NCBI RefSeq assembly: GCF_000497125.1
Contig: NC_090598.1
Span: 1,426,001 to 1,490,000, forward strand
DNA from: Spironucleus salmonicida
Taxonomy: Eukaryota
Length of the DNA: 64,000 nt
Reading direction: 5' to 3'
Part shown: one piece after another, positions 1-64,000 of the stretch
How the letters are laid out: every line of letters starts with the position of its first letter
Numbering within the stretch: position 1 is the stretch's first letter
Translations under genes and position numbers: made by a program
Notes under the pieces: model-generated
Seen by the model: only the letters and a program-made list of their open reading frames with translations
Told to the model about the DNA's origin: nothing
Database searches by the model: none

Positions 1-3000
1 ATGCAGAAAGATACCAATAAGCAAGTGTTGAAAATAGAGGACATCCAGGCTGTGTTGAATCCTAGAATTATTTCAAATACTCCTGACTCCGATATAGGGA
101 TCCAAAAAATAAAGCATAAAGCTAGTAGTTAAAGAGATATAAAGATTAATATTTTTTTAAGTTAAACAGAAGCTGGCAGTTTCAATCCCCAAATTTATTG
201 AATTGGATATTTATAAGCAACTAGAAACGCACTTATAGTGTAAGAAGAATAAAAATTACATAAAATAAGTTATATAAAAGGGGATAATTAAATAAGCTAG
301 TTACTTATATAAAGACTAGAGCCTTGTCCTTATATAGAATAAAAATATAATCCAGGAACCAATGTAATTACTATTGATAATATCATTAAAATAATCTATT
401 ACTTAAGTTACTATGTTTATATATTATAAGGAAAAAATTTAATTAAATCTGCCAGAATTAAATCTCGATTTCCGATATACTTATTGTTGTTTGAATTACG
501 TACGATAGGAGGGATCCAAATTACATATGGTAATAGTATTTATAAATAAAATACTTAAAATATCAATAAAATACCAATCGATACTGGAGGATAAAATAAT
601 GCTTTTGGTGCTAATTTTAACAAATATATACAATTGTTGATTTAATATATACTATTTGTAAATTCAAATATGAAAACGTATACTGTAATAACTAGCATTA
701 ATATAGATAATAACAATTTTGAGTAAATAGAATTAATGAATACTGATTATAACGTCATCAAAAAATAAGGAACTTCTTAACATAAATCTAAAAAGGATAG
801 AATATAATCTTAAGCAAAAATAAAACAGTAAGAAATATTTATATTTTTTAATTTGAAAGAAATAGGACAAATTCCATTCTTACTTACTATTAGGAAATCT
901 TAATCTTATCTCTATTCAATTATCTTATTTTATTCACAAAAAAGCATAGCATCCTAAAATATATCATTTTGTATATAATTACAATCTATAGTATCAATCC
1001 ATGCTACCTTGATTCCTTAACAGTATAATTTTTTTGCAACATTAAATGAATCTTATTTAAAAATGAGATAAATTCCACAGACTTTATCGTGATTTTTTAA
1101 AATATCTAATAGATTATCTAATTGGGTTAAGTAATTATTCTAAAATAATGGATTATTTTATAAGTTAAATTTTCTATTAAAGATTTTTTCAAGTTATTTC
1201 TATTAGGTGGATGATTTTCCTGTAGTTAGAACAATATTCATGTTAAAGCTAGGCTTTTCTATATAATTAAAGAATTATTTCCCCAAATTAGTACTTTTTA
1301 ATATAAAATTGCAACTAAATAGATATATCACTGGGCCATATGATTATAAATCTACTTTATTTTATATACTGTTTTAAGCTATAACTTAGTTTGGAATTAC
1401 AGCAAAATACAATGATTGAAATTGACTATTTATTTATTTAATATATTATTTTCCTTACTTTTTATTATACTCTGAATATGATATTACATTATCTATCAGC
1501 TTAACATTATTAATACCAATATTATTTAATGTTTCTGATCCAATACTTTTATTAGCTATTGAACATATTTTATTAAAATTTATAGATACAATAATTATAA
1601 AACATTATTCATTTATGGAACAGTTAAATAACATTATATCTAAATCAGAACAATATAAAATTTATTAAGCGCGTATATTTTGAGAATAAAATAATTAATC
1701 TTTGTTTTATAATAATAAATTCTTAAAATTATAGTTTTTATTACTTTATAATAAATGTTAACTTATATCTTTATGAGTTAAAGCTATTATTTATTACACT
1801 AGTCTAACATCTTTAAATATCTAACTCTAAGCTGATTAATCCTTTTGCAAATAGTATTACATTGCAAAAATTTTTTATATCGAGAATACTTTATCATATT
1901 TAAGCCCAACTGCAATTTATGATATTTATAATTCAGGTGATAGTAAATAATTTATATCCATAATAATTGTATTAGTAAATCCAATAGATGTTAGACTTTT
2001 AAAAGTAGGTATAAAGATAGACTTTTTTCGTAAGAGAGTTAAATACTTCTTTGAAGATTAATATAAAGGATAAAAGGCTTAAGATTTGTCTAATAAATAA
2101 AATAATGTAAAAATTAGTGATAAGTATGAGCAAATAACTGGTATTACCCCATGAATTAAAAATGAAGACCAAAAATTAACACTAGTTATAAGTTATTGAG
2201 AATAATTTTTTATAAATAGGACTCGTCCAAAGTGCGGTAATATTGATAGCAAGATAATAAATATTTAAAAATACTTGATATTATTTAAAATATTGACAAT
2301 ATTATCACTGAATTAAAATAGTGATAAATATTAGTTTTTTTTGATACTTGTCTTTTAGTAAGTACCTTTGCATTAGTAAATTAAGCAATCATCATTTATT
2401 TGTTATACTTTAAATAAAAAAGTGCGATTATATAATAGCTAAATCTCTTATAAATGTTCTTATAAAGTAAACGCTAGCTAGTCATATGGAAAGTAATTTA
2501 AATGCTATAAATAATTAATTAAAGCTTAGCTAACAATACTATTCTGGTTTAGTGCATTACCGATGGAAAATATTTTTTAACCTGCATATAACTATTAATT
2601 TTAATAAATAATATAGCATCCTAATTTAACCTTTTACTAATAGGAAAGACTAAAAACTTAACAAATTTTATTTAAAGATGGCTAGAGTTTAATATATTAT
2701 ATGCTATTTAATTGGTTAGTCATTCTTTCATTCTAATTTACAATATCATTTGGTAAAACTACACCATCAAAATATAAAATATCTGATTCTTATAATACTA
2801 GAATATCATTTTATTAAACTTGATTCAATAATTTAAACTAATACTACCCTTTATTATAAGCAAGAACTAAATTTTAGTCATAAATTTATTGAAAAATTTT
2901 ATAAATATAGGAAATTTTCGTTTTATTTTTAGTTTTCTTATGTACAGTATTCTATGTTTTAATTTTATCCTATAATAAAAATTAATCTTTAATTTTTGTG

Positions 3001-3254
3001 TCATCGTTATATTTAAATTGCAACTAAATCATGAAATTAATTGGATAGTAAACTAAAAGTGATATAAAATTATTAAAATTAGGAGAATAAAATGTGATTT
3101 CAGATTCGAAAATCCAGCCTATAAAACTTAATAATATGGATAATGAAATAAGTCTATTCTTCCCATATTTAATTATTTTCTTTAACAAAGACTCCTTCAA
3201 ATTATAAATTTTATTTATATTTTCATAAAAACGTATTGATTCGATCTTAGTCAT
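1..3254 (-). CDS. Degenerate P-type ATPase-like membrane protein (C-terminus runs off window edge)
   Basis: Code-6 translation gives N-terminal KYGKNRL, A-domain-like VQQNDILVLQESDILYFDGVVL, TM4-like HGVIPVICSY, P-domain-like LRKKSIFIPTFKSLTSIGFTNTIIMDINYLL and several C-terminal hydrophobic helices. Confidence 0.7.
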
Positions 3255-3329
3255 TTTTTAATTTATCGTCAGATTATTTTATTATAATATTCTATATAAT
3301 TAACTTTTTACTAATGATAACCTATCTAA

Positions 3330-4949
3330 ATGAAAACCTAATCATTATCTTAAACTAGATTACATGAAACTATGATAATCACCTACTCATAAATTAAGGA
3401 AAATATAGTTAATCATAGATTATTATAGACACCAGACTCTAGAAAAATATTAAAATAGTAAATAAGATTATATCTGAATCAAAATAAATATTAGAAGACT
3501 GAACAGATAATCGAAATAGCAATTTATTATCTTAATATGTTTAGAGATGGAGATTAGTATATTTAGTGGTTAAATAAGTATAATATTGGTAATGGATAAG
3601 AGAAATTTTATTATGGACTATTAAAATACTATTTGGGACGTTAGTAACTACAAAATATAAATAAAACATACTATTCACTTCCTTATTCATTAAAATAGTC
3701 GAAATTAATATAGAAGATATAGAAAAAAGCAATGCGATTATAGAATATTTCATTTACTGAATCACTAAATGATACAAGTATTTCTTCATAGACAACGCCA
3801 ATATCATAACTTGCAACATAATTAGAAGAGTATAGATATTTATATTATCTATAAGCAGAATTTTCTAACTATCTTAGTTCTATTCGTTAAATAAATCCTT
3901 ATTTAATTCTTGGATAAAACAAATTTATTGTTTCAAAAATGTGCAATTATATATCTCCGTTGAATCATATTTCAGTTTATTACTAGTTTCATTAAAAAAT
4001 AAAGATAACGTAGCAGATTTATATACCTAATAATACTAAATTAAAAATAGTATATTTAGAGTTTATAACAAAAATTAATTCTAACTAACCTATTTAAATC
4101 AAAAACTATGAAATTTAAGTTTTAAAATAGTTAGGATAAGGTGGATTTGGTATTGTTAAAGCTGGAAAAATTAACAATGAAAATATTGCATTAAAATTTT
4201 ATACTAGAGAAAAAGATAATTTACAAGTAATAGATTATGGTGTATCTGCATCATTTTTAAGAGAAGTATATATATTGGCTTTACTATAAAATAATTCTTA
4301 ATTAAATTATTTTCCATCATTTTATTGCGGTATTGTTTCTTAATATGATGGTTGTGTAATATTACAATAAAGATTAAGAGGAAGATCACTCTATGAATTA
4401 ATGAAAGATAATATGAAATACAAAGGTGTAAGTTCAACATGTTTTTAAGAAGAATAAGTAATATTATATTTTCTCTAAATGTTGATTATAATAAGATAAT
4501 TAGTAGTCAATCATATTATTCATTGTGACTGCAAGATTGATAATTGGATGATAAATAATGGATAAATATATATTATAGATTTTGGAAAAGCAATAAACCT
4601 TTAATTATTTAGAGTTGACAATAATATAGTATAATTTCCTGGTGATTGTTTAAATTCTGTTTCCCCCAGTCCAAGTTGTGCGGAAGCATGGGCTTTTGAG
4701 GCTGATTTTTGTGCATTAGCATCATGCTTATTTTCTCTTGTTCAAGGTCGTTTATTGGTTAAGGAGGATATAATTGATAATTAGGTAGTAATGAAAGCTA
4801 GTAAGTATATGAAAAAATCTCAATTGATCCATATAACAATTTAATAGTTATTATTTTCAGAAATGAAATATATTACATATGATTAACAGTAATAAGAAGC
4901 ATTAGAATAAATTGATGAATTAATTTAACAGTTTTCCATTAATGATTGA
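3330..4949 (+). CDS. Bub1/MadBub-like protein kinase (539 aa)
   Basis: LGQGGFGIV, IALK, IIHCDCKIDNWM, IIDFGKAINL and WAFEADFCALA motifs. The N-terminal QWLNKYNIGNGQEKFYY resembles the Mad3/Bub1 TPR region. Confidence 0.7.
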
Positions 4950-4987
4950 GAGTATAATATATAATAATATTAAAAATTATTATTATA

Positions 4988-5941
4988 ATGAACTTAGTAA
5001 AATAATTTAAACAGACTTATATATCTTTATAAAGTACAATTTATTAATCTTCATAAGCAAAATATACGATATAAGTTGTGACAGAATATAAACTACATCT
5101 AGCAGCAATTCGAGAATATAAAATATTTGATGATGCTTAAGTAAAGTTGTCTATTTTAGTTAGTCAAGAACGTTCAGATTTATTAGTACAACTAATAATT
5201 TCTAAAGCAAAATATTATGGATTACAATGTTTCATGGCATCTATATATTTTAATCCGTTAGATTGTATTTTTTTATAGTATAAAAATTCTCACTATTTAA
5301 TTAGTTTATAAATACAGCCAGAAAAAGAAGAAAATTTATCTTAGTGGTAATTATTTTAGCAATAGTTAGATAACTCGACTAATCAATATATTTCTTTAGA
5401 ACACTTTTTTTCATAACGAGATACACACTAATATATTAGTTACAATATTGTGTAGTTTTTAGAGTTATTTAAAGATTACTAACAGAATCAATTCATTAAG
5501 CTTGATGCAAATATACTTATTCTGTGGAATTATATTAAAATGGATATGACACTTCTTCCACAAATTGTTGCATATAATATTAATAATCTTATATAAATTC
5601 CTTTAGAGATACTTACATCCTAAGAGCTTCTAAATTTCAATTTTTATGATTACGATTTTATTAACAGTATTAAAAATTTTATCATTTATTAAGATACCTT
5701 TGATAGAGACCTAAAACTTATATTGGGATTACCATATGAGCAGATTTATGTTGAGATTGATGAAGATATTCAAAATTTGCTACAATAACTTTAACCATGG
5801 CTTTAATAAAGATTTGTTTAAGTAATATTAAAATCTCATAGTATCATACGAGAATAGCACAAGGGAATATGCTGGAAAAATCAGTATCTTATTGTAGGCG
5901 ATACATTTGATATATAAGACATTATACAAATATTATTCTGA
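4988..5941 (+). CDS. Hypothetical protein
   Basis: ATG-to-TGA frame in code 6, flanked by short AT-rich intergenics. No motif recognised. Confidence 0.55.
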
Positions 5942-5978
5942 GTAATTTTATGTTTATATTTTATATTTCAATTCTAAA

Positions 5979-6689
5979 ATGAGGAGTATTTTTCGAAATA
6001 AAGTAGTTTAAGGTAGATTTACTCCTAATCCTTTGTAGGTAAAACTTATAACATAAACACCTATATAAAGTTCTTTTAATAAGCAACACATAAATACCCC
6101 ATCATAGTTGTAATATATATACTAAACGCCAAGAAATAAACAATTAGGGCGGCCAATGTCACAGAAATTGTTTACTTCTACAACGAATATTAATTTATAG
6201 TCAATAATAGCATTACGTGATGAAATAGAACCATAAGACACTTTAACATAATAATAGTAAACTAATACGATGTTTACAAAAACCGCTTAAAAAAATTAAG
6301 GATTTAAGTCTTAGTTTACATATGGATAACATGGTCAACCTAAAGTATCAAAATAAGAAGCTAATGCTAAGTAGTTAGACTATTTAAGAAAAATGAAACC
6401 AGAAATGTTTGAATCTGATTAATAATAAATATTTAGACTTCAAAAATAAGCTATAACATACTAATTGATACATTAAAATGATACACAAGTAGAGTTACTA
6501 TAATAACGAATTAAGGAGTAAGTAAATTAACGAGAACTTGAAATGAATTAGCGGGGATCTATCGATTATAAAAAATTGAATATAATGCCTGGGTGTGCCA
6601 CAACACGAGTTTAAATTCCTTCATATGTATAATTGTTATATTAATATTATACTTCTCCAGAAATCGTTTTGAAACGAAATAGCAAATGA
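5979..6689 (+). CDS. Hypothetical protein
   Basis: Code-6 frame MRSIFRNKVVQGRFTPNP... ending in TGA. Confidence 0.55.
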
Positions 6690-6709
6690 ATTAATAATAG
6701 ATAATCCAA

Positions 6710-8185
6710 TCAGTCTAACTCGTCATCATTTAGTAAACTAAGTATATCCTATTACATAGTTTCATCTTTGTAACTATTTGCACTTTCTACAAGACCTAAT
6801 TGATGAGACTAGATCTGTTTCTGTTATTATGATTTATCTAAAATCAATATTGGGAATTAATAATCTTAACCAGCAGAAAACTTTAGACAAAACTTTTCAT
6901 TTTGCGATTAATATTTTGATATTTATTGATGTTCAAATGAATCTTCCTTAATTGTTTATTTAATAGGAGATAATTAATTAATATTTAGAAATGAATTATT
7001 CTACTCTTAATGCATTAGTTATGTTTAAGTAAAAGATTAGTTTTAGTTAGTGTGGTCCTAATGTTGTTATATATTAGTATTTTCAATTATAATCTCGCTT
7101 TTTATGCTATCTAGTTGCAAAATACAATTAGCATTTCCTATCTTTCGCTGAAAATATAGATCTCCTAAAGGGGATAAAACAATTAAATTTTGTTTGTTAG
7201 ATGGATGTAGTAAATTTTAACCTTCAATACTATAAACCAGTGAAATAATATCATTACCCAATAACTTGGCAAATTCCTACATTAAAATATTTTTACCAAT
7301 ATTAACACTGATAGCGGAAAAAGATGCATCTTTAAATATTTCTTTTATTGTTTCCTACTCATTTACTAGCTTTTCTACATATTTTTTATCATTAAAAGTA
7401 CTTAAAACACGTTATGCTTAGACTTAACATTAGTTAAAGAAGAATAAATTTTTTCGTTAAAATGTGCACCAAATTTAACGGACAGCTCCTATAGCTGTTG
7501 GATGAAGAAACTTTTGATATTAAATAGTTTTACTACTTATTTTAGCTCTCATATCTTAGTAGTTAACAAAATCGCTAATTTAAATGGAAAATTCAATTTC
7601 TTCATTGCTTTGAAAAGCTTTTAAAATAGCATTAGCAGTAGAAATTCTTGTAGGAAAAATAAAAATTTACTCATTTGAAGTAAATATAGGATGTTATTAT
7701 AAGTCTTAAAAAGATCCATATACCTTAGTTAGATTAATTTTTAGTATAGAATAAATTATTTTATATAATTCAATTAATTCAATGTCTAAATGTGATGAAA
7801 TACACGGAAATTCTATAGAAAGATGTGAATAAAACATAGTTTTATTGCTTTTAGATCGTATTTATCGTTTAAATCGAAGAAAATTTTTGTCACCTAAAAT
7901 TTTTAATGGAAAAATATCTGAAGCATTTAAAATTGAATTTAATTTCTATATATTAAGAGCTGAGAACTCATATATATAGTTCTTAGTATTATTCAATGTT
8001 TAACCATTAAAAGGTTGGTTTGAGCAAAATGTAGTATTTTCTGTGAAAAGGAGTAACTAGGAATGTTCAAAGAAGAATGCTACGTAAAAACGAGTACATA
8101 ATTGACTTATTTATCCAAAATATTTAAATGCTTCTTTAATAGCATAAGAAGTTTCAGAATGTAAAGTTACTTCGAATAAAGACAT
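6710..8185 (-). CDS. Hypothetical protein (~491 aa)
   Basis: Code-6 frame starting MSLFEVTLHSETSYAIKEAFKYFG, with an in-frame TGA at 6710-6712. Confidence 0.55.
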
Positions 8186-8234
8186 TTTAATATAATAAAT
8201 AATAAATATAATAATAGCAAATATTAATATCTAG

Positions 8235-8849
8235 ATGAATTAAATTACGGAAATTAACTTTAGTTATATAGCGATGAAGATAAATGTATATTTATATAAT
8301 AAACAGGTAATAGATTATGGTTCAATCCTTAAATATCTATAAAAATAATATGATTTGTAATAGAAAATTGATTTATCAACGTTTATTTAGTATTGCGAAT
8401 TATATATTGATAAATATGACGATATATTTGAACCTGAGTATGTAAGTGATATAAAAGTTTATAATAATACGATTAAATATTTAATAAAATGGAAAGATTT
8501 TAAACTATAACCTAGTCATCTAGAAGATTGGGTTACAATTGATGAAATAGATGAAAATCTCATATATGATTTTCTACAAATCCCAAAGAATCTTGAAAAA
8601 ATGTCTGAACTTTTAGCCAATAATAAGTACTAATACGAGTAATTAAATCATCTTAGAATCTATCTAAGTCATCCTACTTTATTACATTTTGCTGTTCTAT
8701 TGAATCTTATTTAGTAACAATTTAGGGCAGTACAGAAGTAAGAGGGCTTAATGCTTGTGGCTATAGGAAATGAATAGTATCTGATAACCCGTACAGTAGT
8801 AGCTAATAATCCAGTTCTATCTTAATTTGTATTAGAAAGTATGGTTTGA
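8235..8849 (+). CDS. Chromodomain protein (204 aa)
   Basis: FEPEYVSDIKVYNNTIKYLIKWKDF...EDWVTIDEI matches the chromodomain pattern (YxVExI...YLVKWKG...TW). Confidence 0.7.
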
Positions 8850-8863
8850 GTGAAATCTAAAAA

Positions 8864-11338
8864 TCAAAGCTCACCAGCAACTTCATTGATAAACTTTCCT
8901 AATTAATCATTTCCAAAATCTTCATAATCCATTTTTTCAATCATACTAATTAAAATAGCTTGAAACTCTTATTCTTTGGCTATATGTTATAAAAATATCA
9001 TACATTTATTTTATACTAGGCTTCTATTTATTCCTTCAAATTATCCTCTTGCAGCAAAAGAATAACAGTATTCAATTAAAGTTTATATATTAGACCTGAT
9101 ATCATCAGCAAAAGATGTTTGAGGAATAAATAATAGGATACATAGTAGAGCATCACAAGCAGCGTTTGAAAATTTATCATCGTCCGCTAAAACAGTAGTA
9201 AATAATTCTTCAGATAATTTCTAATATGCAAAAATAGCCAAATCCTTAGTAATAACAAGAATTCTGACCAATAATTATAACATTTCAGGTGATATCTCAG
9301 TATTAATGACAAAATAAAACAGAAACAATGGAGCAATCTTTGATATATTAGAATTGGCATATAATGTTTTAGAAATTTTTTAGTATATAAACCCAGAGAT
9401 GATATTTCCAACCCCTGAATCTAGAGAAACATTAAAATATTTATCTTCTTAAAACCCACTTTGAATTGCAAATTATGCTAAAATATCATCTTCAAATTAT
9501 CTACCGTGTAGAATACTAAAAATTGCATTAAATTAAGTTGGATTATTAAGTAAATATTAGCATACTGTTTTCAATAGTAATTCTATATCTGGATTATTCT
9601 ATAATTAAGCTTCGCATAAATCAATTTATTATTTTTAAGTCTCTTGAGAAGGTAATTAACTCCCGAGTGCCTCACAAAAAAGTCCACTAAGTTATGTCAT
9701 ATTTTGATAATATCTTTAAATAAAAGATAAAAGACCAATAAAATAATGTGTTGCAGGCAACTCATCACCTAGTTCTATTAATTTCTAATCTATACCCTTT
9801 GATACTTACATAATATTATCAGATTTTATTTAATCAAATGTTTCAATCTTCTTAAAAGATAAAACTAAAAATAGTAACTATTCATAATTAAGGTGCACCA
9901 AATTATTGAAATAAAATTCAAATTCAAATCCATTTGATTCAATAAATAATGGCTTAATTGGTTCTTCATTTTCATCAATTATTTATGAACTAGCTAATTT
10001 CTAATCATTGACAATAAAACCTATTAACCTTAAGAAAGGAAATTCACATTCTAAAATTAGTTTTGGAAACAATGAAAAGCAGCGGATAAACAAATCAATT
10101 GCAACAAATTTATCTGAATCAGGTAATAATACTGCATGTAAGCAATATTTAACACAAGATCTAGCTATTTCTTCATGATACTTATTTTCTTAAGATGCAA
10201 AAATAGTAAAAGCTACTAATACTTCAAATCTTAGTCTATTTTCCGAATAAAGCGGACAAGTATTCTTTAAATTTGTAATAGAACACGATAAGAGTTTATT
10301 GAATGACTAAGGTGTAAGAGTATTTGTACAAGTTAAGCACAATTTAAAGAAATGTGTTAATGAATAGTTTATTAGTGGTATTTCTTTAATTAGTCTTGAC
10401 ATAATTACATTTTAATAAATAATGTATATAGAGTCTGCATTTATCTCTCTAATATGTTTAATAATATCACATAAATAGTCTGTAATAATATCGAATAATT
10501 TTCTAGCACTAGAAGACACTTAGTTAAGAGCTATAACAGACTATAACATAATGACAGCAAAATCGTAAAAAAGTAAATAATCTTCAAGAATACATTCAGA
10601 GATCAAATTAATATCCAAATTGTTTACCAACTATTAACAGACTTTAACACAAAACTCCTAAGGTAAGCGCAATAATAACTAAGGGAACGGATAACAAAAA
10701 TCAGCCCGTGGATCTAGCATTTCAATAAAATCGGTAATCTCTGGGAATGTTGTTATTGATTTTTTACATACCGATGATAAGTGATCAATAAGCTTACGTG
10801 TATTCTCAAATGAACTTCGAGTAAATAATGGCATGTTAAGAGGATAATCAATTTTTAGTGATATATTTTCATTGTTTTAAGAAATTAATCTTGATACATC
10901 AATTGTTTAATACACTTTAGGTAAAGTAGTAGGTGGCGACTTTAATCTTTCTGTATTTCGTGGTATAGTAGGATATACAATCGATGGAACTTACTACCCC
11001 GTGGCATTTTCATAAATAGAGATAAACAGTTTTAAAATTGTCTATTCATCTTTTGCTATAATTCGATCAATTATTTCTTAATTTAAAATAAATGGAAGAT
11101 TATTTTTTCTATGAAGCTGAAGAATACGATCCCAATTATGTTATGAGCACTTAAATGAAGTATTATTTTCTAATGTTCTAGTCTCAAACTTTTCAGATCC
11201 ATGAATTTTTCTCAACAGATGGCCAAAAGCCCACCCATTATGAAAATCATGCTTTAGATGTGCAGTGGGTAAATTTAATTTTAACGACTAAAACCAATTA
11301 GTAACGCATGGGGGAACTTAAATCACCGAAGATTACAT
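8864..11338 (-). CDS. N-terminal calponin-homology (Spef1/CH_2-like) domain protein
   Basis: WFQSLKL...KHDFHNGWAFGHLLRKIH...HNWDRI resembles Spef1-type CH domains and is followed by a long helical region. Confidence 0.6.
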
Positions 11339-11380
11339 TGCGGAATTTAAAATAATAATATTAAATACAATATAAACTCG

Positions 11381-11800
11381 ATGATTTAATTGAAAATTAC
11401 CATTTCACTCCTTCGAATGATTATAGGACGGGCGGACCAATTCTAGTATGCGGATATATCGTCAATTTCTGATTTCAATTATATATATGAGTCTCACTAC
11501 TTTTCACTAAGTTTTTTAACCAATGAGTAAAACAGTTTTATATATGTAGTATCCCACTTCTACCATAAATCTAATTCACTAATAAAGATATCTTAATAAC
11601 TTAAATTTAATAATTAATGTGTTTATTGGATCATATATTTAAAACCTTATACGGCCTGCTAAGTACTTTCCGCTTCTTATTCTATTTATTTTTTTCTCAG
11701 CTTGTTACTGCTTCGTTGTTAAAAATATACTGGTATAATATTCACACCTATTTATACCAAAGGTGCTGGTAATACTGGGCTTATTCCTGGTACTTCGTGA
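11381..11800 (+). CDS. Small hypothetical protein
   Basis: Code-6 open frame of 139 aa ending in TGA. Confidence 0.35.
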
Positions 11801-12200
11801 TAAATTAATAGTAGAGCGAATTAATGAATCAGTGCATTAAGTTCTATAAATGTTTGTGGCTATACTGGAATTGGAAACAATTAACTTGGAGTTAACAATA
11901 CTTAATTAGTTTACTACTGGATAATATTATCTGTCTTTAAATAATCTGCGTTCATATTTTGTATCTAAACAGGAACTTCAACAATTGTCACATTATCAAT
12001 TTCTTATTCTACCACATAAGAATCTTATGAATAAGATGAAAATTATACAACTTAATTACTGTCTATCTTTTACAGTTATTTGATGCATTATTGTTGAATG
12101 TTAAACTATTATTATATGGAGTGATCTAAATATAAATTAATTCGATTGAAACAAAGCTAACAGAGCTGATTTTATAATAACAATTAATCAATTTTTAATT

Positions 12201-14336
12201 ATGAGCCTAATAAAGGACTCATATAATCCTACAAATCAATGTTTTATCTGCATATTTCGCAGTTCATTTGATTTATTAATAGAATTATATATATTTTATA
12301 CTATCTATAAAATGTTTATCCAATTGAATTCAGAATCAGCAGGAATTTTAGCTATTTAAGAACTCTAAAACTAGTATAATGATCAGCTTATTATTTATAT
12401 GTAAATATTATCTTCGATGAACTACACTTATTATATTAAATTTCCAAAGTAGTTTATTGATGAATTATTAGTGAAAAAACATTTTAAGAGTAAAGGTGCT
12501 AAAGTTTATAAATTTGATACCTATATGATGGCTTTTAATATAGAGCTTAATTAAATCTAGTTTACAGAGTAGTAAATTTCAAATTATAATAATGCTATAA
12601 GGATTTAATAAGAGATAACAACTACAAATTAGATACATCCAATTATGATTATAATAATTGATATCTCTTAATATAGAATAGTATAAGATTTAAAATAATT
12701 CATAAATAAAGGTTTGCTTTTAAAATAATACAAATAAGGTTAAAAAAATGTTATCGGAATGTTATTTCCAATTTAAAAGATTAATATTTAAGATATTAGA
12801 GATATAATTTTACCTAATTATAATATATTCAGCTAGTAGTTTATTACGAAAAATAAATTTCTTTTACCTCTAACAATATCCCACTTAACATTTACCACTG
12901 CAGATTGGTAACAGGTTTGCAATATAAACAGTAAAATTATAAGTGCGAAATAAATGTACACTGATTCTACACTTATAGGGCCCAATTTTATTATGAAGTT
13001 TAGTTCGCTTTAGTAATAAAGTTTAATTTTAGATAAAATAAATTCTGTATTTGTATCAGGAGTTATAACAAAAACTTGTAATATTAAAAATTCTTTTTAT
13101 GCTTCAATTTTGTATGCAGCAAACTATATTGACTATCGAATTTTTTGGTACTTAATCCCTAAAGAAATATAAAGATTTTAGTAACATAAACCAATTATGT
13201 ATCCGCCAAAATTTTGTTTGGTTGATGCATTTCCATTATTATGCTATACATAAAGTGAATCATAAAATGTTTAGATTAGTAAAATTGTATATAACAAAAA
13301 AAATTCGATAGGAATGAATTTCCTTATTTATGTTGAAACAGACACAGATATAGAAGTTTTAAAAAACTATTGCTACACTTTCCCGAAAATGCATATATTT
13401 TTTTAATATATTGGAAATTATTTTAGTATACTTGTGCATGATGGTATAATTAATCATTTAACAATCAAACAGTTTTTGAATAGTTAATTTGAATATAATT
13501 ATTCACTGCTATAATTTAAAGCTAAGTAACTTTTACTGAGTTCATAATTATTTTTATAATTATCATTTCCGACCGCACTTTTAGATAGTTTGAATGATAT
13601 CTATGCGTTTTATTAGAGTAATAATATAAATAAGAAATTAATATAGTAATCTCAAGCTTAAAACTAGAAGATACCAATAAGATAAGAAAACAAATTCTTT
13701 ATATAGTAAAATATTGGGATAATTTTTATTGATTTTGAGGCATTTTATTATGATAGAATTAATCAATACCCATCAGAATGTGGAATTTCTATTGTTATAA
13801 ATGACTAAAAATATTAGTCGTACCATTTTTTCATAAAACAAGACAACAATATATTTGATTAATTTACTGAAATATAAAAAGAAAAATTATCTTTAATTGA
13901 AAAAATAACTAATATTCCTTACAATAAATCTATTGTACCATAAGAAAATTATTTTTCTGAACATTAACTGGAATAGTTTATCAAAGACTTAAAAAGGTTT
14001 TCAAGTTTTAATTTATAATAAAAATATTTACACTAATTAGTTAGTAGTACTAGCTTATAATATGAATATTTATAGGAACCATTATTTGTTGCTAAAGGTA
14101 TTAACCTAGAAAACTTAATTTTAAATTAAAAACTGAAACTATAATGTTCACTAATAGAATTTGAAAATATATTATGTGGCTAGTAAATAAATTTAGAAGA
14201 TATGCACTCACTTAATAGACAGTATCAATATTGTGAATATCATTAGCATAATCATAGTGATTTGTGCCAAGTTCATTGTGCGCTTGATGACTGCAGATAT
14301 TTAGAGAGTAAATTTCTAAATAGGGTCATAAAATGA
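12201..14336 (+). CDS. Protein with C-terminal Maelstrom-like / DEDDh nuclease domain (711 aa)
   Basis: IFIDFEAF...YPSECGI...SYHFFIK...FVAKGINLE...CEYHQHNHSDLCQVHCALDDCRYL. Confidence 0.6.
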
Positions 14337-14351
14337 TATATTAAATTAAAA

Positions 14352-15038
14352 TCAGTTCTTACCTTTTTCTTTCCTCAGTAATTTCATCTATTTCTTAATG
14401 GCACTATTTTCTACAACAACAGTATATTTAAAATCTGAGTCGCGGATATAGACAACTAATTTGCGTTCACCAAATTTTGAGCAAGAAAATGTAGCAACGA
14501 TCATTGCGACAAAAAATTATAGAAGAAAGCTATAACCTCCACAATATAATAATATTGTGTTGAGAGTTGAGTTACTTTGTAAGTTTTTCACAAAATTATT
14601 ATTTAATAATGTTTTTAATACTTCTTAAAGCTAATTTATTTAATCCACTGATCCAATAAGAATTTATAAATAGTGAAAAGATTCTTCCAAATGAGTTATA
14701 AAATAAAGAATTCCAGAGAAAAATGAAAGAAGAAATGTAATGAAATGTAATATAGATCCAAAATTGAAAAACTTCAAATTTCTACGTTACCTAATCTACC
14801 CTACTATAAATAAAAATAGTAATGAACATGGTAATGACATTATTGTTATTGCTGTAATAGCAGAAGGAGGCATTTATGCTTGATCATTAAATAAATATTC
14901 GAAGGCTGGGAACCAATCTTATAATGCCAAAACATAAATCAATAATGATGTAGAAAGAATAATCATACATGGAAAGGCTCCAACTCTATCTAAAGAGGGT
15001 ATCATTAAAGTAACACGTGTATAAACTGGGTGACTCAT
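14352..15038 (-). CDS. Multi-pass membrane protein (228 aa)
   Basis: Code-6 frame MSHPVYTRVTLMIP... with several hydrophobic stretches. Confidence 0.55.
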
Positions 15039-15263
15039 TTATAAAGATTGAACTAATTATAATGAACAAATATTAATATATACTTGGTAATATTTAGTTT
15101 TTAGTTTTTAAATATTATTAACATAATAAAATTGATTTTAATATACTAAAAATCCAATTATATTTCATCATAATTAAATAATATACTAGATTTACATAAA
15201 TTTATATAATTATACATAATATTTATTTCTGCGATTAACTTATTATTAGTGTTTAGAATCACT

Positions 15264-18200
15264 TCAAAATACAAACTTCAGTTAAATACCTTCATCTCTG
15301 GTATAATCACCATTAATAGCACGCTAAATGTTATCAGAAAAGCTAGATATATCAGATATTTATCTTCCAGATAATCCTGCTAGTATTGCTATTTTTTCAT
15401 ACTAATCTGCATATGTTAGCAAATAATTTTCTAATACTTAAAGTAGTTATATATTTAATTCACCTATATTAAAATACGTCAATATTGTAGTTAATATGTT
15501 AACGAATGGTTCAATGCTAGCTTCATCTATATGTTCATTATTTAATATAAATTAATTAATAATATTAACTGAAAATATAGGTAATAGAGATATGATTGGG
15601 CACACCATCTAAATTACACCATTAAATAACTATTTGTTTAATGTTAAGGATCCTTTGGACTAAGAAAAAAAAATAATTTATAAAAAAATTTAATCAAAAG
15701 AATAATTCTAGAATAATACTTAACAAAGAGCAAGAAACTAAATAGATTTTAAACACTCATATTCAATCTTTGACACTAAATAATCCATACTTTCCTATTG
15801 CAACTAAAAATTAAAGCCGGAATATTAACTTATGTCGATTTGATCTATTAAGCAAAAACTATAAATATAATCTAATTCTTTTTTACTAACAATTTAAACT
15901 TTCTATAAAAATTTGTCTAAAGGTAGTGTAAATAAATCTCCAAATTAAAACTATATAAAATCTTAAATAATATATTCATTTTCTTTATTTGTTGTCTTAC
16001 ATAATTATAATTCTGTTTTTAAATCATCTGAAATCTTACAAATTGGTAATATATGTTTCAAAAGATTAGATGAATTTTAATATTCAACTATATTTAATGT
16101 AAGTTTTTCAATATTTTATTCTAAACCAGTATTAGATTATATAAGCTTTTAAAGCACTATAAATAATTATAAATCATCAAGATGTATATTAAATCTTAAA
16201 ATATGATATATTTAATCAATTTATTACTTATTACTTATTAAATTTACCGAATCTTCATCAGCGTTTGTTAAAAAGGCATAAAGCAAGACAATATCTGTAA
16301 TCTTATCTAAATACTTTAATATTTACTTTTATTATAGAATAAAAATATTCGGTTGTAATATTTTTCCTAAATAAGTAATTATTATATAATAAATATTTAA
16401 ATCCTAGGATTTTATAAGACAGGGCTAGTTCATATTTTGGCTTATTTGAATTAAACCTGCTTTTACTACAAAAATTTCATTTTAAAGCTGGCATTAAATT
16501 TAAGCTAACGAAAGGTCAACTATTCGTTAATAATTTTTACTAATAATATCTTTATTAACAATAAGGTAATAATTAATAATAAGACTCAGCTAATAAAATA
16601 AAAAAGTATAAACATCAAAACTTATTAAACAAATTATTTCTATATAATCTAACTATTTTACACTCTAAAAAGTACTTTGTTAATATATTTCTAAAATTCT
16701 TAATAAAATATCAAAAAATATAACTTAATAATCGAACGTCTGCTCTTTAAATTCAAGCAGACTTTTCATAAATTTATTTAATAATTCACCATAATTATAT
16801 TTTTATATATGTATTTATACTAATTAAGGATTGCCCTTTTGGTTAAGAAAATTAACTTAATTTACAAAATATGTTTAAAAACCATAAGATAAATTCTTAG
16901 TAAAATATTTCAAATATTTTGGTAGATATTGTACGTTGCTAAAAAATGATCCATAAAATTCTTTATCAGATATACCACATATGTAATTTCTAGAGTGTTA
17001 TTTAATGATAAAGTCCGCAGTCTTATGCAAAAATAGTTACTCTAAATCATTTATTTCCAAAACACTATCTTACTAACATCTAACATCAAATGTATAACGG
17101 TTTTATAGTTAAATCCATAGTAAATTTGATTAAATCTCCTTTCCGAATTAAATAGTATTATTGCTATATGATTGATTAGTAAACGAATATAAAATTTGAT
17201 AAATACTCTTTTATAGAATTGATGATAATTGATTGCCTTAATATTAATATTTTAAATTAGCATAGTAGCTATTTGAAGGCAGAATAAGTTAGTTTTATAT
17301 TTGTTAAAATTATAGCGGTAGTATAATTTCATATATTATATGTTAAGCATTGTGCAAACCTAAATATTATCCTTAAGCTGCAAACTCATAAAATCCATTA
17401 AATAACCTCATAATTATATTTTTTTTAGTTAAGTTATCAATAAAAGTTGCCTTTTATGAAACTTTCTCTAAAAATAAAGATAATAATTATAGATTATCTT
17501 GAAATAAATGTGAGACTAACAAAATCTACTCAATTTATTCTTGCGTTTAAACATTTTATATAATTTGATAAATTATTTAATTTGAAAAAGGTATACTCTT
17601 GGTATAAACTTACTTAATAAGTATTAATAACTGTCTTAGTATATTAATTTATTAGAACTATATATATTAACTTGTTAAATATACTATAATGCAAAGCATT
17701 CCACTATAATAATTACAAATATCATAAGTTTCTATAATCTATTAAATTGTAGATAAATCAATCTAAATTTTTAATCCTAAAACTTATAGTATAGAAATAA
17801 TGAAATTAATATGAATTATATTTGTCTCGCAATATTATCCTAAATAAAAGTAAATCTAATCTTCTGTAAAAATTAAATTTAAATTAGAAGCATCAAATTT
17901 TGTATTGCATATTAATCCGTTTTACTTGTCAAAAAGCAATTAGAATACTTATTATATTGTAGAATGTGTTATGTTCTGATTCAGTTCCATAATACATTGA
18001 TTAACTGACAATTACTCAGAGCTTAATTAAACTTAGATATTATCTTCTATGTGAGATAGAGTTTAAATAAATACCTTTAATGATAAAAAATTAACTGATC
18101 TTTATAATACATTATTACTTAATATATCTTTTCTTAAATTATCTAAATTATTTAAATAAATTAGCGCTACCATAAAATATGTGAGATGGGGGCTTTCAAA

Positions 18201-20600
18201 GGAGTTACTAAGGGCTAAATTAAAAATTTCATCTGTTATAACTAATTAAATATTTTACTTGGCCTAGAATAAACTTACGAATAAAAATAATGAGTTCAAT
18301 CTGTATTATGATAAATCATTAATTATTTTAATTACAATATAATTGAAATTTGAATCTGTAAAATCTGAAAATCTGGCGTTATATTTTAAAAATACTAATA
18401 TTGAATTAATAATTTCAGTATAAAACTCTTTATTTTAATAAATTTGCGTAGCGTTTGATTCATCTAACAAAAAGATGATGAATGAGAATGTCTATAAAAT
18501 AATTTATATATCCATGGTTCTATTAAATAAAATTATCGTATTACTAGTTTATTATTAGTTCGAAAAAACCAAGCCATCTTTGATTACAAATTATTATCTT
18601 GATAAAGTTGTAGAAGGAATAAAATTAATATAATTAAATTCTTAGGAGCTATATGAATTATCATATTATTCAGTTTCTAACACTGACTAATATTAATACT
18701 ACTTAGAATCTATCAAAGGCAATAGAAAACATTAAATACATTCTTAAATTTAAATTTAAGATTATATATCAAATTTATTGAAAAGACATTAACTTATGGT
18801 AAATTTTATAAAGAGTGTTAAAGCTATACATGCTGAGTATTTACTAAACTATTATAGCAAATTAGATATAACTAGTGCTATATGGAATGGTTTATACTGC
18901 TATGGCTAATAAAATGTTAAATAACTATATAAAAAATCAATATTCTCTGAATATTATACTACTGATAACTTTCTTAGTAAAGGCTATGTTGATTAAAGGT
19001 ACAATTTTTGGATATTATCATCAATTTACTACAAAAATAACAATTACGTCTTGTCTTTATTATTTTTTTCAGATACCATCTAAAATTAAGATAAAAATTC
19101 GTCCTCTTAATTGAAACTGTACAAAAGTTACAATACCTATTATAGTTTTAACTGTTATTAAACTTTTTCAAGAACACTTTCTAAATTAATTCCTTCATTT
19201 AACTAGTTATCATCATGTTGAAATAACAAAAATTATGTATTTAGTTTATAAGGAAGCTTTTCCTAACAATTTACAGTAAAAAACTGCATACTATAGTTCT
19301 GCATTTGAAAAATATCATTTTGAGTAAAATTTGTGACATTAACATCAAACTAAATCTCTTTATTAAAAGTAGATGCTTACATAAACTTGCTTAATATAAT
19401 ATTTTCCTCTTATTGCATCAAGTTATAACACATTTGAGATGTATAAAGCGAAAAATTATAATATTGAACCATGCACCCCAGAACAGCGCCAGTCTGCCTA
19501 GGCATCTCGTTTATTAAGTGAAACAAACACCTAACACACAGCGTGAAGAGGCTTCTACCAATTTAGGAGCAGTTCTCCCTGAGCTTGAAGACGAATTTAA
19601 GGCCAGGAAACTCCCGGTTCATGTTGTTAAGCCCGCGCTCCAACGCTCTATATTCTTCATCTTTTTTCAAGTTTTTGGATCCATATTTCATCTGAAACAC
19701 CTCTAGTTACTCCTTGACTTTCTCCAGCCGCCGAACGCTCAAAACAAGCCCTGGTGGCAGCAGAGCGAACCGCAGCGTCTTGGCAGCGAAGTAGCAGGCA
19801 GCCTTCGCAGCGCACACGAGAACATCGGCCGTTGCCCCTGAAAGTTTCTGTTGGGCAGAAGCAGCTCCCAAAACCAGCAGAACCACTTGCCAAACAGTGT
19901 CAATGACGCCTTTCAGCCGCTCAAACTGCGCAGAAATAAGCGGTTCGCCGCTCTCCACTGGTAGCGGTGGCGGTAAGATCTGCAGGAACTCACCCTACGG
20001 CGCTTCGTCGAAACCGACGAAATTCTGGTAGATTTCTGGCCCAATGAGCTTCAGCAGCAGCACCTGCAGCAGCGCGGAGCTCGCGAACTGGCAAAAGGTC
20101 AGCTTTTGCAGCGAAGCCTGGAAGTGCACCTTTGCTGCCTTGAGCATGAACGAGGCAATATTGGAGCCGAACGAGAACACAAACTGGTCGTCATGCACGA
20201 GCCTTCCCAGCAGGAGGAGCACGAAGTTGATCATCACCTATGATTATGCCGTTGGCATCAGGTCCATCACGTCGTGGAGCGTTGCAACGAGGGGGAATTT
20301 GAAGAAGTTCAGACGGATTCCTGTTATAAGCAGCTTCGCTAACGCAATGGGGATTGCATCTAGTGTGGTAAAGGTATCTATTTGTGTGAAGGATTCGTGT
20401 GCTCGGTGCTGGTCTACTTTTATATAATAGTACGAAGCTAGCACGTTGAAGAGCTATTCCAGATTTAGGTGCTATTTTATTAGTTTTCGATCATCTGTTG
20501 AAATATAGTATTCTAAGAGCTCAAGGAATGAAATTATATCTTAGTGTGGTGTGTTAATTGTTATTTTGTTGATGAGACCTATGATGACTTGTGTGTTCAT
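15264..20600 (-). CDS. Large hypothetical protein (~1778 aa)
   Basis: ORF-track fragments 19707-19958, 19995-20237 and 20244-20444 share one frame, joined by TAR codons. The frame stays open through 18.5 kb, with an in-frame TGA at 15264. Confidence 0.6.
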
Positions 20601-21881
20601 TTATTTAGTTTGGATATATATAATAATATATTATAAAACAACGTTATAGAATGATTAGGTAGGTTTAATTTTTTGTTGATCATATTTAATGTGTGATATT
20701 TAATAGTGGTCTAAGCTGTTATAATATGTACGAAAATAGTGAAATAATTGTTTTATATATAGAAGGTAAGTATTTATCACAAGGATAAAAACTACGTTTT
20801 TAACGCTAAAACTTGATTCTAGACAAAATAAATACTATAAATTCACACTCTACGCTATAAGATAATATACGACTCATTATCAGGAGACTCTTTTGCAATT
20901 ACAAACTTATTTTATTTCCAAAACTAAATTCCTTTATGATTATCAACATCTACCGTAAGAGCAATATACCTAATTGCCAAAAATTATGCAACACCAATGA
21001 TTATTTCTAACTGTTTAGTTCCAAAACTTTATCCTTAAAATTATTTCATTACATGAAATTCATATATGTATAACCTCTTTGAGCCATACTCTGCAATTAA
21101 TCTAAACGAAATAAAAGCTTATAGCGAATAAAGAATGAAAGAATTCTTTGAATAAATAAACTTTTTGAATTCACCATATGATACTTTTTTAAATTCTGAT
21201 ACATTGGCATATCCATATTAAATGACTTCATGAATTTAATCACATTTAAAGGAATTTATAATAATATAGTCAGAATCTTAAATCTTATAGGTTACTAGTT
21301 TTTAATACAACGATACTAAATATTTCATTAAAATGTTAAACTAAAATATATAGTATAATTAATAAATATGTAATGTAGTGAAAATAATGAAAATTAACTT
21401 TAACAGCTTCTTGTTTCTAATTAGTTCATTTTAGATATCTTAGATTAAATAATCTTGAATATTACATTTAATATTAAATAATTTAAGAAACTTTAATTAA
21501 AATATTAGTCTTATCCATTTATTTAATCATTTGTGTGTTAATCTGCAACTTATACTCAAATAAAAACTTAATTACAGTTAGTGCACAGTGTTTATCTATA
21601 AAATACGGAAGAGTCTATTAAATCTACAAAGTCATTAATCAGTTAATATAGCTCGTTTCGTAAAATGCTAAACGTGTAGTCGATATCTATTTAGGAATAT
21701 AATAGCTTAATAAAAGATGCATAGATCAAGACTGATACATTAGTTGAGGTATTATAATCTTACTAGTAACAATTTTCATTTTAAATAAAATAAACTTTAC
21801 TTACACATTCATTATAACTTTATAACTAATATAATTAATCATTTTCATTATTAAGTGATTGAAATATACTTAAATTAAATA

Positions 21882-24800
21882 TCATTTAAACCATTCTTAT
21901 GGCCAGATTACTGCAATACTATTAGTCCTTATTTAATCTAGTCTAAATTTAGCACGCCCAGTAAGTTTTGCACTCAATTAATCACATACTTAATTAAAAT
22001 TTTGCCATCCATCTTCTGTTAATTTTGATGCTGTCTATTGCATAATATCGAGTAAGTTTAAAACCAATAAATCCCCTAAATCGTTATTTTTATAAACAGA
22101 ATTACCAAAGCTCTCAAGTAATGGTATAATCTCTTCGATAGTCTTACTTATTTAAAGATATAAGATGTAATAAGTTAATACCAGCTCTGTTTTGATAATA
22201 ATTGCATTTCTAGAAGCTAATAATGGCTTTTTCAAATATTATACTATGCTAATTATGCATTCTGATGTCAAATCGGTTAAATCTATGATGAATTTTTTCT
22301 TTCTACAAAAATCAGCTAATTTTGTACGATTATTCATTATTTTATCTTGAAAACCTATCTTCAATTGTACTAACAATGTTCTAATAATAGGTAAAAATAA
22401 ATCTGGCTATTATTTGTAGAAATCAATTCTACCTATTTATTAGAACCAAAAATTAGGATCTTCCATTATAAATTATTCAATAAGATCAGATGCTGGTTTT
22501 ACTACCGCAGCTGGTCCATTTAATGAATCTATAGCAATTTATTAAAGTTCCTAAACGGGTCCTAATACTTTACAAGCTAAAATACCAATTTTAAGTGCAT
22601 ACTATGCGGCTAAATCTTTTAATATAAAAATATCTTAATACATTGACTTTGACTATATAAAACGAGTCATAACAGTTTTAGCTAGTTCTGTATATTTTTC
22701 TACAATTTCTATACTAAAAATTTCTCCTTAAATAAGACCTATTGAGAGATTATCTCCAAGAAGAATGAAATTATCTTGATCTTACTAAAACTATTAGTTA
22801 GAGTATATAGATGGAATACAAGGGCCTAATTCTATGAATTTTTATAGAGAATTGTAAATGACTTAAGTCATTTCCGTTCTTAAATATTTAAATATCTTGA
22901 TAGCAAATTTATTTATTTCTGGATTTTGTTAATTTATTGAAGAAATTTAATAAGGATCTTTAATAAGTGATATAATACTATACCAAATTCCTTTAGTCTT
23001 CTTATTTTCTAGTTAATAAAATAAGAACTCTCGAATTTACTTATTCCATGGACTATTCAGATATATTACTGCTAAATTAATAATCTTTGTGACATATTAA
23101 TAAAAGTTTTCATCTACATGTTCGTAAAAGTTCATAACATCTTTGTGTTCTTAAATTTACGGCAAACATGGTGGTCTTATTCCAAATATAGTATTAGCTA
23201 AGCTGAACAATATTGATTCTAATGCCTGAATTTATTTTTAAGTTATCAAAATGGTGTAAGACTAAAAACTTTCTGAGCATAATTTTATTATTACATCTAT
23301 TCCATGAAAACACTTGGCATAATACTTATGATTAACATAGATTGACGTGATAGCGAAGCTTCTAATTGAAGTTAAATTTAAATCAAAGAAAAATTAAAAG
23401 TATGTAACAAGCTATGCAATAGCTTGTAACAAAAATTTATTTTTATATTTAATTCCAGCTCTTTATATCATTTCATCTAATTTAGATTCGAATTTTACAT
23501 CCTAAATTTGTAAAATTCTAAATAATTTCGTATTTCCAGCATTCATTGGATTTTTAAGTATTGGTTCTAAAAACTCATCTGTCATTAATATTGATGAAAG
23601 AAGTATTGCAACACATGCTAATAAAGAGTCATCTTGTGCAGGAAATTACTACAAATTTAAAATTCTATAAATATTTTGTGTGATAAATGATTCTGTTCGT
23701 TTAGTTTTTCTATTATTTATAATAAACTTCTAATTTACAATATCAAATACAGAGAAATGTTCTAGCAGCAAACATTGCTGTAGAGCATGTAATATATTTC
23801 TAGTTGATGAAATATCATGCATTACTCTTGGAAAATCAAAATACGATGGGGTGATTTAATTAAAATCTATAAATTTTGCCAGTCTAAGATCTGTTAATAA
23901 TACCATCGCTTAGCTAGCTCTAAAAGTGCAATTATCAAATAATTTATTTATTAGAGAGCCTCCTATTTATTTTAATTGTGTGACAAAATTATCCTCATGC
24001 GTTGCCATGAATATATTTAATGAAACAGTTAAGAAGTCAGTATAATTAATCACCGAGAAAATATTAAATATAAGTAATTCCTATTCCAATAACATAATCG
24101 TAAGTTAAATATTATTTTAGCAAAAATTATAATAAACAATACATTTACTTAAATGCTATATTATTTACTTTTTATCTAACTAGTTGAGATCAATATTCCG
24201 CAACTTAGTATCAATCTCAGATATAAATTCATTATGTGTATGAATTAAATTTACTCCAAAGAGAACTTAATACTAATCTACTGTGAACGCACCTACCTAA
24301 ATGAAATGATATATTATCGTAATAAATTCACAATACAGAGTTAATCCAGTAAGTGTTTAAAGATATAACTTATGTGTGATAAATAATTAAAATAATTCTT
24401 AGAATGGTTATAATTTGTTAGTTTAAAATAATTAAATAAGCTAACTTCTTTAGTCAAAAAGCAAAACAGTCATACATGCCATAATCCTGTCTAAAATATC
24501 TGGTTAAATTAGCTCATCAGAATTAATACGAGAATCATTCGCTATATTTAATTTCTTTGACTATGCACATTTAATGATTTCAACTATATGAACTAATAAT
24601 TTGAATAAATTTTATTAATCTTAGTAAATATCTTATAATCTATCAATATTATCCTTTAAAATAATTTCTAATTATTACAAAAATTGCTCAACTTTTAGTG
24701 ATAATAATTTTTAAATATTTAGTTGTTTGATAAGTTGCACATCTTTTTATATATCAATAGCTATTAATGGTTATAACTTAAACTATTATTTATTTCTACC

Positions 24801-26063
24801 TATAATAATAGCTGATACCTATCCTGCCCACGTACTAATAAATAAATCGTGATTAAACTTGTTACCTTATACAGAATTTTTTAATTATTAATAGTACTCA
24901 TCAGTTTAATTAACCAAATATTTCAATTATGATTACTTTTTTATTTATTTTACAGTCATATCTGCTCCCTAAGAAAATTCTTAATCCGAATTAGCAGCAT
25001 CTTTTTAATCTTATGCAGATTGTAGTAATTGTTTTTATTTCTATAAAGCCATTAAAATATTGGCGTCATTATTCTGTGTATGTATTACAGCTTCACTTTC
25101 TACTATAACTTTACCTTTTTTATCGAATTATAAATTAATATAGTCTTCACCAAAGACTTTATCTTTACATAATTATATAAGTAAAAGTACATAAGACGGT
25201 TGATTTTATTCTTTAATTAATAATTACTCTCCAAATGTATTAAAAAATCTAAATTTTTATAAATCTGACCATGAACCTCGCTAAAATGGAACTGGTTATA
25301 AGAGCATAAATATAAGTTCATAAAATTCTTATGGTAATTATTACTGAGAATCCAAAGGTGGAATATTTTACTTGAGATGCTCTTTACCAACACTCAAAAC
25401 TTTCTATGCATACTATACATAGTCTCCCTCGTCTAAATCTTAAAATGGAAAGCGATTAAAAGCTAAGAAATATAGAGAGCATCCTAATGAATAGAAATCT
25501 GAAGCATAAGAATAAATACCATCTTTAAGTAAAGTTTCAGGGGCTCTATGCATATAACCACATTTACGTATTGATCTTTCTATATCATCGGTATCCAGAG
25601 GCTTACTTTTTGATATAGTACATGCTGATTCGAATTCAAATAATTTCAATACTCCATTCTGGTTAAGTAAAATATTTTATGGACATAAGTCATTATACAG
25701 AATTTGATTTTAATGTAAATAAGATAATGCATCTCTTAGATCTGCAGAAAATATTGCAATCGAGTTTATTGGTAAAACTTTATCTTTTAAAATAAGCTTT
25801 TGCAACGTATATGGTTAGCAGAGCTCTGTAACTAGAGTGACACCGGTATTAGTTTAAAAATACGAAATAATACTTATTATATTCGGATGCTACAATTAAT
25901 TTAATATGTGCACCTAATGTTTTATGGACTATGCTACTACTGGAACTGATGTATTGAACTCATGAGCTGCTTGAAATACAAGTGATCCATGTTAACGTAC
26001 CCGAAATATTTTAGAGCCTGAATTTCCTATCCCTAATTCCTCATAGATTTTATAGTTCTGCAT
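21882..26063 (-). CDS. ULK4: ULK4/RUNKEL-like pseudokinase with long helical (HEAT/ARM-like) C-terminus
   Basis: MQNYKIYEELGIG..., HPNII, DLRDALSYLH, ILYNDLCPQNILL (no HRD), KLFEFE (no DFG), RAPE, SDFYSLG. About 1393 aa. Confidence 0.7.
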
Positions 26064-26122
26064 TTTTAAAATTCAGATAATTATATTGAAACACTATAAT
26101 TAATTCCCTTTCAAATTTTAAA

Positions 26123-28978
26123 ATGGATTTATCAAAATATCAGACTAAATAGCAAAATCATCAATTCCCATCTGTATCAGAATTATTTTAAGATATTGAA
26201 TCGATAAATAACTATCTAGTGTAGGCATTCAGATCTTAAGATGGACCTGTTTTATAATCTTTATCAAGAGATTTTTTAAGACTAAAAACTTAATTTTAAG
26301 CATTATAAAGGATTAAACATATCAATGGTACCTATGAAGAATTATTTGTTAAAAATGGTAGAGCAGCACTTCAAGCTTTATTGAAAAATTGTATATTTGA
26401 TATATGGAACGATGTCACAGAAGCAGCATACTTAAACTTTTGTGTTGAGTACTATTAGAGATGTGATAAATCTTTACTTATGAATAAATATCGTCAGATC
26501 GACACAAACTAAGAATTTAGATTTTTCTTTTAATCTGATAATGGTATCGATGCTAATTTAAGTTTGTTTATTACAATATCTTTATTATAACTTAACGATA
26601 ATAATGATATTGAAATGTTTTTAGAAGGGTAGTATAGAGAAATTTCTCCAAAAAAGAGTAATATTGATATTAAAAATACACAACTTGAGTCAAAAAGTGA
26701 CTTAAGATTTTAATAAATTTAATCTAGTTCCGCACCTAAATAATCTAGCTAAATATATAGCCAGATTCAAAATAGACTTAATTCTTCTTAGAATTAATAG
26801 GATTAAACATATTTATAAAAATAGTTAGATATGCTAAGAGAAGAGCAGTAATAAATAGTTATATCTGCTACAGAAAAAATTGACAAATATAAATAAAAAT
26901 TAGGATAATATAGATCTCTTGAGAAAGAATTATCTAGTAAATTAGGTATTACTGAGACATAAAATGCAGTTCTTAAAGAAGAATTAGCAGGTAAAAATTA
27001 AAGAATATCGTAATTATAGAACAATTTAAATGAAATTGAAAGTAATTTTTAAATGAAATAATAAAATAATTTTTAAATAACATCAGACTATGAAAGATTA
27101 AAATCAGAAAATGAAAGATATATGGTAGACGTAAAAATATACTAAGAGAGAGCTGAATCAGCATAGCATTAACTGAAGGAATGTTCATAAGAACTACAGT
27201 CACTAAGACCATTATTACTGAAATCCTAATCGGAGGCTTCTATATCATAACATTTAAGGTAGAAACTTGTGGAAATGAATAATGAAAATGCTGACTTAGT
27301 GTAAAAATATAACTCTATTGTTGAGCAAGTTAAATAGCTTATCTAATAGTAAAAACTTATTTAGTAAGATAAATAAATTGCTGAGTAACAGGTTAGTAAT
27401 TTTTTGAATGATTAAAAATAGTCTTCGTAAATTCTGTAATAAAATAGTGAATATTAAAATCAAATAATTATCCTTTAAGGATAAGTTTAAAGCCTTAAGG
27501 AATAGTTATAGGTTACTAAAAATAAGTTATCTTAGTAAGATTATACTACTGAGATCTAAGAAAAATCCGAATAGTTATCATAAAAACTTACAGAAAATCT
27601 GAAATTAAAAGAAAGAGTAGCAGTATTTGAGGCTTAAATTCAAAGTAAATAAATAGAAATCTAGGAGTTAACATATAATGATAATTAGAAATAGTAATCA
27701 ATGATATAAGAGATATAGTCATTATAACAAAAACTTTAAGATATTTAAAATGATATTGAATCGACCTAATTCTACAAAACTTAAATTTCTCAAATGAAAA
27801 CTGAAATTTCATCATTTTAAAGTTAAGTTTAATAAAAGAGTTAATTACTTGACGATAAAAACGAAGACATAGGTAAGTTGAAATTATAAATTTAAGCCCT
27901 AACCGCAGATGCTGCTATGTAATCTAAAGCATCTGAACTCTAGGATATAATACGTAAATTGAAAGAATAAATTAATTAATTGGAAAATGAGAACACAGAC
28001 ATATAAAAAGCCACTAGAAAATTAGAAATAGAAGTCATCTCTTCTAAGGGTATTATTGAATAATACGAGTAACTTAAGACAGAATATACTGAAAAATGTG
28101 CATAGGTCAATAAGTAATAATCATAAATTTAAGAATTGAAACAATAATCCGACTAAAAAACTTCTGATATTGAATTGTTAACAAAACAACTTGATTTAGG
28201 GAAAGAGTAACTTTAATAACTTACAGAATAATTTAATGCAATATAAGAGTCTTAGGAGACTGATTTACTTACATCTACTAATGCTTCTGCTATGGAGTAG
28301 CAACTACAAGAAAAAGATGATATCATAAGAGATTTAAGAGATGTAGCGTCCTAGTATTAAAATCAGGCCCATGCTCTCTAAGATCAGTTAAATAATTCGG
28401 TTTCACATGATCGAGTAACTTAACTTCTGGAGTAAACTGAAAAATTAACATTCAAAATAAAAGATTTAGAGTCTGAAAACTCAGAATTAAAGAAAAACTC
28501 TTAAGATACCGATTATTTTGGGCATTCGCTTAATCCGACATAAAGAGAAATATAACTTGAAAAAGAAAATAAATCACTTAAAAATTAACTTGAGACCTAC
28601 GAATTTTCAGGACTGCAAGCAACATAAAATTCCTGCTTTAATTGTAGTTAGCTAAAATAGCAAATAGAAATGAAAACACACGAAATTGAAAATATTAAAG
28701 ACGAATTGGACTCCACAGCATAAGAACTCGAAATGTTGAGAGATTTCAGACTCAAAGAACTAGAGAATGAAATCGCATCACTTAAAATGAATAGTAAATC
28801 TGGAGGAGATGATATGATTAGATTAAAGCTCTAGCATTTAGTAGAAGATGAAATTGACGGTTTAGGCGGCCTAGATTACCTTGATGACGAATTTATGACT
28901 TACCAAGGCGACAAACCAAAGAAAAATTAAGAAGTTGAGAGAATTAAAAACAAAATTAAAGCGCTAATTGATATGTGA
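26123..28978 (+). CDS. Long coiled-coil protein (951 aa)
   Basis: Code-6 frame strongly enriched in Q/E/K/L heptad-like sequence. Confidence 0.65.
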
Positions 28979-29003
28979 TAACTTTTAAATTGTATAAAAT
29001 ACG

Positions 29004-34418
<5,415 letters not shown>

Positions 34419-34472
34419 AATTTGACAAACTAACTTAATTATATATGTATAATAAATATTATTAATATTGAA

Positions 34473-35231
<759 letters not shown>

Positions 35232-35257
35232 TAATAACAGTGTCAACTTTATTGTTA

Positions 35258-36184
35258 ATGAGATCAAAACATAATTTAAATAAGTAAAACCTAAGTAATA
35301 TTGAAGATAAAATAAACAATCCAGAGGCTGTATTGTTTTTAGATGTCTCGAGTAATAACATAACTAGTCTATAATAATTTAGCAATTTTATTTCAATCTA
35401 AGAACTTAAATTATCATACAATTTTGTTTTTGATCTATAATAAGTGACTTACTTATCAAATTTGCGAAATTTAAAATAATTAGATCTCACATTCAATCCT
35501 GTCTCTTAGAATACTGAATTTCGACTATTTTGCATAAGATTAATTCCAACATTAACAATGCTTAATATGAAACCTGTCACATCAGAAGAGTAAATCTAAT
35601 CTTCGTGTTATTAATTTTAAACACCTATACAATTTCCAGTTAGTCTAGACACACTAAGTCAACCTACTGAATTATTAAAAAATGAGACTTAATAAGAATC
35701 ACCTAAAACTTTAATTCCTAAAATGTAAGATGGTTAAAATATTTCTATTATTCAACAAATTAAAGATTTGTAAGAAGTAGAAGATTCTGATTCTACTTAT
35801 GACTTCCAGTCTTAATAATCTTAAACTTAAATGGTTCCAACTTTAAATCCAAAAGATTAAGTAGCTAAAGATAATACAATATAATAAAGCACATCTTTTC
35901 AAACTATGAGGAAATCTAGTTAGTAAACACGGTAATTACCTACTTTATCAGCCCCATCTATGTAAAAAGGTGGAATGCCTAAATAGGCTAATCCTTTAAC
36001 ACCAAAAAAGGAGAACAAACCGCCAATTAATCCCATTAAGAAGCCTGATATCAAAAAATCTGCTGAAAAATCAGAATTATAGTAAAAATTAATGTAGGCG
36101 ATTATGCCAATGTTAGATCTTTTGGATATACCACATTTAACACTGTTATAAGAAAATATTAATTAAAGAAGATAAAAAAAATGA
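35258..36184 (+). CDS. Leucine-rich-repeat protein, CFAP410/C21orf2-like
   Basis: LDVSSNNITSL, LKLSYNFV, LDLTFNPV and an LRRcap-like FRLFCIRLIPTLTMLN. The C-terminal LMQAIMPMLDLLDIPHL resembles the CFAP410 terminal helix motif. Confidence 0.65.
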
Positions 36185-36209
36185 TTATAAAAAATTATAT
36201 TATTTATCA

Positions 36210-36632
36210 TCATTCTATTTCTTGAATAGCTTTCTCAAACAACTCTTAATATTACTCTCTATTTCTTTTAAAAATTTCTGCGGCATCTGTATTTGCTGGT
36301 GAATCAGGATTTGCGTCTTCCAAGAGAGAAAGAATGGTAGTTATTATACTAGCAACTGACATGGCTGGCACCCATCTAGAATTTAAAGTATCTAAACAAA
36401 TTCTGCCATCTGACCAAATATTTGGGTGAAATAACTTACATAAAAATTTAGCTTGAGGTGCGACAGACGGAAATGTATCAGGAAATTTTAATTATAACGT
36501 TAATTTTTTGTTATTAAAAATAAAAGAAACCACCCACTATGATAAATCAGATGATATAATTGTATACTAGCTATAATTTTTCTTGATATCTTTAAGATCA
36601 TTAAGTAGCCTACGCTTTCTGATCTAGTCCAT
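36210..36632 (-). CDS. Ubiquitin-conjugating enzyme E2, Rad6/UBC2-like (140 aa)
   Basis: RRLLNDLK...FPDTFP...FHPNIWSDGRICLDTL...W...DANPDSPAN. Confidence 0.85.
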
Positions 36633-36692
36633 AATAAAGTATATATTAATACATATATAATATTCGTATTAATATTAGTTATTTTCACTTTA

Positions 36693-37253
36693 ATGTCTTT
36701 ATTCAAAAAAATATCTAAAGCTAATCATACAGCTATAACAGATTAAAGTATTTCTGATATTTCTAGTGATCATTCTATATCTGAAACTGTACCACCTGCA
36801 ACTTTAATATTTGATATAGAAAAAAGAAAACGTTTTGAGGAGCATCTGCAATCTCCTGAGGATGAGTATTGGTGTTAGGCATGCGATATTTATTTTCAAA
36901 AAGAAGAAGATGTATTAACACATATGTAGACATAAGAGCATCTTGATATCGAGGCCACTTGGAAGGTCAAGAACCCAGAAGATGCTTTTTCTTCAAAAAG
37001 ATATAGATCAGGAAAACCTTCTAGGTAGGAATTAAAGAAATAAGCGCTGTCAGAAAGGAAAAAATTAAGGAAAATGGGTTTATTAGCACCAGCAAAAACG
37101 GGTTAAGGTTTGATAAAAGAAAAATCTAATAAAAAGTTTAATAAAGATGATTACTTTACTATGAAAAGACAGAAAGAAAAAAAAGATACCCGTGCTTAGG
37201 GTCATATTAAATTAAAAACTAAGAAAACTTAGAGGGTTAAAGAAGATAAGTGA
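36693..37253 (+). CDS. C2H2 (matrin/JAZ-type) zinc-finger protein with basic tail
   Basis: YWCQACDIYFQKEEDVLTHMQTQEH followed by a Lys-rich C-terminus. Confidence 0.7.
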
Positions 37254-38807
37254 TCATTATCTGACAAAATATTTTTAGTTCTAATATAATCCATATGCCT
37301 AGATTTCGCTTTTACTAATTTAGGATGCTTCAATGTAACTTATTTTCGAAACTATCAAAGCATAATAAAAATATATATACATTTAAGGACTGATATCATC
37401 TATATATTGGTTAAATATATTGTTAAGGTTAATATAATCAAGATGTGAGTAAACATATTCAATTATTTTATAACCATGTTAATCATTAATCTAGTAGACC
37501 TAATCATTGAGCTCATATAATTAAATTAATGACATTAAATAACTTTCTTATTAAGTCTATTCATATTTTAGTTAATATTAAGTTATAATATCGATTAGTG
37601 ATATGTAATCTTGATTTGAATTTTTTAGTCCTAAAAAGGCCAAGAACTCATCCAATAAATCAAAATTGTAAAAATTATGCTGCTTTAAAATAAGATATAA
37701 AATACCTGTATCTTTTAGTAGTAGGTGAGCAAATTTAAGAAATTTAATATTAGTTAAATGTTACCGTAACTATAAGTTAATTGCACATCCATCTATTAAA
37801 ATCTATGCTAAAATTTAAGATACTAAAGGATGTGGAAATAAAAACAGCAGCTAGATAATAAGTTCTATATTATTTTTGAGTTAATCCTCAATTAAAGACA
37901 TGATGACTGAAATTTGATATAATAATATATTACGCTTATGCTTTACAATAAATTAAAGAATAGACTTATACTCCACTAAGCATATAAATTATATCTGCTG
38001 TGATAATATTTACTGCCGTGATAACTAAAATATTTCCATTAAACACTATGTTATTTTATCTGATAAAATAGAATCTTAAAATTAATCTAAGATATTTAAA
38101 TATTCATCATATATTAGTTATATATATTAAGATAATTAATTTTTCTTAATTTATAATAATTTTATGATTTCTATGAATAATATTTGTTAAAAACCATTTA
38201 GAAATTAAAAATTATTGGTTTCAATACATTTTATTAATACTTTTCTGATAAATATTTATGTGAATTTAGCTTACAATATGTTTTTATTTTAATTTGATAA
38301 ATATAATCCAAACAATACTCCGCTTTTATATGTGAATTATAATCTTTAACTTTATAAAATTAATAAACTATTAGTTCTCATTATATCTAATCCTGTGATA
38401 GATATTTTTAACTAAACAGAAAATAATACCGATAAGCTGAATAGTTCTTCTTTATCTTTTAATTAGTACTTATTCATAATATGCTATGCTTATTTAACTA
38501 TTTATGAATTTTTTTAATTTACATTAATTTGGCTTAAAATACTAATTTAAAATTATACACTTTCTCTATACTTCTAATTTTATGGGAATACTACTTCAAC
38601 CAGAGACAATAGTCGAAAAATAAATTCATATTGAATATAATCAATATTACTAATTGATTTTTCTAAAATTGTACTTATCATTTTTTCATACTCTTATCTA
38701 TAAATATCATTTTTTGTAAACAGCTATGTTTCCTTAATTATGTCATTTAGATTTACTGTTGATTTCAATTGTTAAAATATATCTTACCATGAATTCATTT
38801 AATTCAT
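37254..38807 (-). CDS. Hypothetical protein (517 aa)
   Basis: Code-6 frame whose stop abuts the neighbouring gene's stop (TGATCA). Confidence 0.5.
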
Positions 38808-38839
38808 ATTAAAATATATAATATAATATATAACTAATT

Positions 38840-39826
38840 ATGAACATAACATTACCTACTAACAAAATACAGCTAGACCAGGTTAATCATTTTATTCAAT
38901 CTATTCTTACTTATACAAAGCCTTAAATGGTTAAAAACTAGATAAAATTTACATGTTGTAATTAAATTTAAAAAATTGTAGTTTATGATAGTTTATATCT
39001 TTAAACAATAAAGAATTCCCATTCACTAACACTCAACAATCTTATCTTGAATACAAATGACTTTACCAGGTAGAATTTTCATTATACTCCCAAAACTTAA
39101 TCTAATATTAAACCTAACAAAAAACTTGTATATATGGATACAGAAATGGTAATGACCACTTAGGGACATAGAATTGCACAAATATCTGTAATTTCCTAAG
39201 CTGGTAAAGTGATAATTAACTCATATTGCAAGCCTAAGCATAAAATAATAGACTACCTAACTAAATATAGCGGTGTTACGAAATAACTGATAGTCAAAGC
39301 ACCTAATTATAAAATTGTGAAAAAATAACTTTTGCACAAGTTAGACAAGCACAAATATATAATTTGTGGGCATGGTTTAGATAACGATCTCAAATTGCTG
39401 AAAATAAAACCAAACTATATAATTGATACTGCTACACTATTTGGACCCAGAAAAATGAAACTACAATTATTGGCGGAATAAATTTTAAATAGAAATATAC
39501 AATAGGGTACTCATAATTCATTGGAAGATGTTTACGCTGTAAAAGATATAATACAAGCCATTTAAGATGCGAGTAATCAAATTAGTACGTTATAAAGTAA
39601 TAAAGTTAAGTAAATTTATGGCTTTGGATTAAGTTTTTATGATAGAATATTAAAAAATTGTGTTATAAGAACGCAAAATATTAGTGAAACTGAAAATGAT
39701 TTTTAAAGGGAGTTAATCATTATTGATAATTATCAGGAGTATATTGAGTTGAAAAATAGACTAGGATGCTCATAAATAGTATATTTTGAAAAACGTTCTG
39801 ATGGTTATCAATGCTTTTGGAAGTGA
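38840..39826 (+). CDS. REX1/REX4-like DEDDh RNA exonuclease
   Basis: YMDTEMV, DYLTKYSGVT, CGHGLDNDL, IDTA and HNSLEDV motifs. Confidence 0.85.
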
Positions 39827-39851
39827 AATTTATCTATTATTATATTCTTAT

Positions 39852-41036
39852 ATGGCTTTCCTAAAAATGAACAATATTTTATAATGTTTTTAATAGGCAT
39901 ACAATTTAAAATAATTAATGCTATAGGGAAAACTACCCTAAAACTATATTGATAAGATATATTCTTTTGTGAATCATGAATTCGACATCATCAAATTAAA
40001 ATTATTAAATACAAAACTATATCTAACATTGACCCAAGTTTTGCATAGTATGAATATTATGATTAATTTATCTGTGTTAATTGATGATTGTGAACGTATG
40101 AACTCACTGATAACTTATCAGTATTTATCATTGGCTATAAAATTACTTAATTCAACTAAAAATAAAAAAGAACTAAAACCGTTTATATTAAAATTTGATT
40201 ATATTTTTTTGGCACATAATAAAAATTTTGGTTAACTATTTTTCGCCATATATAAGAAAGATAAACTTTTAGAACAAATTATTTAAGCGAGAAAATAGAA
40301 AACTAGCTTTCTTATGGCTTATTATTTGTCTGATAAATCAATTCATATTTCATAGCAAATTATTAACTACATTTATTTCCACTAAATACATAATTGTATA
40401 AGAAAAGCTATATCATTAACTGATTTATTGTATCTAGCTAAATTTGAACTCACTGGGAATATTAATTTACTAAATAAAATTATCCCTTAGTAAGTAGACT
40501 TTATGTAAATTAATACTTTAAATTTTACAACATTTGATATAATTATTATAATAACGATATTTATAGACAAGATTACACCTTAAATATATGAAGTTGTCAT
40601 AAAATTTTACCCAATCCTTCAATAGACTGTACAAAATTTATTAAAAATTAAAAAAATATCTAATTTAACAATTATTTAATCTTCATTTATAAACTGGAAG
40701 TCTGACTTAATTGATATAAAAATAATTCAAAAATTTATACCAGATTTTTGTAAAGATATCAAAGGATATGTTTTAAATTAAGAAATAAAGATTTTAGAGA
40801 ATGGAATTATTAAGCAAACAACTTTTTCTAATTTAATCAATAGTAGCAAAAACGATAACTACAATGAATATATATTAAAAGCAAATATACTAAGAGCCCT
40901 AAAATAGTAAAACTTAACCATTTAAGAATTATAAAGATTATTTTTTATTGATGAGTAATAACTATAATAAATACTAAATCACCTTATTGAATAAAATTAT
41001 ATACAAATAAATAGTTAATATTTGGAAATTTTATGA
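39852..41036 (+). CDS. Divergent short cullin-like protein (394 aa)
   Basis: Frame read fully open. The C-terminal YILKANILRALKQQ...ILNHLIEQNYI resembles the cullin winged-helix/neddylation domain (AAIVRIMK...IESLIEREY). Confidence 0.5.
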
Positions 41037-41037
41037 T

Positions 41038-42318
41038 TCACTCTAACTCAAATTTACTTCTAAGAAATATATATTATATAAAATCTTTACTCTTAACCGA
41101 TGGAATTTTTATAGTATTTTATATCATAGGTTAAAATTAAATTTATTTTATTAACTAAAGTTTTCCTAATTGACTTTATTATATACCTGGTTAAATTTGT
41201 TGTTATTTCCCTCTTACTTTAAGCTTAAGACGAATAACCTCTTATTTAAGAAATTAAACTATGTTAAACTCATCATCTTTTATTAATTAGGTTTTTGAAA
41301 TAATTTATTCATACTATTCTTAGAACTATTAACAATCAAATTCTATTACTAATTAAGTTTCAATGAGGAATAATGAAATATCGATTTTTTAATCTTTTAA
41401 CTAGTGAAACTAGAGTATACTATTGTATAAAATTTCATTTTTCAATATTTAATTAGACGCAAAACTTTACAAAATTATATCAAGAATTTACTATTAAAAA
41501 TCAAAAGATGCTAGAAGTTCCTCATCATTATAATACTCAACTTCGATTGGATTTTTTTAAGATAATTCTAAAAAATATTACGATAATAGCAATGTTAAAT
41601 TATACTAATAGTTATTCTAAGACAATTTGATTAGTTTTTATTTTAAAGAATAATAATGAGAATCTAGTTGCTAAATGCCGCTAATCTAAACAAAGGAATA
41701 AACTAAAAATGATGTAAAAAGTGAGTAATCAAAGGCAGTAATATCAAGTTGTTATTCATTCTTTTTAATAAATGTTATTTTATTAATGAATAAATTCTTG
41801 AAATAACTAGAAATTAATAACAATTAGTGGTTAAATAATAAATCTTATAGACTATATTAAAACTTAATCTATGAATCGGATAGATGTTATATGCTTTAAA
41901 TAAAATTAGTAATTTTAATATTTTCATTTAATCGAATATATTTAGTTAATAAATTACCATCAATTTATTACTACTATAATTAAGCTATTTATTATTCCTT
42001 TCTGATTAAAAGTTCTTTAAACAATATTATTTAATTAAGAGCTGATTTAAGCCCTTCTTCTAATTTTGTATATTAATTTTCACTTAAAATAGATAGTTCT
42101 GAAGGGAAATTAAGAGAAATTGACTACTAATCTTTTCTTAATAAATCAATTTACTATTTCAAAGTAGACACTTACTCATTTAATGAGATATTATCTAAAG
42201 AAACCTTATCATAATTCTATTCTAACGATTTTATTTTATTATTTTATAAAATTATTTGCTTCTTTAGAGCTAATATTTATTCTTATTATACCTTCTAGAT
42301 ATCTACATTTTACTGCAT
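41038..42318 (-). CDS. Hypothetical protein (~426 aa)
   Basis: Code-6 frame MQQNVDIQKVQQE... ending in TGA at 41038, convergent with the cullin-like gene. Confidence 0.5.
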
Positions 42319-42599
42319 TATAAAAATACATTTAAATTTATTATATATTTAATAATTAATAAGTATTATAATTTATTTAAAGCGAACCTGATTAACAATA
42401 CTTCATGATAATCTTATTAAAGCATATAGAGCTTATATTATCAGAATTTATAACCTTATTCTAACCTTAAACTCATAATTTTATGATATTTTATTTCATC
42501 ACCTTGCAATCCATAAGTTAAAAATAATCAATTATCATACTAAAGCAAAACTGTATAATAGTACTATTTGTCACGGCACTAGTTATCTCTGTATATGCT

Positions 42600-42674
42600 A
42601 AGACGGTGACGTCGCAGGACGTGGTGTACGCGCTGAAGCGCCAGGGCAAGACGCTCTACGGCTTCGGGATCTGA
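42600..42674 (+). pseudogene. H4: 5'-truncated histone H4 fragment at the array boundary
   Basis: Only [24 protein letters not shown] is present, joined directly to AT-rich unique DNA. Confidence 0.9.
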
Positions 42675-42856
42675 GTGATGCTATTCTTGTGGTACTCGTT
42701 GTGTGAGCGTGTGGTGCATAGGGCTTCCGTGTCTAGTGGGGTGGCGTACTTCCTGCACAGTGCCATAGTGCATATATGTAATATAATAATACTCATTCGG
42801 GCTTCCCGCAAGTATGATAGTGTATATAAATAATATAATACTAAGGACTCACGATT

Positions 42857-43234
42857 CCCGCAAAGTACCATACTGCCCGAGTATGGTATAATAGTACCAA
42901 ATTACGGCTCCCGCCCAAATGCCATACTTCACATATGCAACATTATAATCATAATCCTTCATGGCTCCCTTCCACTCGGCTGGTTTCCCATGGGCGGGAT
43001 GTCAAGGGGGCCTTGCCGAAGCCCTTGCCCTTGCCTTTTCCCAACGTCGGTTGGCATGCAGCGTATAATAATGTAATGTTGGTGTCCCTTCCGATATGTT
43101 AAAGTGGGAATAGGCAATATAATAAAGGGGATTTGCCCTTTCCCGCGAAGTATGATAGGGCATATATACGGTATTATAGTGAGTATTCCCGCTCCCCGCA
43201 AAGTACCATACTGCCCGAGTATGGTATAATAGTA
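42857..43234. repeat. 40-bp direct repeat within each H4 spacer (42857-42896 and 43195-43234), each containing a 9-bp-stem hairpin
   Basis: CCCGCAAAGTACCATACTGCCCGAGTATGGTATAATAGTA occurs twice, with inverted arms TACCATACT/AGTATGGTA. Confidence 0.9.
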
Positions 43235-43959
43235 GCAAATTACGCCTCCCGCCAAAACAGCATTCTGCACATAAATACGCGTGGGCGTATATAAATAATA
43301 CATATATGGCCTATAGCCACTATATGTGCGAGGTTCCTCTACCACCCCACACGGTATTCATATGCTCATAATGGCGAAGTGGGCCGTCGTCCACCTCGTC
43401 CCCACCAGAGGAGAGAACTCGCCCGGTTTGCCCTTGCCCTTGCCCTTCCCGGACGTCCGCAGGAGCTCGTCCGGAGGCTGGCAGTACCGCCCGGTCTCGC
43501 CCGGCGTGGCACGCACTTGCTTGGGCGGCGTGCGATGGCGCGAGATGACACCCGATGCATGGCACGGCGCGAGATCATCTTAGATGGCCTGCCTGCCGTG
43601 CCCCGCGCCCCGCGCCCATATGGGGCCTACGGGGCCGAGATATGGAGTTCCGGTGAAAATGAGTCTGCAGTTCTGCATATTGAACACGGTAAATTTAGTA
43701 GATAGATATTTGTATACATCACATATAACATACATACCTATATTCCATAAATCCCTATATGCATCTATATATACTTATACCTATATTCGCACACCGCAAC
43801 TACTTTCGTCACTATAACTATATATTATTCATATTAAAACTCGCTCCCGCCCCCGCCCCAACATATATATTTTATATAGCATATATAAGTATGGGTTCGC
43901 GAACCGATAGCTGGTTTCATCACCAACCTCATAATGCAGGAGTGAGGGTGCTATCAACA

Positions 43960-46900
43960 ATGTCTGGAAAAGGAAAGGGAAAAGGTTTTGGAAAGGCGAC
44001 AGACTCGGAGAACACTAGCGATAGTGTAGACCCTGTTGCTCTCACCGCCTAATAAATTCGTATTAGAAGCCTGTTCAAACAGGCACCTGCTCTACCCCAA
44101 CCCCAACCCCAGTCGATCGCTAGTCACATTTCTTCTACCATGAAGAAGCAATAGGCACCTCCAACGTCTAATGGTGACCCCTCGACTTTGACATATTCCC
44201 CCTTCACATAAGTTTCAAGCGTGAGACTGTTCAAGCAGGGCCAGGCAAGCCGGGAGGCTCCTGTGCTCTCAGATAAGACCAATAAATCTATCATGAGCTT
44301 CGTGAAAGCAAGAGAAGAAGAAAGAGCCCCGCAAGGTGCTCCGGACACTTCGGCTGCCGACACTCAGAATCGCGCGCAATTCCCTTCCACACAAATTCAC
44401 GGGGAAACTACAGCTGCGCTCGTTAACTGCCAAGACGAGTAAGCTTAGGAGGTAGCTAGTCTAGCTGCCCCTAACGCAGCGGAAGTGACTGAACAACCGC
44501 CCTCCTCATAGGTTGCCAGTTAAGAAGGGGCCCCAACCGATTAACCTAGCCTCTAACCAGAGAGCTAAGAGGAAAGCGAGGCCCCGCCTCGCCCGGATCC
44601 CCCAGATGCTCCGGACTACGGGATAGACCCACCAATTCCCAGGCTACCCTCACAAAACATACCGGTAGAGCCCAGAGTCAGACCTCAACTGAATTCAATC
44701 ACCCGGTATGGTATCGTCCACGAGACGAGATCTCAGACAAGACTTATTCCTGAGACACGTGCCCCAAGCACAACAGAAAGTAACGAACACGCTAGACCAA
44801 GGAACCCTGACAAGCCTTTTGAATGTCAGGCATGCACCTTCGCGTCGTCCGACCCCACGAGCCTGCTGAGACATCACGCGCTCACGAGAGGCGGATAGCA
44901 CGATATAAAGTTCCCGCTACTTAGATACAAAGAAGTTTACGAAGACCCCAAACTCTTCAGATTCTACTGTGGAATCTGTAATCACCCTTTTACGAAGAAA
45001 TTAAATGTCATGCTCCACCTAATGGATGGAAAATGCAAGAACAAGTAAGGAATGACAAACGAAGCTGCCCAATTGCTAGTAAGAAATAGAGATGTCTATA
45101 GCCTCGAACTAGAGGAATAGCTGGCAAAAGCATCGGCCGCCAAGGCGGCAAGAGCGAAGAGTATAGCAGAATAAATAACTGCACCCAAAATAGGACTTCC
45201 ACCGGAAGCGACGATCAACCTATCTCCTTTAGGTTGCGCTACGGACAAGAAGAATTTAGCATTACGTTTTATCCAGATGAAACTGGAGATTGAAAACGGA
45301 GCTGACATCCTAGACGCCTTTAACTAATTCATAGGCGCATTCAGAAGAAAACAGGCATGTAACACCAGACGCGATACCAATCAAAAATAGATAGATTTCT
45401 GCTTTTAGAGAGGACAGACTGGAAAGGCATGGAACCTTATTAAGGAAAATTAGAACAAGTAGAACCTATCCCCAGAAAACGCCAGCTCCAGACCGGACCT
45501 GGTTAGAGAGTTATTTTAGGAAAACCGGAAACCCGAATATGAATCGGCATCGCGGTAGGGATCAGTAAGAACAGCGCTGCAAGCGCCAACGGCAGAAGAG
45601 ATTACGAAGATAATCCTATAGTACCGGGATGGCAAAGCAGGCGGCCCGAGTGGCATTCTTCCAGCCCACCTGAAAGAACTTGAGAAGTCTCATCACATCT
45701 CAAACATTCTTGCGAAGGTATACAAACTAATACTTGATACACCATCCCTAGTGAACAAGACTAGGAGACTATTCGAATACCGGATAATCTTCATCCCAAA
45801 GAACGCGACCAAGTTTAGACCGATTTGCATACAGGAGTTATTCCTATAAGTCCTGCACAAAGCACTGGCAGAGAAGATGAAGCAGCAACTAACCCTAGGC
45901 AATTATCAATTCGCCTTTACCAAAAACGCTCTCCTCAGAGCCAAATATTAAGCTAATATCATGCTTAAGAATGGGCTCACCCTTACTTCCCTTGACGTAC
46001 GAAACGCCTTTAACGCCGTACCTCATAAAGTAATCGAAGAAGAACTCGTGAAAGCCGGCCTAGCACCGGAAACCAACCAATACATCCAAGCCTTTTTGAT
46101 GGCGCGGAATGCGGAGGGGTTGGAAAGGCTAGGCACCGGCGTCCCCCAAGGGGATCCATTGTCCATGATGCTATTCTGTGTTGTAATGCGCCCGATCCTA
46201 GATCGGCTCGCAGGCAAATACAAGGTTATCGCATCGTACGCGGACGATGTCCTGATAGGTCACGATTCAGGAGTAAACCTCAAAGACTGTGAAAGCGTCT
46301 TTGCAGACTACGGGCTAACCCTGTCTGTGGAGAAATGCATAACAGCCTCCCCCACCCAAGCGATTAAATTCGTTGGGTAAGAATTTAAGGACAAACCGAT
46401 ACCGTTAACAGATCACTTGCTCCAAACCGCTCAGGATGCCTTCCTACTCCTCGAGCAATCGAAGCTCGGGACCACCCAATAACGGTTCCAGATGTTTGTA
46501 CAATGTATTGTTCCCTCAGTCAACTATGGCCCACTTGTGGACGTCACGGATGACTAGGAAGCCGGATATACGAAGATAGACGACAGCCTTGTTGCCACCA
46601 CCTCGCTGATAGCGGGACTAAGCATAAAGATTGAAACTCTATTGGATAGCTAGATCCGGGGTGGAATGAACGTGATCACACCTGGTCGCTTCTACCCACT
46701 CATGACCGCAGCACGCGATGAATTCCATGAGAACAATCACTGCGTCTTTAGAAATATCAGGGAGAAAATCAAAGAACTCGTTCCGGACGATCCAGATCCT
46801 GGACGCCCGATGATTTTCCCCTGCATCTTAGGAGCCACCAGGCTCCCTGGACAGTCTGTCCAGTATCTCTTGAACTCGGCTTTCGGCCCGGTAGCGACAC

Positions 46901-47520
46901 CCAGTAAAACCCATTTGTGTACGCTATGCGGTACCCCTAAGATTGGAGATCACGACCAAAAATGCAATAGAAATAGCGGAATCCGAATAGTTAGACACAA
47001 CAAGGCTGTCTCAGCCGCGATGAACTGCCTAGCGAAGTACGAGCCCCGTGAAATAACACGTCAATAAGCTCCTGAAGGAAAGTTTTATCCGGACTTCAGA
47101 ATCATTGTAAGTAAAATCCTGACAGTAGACCTAGATGTCACGTTTACTTCGCAAGAGAATATGGACGCGAAATTTGCAGAAAAGGTTAGAAAGCATAAAT
47201 TGCCTGACCCTAACCAGACTATAATCCCAATGGTTATCTCACATGAACTTTAAATTCATCGCGAGACACTCAAGTTGTTGAAATTCCACTTCCCGGAGTT
47301 CAACTACAGGAAATTTATGGAAGCGGTGGGAACTGCGACCTGTTTCTATAGACAGGACTCAGTTCGAAACAACACTGCACGATAGATCATAGCTCTCCAG
47401 GATAGGAACTATGGTTTAGAGGAAGACGTTGCAATACGTCTTAATTGGAGAAATGCTGCGAAGAATAACAATCGCAGGCGCCAGCACGCCAGAGGGAGTG
47501 CTGTCGCACCCGGGCCGTGA
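43960..47520 (+). CDS. H4(1-13)-fused retrotransposon ORF: zinc fingers + reverse transcriptase + CCHC + restriction-like endonuclease (1186 aa; first element-internal ATG at 44140)
   Basis: No in-frame TGA from the H4 ATG to 47518. Motifs: CQAC..HH..H, CGIC..H..C, GKAGGPSG, FIPK..FRPI, LDVRNAFN, GVPQGDPLS, YADD (46237), CTLC..H..C, RHN, YPDF, DLDVT, EKVRKH. Confidence 0.92.
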
Positions 47521-47610
47521 GGCCAGGGAAAACAAGAAAACCCCCCCCGACAGGGGCAGTAAAGATCCCATATACGCAATGAGGAATGGCAGTACTCGAG
47601 TGATCTTTTA

Positions 47611-47642
<32 letters not shown>
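44000..47642 (+). mobile_element. Site-specific RLE-type non-LTR retrotransposon, copy 1 (full length, 31-A tail)
   Basis: Interrupts H4 after GGAAAGGCGA. Single RT-RLE ORF, ~90-nt 3' UTR, poly(A) at 47612-47642, and H4 resumes at CAAATCCGAG. Confidence 0.95.
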
Positions 47643-47643
<1 letters not shown>

Positions 47644-47895
47644 AAATCCGAGAAGGATGCACTCACAGGCATCACCAAGCCTGCCATACGCAGGTTGGCG
47701 CGCAGAGGTGGCGTGAAGAGGATCTCGTCCACGATCTACCCCCAGACGCGCGAGGTGCTGAAGGCGTTCCTGGACGTGGTCATCAGGGACTCGCTGACCT
47801 ACACTGAGCACGCGCAGCGCAAGACGGTGACGTCGCAGGACGTGGTGTACGCGCTGAAGCGCCAGGGCAAGACGCTCTACGGCTTCGGGATCTGA
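47643..47895 (+). pseudogene. H4: 3' remainder of interrupted histone H4 (copy 1)
   Basis: Identical to intact H4 from CAAATCC to TGA. Confidence 0.92.
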
Positions 47896-49180
47896 GTGAT
47901 GCTATTCTTGTGGTACTCGTTGTGTGAGCGTGTGGTGCATAGGGCTTCCGTGTCTAGTGGGGTGGCGTACTTCCTGCACAGTGCCATAGTGCATATATGT
48001 AATATAATAATACTCATTCGGGCTTCCCGCAAGTATGATAGTGTATATAAATAATATAATACTAAGGACTCACGATTCCCGCAAAGTACCATACTGCCCG
48101 AGTATGGTATAATAGTACCAAATTACGGCTCCCGCCCAAATGCCATACTTCACATATGCAACATTATAATCATAATCCTTCATGGCTCCCTTCCACTCGG
48201 CTGGTTTCCCATGGGCGGGATGTCAAGGGGGCCTTGCCGAAGCCCTTGCCCTTGCCTTTTCCCAACGTCGGTTGGCATGCAGCGTATAATAATGTAATGT
48301 TGGTGTCCCTTCCGATATGTTAAAGTGGGAATAGGCAATATAATAAAGGGGATTTTCCCTTTCCCGCGAAGTATGATAGGGCATATATACGGTATTATAG
48401 TGAGTATTCCCGCTCCCCGCAAAGTACCATACTGCCCGAGTATGGTATAATAGTAGCAAATTACGCCTCCCGCCAAAACAGCATTCTGCACATAAATACG
48501 CGTGGGCGTATATAAATAATACATATATGGCCTATAGCCACTATATGTGCGAGGTTCCTCTACCACCCCACACGGTATTCATATGCTCATAATGGCGAAG
48601 TGGGCCGTCGTCCACCTCGTCCCCACCAGAGGAGAGAACTCGCCCGGTTTGCCCTTGCCCTTGCCCTTCCCGGACGTCCGCAGGAGCTCGTCCGGAGGCT
48701 GGCAGTACCGCCCGGTCTCGCCCGGCGTGGCACGCACTTGCTTGGGCGGCGTGCGATGGCGCGAGATGACACCCGATGCATGGCACGGCGCGAGATCATC
48801 TTAGATGGCCTGCCTGCCGTGCCCCGCGCCCCGCGCCCATATGGGGCCTACGGGGCCGAGATATGGAGTTCCGGTGAAAATGAGTCTGCAGTTCTGCATA
48901 TTGAACACGGTAAATTTAGTAGATAGATATTTGTATACATCACATATAACATACATACCTATATTCCATAAATCCCTATATGCATCTATATATACTTATA
49001 CCTATATTCGCACACCGCAACCACTTTCGTCACTATAACTATATATTATTCATATTAAAACTCGCTCCCGCCCCCGCCCCAACATATATATTTTATATAG
49101 CATATATAAGTATGGGTTCGCGAACCGATAGCTGGTTTCATCACCAACCTCATAATGCAGGAGTGAGGGTGCTATCAACA

Positions 49181-49480
49181 ATGTCTGGAAAAGGAAAGGG
49201 AAAAGGTTTTGGAAAGGCGAAAAGACACAAATCCGAGAAGGATGCACTCACAGGCATCACCAAGCCTGCCATACGCAGGTTGGCGCGCAGAGGTGGCGTG
49301 AAGAGGATCTCGTCCACGATCTACCCCCAGACGCGCGAGGTGCTGAAGGCGTTCCTGGACGTGGTCATCAGGGACTCGCTGACCTACACTGAGCACGCGC
49401 AGCGCAAGACGGTGACGTCGCAGGACGTGGTGTACGCGCTGAAGCGCCAGGGCAAGACGCTCTACGGCTTCGGGATCTGA
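49181..49480 (+). CDS. H4: Histone H4 (99 aa)
   Basis: [17 protein letters not shown]...[20 protein letters not shown]...[18 protein letters not shown]. Confidence 0.98.
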
Positions 49481-50765
49481 GTGATGCTATTCTTGTGGTA
49501 CTCGTTGTGTGAGCGTGTGGTGCATAGGGCTTCCGTGTCTAGTGGGGTGGCGTACTTCCTGCACAGTGCCATAGTGCATATATGTAATATAATAATACTC
49601 ATTCGGGCTTCCCGCAAGTATGATAGTGTATATAAATAATATAATACTAAGGACTCACGATTCCCGCAAAGTACCATACTGCCCGAGTATGGTATAATAG
49701 TACCAAATTACGGCTCCCGCCCAAATGCCATACTTCACATATGCAACATTATAATCATAATCCTTCATGGCTCCCTTCCACTCGGCTGGTTTCCCATGGG
49801 CGGGATGTCAAGGGGGCCTTGCCGAAGCCCTTGCCCTTGCCTTTTCCCAACGTCGGTTGGCATGCAGCGTATAATAATGTAATGTTGGTGTCCCTTCCGA
49901 TATGTTAAAGTGGGAATAGGCAATATAATAAAGGGGATTTTCCCTTTCCCGCGAAGTATGATAGGGCATATATACGGTATTATAGTGAGTATTCCCGCTC
50001 CCCGCAAAGTACCATACTGCCCGAGTATGGTATAATAGTAGCAAATTACGCCTCCCGCCAAAACAGCATTCTGCACATAAATACGCGTGGGCGTATATAA
50101 ATAATACATATATGGCCTATAGCCACTATATGTGCGAGGTTCCTCTACCACCCCACACGGTATTCATATGCTCATAATGGCGAAGTGGGCCGTCGTCCAC
50201 CTCGTCCCCACCAGAGGAGAGAACTCGCCCGGTTTGCCCTTGCCCTTGCCCTTCCCGGACGTCCGCAGGAGCTCGTCCGGAGGCTGGCAGTACCGCCCGG
50301 TCTCGCCCGGCGTGGCACGCACTTGCTTGGGCGGCGTGCGATGGCGCGAGATGACACCCGATGCATGGCACGGCGCGAGATCATCTTAGATGGCCTGCCT
50401 GCCGTGCCCCGCGCCCCGCGCCCATATGGGGCCTACGGGGCCGAGATATGGAGTTCCGGTGAAAATGAGTCTGCAGTTCTGCATATTGAACACGGTAAAT
50501 TTAGTAGATAGATATTTGTATACATCACATATAACATACATACCTATATTCCATAAATCCCTATATGCATCTATATATACTTATACCTATATTCGCACAC
50601 CGCAACCACTTTCGTCACTATAACTATATATTATTCATATTAAAACTCGCTCCCGCCCCCGCCCCAACATATATATTTTATATAGCATATATAAGTATGG
50701 GTTCGCGAACCGATAGCTGGTTTCATCACCAACCTCATAATGCAGGAGTGAGGGTGCTATCAACA

Positions 50766-51065
50766 ATGTCTGGAAAAGGAAAGGGAAAAGGTTTTGGAAA
50801 GGCGAAAAGACACAAATCCGAGAAGGATGCACTCACAGGCATCACCAAGCCTGCCATACGCAGGTTGGCGCGCAGAGGTGGCGTGAAGAGGATCTCGTCC
50901 ACGATCTACCCCCAGACGCGCGAGGTGCTGAAGGCGTTCCTGGACGTGGTCATCAGGGACTCGCTGACCTACACTGAGCACGCGCAGCGCAAGACGGTGA
51001 CGTCGCAGGACGTGGTGTACGCGCTGAAGCGCCAGGGCAAGACGCTCTACGGCTTCGGGATCTGA
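50766..51065 (+). CDS. H4: Histone H4 (99 aa)
   Basis: Identical intact copy. Confidence 0.98.
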
Positions 51066-52350
51066 GTGATGCTATTCTTGTGGTACTCGTTGTGTGAGCG
51101 TGTGGTGCATAGGGCTTCCGTGTCTAGTGGGGTGGCGTACTTCCTGCACAGTGCCATAGTGCATATATGTAATATAATAATACTCATTCGGGCTTCCCGC
51201 AAGTATGATAGTGTATATAAATAATATAATACTAAGGACTCACGATTCCCGCAAAGTACCATACTGCCCGAGTATGGTATAATAGTACCAAATTACGGCT
51301 CCCGCCCAAATGCCATACTTCACATATGCAACATTATAATCATAATCCTTCATGGCTCCCTTCCACTCGGCTGGTTTCCCATGGGCGGGATGTCAAGGGG
51401 GCCTTGCCGAAGCCCTTGCCCTTGCCTTTTCCCAACGTCGGTTGGCATGCAGCGTATAATAATGTAATGTTGGTGTCCCTTCCGATATGTTAAAGTGGGA
51501 ATAGGCAATATAATAAAGGGGATTTTCCCTTTCCCGCGAAGTATGATAGGGCATATATACGGTATTATAGTGAGTATTCCCGCTCCCCGCAAAGTACCAT
51601 ACTGCCCGAGTATGGTATAATAGTAGCAAATTACGCCTCCCGCCAAAACAGCATTCTGCACATAAATACGCGTGGGCGTATATAAATAATACATATATGG
51701 CCTATAGCCACTATATGTGCGAGGTTCCTCTACCACCCCACACGGTATTCATATGCTCATAATGGCGAAGTGGGCCGTCGTCCACCTCGTCCCCACCAGA
51801 GGAGAGAACTCGCCCGGTTTGCCCTTGCCCTTGCCCTTCCCGGACGTCCGCAGGAGCTCGTCCGGAGGCTGGCAGTACCGCCCGGTCTCGCCCGGCGTGG
51901 CACGCACTTGCTTGGGCGGCGTGCGATGGCGCGAGATGACACCCGATGCATGGCACGGCGCGAGATCATCTTAGATGGCCTGCCTGCCGTGCCCCGCGCC
52001 CCGCGCCCATATGGGGCCTACGGGGCCGAGATATGGAGTTCCGGTGAAAATGAGTCTGCAGTTCTGCATATTGAACACGGTAAATTTAGTAGATAGATAT
52101 TTGTATACATCACATATAACATACATACCTATATTCCATAAATCCCTATATGCATCTATATATACTTATACCTATATTCGCACACCGCAACCACTTTCGT
52201 CACTATAACTATATATTATTCATATTAAAACTCGCTCCCGCCCCCGCCCCAACATATATATTTTATATAGCATATATAAGTATGGGTTCGCGAACCGATA
52301 GCTGGTTTCATCACCAACCTCATAATGCAGGAGTGAGGGTGCTATCAACA

Positions 52351-52650
52351 ATGTCTGGAAAAGGAAAGGGAAAAGGTTTTGGAAAGGCGAAAAGACACAA
52401 ATCCGAGAAGGATGCACTCACAGGCATCACCAAGCCTGCCATACGCAGGTTGGCGCGCAGAGGTGGCGTGAAGAGGATCTCGTCCACGATCTACCCCCAG
52501 ACGCGCGAGGTGCTGAAGGCGTTCCTGGACGTGGTCATCAGGGACTCGCTGACCTACACTGAGCACGCGCAGCGCAAGACGGTGACGTCGCAGGACGTGG
52601 TGTACGCGCTGAAGCGCCAGGGCAAGACGCTCTACGGCTTCGGGATCTGA
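52351..52650 (+). CDS. H4: Histone H4 (99 aa)
   Basis: Identical intact copy. Confidence 0.98.
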
Positions 52651-53935
52651 GTGATGCTATTCTTGTGGTACTCGTTGTGTGAGCGTGTGGTGCATAGGGC
52701 TTCCGTGTCTAGTGGGGTGGCGTACTTCCTGCACAGTGCCATAGTGCATATATGTAATATAATAATACTCATTCGGGCTTCCCGCAAGTATGATAGTGTA
52801 TATAAATAATATAATACTAAGGACTCACGATTCCCGCAAAGTACCATACTGCCCGAGTATGGTATAATAGTACCAAATTACGGCTCCCGCCCAAATGCCA
52901 TACTTCACATATGCAACATTATAATCATAATCCTTCATGGCTCCCTTCCACTCGGCTGGTTTCCCATGGGCGGGATGTCAAGGGGGCCTTGCCGAAGCCC
53001 TTGCCCTTGCCTTTTCCCAACGTCGGTTGGCATGCAGCGTATAATAATGTAATGTTGGTGTCCCTTCCGATATGTTAAAGTGGGAATAGGCAATATAATA
53101 AAGGGGATTTTCCCTTTCCCGCGAAGTATGATAGGGCATATATACGGTATTATAGTGAGTATTCCCGCTCCCCGCAAAGTACCATACTGCCCGAGTATGG
53201 TATAATAGTAGCAAATTACGCCTCCCGCCAAAACAGCATTCTGCACATAAATACGCGTGGGCGTATATAAATAATACATATATGGCCTATAGCCACTATA
53301 TGTGCGAGGTTCCTCTACCACCCCACACGGTATTCATATGCTCATAATGGCGAAGTGGGCCGTCGTCCACCTCGTCCCCACCAGAGGAGAGAACTCGCCC
53401 GGTTTGCCCTTGCCCTTGCCCTTCCCGGACGTCCGCAGGAGCTCGTCCGGAGGCTGGCAGTACCGCCCGGTCTCGCCCGGCGTGGCACGCACTTGCTTGG
53501 GCGGCGTGCGATGGCGCGAGATGACACCCGATGCATGGCACGGCGCGAGATCATCTTAGATGGCCTGCCTGCCGTGCCCCGCGCCCCGCGCCCATATGGG
53601 GCCTACGGGGCCGAGATATGGAGTTCCGGTGAAAATGAGTCTGCAGTTCTGCATATTGAACACGGTAAATTTAGTAGATAGATATTTGTATACATCACAT
53701 ATAACATACATACCTATATTCCATAAATCCCTATATGCATCTATATATACTTATACCTATATTCGCACACCGCAACCACTTTCGTCACTATAACTATATA
53801 TTATTCATATTAAAACTCGCTCCCGCCCCCGCCCCAACATATATATTTTATATAGCATATATAAGTATGGGTTCGCGAACCGATAGCTGGTTTCATCACC
53901 AACCTCATAATGCAGGAGTGAGGGTGCTATCAACA

Positions 53936-56900
53936 ATGTCTGGAAAAGGAAAGGGAAAAGGTTTTGGAAAGGCGACAGACTCGGAGAACACTAGCGATAG
54001 TGTAGACCCTGTTGCTCTCACCGCCTAATAAATTCGTATTAGAAGCCTGTTCAAACAGGCACCTGCTCTACCCCAACCCCAACCCCAGTCGATCGCTAGT
54101 CACATTTCTTCTACCATGAAGAAGCATTAGGCACCTCCAACGTCTAATGGTGACCCCTCGACTTTGACATATTCCCCCTTCACATAAGTTTCAAGCGTGA
54201 GACTGTTCAAGCAGGGCCAGGCAAGCCGGGAGGCTCCTGTGCTCTCAGATAAGACCAATAAATCTATCATGAGCTTCGTGAAAGCAAGAGAAGAAGAAAG
54301 AGCCCCGCAAGGTGCTCCGGACACTTCGGCTGCCGACACTCAGAATCGCGCGCAATTCCCTTCCACACAAATTCACGGGGAAACTACAGCTGCGCTCGTT
54401 AACTGCCAAGACGAGTAAGCTTAGGAGGTAGCTAGTCTAGCTGCCCCTAACGCAGCGGAAGTGACTGAACAACCGCCCTCCTCATAGGTTGCCAGTTAAG
54501 AAGGGGCCCCAACCGATTAACCTAGCCTCTAACCAGAGAGCTAAGAGGAAAGCGAGGCCCCGCCTCGCCCGGATCCCCCAGATGCTCCGGACTACGGGAT
54601 AGACCCACCAATTCCCAGGCTACCCTCACAAAACATACCGGTAGAGCCCAGAGTCAGACCTCAACTGAATTCAATCACCCGGTATGGTATCGTCCACGAG
54701 ACGAGATCTCAGACAAGACTTATTCCTGAGACACGTGCCCCAAGCACAACAGAAAGTAACGAACACGCTAGACCAAGGAACCCTGACAAGCCTTTTGAAT
54801 GTCAGGCATGCACCTTCGCGTCGTCCGACCCCACGAGCCTGCTGAGACATCACGCGCTCACGAGAGGCGGATAGCACGATATAAAGTTCCCGCTACTTAG
54901 ATACAAAGAAGTTTACGAAGACCCCAAACTCTTCAGATTCTACTGTGGAATCTGTAATCACCCTTTTACGAAGAAATTAAATGTCATGCTCCACCTAATG
55001 GATGGAAAATGCAAGAACAAGTAAGGAATGACAAACGAAGCTGCCCAATTGCTAGTAAGAAATAGAGATGTCTATAGCCTCGAACTAGAGGAATAGCTGG
55101 CAAAAGCATCGGCCGCCAAGGCGGCAAGAGCGAAGAGTATAGCAGAATAAATAACTGCACCCAAAATAGGACTTCCACCGGAAGCGACGATCAACCTATC
55201 TCCTTTAGGTTGCGCTACGGACAAGAAGAATTTAGCATTACGTTTTATCCAGATGAAACTGGAGATTGAAAACGGAGCTGACATCCTAGACGCCTTTAAC
55301 TAATTCATAGGCGCATTCAGAAGAAAACAGGCATGTAACACCAGACGCGATACCAATCAAAAATAGATAGATTTCTGCTTTTAGAGAGGACAGACTGGAA
55401 AGGCATGGAACCTTATTAAGGAAAATTAGAACAAGTAGAACCTATCCCCAGAAAACGCCAGCTCCAGACCGGACCTGGTTAGAGAGTTATTTTAGGAAAA
55501 CCGGAAACCCGAATATGAATCGGCATCGCGGTAGGGATCAGTAAGAACAGCGCTGCAAGCGCCAACGGCAGAAGAGATTACGAAGATAATCCTATAGTAC
55601 CGGGATGGCAAAGCAGGCGGCCCGAGTGGCATTCTTCCAGCCCACCTGAAAGAACTTGAGAAGTCTCATCACATCTCAAACATTCTTGCGAAGGTATACA
55701 AACTAATACTTGATACACCATCCCTAGTGAACAAGACTAGGAGACTATTCGAATACCGGATAATCTTCATCCCAAAGAACGCGACCAAGTTTAGACCGAT
55801 TTGCATACAGGAGTTATTCCTATAAGTCCTGCACAAAGCACTGGCAGAGAAGATGAAGCAGCAACTAACCCTAGGCAATTATCAATTCGCCTTTACCAAA
55901 AACGCTCTCCTCAGAGCCAAATATTAAGCTAATATCATGCTTAAGAATGGGCTCACCCTTACTTCCCTTGACGTACGAAACGCCTTTAACGCCGTACCTC
56001 ATAAAGTAATCGAAGAAGAACTCGTGAAAGCCGGCCTAGCACCGGAAACCAACCAATACATCCAAGCCTTTTTGATGGCGCGGAATGCGGAGGGGTTGGA
56101 AAGGCTAGGCACCGGCGTCCCCCAAGGGGATCCATTGTCCATGATGCTATTCTGTGTTGTAATGCGCCCGATCCTAGATCGGCTCGCAGGCAAATACAAG
56201 GTTATCGCATCGTACGCGGACGATGTCCTGATAGGTCACGATTCAGGAGTAAACCTCAAAGACTGTGAAAGCGTCTTTGCAGACTACGGGCTAACCCTGT
56301 CTGTGGAGAAATGCATAACAGCCTCCCCCACCCAAGCGATTAAATTCGTTGGGTAAGAATTTAAGGACAAACCGATACCGTTAACAGATCACTTGCTCCA
56401 AACCGCTCAGGATGCCTTCCTAATCCTCGAGCAATCGAAGCTCGGGACCACCCAATAACGGTTCCAGATGTTTGTACAATGTATTGTTCCCTCAGTCAAC
56501 TATGGCCCACTTGTGGACGTCACGGATGACTAGGAAGCCGGATATACGAAGATAGACGACAGCCTTGTTGCCACCACCTCGCTGATAGCGGGACTAAGCA
56601 TAAAGATTGAAACTCTATTGGATAGCTAGATCCGGGGTGGAATGAACGTGATCACACCTGGTCGCTTCTACCCACTCATGACCGCAGCACGCGATGAATT
56701 CCATGAGAACAATCACTGCGTCTTTAGAAATATCAGGGAGAAAATCAAAGAACTCGTTCCGGACGATCCAGATCCTGGACGCCCGATGATTTTCCCCTGC
56801 ATCTTAGGAGCCACCAGGCTCCCTGGACAGTCTGTCCAGTATCTCTTGAACTCGGCTTTCGGCCCGGTAGCGACACCCAGTAAAACCCATTTGTGTACGC

Positions 56901-57496
56901 TATGCGGTACCCCTAAGATTGGAGATCACGACCAAAAATGCAATAGAAATAGCGGAATCCGAATAGTTAGACACAACAAGGCTGTCTCAGCCGCGATGAA
57001 CTGCCTAGCGAAGTACGAGCCCCGTGAAATAACACGTCAATAAGCTCCTGAAGGAAAGTTTTATCCGGACTTCAGAATCATTGTAAGTAAAATCCTGACA
57101 GTAGACCTAGATGTCACGTTTACTTCGCAAGAGAATATGGACGCGAAATTTGCAGAAAAGGTTAGAAAGCATAAATTGCCTGACCCTAACCAGACTATAA
57201 TCCCAATGGTTATCTCACATGAACTTTAAATTCATCGCGAGACACTCAAGTTGTTGAAATTCCACTTCCCGGAGTTCAACTACAGGAAATTTATGGAAGC
57301 GGTGGGAACTGCGACCTGTTTCTATAGACAGGACTCAGTTCGAAACAACACTGCACGATAGATCATAGCTCTCCAGGATAGGAACTATGGTTTAGAGGAA
57401 GACGTTGCAATACGTCTTAATTGGAGAAATGCTGCGAAGAATAACAATCGCAGGCGCCAGCACGCCAGAGGGAGTGCTGTCGCACCCGGGCCGTGA
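53936..57496 (+). CDS. H4(1-13)-fused retrotransposon RT-RLE ORF, copy 2
   Basis: Colinear with copy 1 at offset +9976, with TGA at 57494-57496. Only point substitutions seen. Confidence 0.9.
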
Positions 57497-57618
57497 GGCC
57501 AGGGAAAACAAGAAAACCCCCCCCCCGACAGGGGCAGTAAAGATCCCATATACGCAATGAGGAATGGCAGTACTCGAGTGATCTTTTACAAAAAAAAAAA
57601 AAAAAAAAAAAAAAAAAA
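53976..57618 (+). mobile_element. Site-specific RLE-type non-LTR retrotransposon, copy 2 (full length, 29-A tail)
   Basis: Same 5' and 3' junctions in H4 as copy 1. Poly(A) at 57590-57618. Confidence 0.95.
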
Positions 57619-57871
57619 CAAATCCGAGAAGGATGCACTCACAGGCATCACCAAGCCTGCCATACGCAGGTTGGCGCGCAGAGGTGGCGTGAAGAGGATC
57701 TCGTCCACGATCTACCCCCAGACGCGCGAGGTGCTGAAGGCGTTCCTGGACGTGGTCATCAGGGACTCGCTGACCTACACTGAGCACGCGCAGCGCAAGA
57801 CGGTGACGTCGCAGGACGTGGTGTACGCGCTGAAGCGCCAGGGCAAGACGCTCTACGGCTTCGGGATCTGA
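57619..57871 (+). pseudogene. H4: 3' remainder of interrupted histone H4 (copy 2)
   Basis: Identical to intact H4 from CAAATCC to TGA. Confidence 0.92.
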
Positions 57872-59156
57872 GTGATGCTATTCTTGTGGTACTCGTTGTG
57901 TGAGCGTGTGGTGCATAGGGCTTCCGTGTCTAGTGGGGTGGCGTACTTCCTGCACAGTGCCATAGTGCATATATGTAATATAATAATACTCATTCGGGCT
58001 TCCCGCAAGTATGATAGTGTATATAAATAATATAATACTAAGGACTCACGATTCCCGCAAAGTACCATACTGCCCGAGTATGGTATAATAGTACCAAATT
58101 ACGGCTCCCGCCCAAATGCCATACTTCACATATGCAACATTATAATCATAATCCTTCATGGCTCCCTTCCACTCGGCTGGTTTCCCATGGGCGGGATGTC
58201 AAGGGGGCCTTGCCGAAGCCCTTGCCCTTGCCTTTTCCCAACGTCGGTTGGCATGCAGCGTATAATAATGTAATGTTGGTGTCCCTTCCGATATGTTAAA
58301 GTGGGAATAGGCAATATAATAAAGGGGATTTTCCCTTTCCCGCGAAGTATGATAGGGCATATATACGGTATTATAGTGAGTATTCCCGCTCCCCGCAAAG
58401 TACCATACTGGCCGAGTATGGTATAATAGTAGCAAATTACGCCTCCCGCCAAAACAGCATTCTGCACATAAATACGCGTGGGCGTATATAAATAATACAT
58501 ATATGGCCTATAGCCACTATATGTGCGAGGTTCCTCTACCACCCCACACGGTATTCATATGCTCATAATGGCGAAGTGGGCCGTCGTCCACCTCGTCCCC
58601 ACCAGAGGAGAGAACTCGCCCGGTTTGCCCTTGCCCTTGCCCTTCCCGGACGTCCGCAGGAGCTCGTCCGGAGGCTGGCAGTACCGCCCGGTCTCGCCCG
58701 GCGTGGCACGCACTTGCTTGGGCGGCGTGCGATGGCGCGAGATGACACCCGATGCATGGCACGGCGCGAGATCATCTTAGATGGCCTGCCTGCCGTGCCC
58801 CGCGCCCCGCGCCCATATGGGGCCTACGGGGCCGAGATATGGAGTTCCGGTGAAAATGAGTCTGCAGTTCTGCATATTGAACACGGTAAATTTAGTAGAT
58901 AGATATTTGTATACATCACATATAACATACATACCTATATTCCATAAATCCCTATATGCATCTATATATACTTATACCTATATTCGCACACCGCAACCAC
59001 TTTCGTCACTATAACTATATATTATTCATATTAAAACTCGCTCCCGCCCCCGCCCCAACATATATATTTTATATAGCATATATAAGTATGGGTTCGCGAA
59101 CCGATAGCTGGTTTCATCACCAACCTCATAATGCAGGAGTGAGGGTGCTATCAACA

Positions 59157-59456
59157 ATGTCTGGAAAAGGAAAGGGAAAAGGTTTTGGAAAGGCGAAAAG
59201 ACACAAATCCGAGAAGGATGCACTCACAGGCATCACCAAGCCTGCCATACGCAGGTTGGCGCGCAGAGGTGGCGTGAAGAGGATCTCGTCCACGATCTAC
59301 CCCCAGACGCGCGAGGTGCTGAAGGCGTTCCTGGACGTGGTCATCAGGGACTCGCTGACCTACACTGAGCACGCGCAGCGCAAGACGGTGACGTCGCAGG
59401 ACGTGGTGTACGCGCTGAAGCGCCAGGGCAAGACGCTCTACGGCTTCGGGATCTGA
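59157..59456 (+). CDS. H4: Histone H4 (99 aa)
   Basis: Identical intact copy. Confidence 0.98.
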
Positions 59457-60741
59457 GTGATGCTATTCTTGTGGTACTCGTTGTGTGAGCGTGTGGTGCA
59501 TAGGGCTTCCGTGTCTAGTGGGGTGGCGTACTTCCTGCACAGTGCCATAGTGCATATATGTAATATAATAATACTCATTCGGGCTTCCCGCAAGTATGAT
59601 AGTGTATATAAATAATATAATACTAAGGACTCACGATTCCCGCAAAGTACCATACTGCCCGAGTATGGTATAATAGTACCAAATTACGGCTCCCGCCCAA
59701 ATGCCATACTTCACATATGCAACATTATAATCATAATCCTTCATGGCTCCCTTCCACTCGGCTGGTTTCCCATGGGCGGGATGTCAAGGGGGCCTTGCCG
59801 AAGCCCTTGCCCTTGCCTTTTCCCAACGTCGGTTGGCATGCAGCGTATAATAATGTAATGTTGGTGTCCCTTCCGATATGTTAAAGTGGGAATAGGCAAT
59901 ATAATAAAGGGGATTTTCCCTTTCCCGCGAAGTATGATAGGGCATATATACGGTATTATAGTGAGTATTCCCGCTCCCCGCAAAGTACCATACTGGCCGA
60001 GTATGGTATAATAGTAGCAAATTACGCCTCCCGCCAAAACAGCATTCTGCACATAAATACGCGTGGGCGTATATAAATAATACATATATGGCCTATAGCC
60101 ACTATATGTGCGAGGTTCCTCTACCACCCCACACGGTATTCATATGCTCATAATGGCGAAGTGGGCCGTCGTCCACCTCGTCCCCACCAGAGGAGAGAAC
60201 TCGCCCGGTTTGCCCTTGCCCTTGCCCTTCCCGGACGTCCGCAGGAGCTCGTCCGGAGGCTGGCAGTACCGCCCGGTCTCGCCCGGCGTGGCACGCACTT
60301 GCTTGGGCGGCGTGCGATGGCGCGAGATGACACCCGATGCATGGCACGGCGCGAGATCATCTTAGATGGCCTGCCTGCCGTGCCCCGCGCCCCGCGCCCA
60401 TATGGGGCCTACGGGGCCGAGATATGGAGTTCCGGTGAAAATGAGTCTGCAGTTCTGCATATTGAACACGGTAAATTTAGTAGATAGATATTTGTATACA
60501 TCACATATAACATACATACCTATATTCCATAAATCCCTATATGCATCTATATATACTTATACCTATATTCGCACACCGCAACTACTTTCGTCACTATAAC
60601 TATATATTATTCATATTAAAACTCGCTCCCGCCCCCGCCCCAACATATATATTTTATATAGCATATATAAGTATGGGTTCGCGAACCGATAGCTGGTTTC
60701 ATCACCAACCTCATAATGCAGGAGTGAGGGTGCTATCAACA

Positions 60742-63700
60742 ATGTCTGGAAAAGGAAAGGGAAAAGGTTTTGGAAAGGCGACAGACTCGGAGAACACTAG
60801 CGATAGTGTAGACCCTGTTGCTCTCACCGCCTAATAAATTCGTATTAGAAGCCTGTTCAAACAGGCACCTGCTCTACCCCAACCCCAACCCCAGTCGATC
60901 GCTAGTCACATTTCTTCTACCATGAAGAAGCAATAGGCACCTCCAACGTCTAATGGTGACCCCTCGACTTTGACATATTCCCCCTTCACATAAGTTTCAA
61001 GCGTGAGACTGTTCAAGCAGGGCCAGGCAAGCCGGGAGGCTCCTGTGCTCTCAGATAAGACCAATAAATCTATCATGGGCTTCGTGAAAGCAAGAGAAGA
61101 AGAAAGAGCCCCGCAAGGTGCTCCGGACACTTCGGCTGCCGACACTCAGAATCGCGCGCAATTCCCTTCCACACAAATTCACGGGGAAACTACAGCTGCG
61201 CTCGTTAACTGCCAAGACGAGTAAGCTTAGGAGGTAGCTAGTCTAGCTGCCCCTAACGCAGCGGAAGTGACTGAACAACCGCCCTCCTCATAGGTTGCCA
61301 GTTAAGAAGGGGCCCCAACCGATTAACCTAGCCTCTAACCAGAGAGCTAAGAGGAAAGCGAGGCCCCGCCTCGCCCGGATCCCCCAGATGCTCCGGACTA
61401 CGGGATAGACCCACCAATTCCCAGGCTACCCTCACAAAACATACCGGTAGAGCCCAGAGTCAGACCTCAACTGAATTCAATCACCCGGTATGGTATCGTC
61501 CACGAGACGAGATCTCAGACAAGACTTATTCCTGAGACACGTGCCCCAAGCACAACAGAAAGTAACGAACACGCTAGACCAAGGAACCCTGACAAGCCTT
61601 TTGAATGTCAGGCATGCACCTTCGCGTCGTCCGACCCCACGAGCCTGCTGAGACATCACGCGCTCACGAGAGGCGGATAGCACGATATAAAGTTCCCGCT
61701 ACTTAGATACAAAGAAGTTTACGAAGACCCCAAACTCTTCAGATTCTACTGTGGAATCTGTAATCACCCTTTTACGAAGAAATTAAATGTCATGCTCCAC
61801 CTAATGGATGGAAAATGCAAGAACAAGTAAGGAATGACAAACGAAGCTGCCCAATTGCTAGTAAGAAATAGAGATGTCTATAGCCTCGAACTAGAGGAAT
61901 AGCTGGCAAAAGCATCGGCCGCCAAGGCGGCAAGAGCGAAGAGTATAGCAGAATAAATAACTGCACCCAAAATAGGACTTCCACCGGAAGCGACGATCAA
62001 CCTATCTCCTTTAGGTTGCGCTACGGACAAGAAGAATTTAGCATTACGTTTTATCCAGATGAAACTGGAGATTGAAAACGGAGCTGACATCCTAGACGCC
62101 TTTAACTAATTCATAGGCGCATTCAGAAGAAAACAGGCATGTAACACCAGACGCGATACCAATCAAAAATAGATAGATTTCTGCTTTTAGAGAGGACAGA
62201 CTGGAAAGGCATGGAACCTTATTAAGGAAAATTAGAACAAGTAGAACCTATCCCCAGAAAACGCCAGCTCCAGACCGGACCTGGTTAGAGAGTTATTTTA
62301 GGAAAACCGGAAACCCGAATATGAATCGGCATCGCGGTAGGGATCAGTAAGAACAGCGCTGCAAGCGCCAACGGCAGAAGAGATTACGAAGATAATCCTA
62401 TAGTACCGGGATGGCAAAGCAGGCGGCCCGAGTGGCATTCTTCCAGCCCACCTGAAAGAACTTGAGAAGTCTCATCACATCTCAAACATTCTTGCGAAGG
62501 TATACAAACTAATACTTGATACACCATCCCTAGTGAACAAGACTAGGAGACTATTCGAATACCGGATAATCTTCATCCCAAAGAACGCGACCAAGTTTAG
62601 ACCGATTTGCATACAGGAGTTATTCCTATAAGTCCTGCACAAAGCACTGGCAGAGAAGATGAAGCAGCAACTAACCCTAGGCAATTATCAATTCGCCTTT
62701 ACCAAAAACGCTCTCCTCAGAGCCAAATATTAAGCTAATATCATGCTTAAGAATGGGCTCACCCTTACTTCCCTTGACGTACGAAACGCCTTTAACGCCG
62801 TACCTCATAAAGTAATCGAAGAAGAACTCGTGAAAGCCGGCCTAGCACCGGAAACCAACCAATACATCCAAGCCTTTTTGATGGCGCGGAATGCGGAGGG
62901 GTTGGAAAGGCTAGGCACCGGCGTCCCCCAAGGGGATCCATTGTCCATGATGCTATTCTGTGTTGTAATGCGCCCGATCCTAGATCGGCTCGCAGGCAAA
63001 TACAAGGTTATCGCATCGTACGCGGACGATGTCCTGATAGGTCACGATTCAGGAGTAAACCTCAAAGACTGTGAAAGCGTCTTTGCAGACTACGGGCTAA
63101 CCCTGTCTGTGGAGAAATGCATAACAGCCTCCCCCACCCAAGCGATTAAATTCGTTGGGTAAGAATTTAAGGACAAACCGATACCGTTAACAGATCACTT
63201 GCTCCAAACCGCTCAGGATGCCTTCCTACTCCTCGAGCAATCGAAGCTCGGGACCACCCAATAACGGTTCCAGATGTTTGTACAATGTATTGTTCCCTCA
63301 GTCAACTATGGCCCACTTGTGGACGTCACGGATGACTAGGAAGCCGGATATACGAAGATAGACGACAGCCTTGTTGCCACCACCTCGCTGATAGCGGGAC
63401 TAAGCATAAAGATTGAAACTCTATTGGATAGCTAGATCCGGGGTGGAATGAACGTGATCACACCTGGTCGCTTCTACCCACTCATGACCGCAGCACGCGA
63501 TGAATTCCATGAGAACAATCACTGCGTCTTTAGAAATATCAGGGAGAAAATCAAAGAACTCGTTCCGGACGATCCAGATCCTGGACGCCCGATGATTTTC
63601 CCCTGCATCTTAGGAGCCACCAGGCTCCCTGGACAGTCTGTCCAGTATCTCTTGAACTCGGCTTTCGGCCCGGTAGCGACACCCAGTAAAACCCATTTGT

Positions 63701-64000
63701 GTACGCTATGCGGTACCCCTAAGATTGGAGATCACGACCAAAAATGCAATAGAAATAGCGGAATCCGAATAGTTAGACACAACAAGGCTGTCTCAGCCGC
63801 GATGAACTGCCTAGCGAAGTACGAGCCCCGTGAAATAACACGTCAATAAGCTCCTGAAGGAAAGTTTTATCCGGACTTCAGAATCATTGTAAGTAAAATC
63901 CTGACAGTAGACCTAGATGTCACGTTTACTTCGCAAGAGAATATGGACGCGAAATTTGCAGAAAAGGTTAGAAAGCATAAATTGCCTGACCCTAACCAGA
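60742..64000 (+). CDS. H4(1-13)-fused retrotransposon RT-RLE ORF, copy 3 (runs off window)
   Basis: Colinear with copy 1 at offset +16782. Confidence 0.88.
60782..64000 (+). mobile_element. Site-specific RLE-type non-LTR retrotransposon, copy 3 (3' end outside window)
   Basis: Same 5' junction GGAAAGGCGA|CAGACTCGG. Confidence 0.93.

What the first reader, a model, noticed from the sequence alone, without database searches (positions are those of the whole stretch)
43009..43456. Spacer holds antisense, synonymously recoded copies of the H4 5' end, one stopping exactly at the insertion site
Seen: the minus strand at 43047-43009 reads ACG TTG GGA AAA GGC AAG GGC AAG GGC TTC GGC AAG GCC = [13 protein letters not shown]. 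That matches H4 residues 3-13 and diverges right after Ala13, where the element inserts. A second copy (43456-43430) reads TSGKGKGKG. Both start with ACG in place of ATG and use GGC/AAG codons. The pair recurs in each spacer. Inference: relics of inverted H4 copies broken at the target site, decoy binding sites for the element protein, or a source of antisense/dsRNA against the H4-element leader.
Basis: partly seen in the sequence, partly recalled or inferred. Interest (0 to 1): 0.72.

Follow-up and report, generated by a model that had tools for sequence, protein, structure and literature searches.

The report
Inverted fossil of histone H4 start
Every repeat of this protist's histone H4 gene array carries a backwards, older-spelling leftover of the gene's first 13 codons that ends where a site-specific retrotransposon inserts; it is most likely a harmless fossil, but it may record a conflict in which the host changes silent codon positions of the target.

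Summary
The window holds a diplomonad H4 tandem array (1585-bp unit) with a site-specific non-LTR retroelement after H4 codon 13. Copy 1 (43009-43047) matches 11 H4 residues, which a planted (GGCAAG)n tract reproduced in 0-1 of 20,000 trials. Copy 2 is a deleted duplicate of the same relic, so the two are one event. The antisense-RNA reading is not supported: H4 mRNA ends about 320 nt upstream, the one stranded spacer RNA sign is minus-strand (H4-sense), and no Piwi or RNase III match was found. The relic uses the GC-ending codons of the H4 body and of H3, so it probably keeps an older spelling; the living H4 5' end looks recoded. In other diplomonad contigs I found related elements at H4 codon 14, a separate recoded H4 5' fragment 328 nt behind an H4 gene (1 of 2 informative loci), and silent changes piled into codons 1-24 of one H4 pair (16/23 vs 8/74). 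Best reading: an inert fossil of an H4 copy broken at the element's site. A wobble-tolerant decoy stays open. The scan noted this relic before, on the next window of the same array.

The parts
43009..43047 (-). Copy 1: inverted H4 codons 1-13 (ACG for ATG, Leu for Ser2, codons 3-13 silent changes only)
43430..43456 (-). Copy 2: duplicate of the same relic, codons 1-9 (keeps Ser2), lacking 34 nt that include codons 10-13; holds four G3 runs
   Evidence: (family D11)
42974..42987 (+). Left flank shared by both copies (11 of 13 bases match 43417-43429); contains the 9-mer that also lies in the H4 and H3 promoters
42810..42935 (+). First arm of the internal spacer duplication (83% identical to 43148-43273), built from 52-57 bp subrepeats
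43148..43273 (+). Second arm of the internal spacer duplication
42836..43546 (-). Spacer RNA, polyadenylated at 42836, covering both copies in H4-sense polarity; 5' end unknown
   Evidence: untemplated poly(T) before 42836 in X6; an X5 contig ends at the same base; the DNA run X1 goes on
42600..42691 (+). H4 3' piece at the array edge, stop at 42672-42674, AGTGA signal, poly(A) site at 42689-42691 (site shared by all units)
43906..43918 (+). Motif upstream of H4, also about 40 nt upstream of H3 starts
43960..43998 (+). Current H4 codons 1-13, A/T-ending codons, in frame with the element ORF
43999..47642 (+). Site-specific non-LTR retroelement with poly(A) tail; fused ORF 43960-47520 (1186 aa, RT domain 612-808)
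49181..49480 (+). Intact H4 gene used as reference; unit length 1585 bp

Best explanation
The two pieces are one fossil: the first 13 codons of a former H4 gene copy, in an older GC-ending spelling, left inverted in the spacer. Steps: (1) shown: it derives from H4 and is not a chance repeat; (2) shown: it was duplicated once with the left part of the spacer, copy 2 then lost 34 nt, and array homogenisation put both into every unit; (3) inferred: ATG changed to ACG before the duplication, and the living H4 5' end has since shifted to A/T-ending codons; (4) inferred: the relic ends at codon 13 because that H4 copy was cut or occupied by the element there and the 5' piece was rejoined backwards, perhaps in place beside its promoter motif; (5) inferred: it has no present function and is only carried within a low-level minus-strand spacer RNA.
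For: Match far beyond chance even with a planted repeat, and the motif occurs only in H4 units. Shared flank of both copies, 11 of 13 bases, shuffle p 0.0035, with a clean 34-nt gap. Codon style: copy 1 GC3 10/12, H4 codons 41-99 58/59, H3 codons 2-15 13/14, living H4 codons 2-15 3/14. End within 1-2 bases of the element's 5' junction. A plus-strand H4-promoter-like stretch abuts copy 1 (anchored p 0.004-0.018, chosen after seeing it). A separate recoded H4 5' fragment ending at codon 11 lies 328 nt behind H4 in L047 (9 of 11 residues, 0 of 1500 nulls), and related elements sit at H4 codon 14 in L046 and L064. Start codon lost; neutral decay not rejected (p 0.09, range 0.02-0.34). No such fragment in the H2B array spacer or H2A/H3 flanks.
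Against: No H4 body, element or minus-strand promoter homology survives beside the relic (all p > 0.05), while codons 3-13 have no amino-acid change; that contrast hints at constraint, though the piece was picked for this property. The link between the end point and the element rests on one event here (roughly 3 in 99 by chance if ends were uniform; my estimate) plus one near miss in L047. L048, the other diplomonad locus with long flanks, has no fragment. The direction of recoding is inferred from codon style; no close outgroup DNA was available. A fold-back at copy 1 is not supported (z -0.66 to +1.09).
Confidence: 0.58

Rival explanations
1. Kept decoy. The element protein reads mainly first and second codon positions upstream of its cut, so the recoded copies bind it but cannot be cut, and two decoys per unit lower insertion into H4.
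For: Mapped from R2Bm coordinates (-38 to -7 bound upstream, -6 to +1 cut; PMC10499050), the bound region is H4 codons 4-14 and the core is codons 5-9, which are identical in both copies; the cut region is absent. Homing endonucleases in protein genes tolerate changes at all wobble positions (PMC3159444). 0 of 18 spacers carry an insertion at the copies. L047 has a similar fragment at a similar distance, 328 vs 334 nt.
Against: No binding data. The R2Bm mapping is an analogy to a distant protein. The copies differ from the live target at 3 of 13 core bases. The element holds 6 of the 16 H4 starts in G000 and is strongly represented in the RNA? runs. Neutral decay is not rejected. L048 lacks a fragment.
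Confidence: 0.15
2. Co-opted or convergent DNA motif: the purine-rich tract is a host protein site or G-quadruplex in a spacer made of promoter-like modules, and its likeness to H4 is secondary.
For: CCCTT occurs 8 times on the plus strand of the spacer, 3 of them outside the copies. Copy 2 has four G3 runs. The spacer holds phased 52-57 bp modules and a genome-enriched 9-mer (123 vs 9 control).
Against: Phe10-Gly-Lys-Ala13, Ser2 and the ACG position are not explained by a repeat. Copy 1 has only three G3 runs. The motif is absent outside H4 units.
Confidence: 0.1
3. Antisense regulator: plus-strand read-through past the H4 poly(A) site pairs with the 5' end of H4 and H4-element mRNA.
For: A plus-strand RNA over copy 1 could pair with the H4 leader at -44.4 kcal/mol (perfect match -70.6). 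A second AGTGA lies at 43179 on the plus strand. Contigs cannot exclude plus-strand RNA.
Against: Poly(A) is added at 42689-42691, and the only stranded spacer sign is minus-strand. Silent changes weaken pairing. No Piwi or RNase III match in G000 (a loose first look), and Dicer, Argonaute and RdRP were not found in S. salmonicida (PMC3916229). It could not tell H4 mRNA from element mRNA.
Confidence: 0.06
4. H4-tail mimic peptides are translated from the minus-strand RNA, from ACG or as part of the 125-codon frame through copy 2.
For: The RNA is polyadenylated and carries the copies in sense. Both ACG frames run 32 codons to TGA, and their tails align weakly (p 0.036).
Against: ACG starts lie far inside the RNA with ATGs upstream. 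Open frames are common with one stop codon. No Pfam match above cut-off for the 125-residue frame. Frames are not tied to the poly(A) signal.
Confidence: 0.05
5. Chance likeness of a GC-rich microsatellite.
For: Copy 2 alone is expected in about 10% of trials given a tract.
Against: Copy 1: at most 1 in 20,000 given a tract; motif confined to H4 units; parallel fragment in L047.
Confidence: 0.02

Closest known systems
Pseudogene fragments in or beside tandem gene arrays, spread by concerted evolution (general knowledge, recalled)
   Same: Dead piece of the arrayed gene, start codon lost, identical in all units, internally duplicated.
   Different: Inverted, only 13 codons, differs from the live gene at silent positions only, and ends at a retroelement's insertion site.
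H4 tandem array with reverse transcriptase copies described in Spironucleus salmonicida (PMC9509377; passages seen)
   Same: H4 genes in tandem with RT copies between them, plus pseudo-copies.
   Different: The passages seen say nothing of site specificity, spacer structure, inverted 5' pieces or a spacer RNA.
R2Bm upstream motif (RUM) and insertion site (RASIN) (PMC10499050; passages seen)
   Same: By position the relic equals the upstream bound region without the cut site.
   Different: R2 targets rDNA, not a protein gene; this element is 27-31% identical to Giardia-type RTs, and its contacts are unknown.
Homing endonucleases and wobble-tolerant targets in protein genes (PMC3159444; passages seen)
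   Same: A parasite sits in a conserved coding site where the host can change only silent bases.
   Different: Here the parasite is a non-LTR retrotransposon that destroys the gene copy; tolerance is untested.
Sterile antisense transcripts from bidirectional promoters in Giardia (cited within PMC3916229; passage and reference title seen)
   Same: A low-level polyadenylated RNA on the strand opposite to the gene, upstream of the next H4 promoter.
   Different: Its start is not mapped, and that paper describes sharper transcript boundaries in S. salmonicida.

Membership tests
H4-derived pseudogene fragment | Homology to H4 beyond chance and low complexity | tested here: met
   (DNA score 40, null maximum 26 in 1000 shuffles)
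H4-derived pseudogene fragment | Cannot encode H4 (start lost, body absent) | tested here: met
H4-derived pseudogene fragment | Evolves neutrally | tested here: inconclusive
   simulation p 0.087 (0.023-0.34), open to selection bias
Whole inverted H4 gene or H4-element relic | Promoter upstream and H4 body or element downstream on the same (minus) strand | tested here: not met
   all p > 0.05
Natural antisense / RNAi trigger | A transcript complementary to the target mRNA | tested here: inconclusive
   only a minus-strand (H4-sense) end was seen; contigs cannot exclude plus-strand RNA
Natural antisense / RNAi trigger | Dicer and Argonaute in the host | tested here: not met
   0 candidates for PF02171 and PF00636 (not proof of absence); PMC3916229
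Decoy site for the element protein | Covers the region expected to be bound and lacks the cut site | tested here: met
   by analogy with R2Bm coordinates only
Decoy site for the element protein | Binds the protein and lowers insertion | not testable with these tools
   needs binding and insertion assays
Decoy site for the element protein | Present in relatives that carry the element | tested here: inconclusive
   fragment in L047, none in L048; neither contig shows an element
Known structured RNA family | Rfam match | tested here: not met
   4 matches, all E > 4 and far below cut-off
Site-specific RLE-type non-LTR retrotransposon (neighbouring element) | RT domain, poly(A) tail, one insertion site in all copies | tested here: met
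   6 of 6 copies
Site-specific RLE-type non-LTR retrotransposon (neighbouring element) | C-terminal CCHC finger and restriction-like endonuclease | tested here: inconclusive
   motifs recognised by eye from recall; Pfam found only RT

The most novel reading that the evidence does not exclude
Diplomonad H4 genes and their site-specific retroelement are in a conflict fought through silent codon positions: the H4 5' end around the target is recoded repeatedly, and recoded, uncuttable copies of the upstream binding region are kept in the spacer as decoys that soak up the element protein, having arisen separately in at least two lineages.
Probability: 0.14. Interest if true: 0.82.

Novelty: new variant of a known kind. 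Interest (0 to 1): 0.46.

Why it matters
As a fossil, the relic matters mainly as a record: it suggests that the live H4 5' end, the landing site of a retroelement, has changed its silent bases, and one H4 pair from other diplomonads shows silent changes concentrated in that region. Site-specific retrotransposons mostly target RNA genes (general knowledge), where silent escape is impossible; a protein-coding target makes escape and wobble tolerance directly testable with short DNA probes. A decoy function, if shown, would be a DNA-level defence in a lineage reported to lack RNAi.

Tried and rejected
Rfam: nothing. Exact-pattern scan of metagenome contigs for this H4 start: 0 matches. Homology of the sequence after either copy to the element 5' end or to H4 codons 14-99, and of the minus-strand sequence before ACG to the H4 promoter: not significant. 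Element 5' end as a diverged H4 copy: p 0.37. A third H4-like 12-mer near 43130-43141: p 0.076. Fold-back hairpin at copies 1 and 2: not better than shuffles; the 715-nt minus RNA folds at z -2.8 on only 20 shuffles. Promoter likeness upstream of the L047 fragment: rank 0.06-0.36. 5' excess of silent changes between this H4 and L046-L048: none, sites saturated (p 0.29-1.0). Copy 1 is closer to L048's H4 start (3 of 33) than to its own (7 of 33); I take this as shared codon preference, not descent. None of 16 RT-family homologues begins with the H4 tail (P0003-P0018). No run on record as RNA was listed; X5, X6 and X8 are guesses. Flank control in non-diplomonad H4 loci: best 3-5 of 11 residues in 15 of 18 loci scored, 3 dropped for lack of the anchor motif, and several N-termini were mis-picked, so it is weak. 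Paper searches gave 0 papers; others listed nothing on such relics (listings only). A look-alike search for the 125-residue frame was not obtained, so that frame was tested against Pfam only.

Full report
Setting. The window reads with TAA/TAG as Gln and holds, from 42600 on, a GC-rich array (about 50% against about 22% in the flank) of 1585-bp units: a 300-bp H4 gene and a 1285-bp spacer. The H4 is of diplomonad type, 89% identical over residues 1-45 to Hexamita H4. G000 has 16 H4 starts and 18 spacers, on C3 and C34; C34 may be a second copy of the same locus. Six units carry a 3.65-kb non-LTR element after H4 base 39/40, in frame with the H4 ATG, with a poly(A) tail rejoining H4 at base 48. 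An H4 array interspersed with RT copies has been described in S. salmonicida (PMC9509377, passages seen), and I use that species' literature as the nearest guide.

The observation. Copy 1 differs from H4 codons 3-13 at 7 of 33 bases, all silent third positions. Copy 2 alone is weak (about 10% given a tract). The GKGKGKG pattern has 52 matches in G000, all in H4 units; a shorter version has 7 matches elsewhere among the 100 of 111 listed. The H2B array spacer and the H2A and H3 flanks hold no piece of their own genes longer than 5 residues, apart from a neighbouring H3-type gene.

One relic, not two. The left half of the spacer is a duplication (126 nt, 83% identical) built of 52-57 bp modules. 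The copies share a left flank (11 of 13 bases, p 0.0035), and copy 2 equals copy 1 minus 34 nt. Copy 2 keeps Ser2 and copy 1 keeps codons 10-13, so together they cover 12 of the 13 codons, with ATG already ACG. The shared ACG is therefore one mutation, and presence in every unit reflects homogenisation: the 18 spacers differ at only three positions, none in the copies.

Which side was recoded. G/C-ending codons make up 10 of 12 in copy 1, 58 of 59 in H4 codons 41-99 and 13 of 14 in H3 codons 2-15, but only 3 of 14 in the live H4 codons 2-15 (p 0.0003 against H3). H2A and H2B show a milder 5' dip (5-7 of 10), so part of this may be a general ramp. The simplest reading is that the relic keeps an older spelling. 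This is inference from codon style.

RNA. Three runs guessed to be RNA, from one study, cover the spacer at contig depth 448-1329 (112 for one X5 contig at 43517-43999), against 0-4 in the flank, about 18,000-30,000 in H4 and 4,000-18,000 in the element; the tool warns that such depths are a poor measure of expression. Poly(A) ends at 42689-42691 (X5, X6) put the end of H4 mRNA about 320 nt before copy 1. An untemplated poly(T) before 42836 in X6 marks a minus-strand RNA ending there; an X5 contig ends at the same base, X8's listed contig starts at 42867, and the DNA run goes on across it. A TGA lies 13 nt before that end, as for S. salmonicida poly(A) signals (PMC3916229, passages seen). This RNA carries the copies in the same polarity as H4 mRNA, so it cannot act as antisense through them (-16.7 kcal/mol against -44.4 for a hypothetical plus-strand RNA). 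Plus-strand read-through is not excluded. No Piwi or RNase III candidate was found, in line with PMC3916229.

How it arose. A whole inverted gene should leave a promoter before ACG and H4 or element sequence after Ala13; neither is detectable. Instead the 9-mer found upstream of H4 and H3 starts lies on the plus strand at 42979, 21 nt left of copy 1, with weak likeness to the H4 leader up to the copy's edge (p 0.004-0.018, noticed first and tested after). That fits an in-place inversion of the 5' piece of an H4 copy broken at the element's site, but the 9-mer is enriched genome-wide (123 against 9) and may be an independent site. A snap-back hairpin is not supported here.

Other diplomonads. 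Of 26 metagenome loci, 4 are diplomonad-type H4 (90-92%). L047 has, 328 nt after its H4 stop (334 here), a sense-strand fragment reading MKGKGQGKGFG, 9 of 11 residues, never reached in 1500 nulls per model; 5 of its 6 differences in codons 3-11 are silent, and it ends at codon 11 inside a hairpin (z -2.4 to -3.8). L048 has none; L046 and L064 have too little flank. L047 and L048 encode the same H4 yet differ silently at 16 of 23 codons up to codon 24 and 8 of 74 after (p 1e-7; cut chosen by eye; 7e-6 at codon 13). Histone paralogue pairs in G000 show no such excess (p 0.15-0.65), though one is saturated and two are nearly identical. Gene conversion of the 3' part would give the same pattern, and neither contig shows an element.

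Function. One changed residue among 20 since the duplication has probability 0.09 under neutral decay (0.02-0.34 by rate), and the piece was picked for its match, so selection is not shown. The decoy idea survives on anatomy: R2Bm binds -38 to -7 and cuts at -6 to +1 (PMC10499050, passages seen), which maps to H4 codons 4-14 and 14-17, and homing endonucleases tolerate full wobble recoding (PMC3159444, passages seen). Against it, the element occupies 6 of 16 starts, and no binding data exist.

Novelty and verdict. Searches (listings only) showed no description of these relics; subscription papers and all supplements were not seen, and the supplements of PMC9509377 could annotate the spacer. 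The scan's note e1-7142210 reached the same fossil reading for copy 1 on the next window; I had formed mine before reading it. New here are the single-origin test, the strand argument, the codon-style comparison and the parallels in L047 and L048. Verdict: a real H4 relic, most likely inert (0.58), decoy possible (0.15). Interest 0.46; new variant of a known kind.

Noticed in passing
window 42782-43250: Seven 52-57 bp modules, each with a TATAAT-like start and mostly a TCCCGC core that resembles an E2F site (label recalled); two contain the same perfect 9-bp hairpin (42866-42888, 43204-43226). Possibly phased S-phase control elements.
   Followed up: partly
window 43906-43918; L016-L020 upstream of H3: A 13-15 base motif lies about 40 nt upstream of both H4 and H3 starts; its 9-mer core has 123 matches in G000 against 9 for the reversed control. 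Candidate promoter element.
   Followed up: partly
window 43999-47642: The element is covered at contig depth 4,000-18,000 in three RNA? runs, not far below H4, and has the host AGTGA signal before its poly(A) tail.
   Followed up: no
L046:1-1125 and L064:1-1020: Two different related retroelements in a metagenome, both joined to diplomonad H4 at codon 14, about 6 bases upstream of the 3' junction here.
   Followed up: partly
L047:388-456 against L048:616-684: Silent changes between two H4 genes with the same protein are piled into codons 1-24 (16/23 against 8/74).
   Followed up: partly
L047:1016-1062: Sense-strand recoded H4 5' fragment with a partial inverted copy right after it, forming a hairpin.
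   Followed up: partly
G000:C3:1504698-1504900 (L012): At the right edge of the array the spacer continues as a strongly diverged, less GC-rich version of the unit, as if left out of homogenisation.
   Followed up: no
L016-L019 against L020; L027: Four H3 copies have almost only G/C-ending codons while a fifth with the same protein has about half; H2B forms its own 2250-bp tandem array on C7.
   Followed up: no
window 34457-35231: A (TAT)n array of about 258 copies inside a long minus-strand frame (poly-Asn).
   Followed up: no

Follow-up and report, generated by a model that had tools for sequence, protein, structure and literature searches.

A non-LTR retrotransposon of the restriction-like endonuclease type, probably site-specific for tandem histone H4 genes, in Spironucleus salmonicida, and its probable expression as an in-frame H4 fusion

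The window analyzed here, a 64-kb stretch of Spironucleus salmonicida DNA, holds from 42.6 to 64 kb a tandem array whose 1585-bp unit consists of a 300-bp histone H4 gene and a 1285-bp spacer. Ordinary genes, two kinases among them, adjoin the array, and its left edge is an H4 3′ fragment (codons 76-99 and the stop codon; 42600..42674, forward strand). Seven H4 copies bear an ATG (at 43960, 49181, 50766, 52351, 53936, 59157 and 60742). Four of these are intact (49181..49480, 50766..51065, 52351..52650 and 59157..59456, all on the forward strand), and the remaining three are interrupted after H4 nt 40. The top PDB match of the array H4 protein was chain 7d69_B (E=9.7e-54). The seven spacers in the window are near-identical (47896..49180 is the one downstream of the first interrupted gene); long ORFs that run across the spacer under genetic code 6 were treated as chance, being without a Pfam match. 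All four allele combinations are present at two spacer sites, and therefore the array recombines.

Each interrupted H4 gene carries an element on the forward strand, starting at 44000, 53976 and 60782, in every case directly after H4 nt 40. Copy 1 is preceded by H4 nt 1-40 (43960..43999; the ATG plus tail codons 1-13, sharing the frame of the element ORF), spans 3612 bp (44000..47611), ends in a 31-nt poly(A) tail (47612..47642) and is followed by H4 nt 48-300 (47643..47895). Copy 2 is arranged in the same way, with H4 nt 1-40 in frame at 53936..53975, the element to 57589 and a 29-nt poly(A) at 57590-57618 (together 53976..57618), and H4 nt 48-300 at 57619..57871. Copy 3 (60782..64000), also preceded by H4 nt 1-40 in frame (60742..60781), is cut by the window end. 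Copy 2 is 99.89% identical to copy 1, from which it differs by 2 substitutions and 2 extra C, and copy 3 is 99.97% identical, with 1 substitution. These coordinates and the 99.9% identity agree with the original prediction of three near-identical elements at the same H4 nucleotide, in the same orientation, amid intact H4 genes, and the poly(A) that it had placed at the end of the two complete copies was found in both.

After the poly(A), H4 resumes at nt 48 (nt 47 if the last A belongs to H4). A stretch of 6-7 nt of the target is replaced in each complete copy, and a target-site duplication is absent. No terminal repeat or LTR was found in the element by self-BLAST, and no further copy within the 64-kb window by BLASTN. 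The window copies have the same junctions, and none is 5′-truncated. The motif AGTGA at 47599..47603 (forward strand), 8 nt before the tail, matches the putative Spironucleus poly(A) signal, which is placed about 14 nt before the tail in the available text of PMC3916229. The RNA folds of the element ends were unremarkable (z=-1.77 for the 5′ end and z=-1.73 for the 3′ end).

Long ORFs appeared only on translation with table 6, the check suggested at the outset: there is one per copy under code 6, and under code 1 there is no ORF of at least 250 aa in 42-64 kb. The use of an alternative genetic code by Hexamitinae is described in the accessible part of PMC11787283. Taken together with RT relatives from Giardia and Hexamita inflata, the code makes a hexamitine diplomonad the most probable host. 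The fused ORF of copy 1 (43960..47520, forward strand; 1186 aa under code 6) comprises H4(1-13), a low-complexity P/Q/E/S region, zinc fingers, a reverse transcriptase (RT), a CCHC knuckle and an endonuclease. Its frame is open for 1186 codons from the H4 ATG, and the other two frames contain 26 and 20 stops. The predicted domain set, a single ORF with two zinc fingers, a YADD RT, a CCHC knuckle and an RHN..E..PD..D..K endonuclease, was recovered in full. Two N-terminal zinc fingers (aa 289-314 and 337-359) are encoded at 44824..45036, the RT core at 45793..46383 (Pfam RVT_1, E=3.5e-23; YADD, residue 760, at 46237-46248), and the CCHC knuckle with the restriction-like endonuclease (RLE) motifs at 46918..47199, all on the forward strand. 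In the 1186-aa frame, the CCHC knuckle occupies residues 987-1002, followed by RHN at 1012, E1028, PD at 1044-1045, VDLDV at 1056-1060 and EKVRKHK at 1074-1080.

The five best PDB sequence matches of the element protein were R2 proteins, and in weak local alignments its endonuclease motifs coincide with those of two R2 proteins. We modelled aa 276-1147 with AlphaFold from 63 sequences (pLDDT 83.6, pTM 0.76), and in a Foldseek comparison the seven best matches were again R2 proteins (TM 0.44-0.56), followed by LINE-1 ORF2p. The fold match to R2 spans 800-1100 columns, at 15-17% identity to solved R2 proteins. Members of the R2 clade have a Myb domain after the zinc fingers, and the element protein gave no Pfam Myb match at E<=0.1.

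The nearest named relatives are RT/endonucleases of Giardia and Hexamita inflata, at ~29-30% identity. A scan of metagenome contigs yielded 12 loci and a scan of genome contigs yielded L013; no relative was found among viral contigs, and L001-L010 gave no Rfam match. A 33-row tree, built with a careful method and midpoint-rooted, placed the element in a 22-row group with the Giardia RT/endonucleases (support 95/86; the order inside the group is unresolved). L013 is sister to the window element (99/98), and one of the metagenome loci, L003, falls in a separate subclade with a Hexamita inflata protein (97/91). A quick tree with P0036 dropped had paired the window element with L003 (support 87), and this was superseded by the 33-row tree. 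The RT tree proposed along with the original prediction thus groups the element with Giardia RT/endonucleases, in a data set that contains no named R2, CRE or NeSL sequences. Judged from the protein sequences, the lineage is probably a diplomonad one, that of the Giardia/Hexamita RT-endonucleases, rather than R2. The initial label "R2-like" holds for the fold and probably not for ancestry.

The relatives also bear on the target. L013 is a code-6 RT contig, at 32% identity to the window protein, within a genome bin labelled as a bacterium (G001). The same bin contains an intact H4 gene (L014; 94/99 aa and 241/300 nt identical to window H4) and a contig, L016, in which the upstream spacer of L014 (95% over 376 nt) and H4 nt 1-44 lead directly into an element. 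The 5′ junction of L016 thus lies after H4 nt 44, and from the H4 ATG its frame has no stop in the 527 codons up to the contig end. This ORF holds zinc fingers, and L016 overlaps L013 by 139 identical nt. No contig in the bin joins an element 3′ end to H4. That junction is present in L003, which uses code 6 and is 28% identical to the window protein over 757 aa. Its ORF stops after nt 2500, and the 3′ UTR, in which AGTGA is present, is followed directly by H4 codons 14-32 in the same orientation, with the junction at H4 nt 40-42. The best PDB match of this peptide is an H4 (E=0.0025), as are 60/60 of the matches listed; 13 of its 19 residues are identical to window H4, and 300 shuffles reach at most 9. 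L016 and L003 are single assembled contigs each. All junctions seen, in the three window copies, L016 and L003, lie within H4 nt 40-48.

On the tree, the three rows linked to H4 are not monophyletic, and their distribution implies two changes, with targets assigned for these three rows only. Because relatives at only 28-32% identity occupy the same H4 site, the data support an old H4 target specificity in this lineage. The multicopy, protein-coding H4 gene that had been proposed as a safe harbour is hence supported by two relatives with junctions at H4 nt 40-44. With regard to copies at non-H4 sites, which would have spoken against such specificity, none lies elsewhere in the 64 kb. Among three metagenome loci with >80 nt past the stop, H4 follows in L003 only and not in L005 or L009; a further contig of the G001 bin, L017, carries a degenerate pair of copies in head-to-tail order, of which the second is 5′-truncated, and no H4. 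The truncation in L017 fits target-primed insertion; the outer flanks lie outside the contig.

A chance single insertion into H4, spread by unequal crossover and with no H4 specificity, would predict much of what is seen in the window: the copies share a single type of junction and 99.9% identity, the array recombines at the two spacer sites, and the spacer variant 1127T is found only in the spacers upstream of copies 1 and 3. This process may well account for the three window copies, which may all go back to a single insertion multiplied as the array recombined, and we did not take the difference in poly(A) length (31 vs 29) as a mark of independent insertions. As a full explanation, however, it is improbable, given the relatives at 28-32% identity in the same H4 codons, from two subclades, and the catalytic motifs that are intact in the 1186-codon frame. 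The concern that all copies stem from one amplified insertion is thus justified for the window and countered by the divergent relatives that share the H4 site.

We also considered whether the ORF is a domesticated host gene, a fusion of H4 tail, RT and endonuclease with a cellular role. Intact, full-length, in-frame copies in two lineages would suit such a gene. On the other hand, a genomic poly(A) tail is joined to the remainder of H4, the tandem copies in G001 are degenerate and truncated, and the N-terminus after the H4 tail is not conserved, which makes domestication very improbable. Still less credible is an assembly artefact from a collapsed repeat. The units are tandem and near-identical, and their copy number and order may be wrong; nevertheless, the same site recurs in unrelated assemblies, and contigs of 4/4 sequencing runs (2 studies) contain the element with 27-30 nt of adjoining H4, slightly short of the 31 nt required to count as bridging. 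Runs X1 and X2 may be the source sample of the assembly, and run contigs drop rare variants. The best DNA run contig covers 43970-47601 with no differences and 30 nt of H4, and no joints to other sequence are listed for the run contigs that cover the element. In X1, contig depth was 843 for the element and ~970-2080 for spacer and H4, depths that are not copy numbers or expression.

Every spacer contains an antisense relic of the H4 5′ end (48230..48268 in the spacer after copy 1, reverse strand). Codons 3-13 of the relic are protein-identical to H4, with 7 changes that are all synonymous third-position ones; its start codon has changed, and similarity ends at Ala13, adjoining the insertion site. 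The sequence that follows is without similarity to the present element. The relic, a pattern noticed post hoc, may represent the upstream target half left by an earlier insertion. The match of a second H4 relic ends at codon 9.

We next turn to expression. The H4 reading frame runs on into the element ORF, uninterrupted by a stop, at each of the two 5′ junctions known, that of the window copies and that of L016, a feature that the original prediction had not noted. As these junctions are 4 nt apart and both in frame, the reading frame must have been either retained or restored when the junction moved. A frame open to the first internal Met occurs in 61% and 63% of shuffles for the two junctions, and with 1/3 per frame the joint chance of both in-frame junctions is ~0.04, independence being assumed. 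Codon usage is weak evidence of coding (p=0.07 for codons 14-60 and p=0.035 for codons 14-111). In the 90% protein cluster, 3/3 members begin with the H4 tail; among 231 retrieved proteins, only the window's 3 have this start, in a set in which many are fragments and none comes with flanking sequence. Giardia mRNA leaders are mostly 0-14 nt and are said to work without scanning in the available text of PMC3196473, and by analogy short leaders without scanning may be used in hexamitines as well.

It is alternatively possible, although we regard it as unlikely, that an H4-specific element has its own promoter or an internal start (Met61 or Met112) and that the in-frame fusion is incidental. Internal ATGs do exist at 44140 (Met61) and 44293 (Met112), the first near a C-rich stretch, the codon signal in codons 14-60 is weak at p=0.07, and R2 ORFs are described as translatable without a normal start in the excerpts available from PMC13188248. 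However, both 5′ junctions are in frame although 4 nt apart, with the joint chance given above, and no Rfam family, including the HDV-like ribozymes that mark the 5′ end of R2 elements, was found in 42500-49600 at E<=5. We thus consider the fusion route, in which the H4 promoter and the H4 ATG serve the element, to be likely.

Runs X5-X8 were only guessed to be RNA. In X5, a contig has a loose end of poly(A) plus adapter 17 nt after the H4 stop. Contigs of X5 and X6 span from H4 nt 13-14 into the element, and contigs cannot show RNA starts.

Overall, we propose a putative mechanism, in which we infer where transcription and translation begin, that the target is nicked and that the element is still mobile. 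RNA polymerase II starting from the H4 promoter would read through the element and end at the host-type AGTGA signal, and the capped transcript would serve both as mRNA and as template. Because diplomonad leaders are very short, the ribosome would start at the H4 ATG and produce an H4(1-13)/element fusion protein. This protein would bind its own RNA and an intact H4 copy, its endonuclease would nick the H4 bottom strand near nt 47/48, and cDNA would be primed on the poly(A) end by target-primed reverse transcription. Since the RNA would begin with H4 nt 1-40, full-length cDNA could pair through this segment with the upstream target, giving identical in-frame 5′ junctions. The loss of H4 function would be buffered by the intact array copies.

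Of the parts of this reading, H4 targeting by the element is the one in which we have high confidence. We also think it quite probable that the element is a site-specific RLE non-LTR retrotransposon of a diplomonad lineage, targeting codons 14-16 of tandem H4 and expressed via the H4 promoter and ATG. On balance, we favour the fullest version, an old diplomonad RLE lineage specific for H4 codons 14-16 that is expressed only as an in-frame H4-tail fusion, with the host's promoter, cap, start codon and poly(A) signal, and whose H4 leader also builds the precise 5′ junctions. The element is probably active.

Our literature search, of which Repbase/Dfam and supplements were outside the scope, found no H4-targeting element. 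One sentence in the available text of PMC9509377 records four RT copies scattered through a tandem array of H4 in S. salmonicida, which resembles the arrangement in the window; that text mentions no retrotransposon, endonuclease, insertion site, poly(A) or fusion. The term "histone" is absent from the text available for PMC4640811, PMC4494074, PMC13188248, PMC3706591 and PMC12857005. The initial remark of not being aware of a described H4-targeting RLE element therefore stands for the literature searched, with the qualification that the co-occurrence of H4 and RT had already been recorded. The targets of site-specific retrotransposons listed in the accessible parts of PMC4640811 and PMC3706591 are RNA genes, telomeric repeats and microsatellites. 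With an H4-specific family, the safe harbours of such elements would come to include a tandem gene that encodes a protein and is transcribed by RNA polymerase II, and in-frame fusion would be a simple answer to the need for transcription and translation without an own promoter or ribozyme. "Pseudo" H4 copies in diplomonad arrays could be explained as insertion halves. Moreover, a compact RLE retrotransposon protein with a new DNA specificity would be useful for target-recognition work on R2-like gene-insertion proteins.

Several known systems invite comparison. The Tx1 clade carries an APE endonuclease, a different class from the RLE of our element, and histone H2B genes may be among the sites recorded for a Tx1 family. 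Tx1 insertion in H2B genes was not found in our literature search, nor does the searched text of PMC4494074, in which Tx1-clade elements target multicopy genes and repeats, contain the word "histone". R2 resembles our element in its single-site insertion into a tandem multicopy gene and its poly(A) end. R2 also causes a small loss of target sequence and is transcribed together with its host gene. The target of R2 is 28S rDNA, whereas that of our element is protein-coding H4; because its flanks are H4 and have no Rfam match, the element does not belong to R2, although it would work in a similar way.

In the CRE/SLACS group, spliced-leader genes serve as targets. Utopia/NeSL, CRE/SLACS and R4 are, like our element, RLE elements in low-copy tandem genes, and the targets listed for them in the available text of PMC4640811 are U2, tRNA and rRNA genes and microsatellites. 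According to the same text, Utopia persists with <=10 intact U2 genes per genome in Phytophthora. Unlike Utopia/NeSL and CRE/SLACS, which use U2 snRNA or spliced-leader genes, our element targets the H4 coding sequence. The Giardia RT/endonuclease retroelements of the AAL47181.1 cluster likewise encode a single ORF with a zinc finger, an RT, a CCHC knuckle and PD motifs. We take this cluster to be GilT/GilM/Genie. GilT and GilM are telomeric according to the excerpts available from PMC10999387, whereas our element lies in the H4 coding sequence with its ORF in frame with the host ATG. Compared with all of these systems, the target class, protein-coding H4, is new, and so, probably, is the expression route by in-frame fusion to H4.

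Each of the seven spacers in the H4 tandem array carries two antisense, minus-strand relics of the H4 5′ end, which lie in one spacer at 48230-48268 and 48651-48674. The start codons of both relics are altered, and their synonymous codons are GC-rich. The first relic ends at Ala13, adjoining the insertion site of the retrotransposon, and the second ends at codon 9.

The base composition of the H4 gene itself changes along its length. At 49181-49480, third-position GC is found in 7 of 20 codons from codon 2 to codon 21 compared with 71 of 78 later codons, and the intact H4 on L014, a contig of genome bin G001, shows 10/20 and 54/78, respectively. The target site of the element falls within an A-rich stretch of H4.

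The spacer also contains an internal duplication of approximately 170 bp (47988-48156 versus 48324-48494, 78% identity). At 48057, one contig from sequencing run X5, guessed to be RNA, has a loose end of 10-nt poly(T), which hints weakly that the minus strand of the spacer yields a polyadenylated transcript. The array opens with an H4 gene reduced to its final 75 nt (42600-42674), directly abutted by AT-rich unique DNA. Outside the array, two minus-strand genes encode large proteins, each of which has a protein kinase domain at its N-terminus (29004-35486, Pfam E=2.2e-70; 21882-26072, Pfam E=8.1e-38). A long trinucleotide simple repeat of the TAT/AAT type lies at about 34400-35300, upstream of a minus-strand kinase gene.

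G001 (L013-L019) is labelled as a bacterium; its contigs include code-6 eukaryotic sequences that carry an H4 gene and a retrotransposon. On the minus strand of L017:1-1632, two frameshifted element copies, 94.5% identical to each other, lie head-to-tail, and the second is 5′-truncated. Several related elements share AGTGA, the putative Spironucleus poly(A) signal, close to their 3′ ends: within 47599-47611 in the window, within 2571-2587 of metagenome contig L003, at the 3′ end of metagenome contig L008, and in L017.

Follow-up and report, generated by a model that had tools for sequence, protein, structure and literature searches.

The stretch of DNA analysed here comprised 64,000 nt of contig NC_090598.1 of Spironucleus salmonicida (positions 1,426,001 to 1,490,000; hereafter the window, with coordinates counted from its first base). 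The left part of the window had a GC content of 22% and contained long uninterrupted open reading frames (ORFs) with kinase domains. Its genes were compactly arranged, with intergenic spaces of 59 and 25 nt, AT-rich sequence before the start codons and TGA as the stop codon in every case. An alternative genetic code and few introns have been described for hexamitine diplomonads (PMC11787283). Adjoining this part, and starting abruptly inside a histone H4 coding sequence, a tandem array of 1585-bp units with approximately 50% GC and one H4 gene per unit occupied positions 42600–64000 on the forward strand, which also carries the features described below except for a relic in the array spacer. 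In four sequencing runs, no contig joined flank and array across 42599/42600 and positions 42300–42483 were uncovered, so that these runs speak neither for nor against this junction.

Within 42600–64000, the 39-base start of H4 was present seven times: four times in an intact gene and three times in a gene carrying an insert. The intact genes were located at 49181–49480 (99 codons and a TGA), 50766–51065, 52351–52650 and 59157–59456. The array period was 1585 bp, or 5221 bp for units with the 3636-bp insert, and the unit spacings followed one another in the order 5221, 1585, 1585, 1585, 5221 and 1585 bp. The H4 protein matched the histone-fold families of Pfam and was 88% identical to H4 of Hexamita inflata and 88–92% identical to several metagenomic H4 proteins, while identity with most other named H4 proteins among the matches listed was 69–81%. 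Codons 1–13 (43960–43998 in the first inserted unit) had the same sequence in intact and inserted units. They were preceded by an upstream region (43861–43959) composed of an AT-rich block (43861–43893) and a presumed short leader. Judging by the promoter features described for diplomonads in PMC1805757, this region probably acts as the H4 promoter. It also contained a three-codon upstream ORF starting with the ATG at 43934.

In the three interrupted genes, the insertion point lay directly after H4 codon 13. Element copy 1 (43999–47642, behind the H4 ATG at 43960) was 3644 nt long including a poly(A) tail of 31 A (47612–47642). Copy 2 (53975–57618, H4 ATG at 53936) had an ORF extending to 57496 and a tail of 29 A (57590–57618), and copy 3 (60781–64000, H4 ATG at 60742) was truncated at the window end. 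The departure from intact H4 at 43999 was mirrored in the other copies, the 5' junction being identical in all three. At the other end, six to eight of the target bases AAAAGACA were missing after insertion, and H4 resumed within codon 16 and continued to its TGA at 47893–47895 (remainder of the interrupted gene, 47643–47895). Differences among the copies were confined to 1–3 substitutions and homopolymer length; the variants in their flanks were not alike among the inserted units. The 3' untranslated part of copy 1 (47521–47611) contained an AGTGA at 47599–47603, 8 nt ahead of the A run, as part of an AGTGAT motif ending 7 nt before that run.

The protein of the element, counted from the H4 start codon, had 1186 residues. 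A reverse transcriptase (RT) domain was recognized at residues 612–808 (45793–46383; Pfam RVT_1, E = 3.6e-23), and Pfam detected no other family in the full-length protein. Two zinc-finger motifs of the C-x2-C-x12-H type, at residues of about 305–367 (44872–45060), were read by eye; both were also present in the consensus of an alignment of 10 relatives (alignment A1), and neither was matched by a Pfam zinc-finger family in the window protein. The C-terminal region (46918–47184) carried a CCHC motif (C987, C990, H998 and C1002), an RHN motif, a PD...D motif and K1075, which together identify a restriction-like endonuclease. In the same alignment, C987, C990, H998, C1002, H1013 and K1075 were invariant or near-invariant. 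The best matches among solved structures were R2 proteins, with E = 6e-6 for the RT, and the endonuclease stretches aligned to the endonuclease region of R2, although these alignments were individually not significant. Because putative zinc fingers, RT and CCHC/endonuclease motifs occur together with a poly(A) tail, loss of target bases and a single insertion site, the insert was identified as a site-specific retrotransposon that lacks long terminal repeats (non-LTR) and belongs to the R2-like type with a restriction-like endonuclease, with its target in H4 between codons 13 and 14. This supported the first-pass annotation, made from the window sequence alone, in its view of an element inserted on target in H4.

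The best relatives of the protein were approximately 30% identical to it, and among the relatives found residues 1–448 had no counterpart. The only named relatives were Giardia 'reverse transcriptase/endonuclease' proteins. In a quick LG+G4 tree of 41 rows, which included no named R2, NeSL or CRE references, the Giardia sequences formed a clade of five rows with a support of 100. The window element was placed outside this clade, on a long branch in a poorly resolved group of 32 rows that consisted mostly of metagenomic and unnamed database proteins.

Evidence for the same target outside the window came from three kinds of sequences. We examined 80 metagenome loci with relatives; a single one (L003) extended into H4 sequence, on its 3' side. 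This locus had 46% GC and an ORF that was open under genetic code table 6, with 29% identity to the window protein over residues 544–1150. Approximately 90 nt past the ORF stop, and 10 nt past an AGTGAT motif, its sequence continued with H4 residues of about 14–32 of the Hexamita type. Two database proteins, P0207 and P0208, were H4 proteins in which the tail was replaced exactly before KHRSK/HRSK. Each was a single sequence; the cluster of P0207 had 38 members, which were ordinary H4 proteins, with P0207 alone being chimeric. Finally, a relic on the minus strand of the array spacer encoded an 11-residue fragment of the H4 tail that stopped after codon 13 and showed seven synonymous and no non-synonymous differences. 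Since all of these break H4 at the same codon, insertion between codons 13 and 14 is, judged from sequence, a trait of a diverged lineage and not an accident of the array in the window. The 41-row tree neither joined nor separated L003 and the window element as sisters. A search with the L003 protein yielded no close relative (best matches with 27–34% identity), and scans of viral contigs and genome contigs returned nothing. An H4-tail motif ahead of the RT was found in none of the 80 loci or 297 collected proteins. No 5' junction was recovered from these relatives; the ORFs of two of them (L002 and L006) ran off the contig start.

The ORF of the element was continuous with the start of H4. 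Starting with the H4 ATG at 43960, the frame comprised 1186 codons before it met a TGA, the only one it contains, at 47518–47520 (43960–47520; genetic code table 6). It contained 33 in-frame TAA or TAG codons, read as glutamine, among them the TAA TAA at 44050–44055, while the other two frames contained 26 and 22 TGA. The peptide across the junction of H4 and the element reads ...GFGKATDSENTSDSVDPVALTAQQIR. The next in-frame ATGs were located at 44140 and 44293, and the ORF frame had no TGA between the junction and either of them. The observations of the first-pass annotation on this point were thus reproduced, namely the in-frame fusion, the glutamine reading of the two TAA codons, the first ATG of the element itself about 140 nt inside, the junction peptide and the lack of a stop-containing leader. 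Its statement that all three copies keep the frame was also borne out, the frame being free of TGA in each copy (in copy 3 to the window end). Because the copies differ by 1–3 substitutions only, they count as one observation and not as three independent ones.

The length of the ORF exceeded chance expectation, whereas the fusion by itself did not. No TGA was present in any of the three frames over the first 180 nt of the element, so that the agreement of the frames is an event with a probability of 1/3. With p(TGA) = 0.0146, the joint chance of being in frame and open was estimated at ~0.17 if the true start is the ATG at 44140, and at ~0.08 if it is the ATG at 44293. Between 44140 and 44292, the ORF frame contained no TGA and the other frames three and one; ahead of 44293, the ORF frame was free of TGA for 111 codons. 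Codon-usage log-odds in the ORF frame were −3.5 for 43999–44139 and −4.0 for 44140–44292, in comparison with a minimum of +2.5 and a mean of +14.0 for 18 of 18 windows of the same size from the core of the ORF. In their codon usage, the first ~100 codons of the element are thus unlike the rest, which leans weakly against coding; the test is a weak one because the N-terminal part is of low complexity and the core served to train the model. The public record annotates a protein of 1186 residues, a gene caller's choice of the longest ORF that is not evidence of the start.

Transcription was assessed in RNA-like runs of the set X5–X8, whose RNA nature is a guess, and the data consisted of contigs that give no read starts, per-base depth or strand. 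In DNA run X1, contigs of the spacer had a depth of 78–98 and contigs of the element a depth of 39–48, a ratio that fits the occupation of about half of the units (three of seven in the window). The reverse ratio was found in runs X5–X7: the contig with the beginning of H4 and the spacer ahead of it had a depth of 112–262, the 5' contigs of the element 4380–6893 and its 3' contigs up to 12827. Based on the contig depth in these RNA-like runs, the element is abundantly transcribed. Several loose ends of contigs in X5–X7 carried sequences that we take to be adapters. Adapter-bearing ends were all in one orientation (10 of the 10 listed), and the four ends inside the element had the adapter orientation seen at the poly(A) ends of H4. 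The element RNA therefore has the sense of the ORF, if the libraries were stranded. The H4 ends themselves were marked by non-templated poly(A) and adapter at 42689–42692, 15–18 nt past the stop codon and 11–14 nt past an AGTGA that overlaps it. This position fits the AGTGA poly(A) signal of Spironucleus, with poly(A) ~14 nt downstream (PMC3916229), and the 3' untranslated parts of 9–14 nt in 122 of 134 cDNAs (PMC1805757). Together with the 88% identity to H4 of Hexamita inflata, the compact uninterrupted flank genes and the Giardia-like RT relatives, it points to a probable hexamitine diplomonad host and away from a ciliate; the code assumed in the first-pass annotation would hold in both cases. 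The 5'-most element contigs of X5–X7 started at 43971–43973, inside H4 codons 4–5. Their start in H4 is the limit of the 31-mer graph; they carried only 26–29 letters of H4, fewer than the 31 required for bridging, and the words across the junction could stem from contained DNA in these libraries. The data of the RNA-like runs are compatible with a chimeric RNA driven by the H4 promoter, and are not proof of it.

The most coherent reading of the locus, and one that we consider somewhat more probable than improbable, is that an R2-type element captures the promoter and the start codon of H4. All copies keep the element sequence from 43999 onward, so that the template RNA must have begun no further downstream than the junction, 39 nt past the ATG. 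Leaders of 1–10 nt have been described for Giardia, and diplomonad promoters are short and located at the start codon (PMC1805757). Given such promoters and leaders and the position of the template start, the H4 promoter would be the obvious source of the RNA. Apart from the possible upstream ORF at 43934, the first AUG on an RNA driven from there is that of H4, in frame with the element and with no stop between them. The H4 promoter would then drive transcription of the inserted units, and the RNA would end at the AGTGA poly(A) signal of the element itself. Ribosomes would begin at the cap-proximal H4 AUG and produce the 13-residue H4 tail together with the zinc-finger, RT and endonuclease parts in one protein. 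This protein would nick another H4 gene and reverse-transcribe its RNA from the poly(A) tail. The H4 leader at the end of the cDNA may pair with the target and so give rise to the uniform 5' junction; pairing of the cDNA end with the target is a model of 5' junction formation known from work on R2. The possible hijack of promoter and ATG that the first-pass annotation had put forward is partly supported: the logic of the template start, the abundant RNA, the distant relative at the same H4 codon and the lack of a ribozyme match speak in its favour, while the chance of 1/3 for the frame match and the first ~100 codons, which do not resemble the ORF, speak against. A role of the tail peptide as a nuclear localization signal or acetylation substrate, and a coupling of expression to the cell cycle, are speculation.

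Part of this evidence could also be read in another way, which we regard as unlikely but worth weighing in full: the protein may start at an internal AUG (44293 or 44140), with 43999–44292 as a leader and the frame match a coincidence. Either internal initiation or a shorter RNA, driven by an AT-rich initiator within the element, could lead to such a start. The negative codon-usage scores of the first 98 element codons are in line with it, as is the AT-rich stretch directly ahead of the ATG at 44293, which resembles diplomonad initiators, and the coincidence needed is a small one, with a frame match of 1/3 and openness that costs little in a code with TGA as its sole stop. Yet the 290 nt at the 5' end, kept in all three copies, would be missing from an RNA that began near 44280. 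Ribosomes on an RNA driven by H4 would meet the in-frame H4 AUG first and make the fusion anyway, and a leader of ~300 nt is unlike the short leaders of Giardia (PMC1805757). The absence of TGA from the ORF frame in the 111 codons ahead of 44293, with three and one TGA in the other frames between 44140 and 44292, likewise argues against a mere leader.

A stronger form of the capture of promoter and start codon is conceivable, in which the element, itself devoid of promoter and start codon, depends strictly on in-frame use of H4 as an 'exon trap'. The captured 13-residue tail would then be functional, as a histone mimic for nuclear import via the histone import and chaperone route that is timed with H4 transcription and replication. 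We consider this elaboration improbable.

It is also improbable, and slightly more so, that the copies are immobile and the fusion functionless, one old insertion having been multiplied together with its H4 unit by unequal crossing-over. The near-identity of the copies, their common flanks and a spacing pattern of 5221 and 1585 bp that resembles a higher-order repeat are what such a history would leave. Against it stand the poly(A) tails of different length (31 and 29 A), the flank variants that differ among inserted units, the frame kept free of TGA in all three copies (over 1186 codons in two and to the window end in the third) and the abundant RNA of the element. Neither the occupation of about half of the units in DNA run X1 nor the relatives at the same H4 site elsewhere is expected from it.

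Very improbable, finally, is that, as in R2, a self-cleaving ribozyme sitting at the 5' junction frees the RNA from a co-transcript with H4 and that translation proceeds without a cap. R2 elements do so, and the region 43920–44200 folded slightly better than shuffled sequences (z-score of −1.79; 10 of 200 shuffles folded as well), but this score is weak, the poly(A) signal and tail of the element are mRNA-like and a scan of 42600–49500 against Rfam, HDV-like families included, gave no match at E up to 5, although a divergent ribozyme could escape the models.

R2 elements depend on co-transcription with their target, and their RNA, set free by self-cleavage of a ribozyme located at the 5' junction, is translated without a cap. 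Like R2, the window element has one ORF in which putative N-terminal zinc fingers precede the RT and a C-terminal CCHC motif and endonuclease follow it, occupies a single exact position in only part of the units of a tandem multicopy gene, and lacks an evident promoter-like leader of its own. It differs from R2 in its target, a protein-coding gene transcribed by RNA polymerase II (Pol II) instead of rRNA, and specifically from the R2 clade proper in inserting at H4 codon 13/14 and not in the 28S rRNA gene. It also carries an AGTGA signal of its own together with a long poly(A) tail, and its ORF is in frame with a host start codon. Sequence likeness of the window protein to R2 was confined to the RT (E = 6e-6). 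The contrast to ribozyme-mediated release that had been drawn in the first-pass annotation agrees with the Rfam result for 42600–49500, in which R2-like HDV ribozymes had no counterpart.

The closest named proteins were those of Giardia GilM and GilT (P0009 and P0020; 28% identity, E = 2.0e-49 and 7.3e-44, respectively), with 31% identity for P0020 in a second search. They have the same domain order as the window element, and their host is also a diplomonad. Elements of the GilM/GilT type are arranged in telomere-associated tandems, an arrangement not seen for the window element, which further differs from this (Genie) lineage in its placement outside the Giardia clade (support 100) and its H4 target. 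SLACS, an element that uses the promoter of its target, resembles the window element together with CZAR, CRE and NeSL-1: all are of the endonuclease type and insert a few bases into a short, multicopy gene transcribed by Pol II. In these elements the target RNA is non-coding, so that insertion captures neither a start codon nor a peptide of the host. The clades of elements in spliced-leader genes and their targets are described in PMC4640811. Nematode NeSL elements carry a cysteine protease domain of the Ulp1-like kind on the N-terminal side of the RT (PMC4640811), whereas Pfam detected no such domain in the window protein. PMC6564038 concerns other elements, from Tetrahymena, and has no bearing on the H4 element.

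Among the targets given in PMC4640811 for endonuclease-type site-specific retrotransposons are rRNA, snRNA, tRNA and spliced-leader genes and microsatellites. In a search of the literature, we found no report of an element of this type that targets a histone gene. If the proposed reading is true, the H4 element would exemplify in nature how an R2-like element in a protein-coding multigene family captures a promoter and a start codon, and would make the translation route of such elements directly testable. It would bear on R2-based insertion tools, as a case in which cargo is placed in frame in a chosen gene. For the diplomonads themselves, the insertions bear on histone gene dosage, with about half of the H4 units interrupted.

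In every unit of the H4 array, the spacer contained two remnants of the H4 5′ end in inverted orientation, both on the minus strand (43009–43041 and 43430–43456). One of them encoded 11 residues with seven synonymous and no non-synonymous differences, and ended exactly after H4 codon 13. The other encoded (T)SGKGKGKG, with the start codon changed from ATG to ACG. The two remnants appear to derive from earlier H4 copies that had been interrupted. Each spacer also carried a 126-nt internal direct repeat with 83% identity (42810–42935 and 43148–43273).

The spacer part at 42836–43546 (minus strand) was covered by contigs at a depth of 1329–4752 in the RNA-like runs, which were taken as RNA by guess only. 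It included a 37-codon ORF (42849–42962, minus strand) closed by a TGA at 42849–42851. Since one contig of the RNA-like runs had a T10 stretch before 42836, a polyadenylated minus-strand RNA is suggested, with its end 13 nt past this TGA. The RNA-like runs differed from the DNA run X1 at two positions, with G versus C at 43214 and T versus C at 43801. Within the window, the T equivalent to 43801 occurred only in units interrupted by the element (two of three). The two differences could mean that the runs come from different strains or that only some of the units are expressed.

Upstream of the H4 start codon at 43960, a three-codon ORF (ATG CAG GAG TGA, 43934–43945) was located 26 nt 5′ of the ATG and out of frame; it would be relevant only to an H4 leader of more than approximately 26 nt. 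The 5′ part of the element contained a 16-nt telomere-like repeat of the CCCCAA type, which reads PQPQPQ in translation. It was present in all three element copies (44095–44110, 54071–54086 and 60877–60892), with none expected from shuffled sequences.

The array started abruptly in the region 42590–42610, within H4 coding sequence that reads CAGCGC followed by AAGACGG in other units. AT-rich flank sequence lay immediately 5′ of this start, which could be either the real boundary of the array or a junction created during assembly. In the left flank, two long ORFs with kinase domains and a coiled-coil-like ORF were closely packed at 21882–35459. Their spacers of 59 nt and 25 nt, together with AT-rich start contexts, indicate a very compact genome. 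An ORF at 29004–35459 opened with long stretches of N, I and Q.

ORFs related to the RT-endonuclease of the element, 900–2900 codons in length when read under translation table 6 (TGA as the sole stop), were encoded on many AT-rich metagenome contigs (loci L002, L008–L010, L014, L019, L029 and L030). The N-terminal parts of some of these resembled Ulp1-type proteases by eye. These RT-endonuclease ORFs constitute a large, unnamed radiation.
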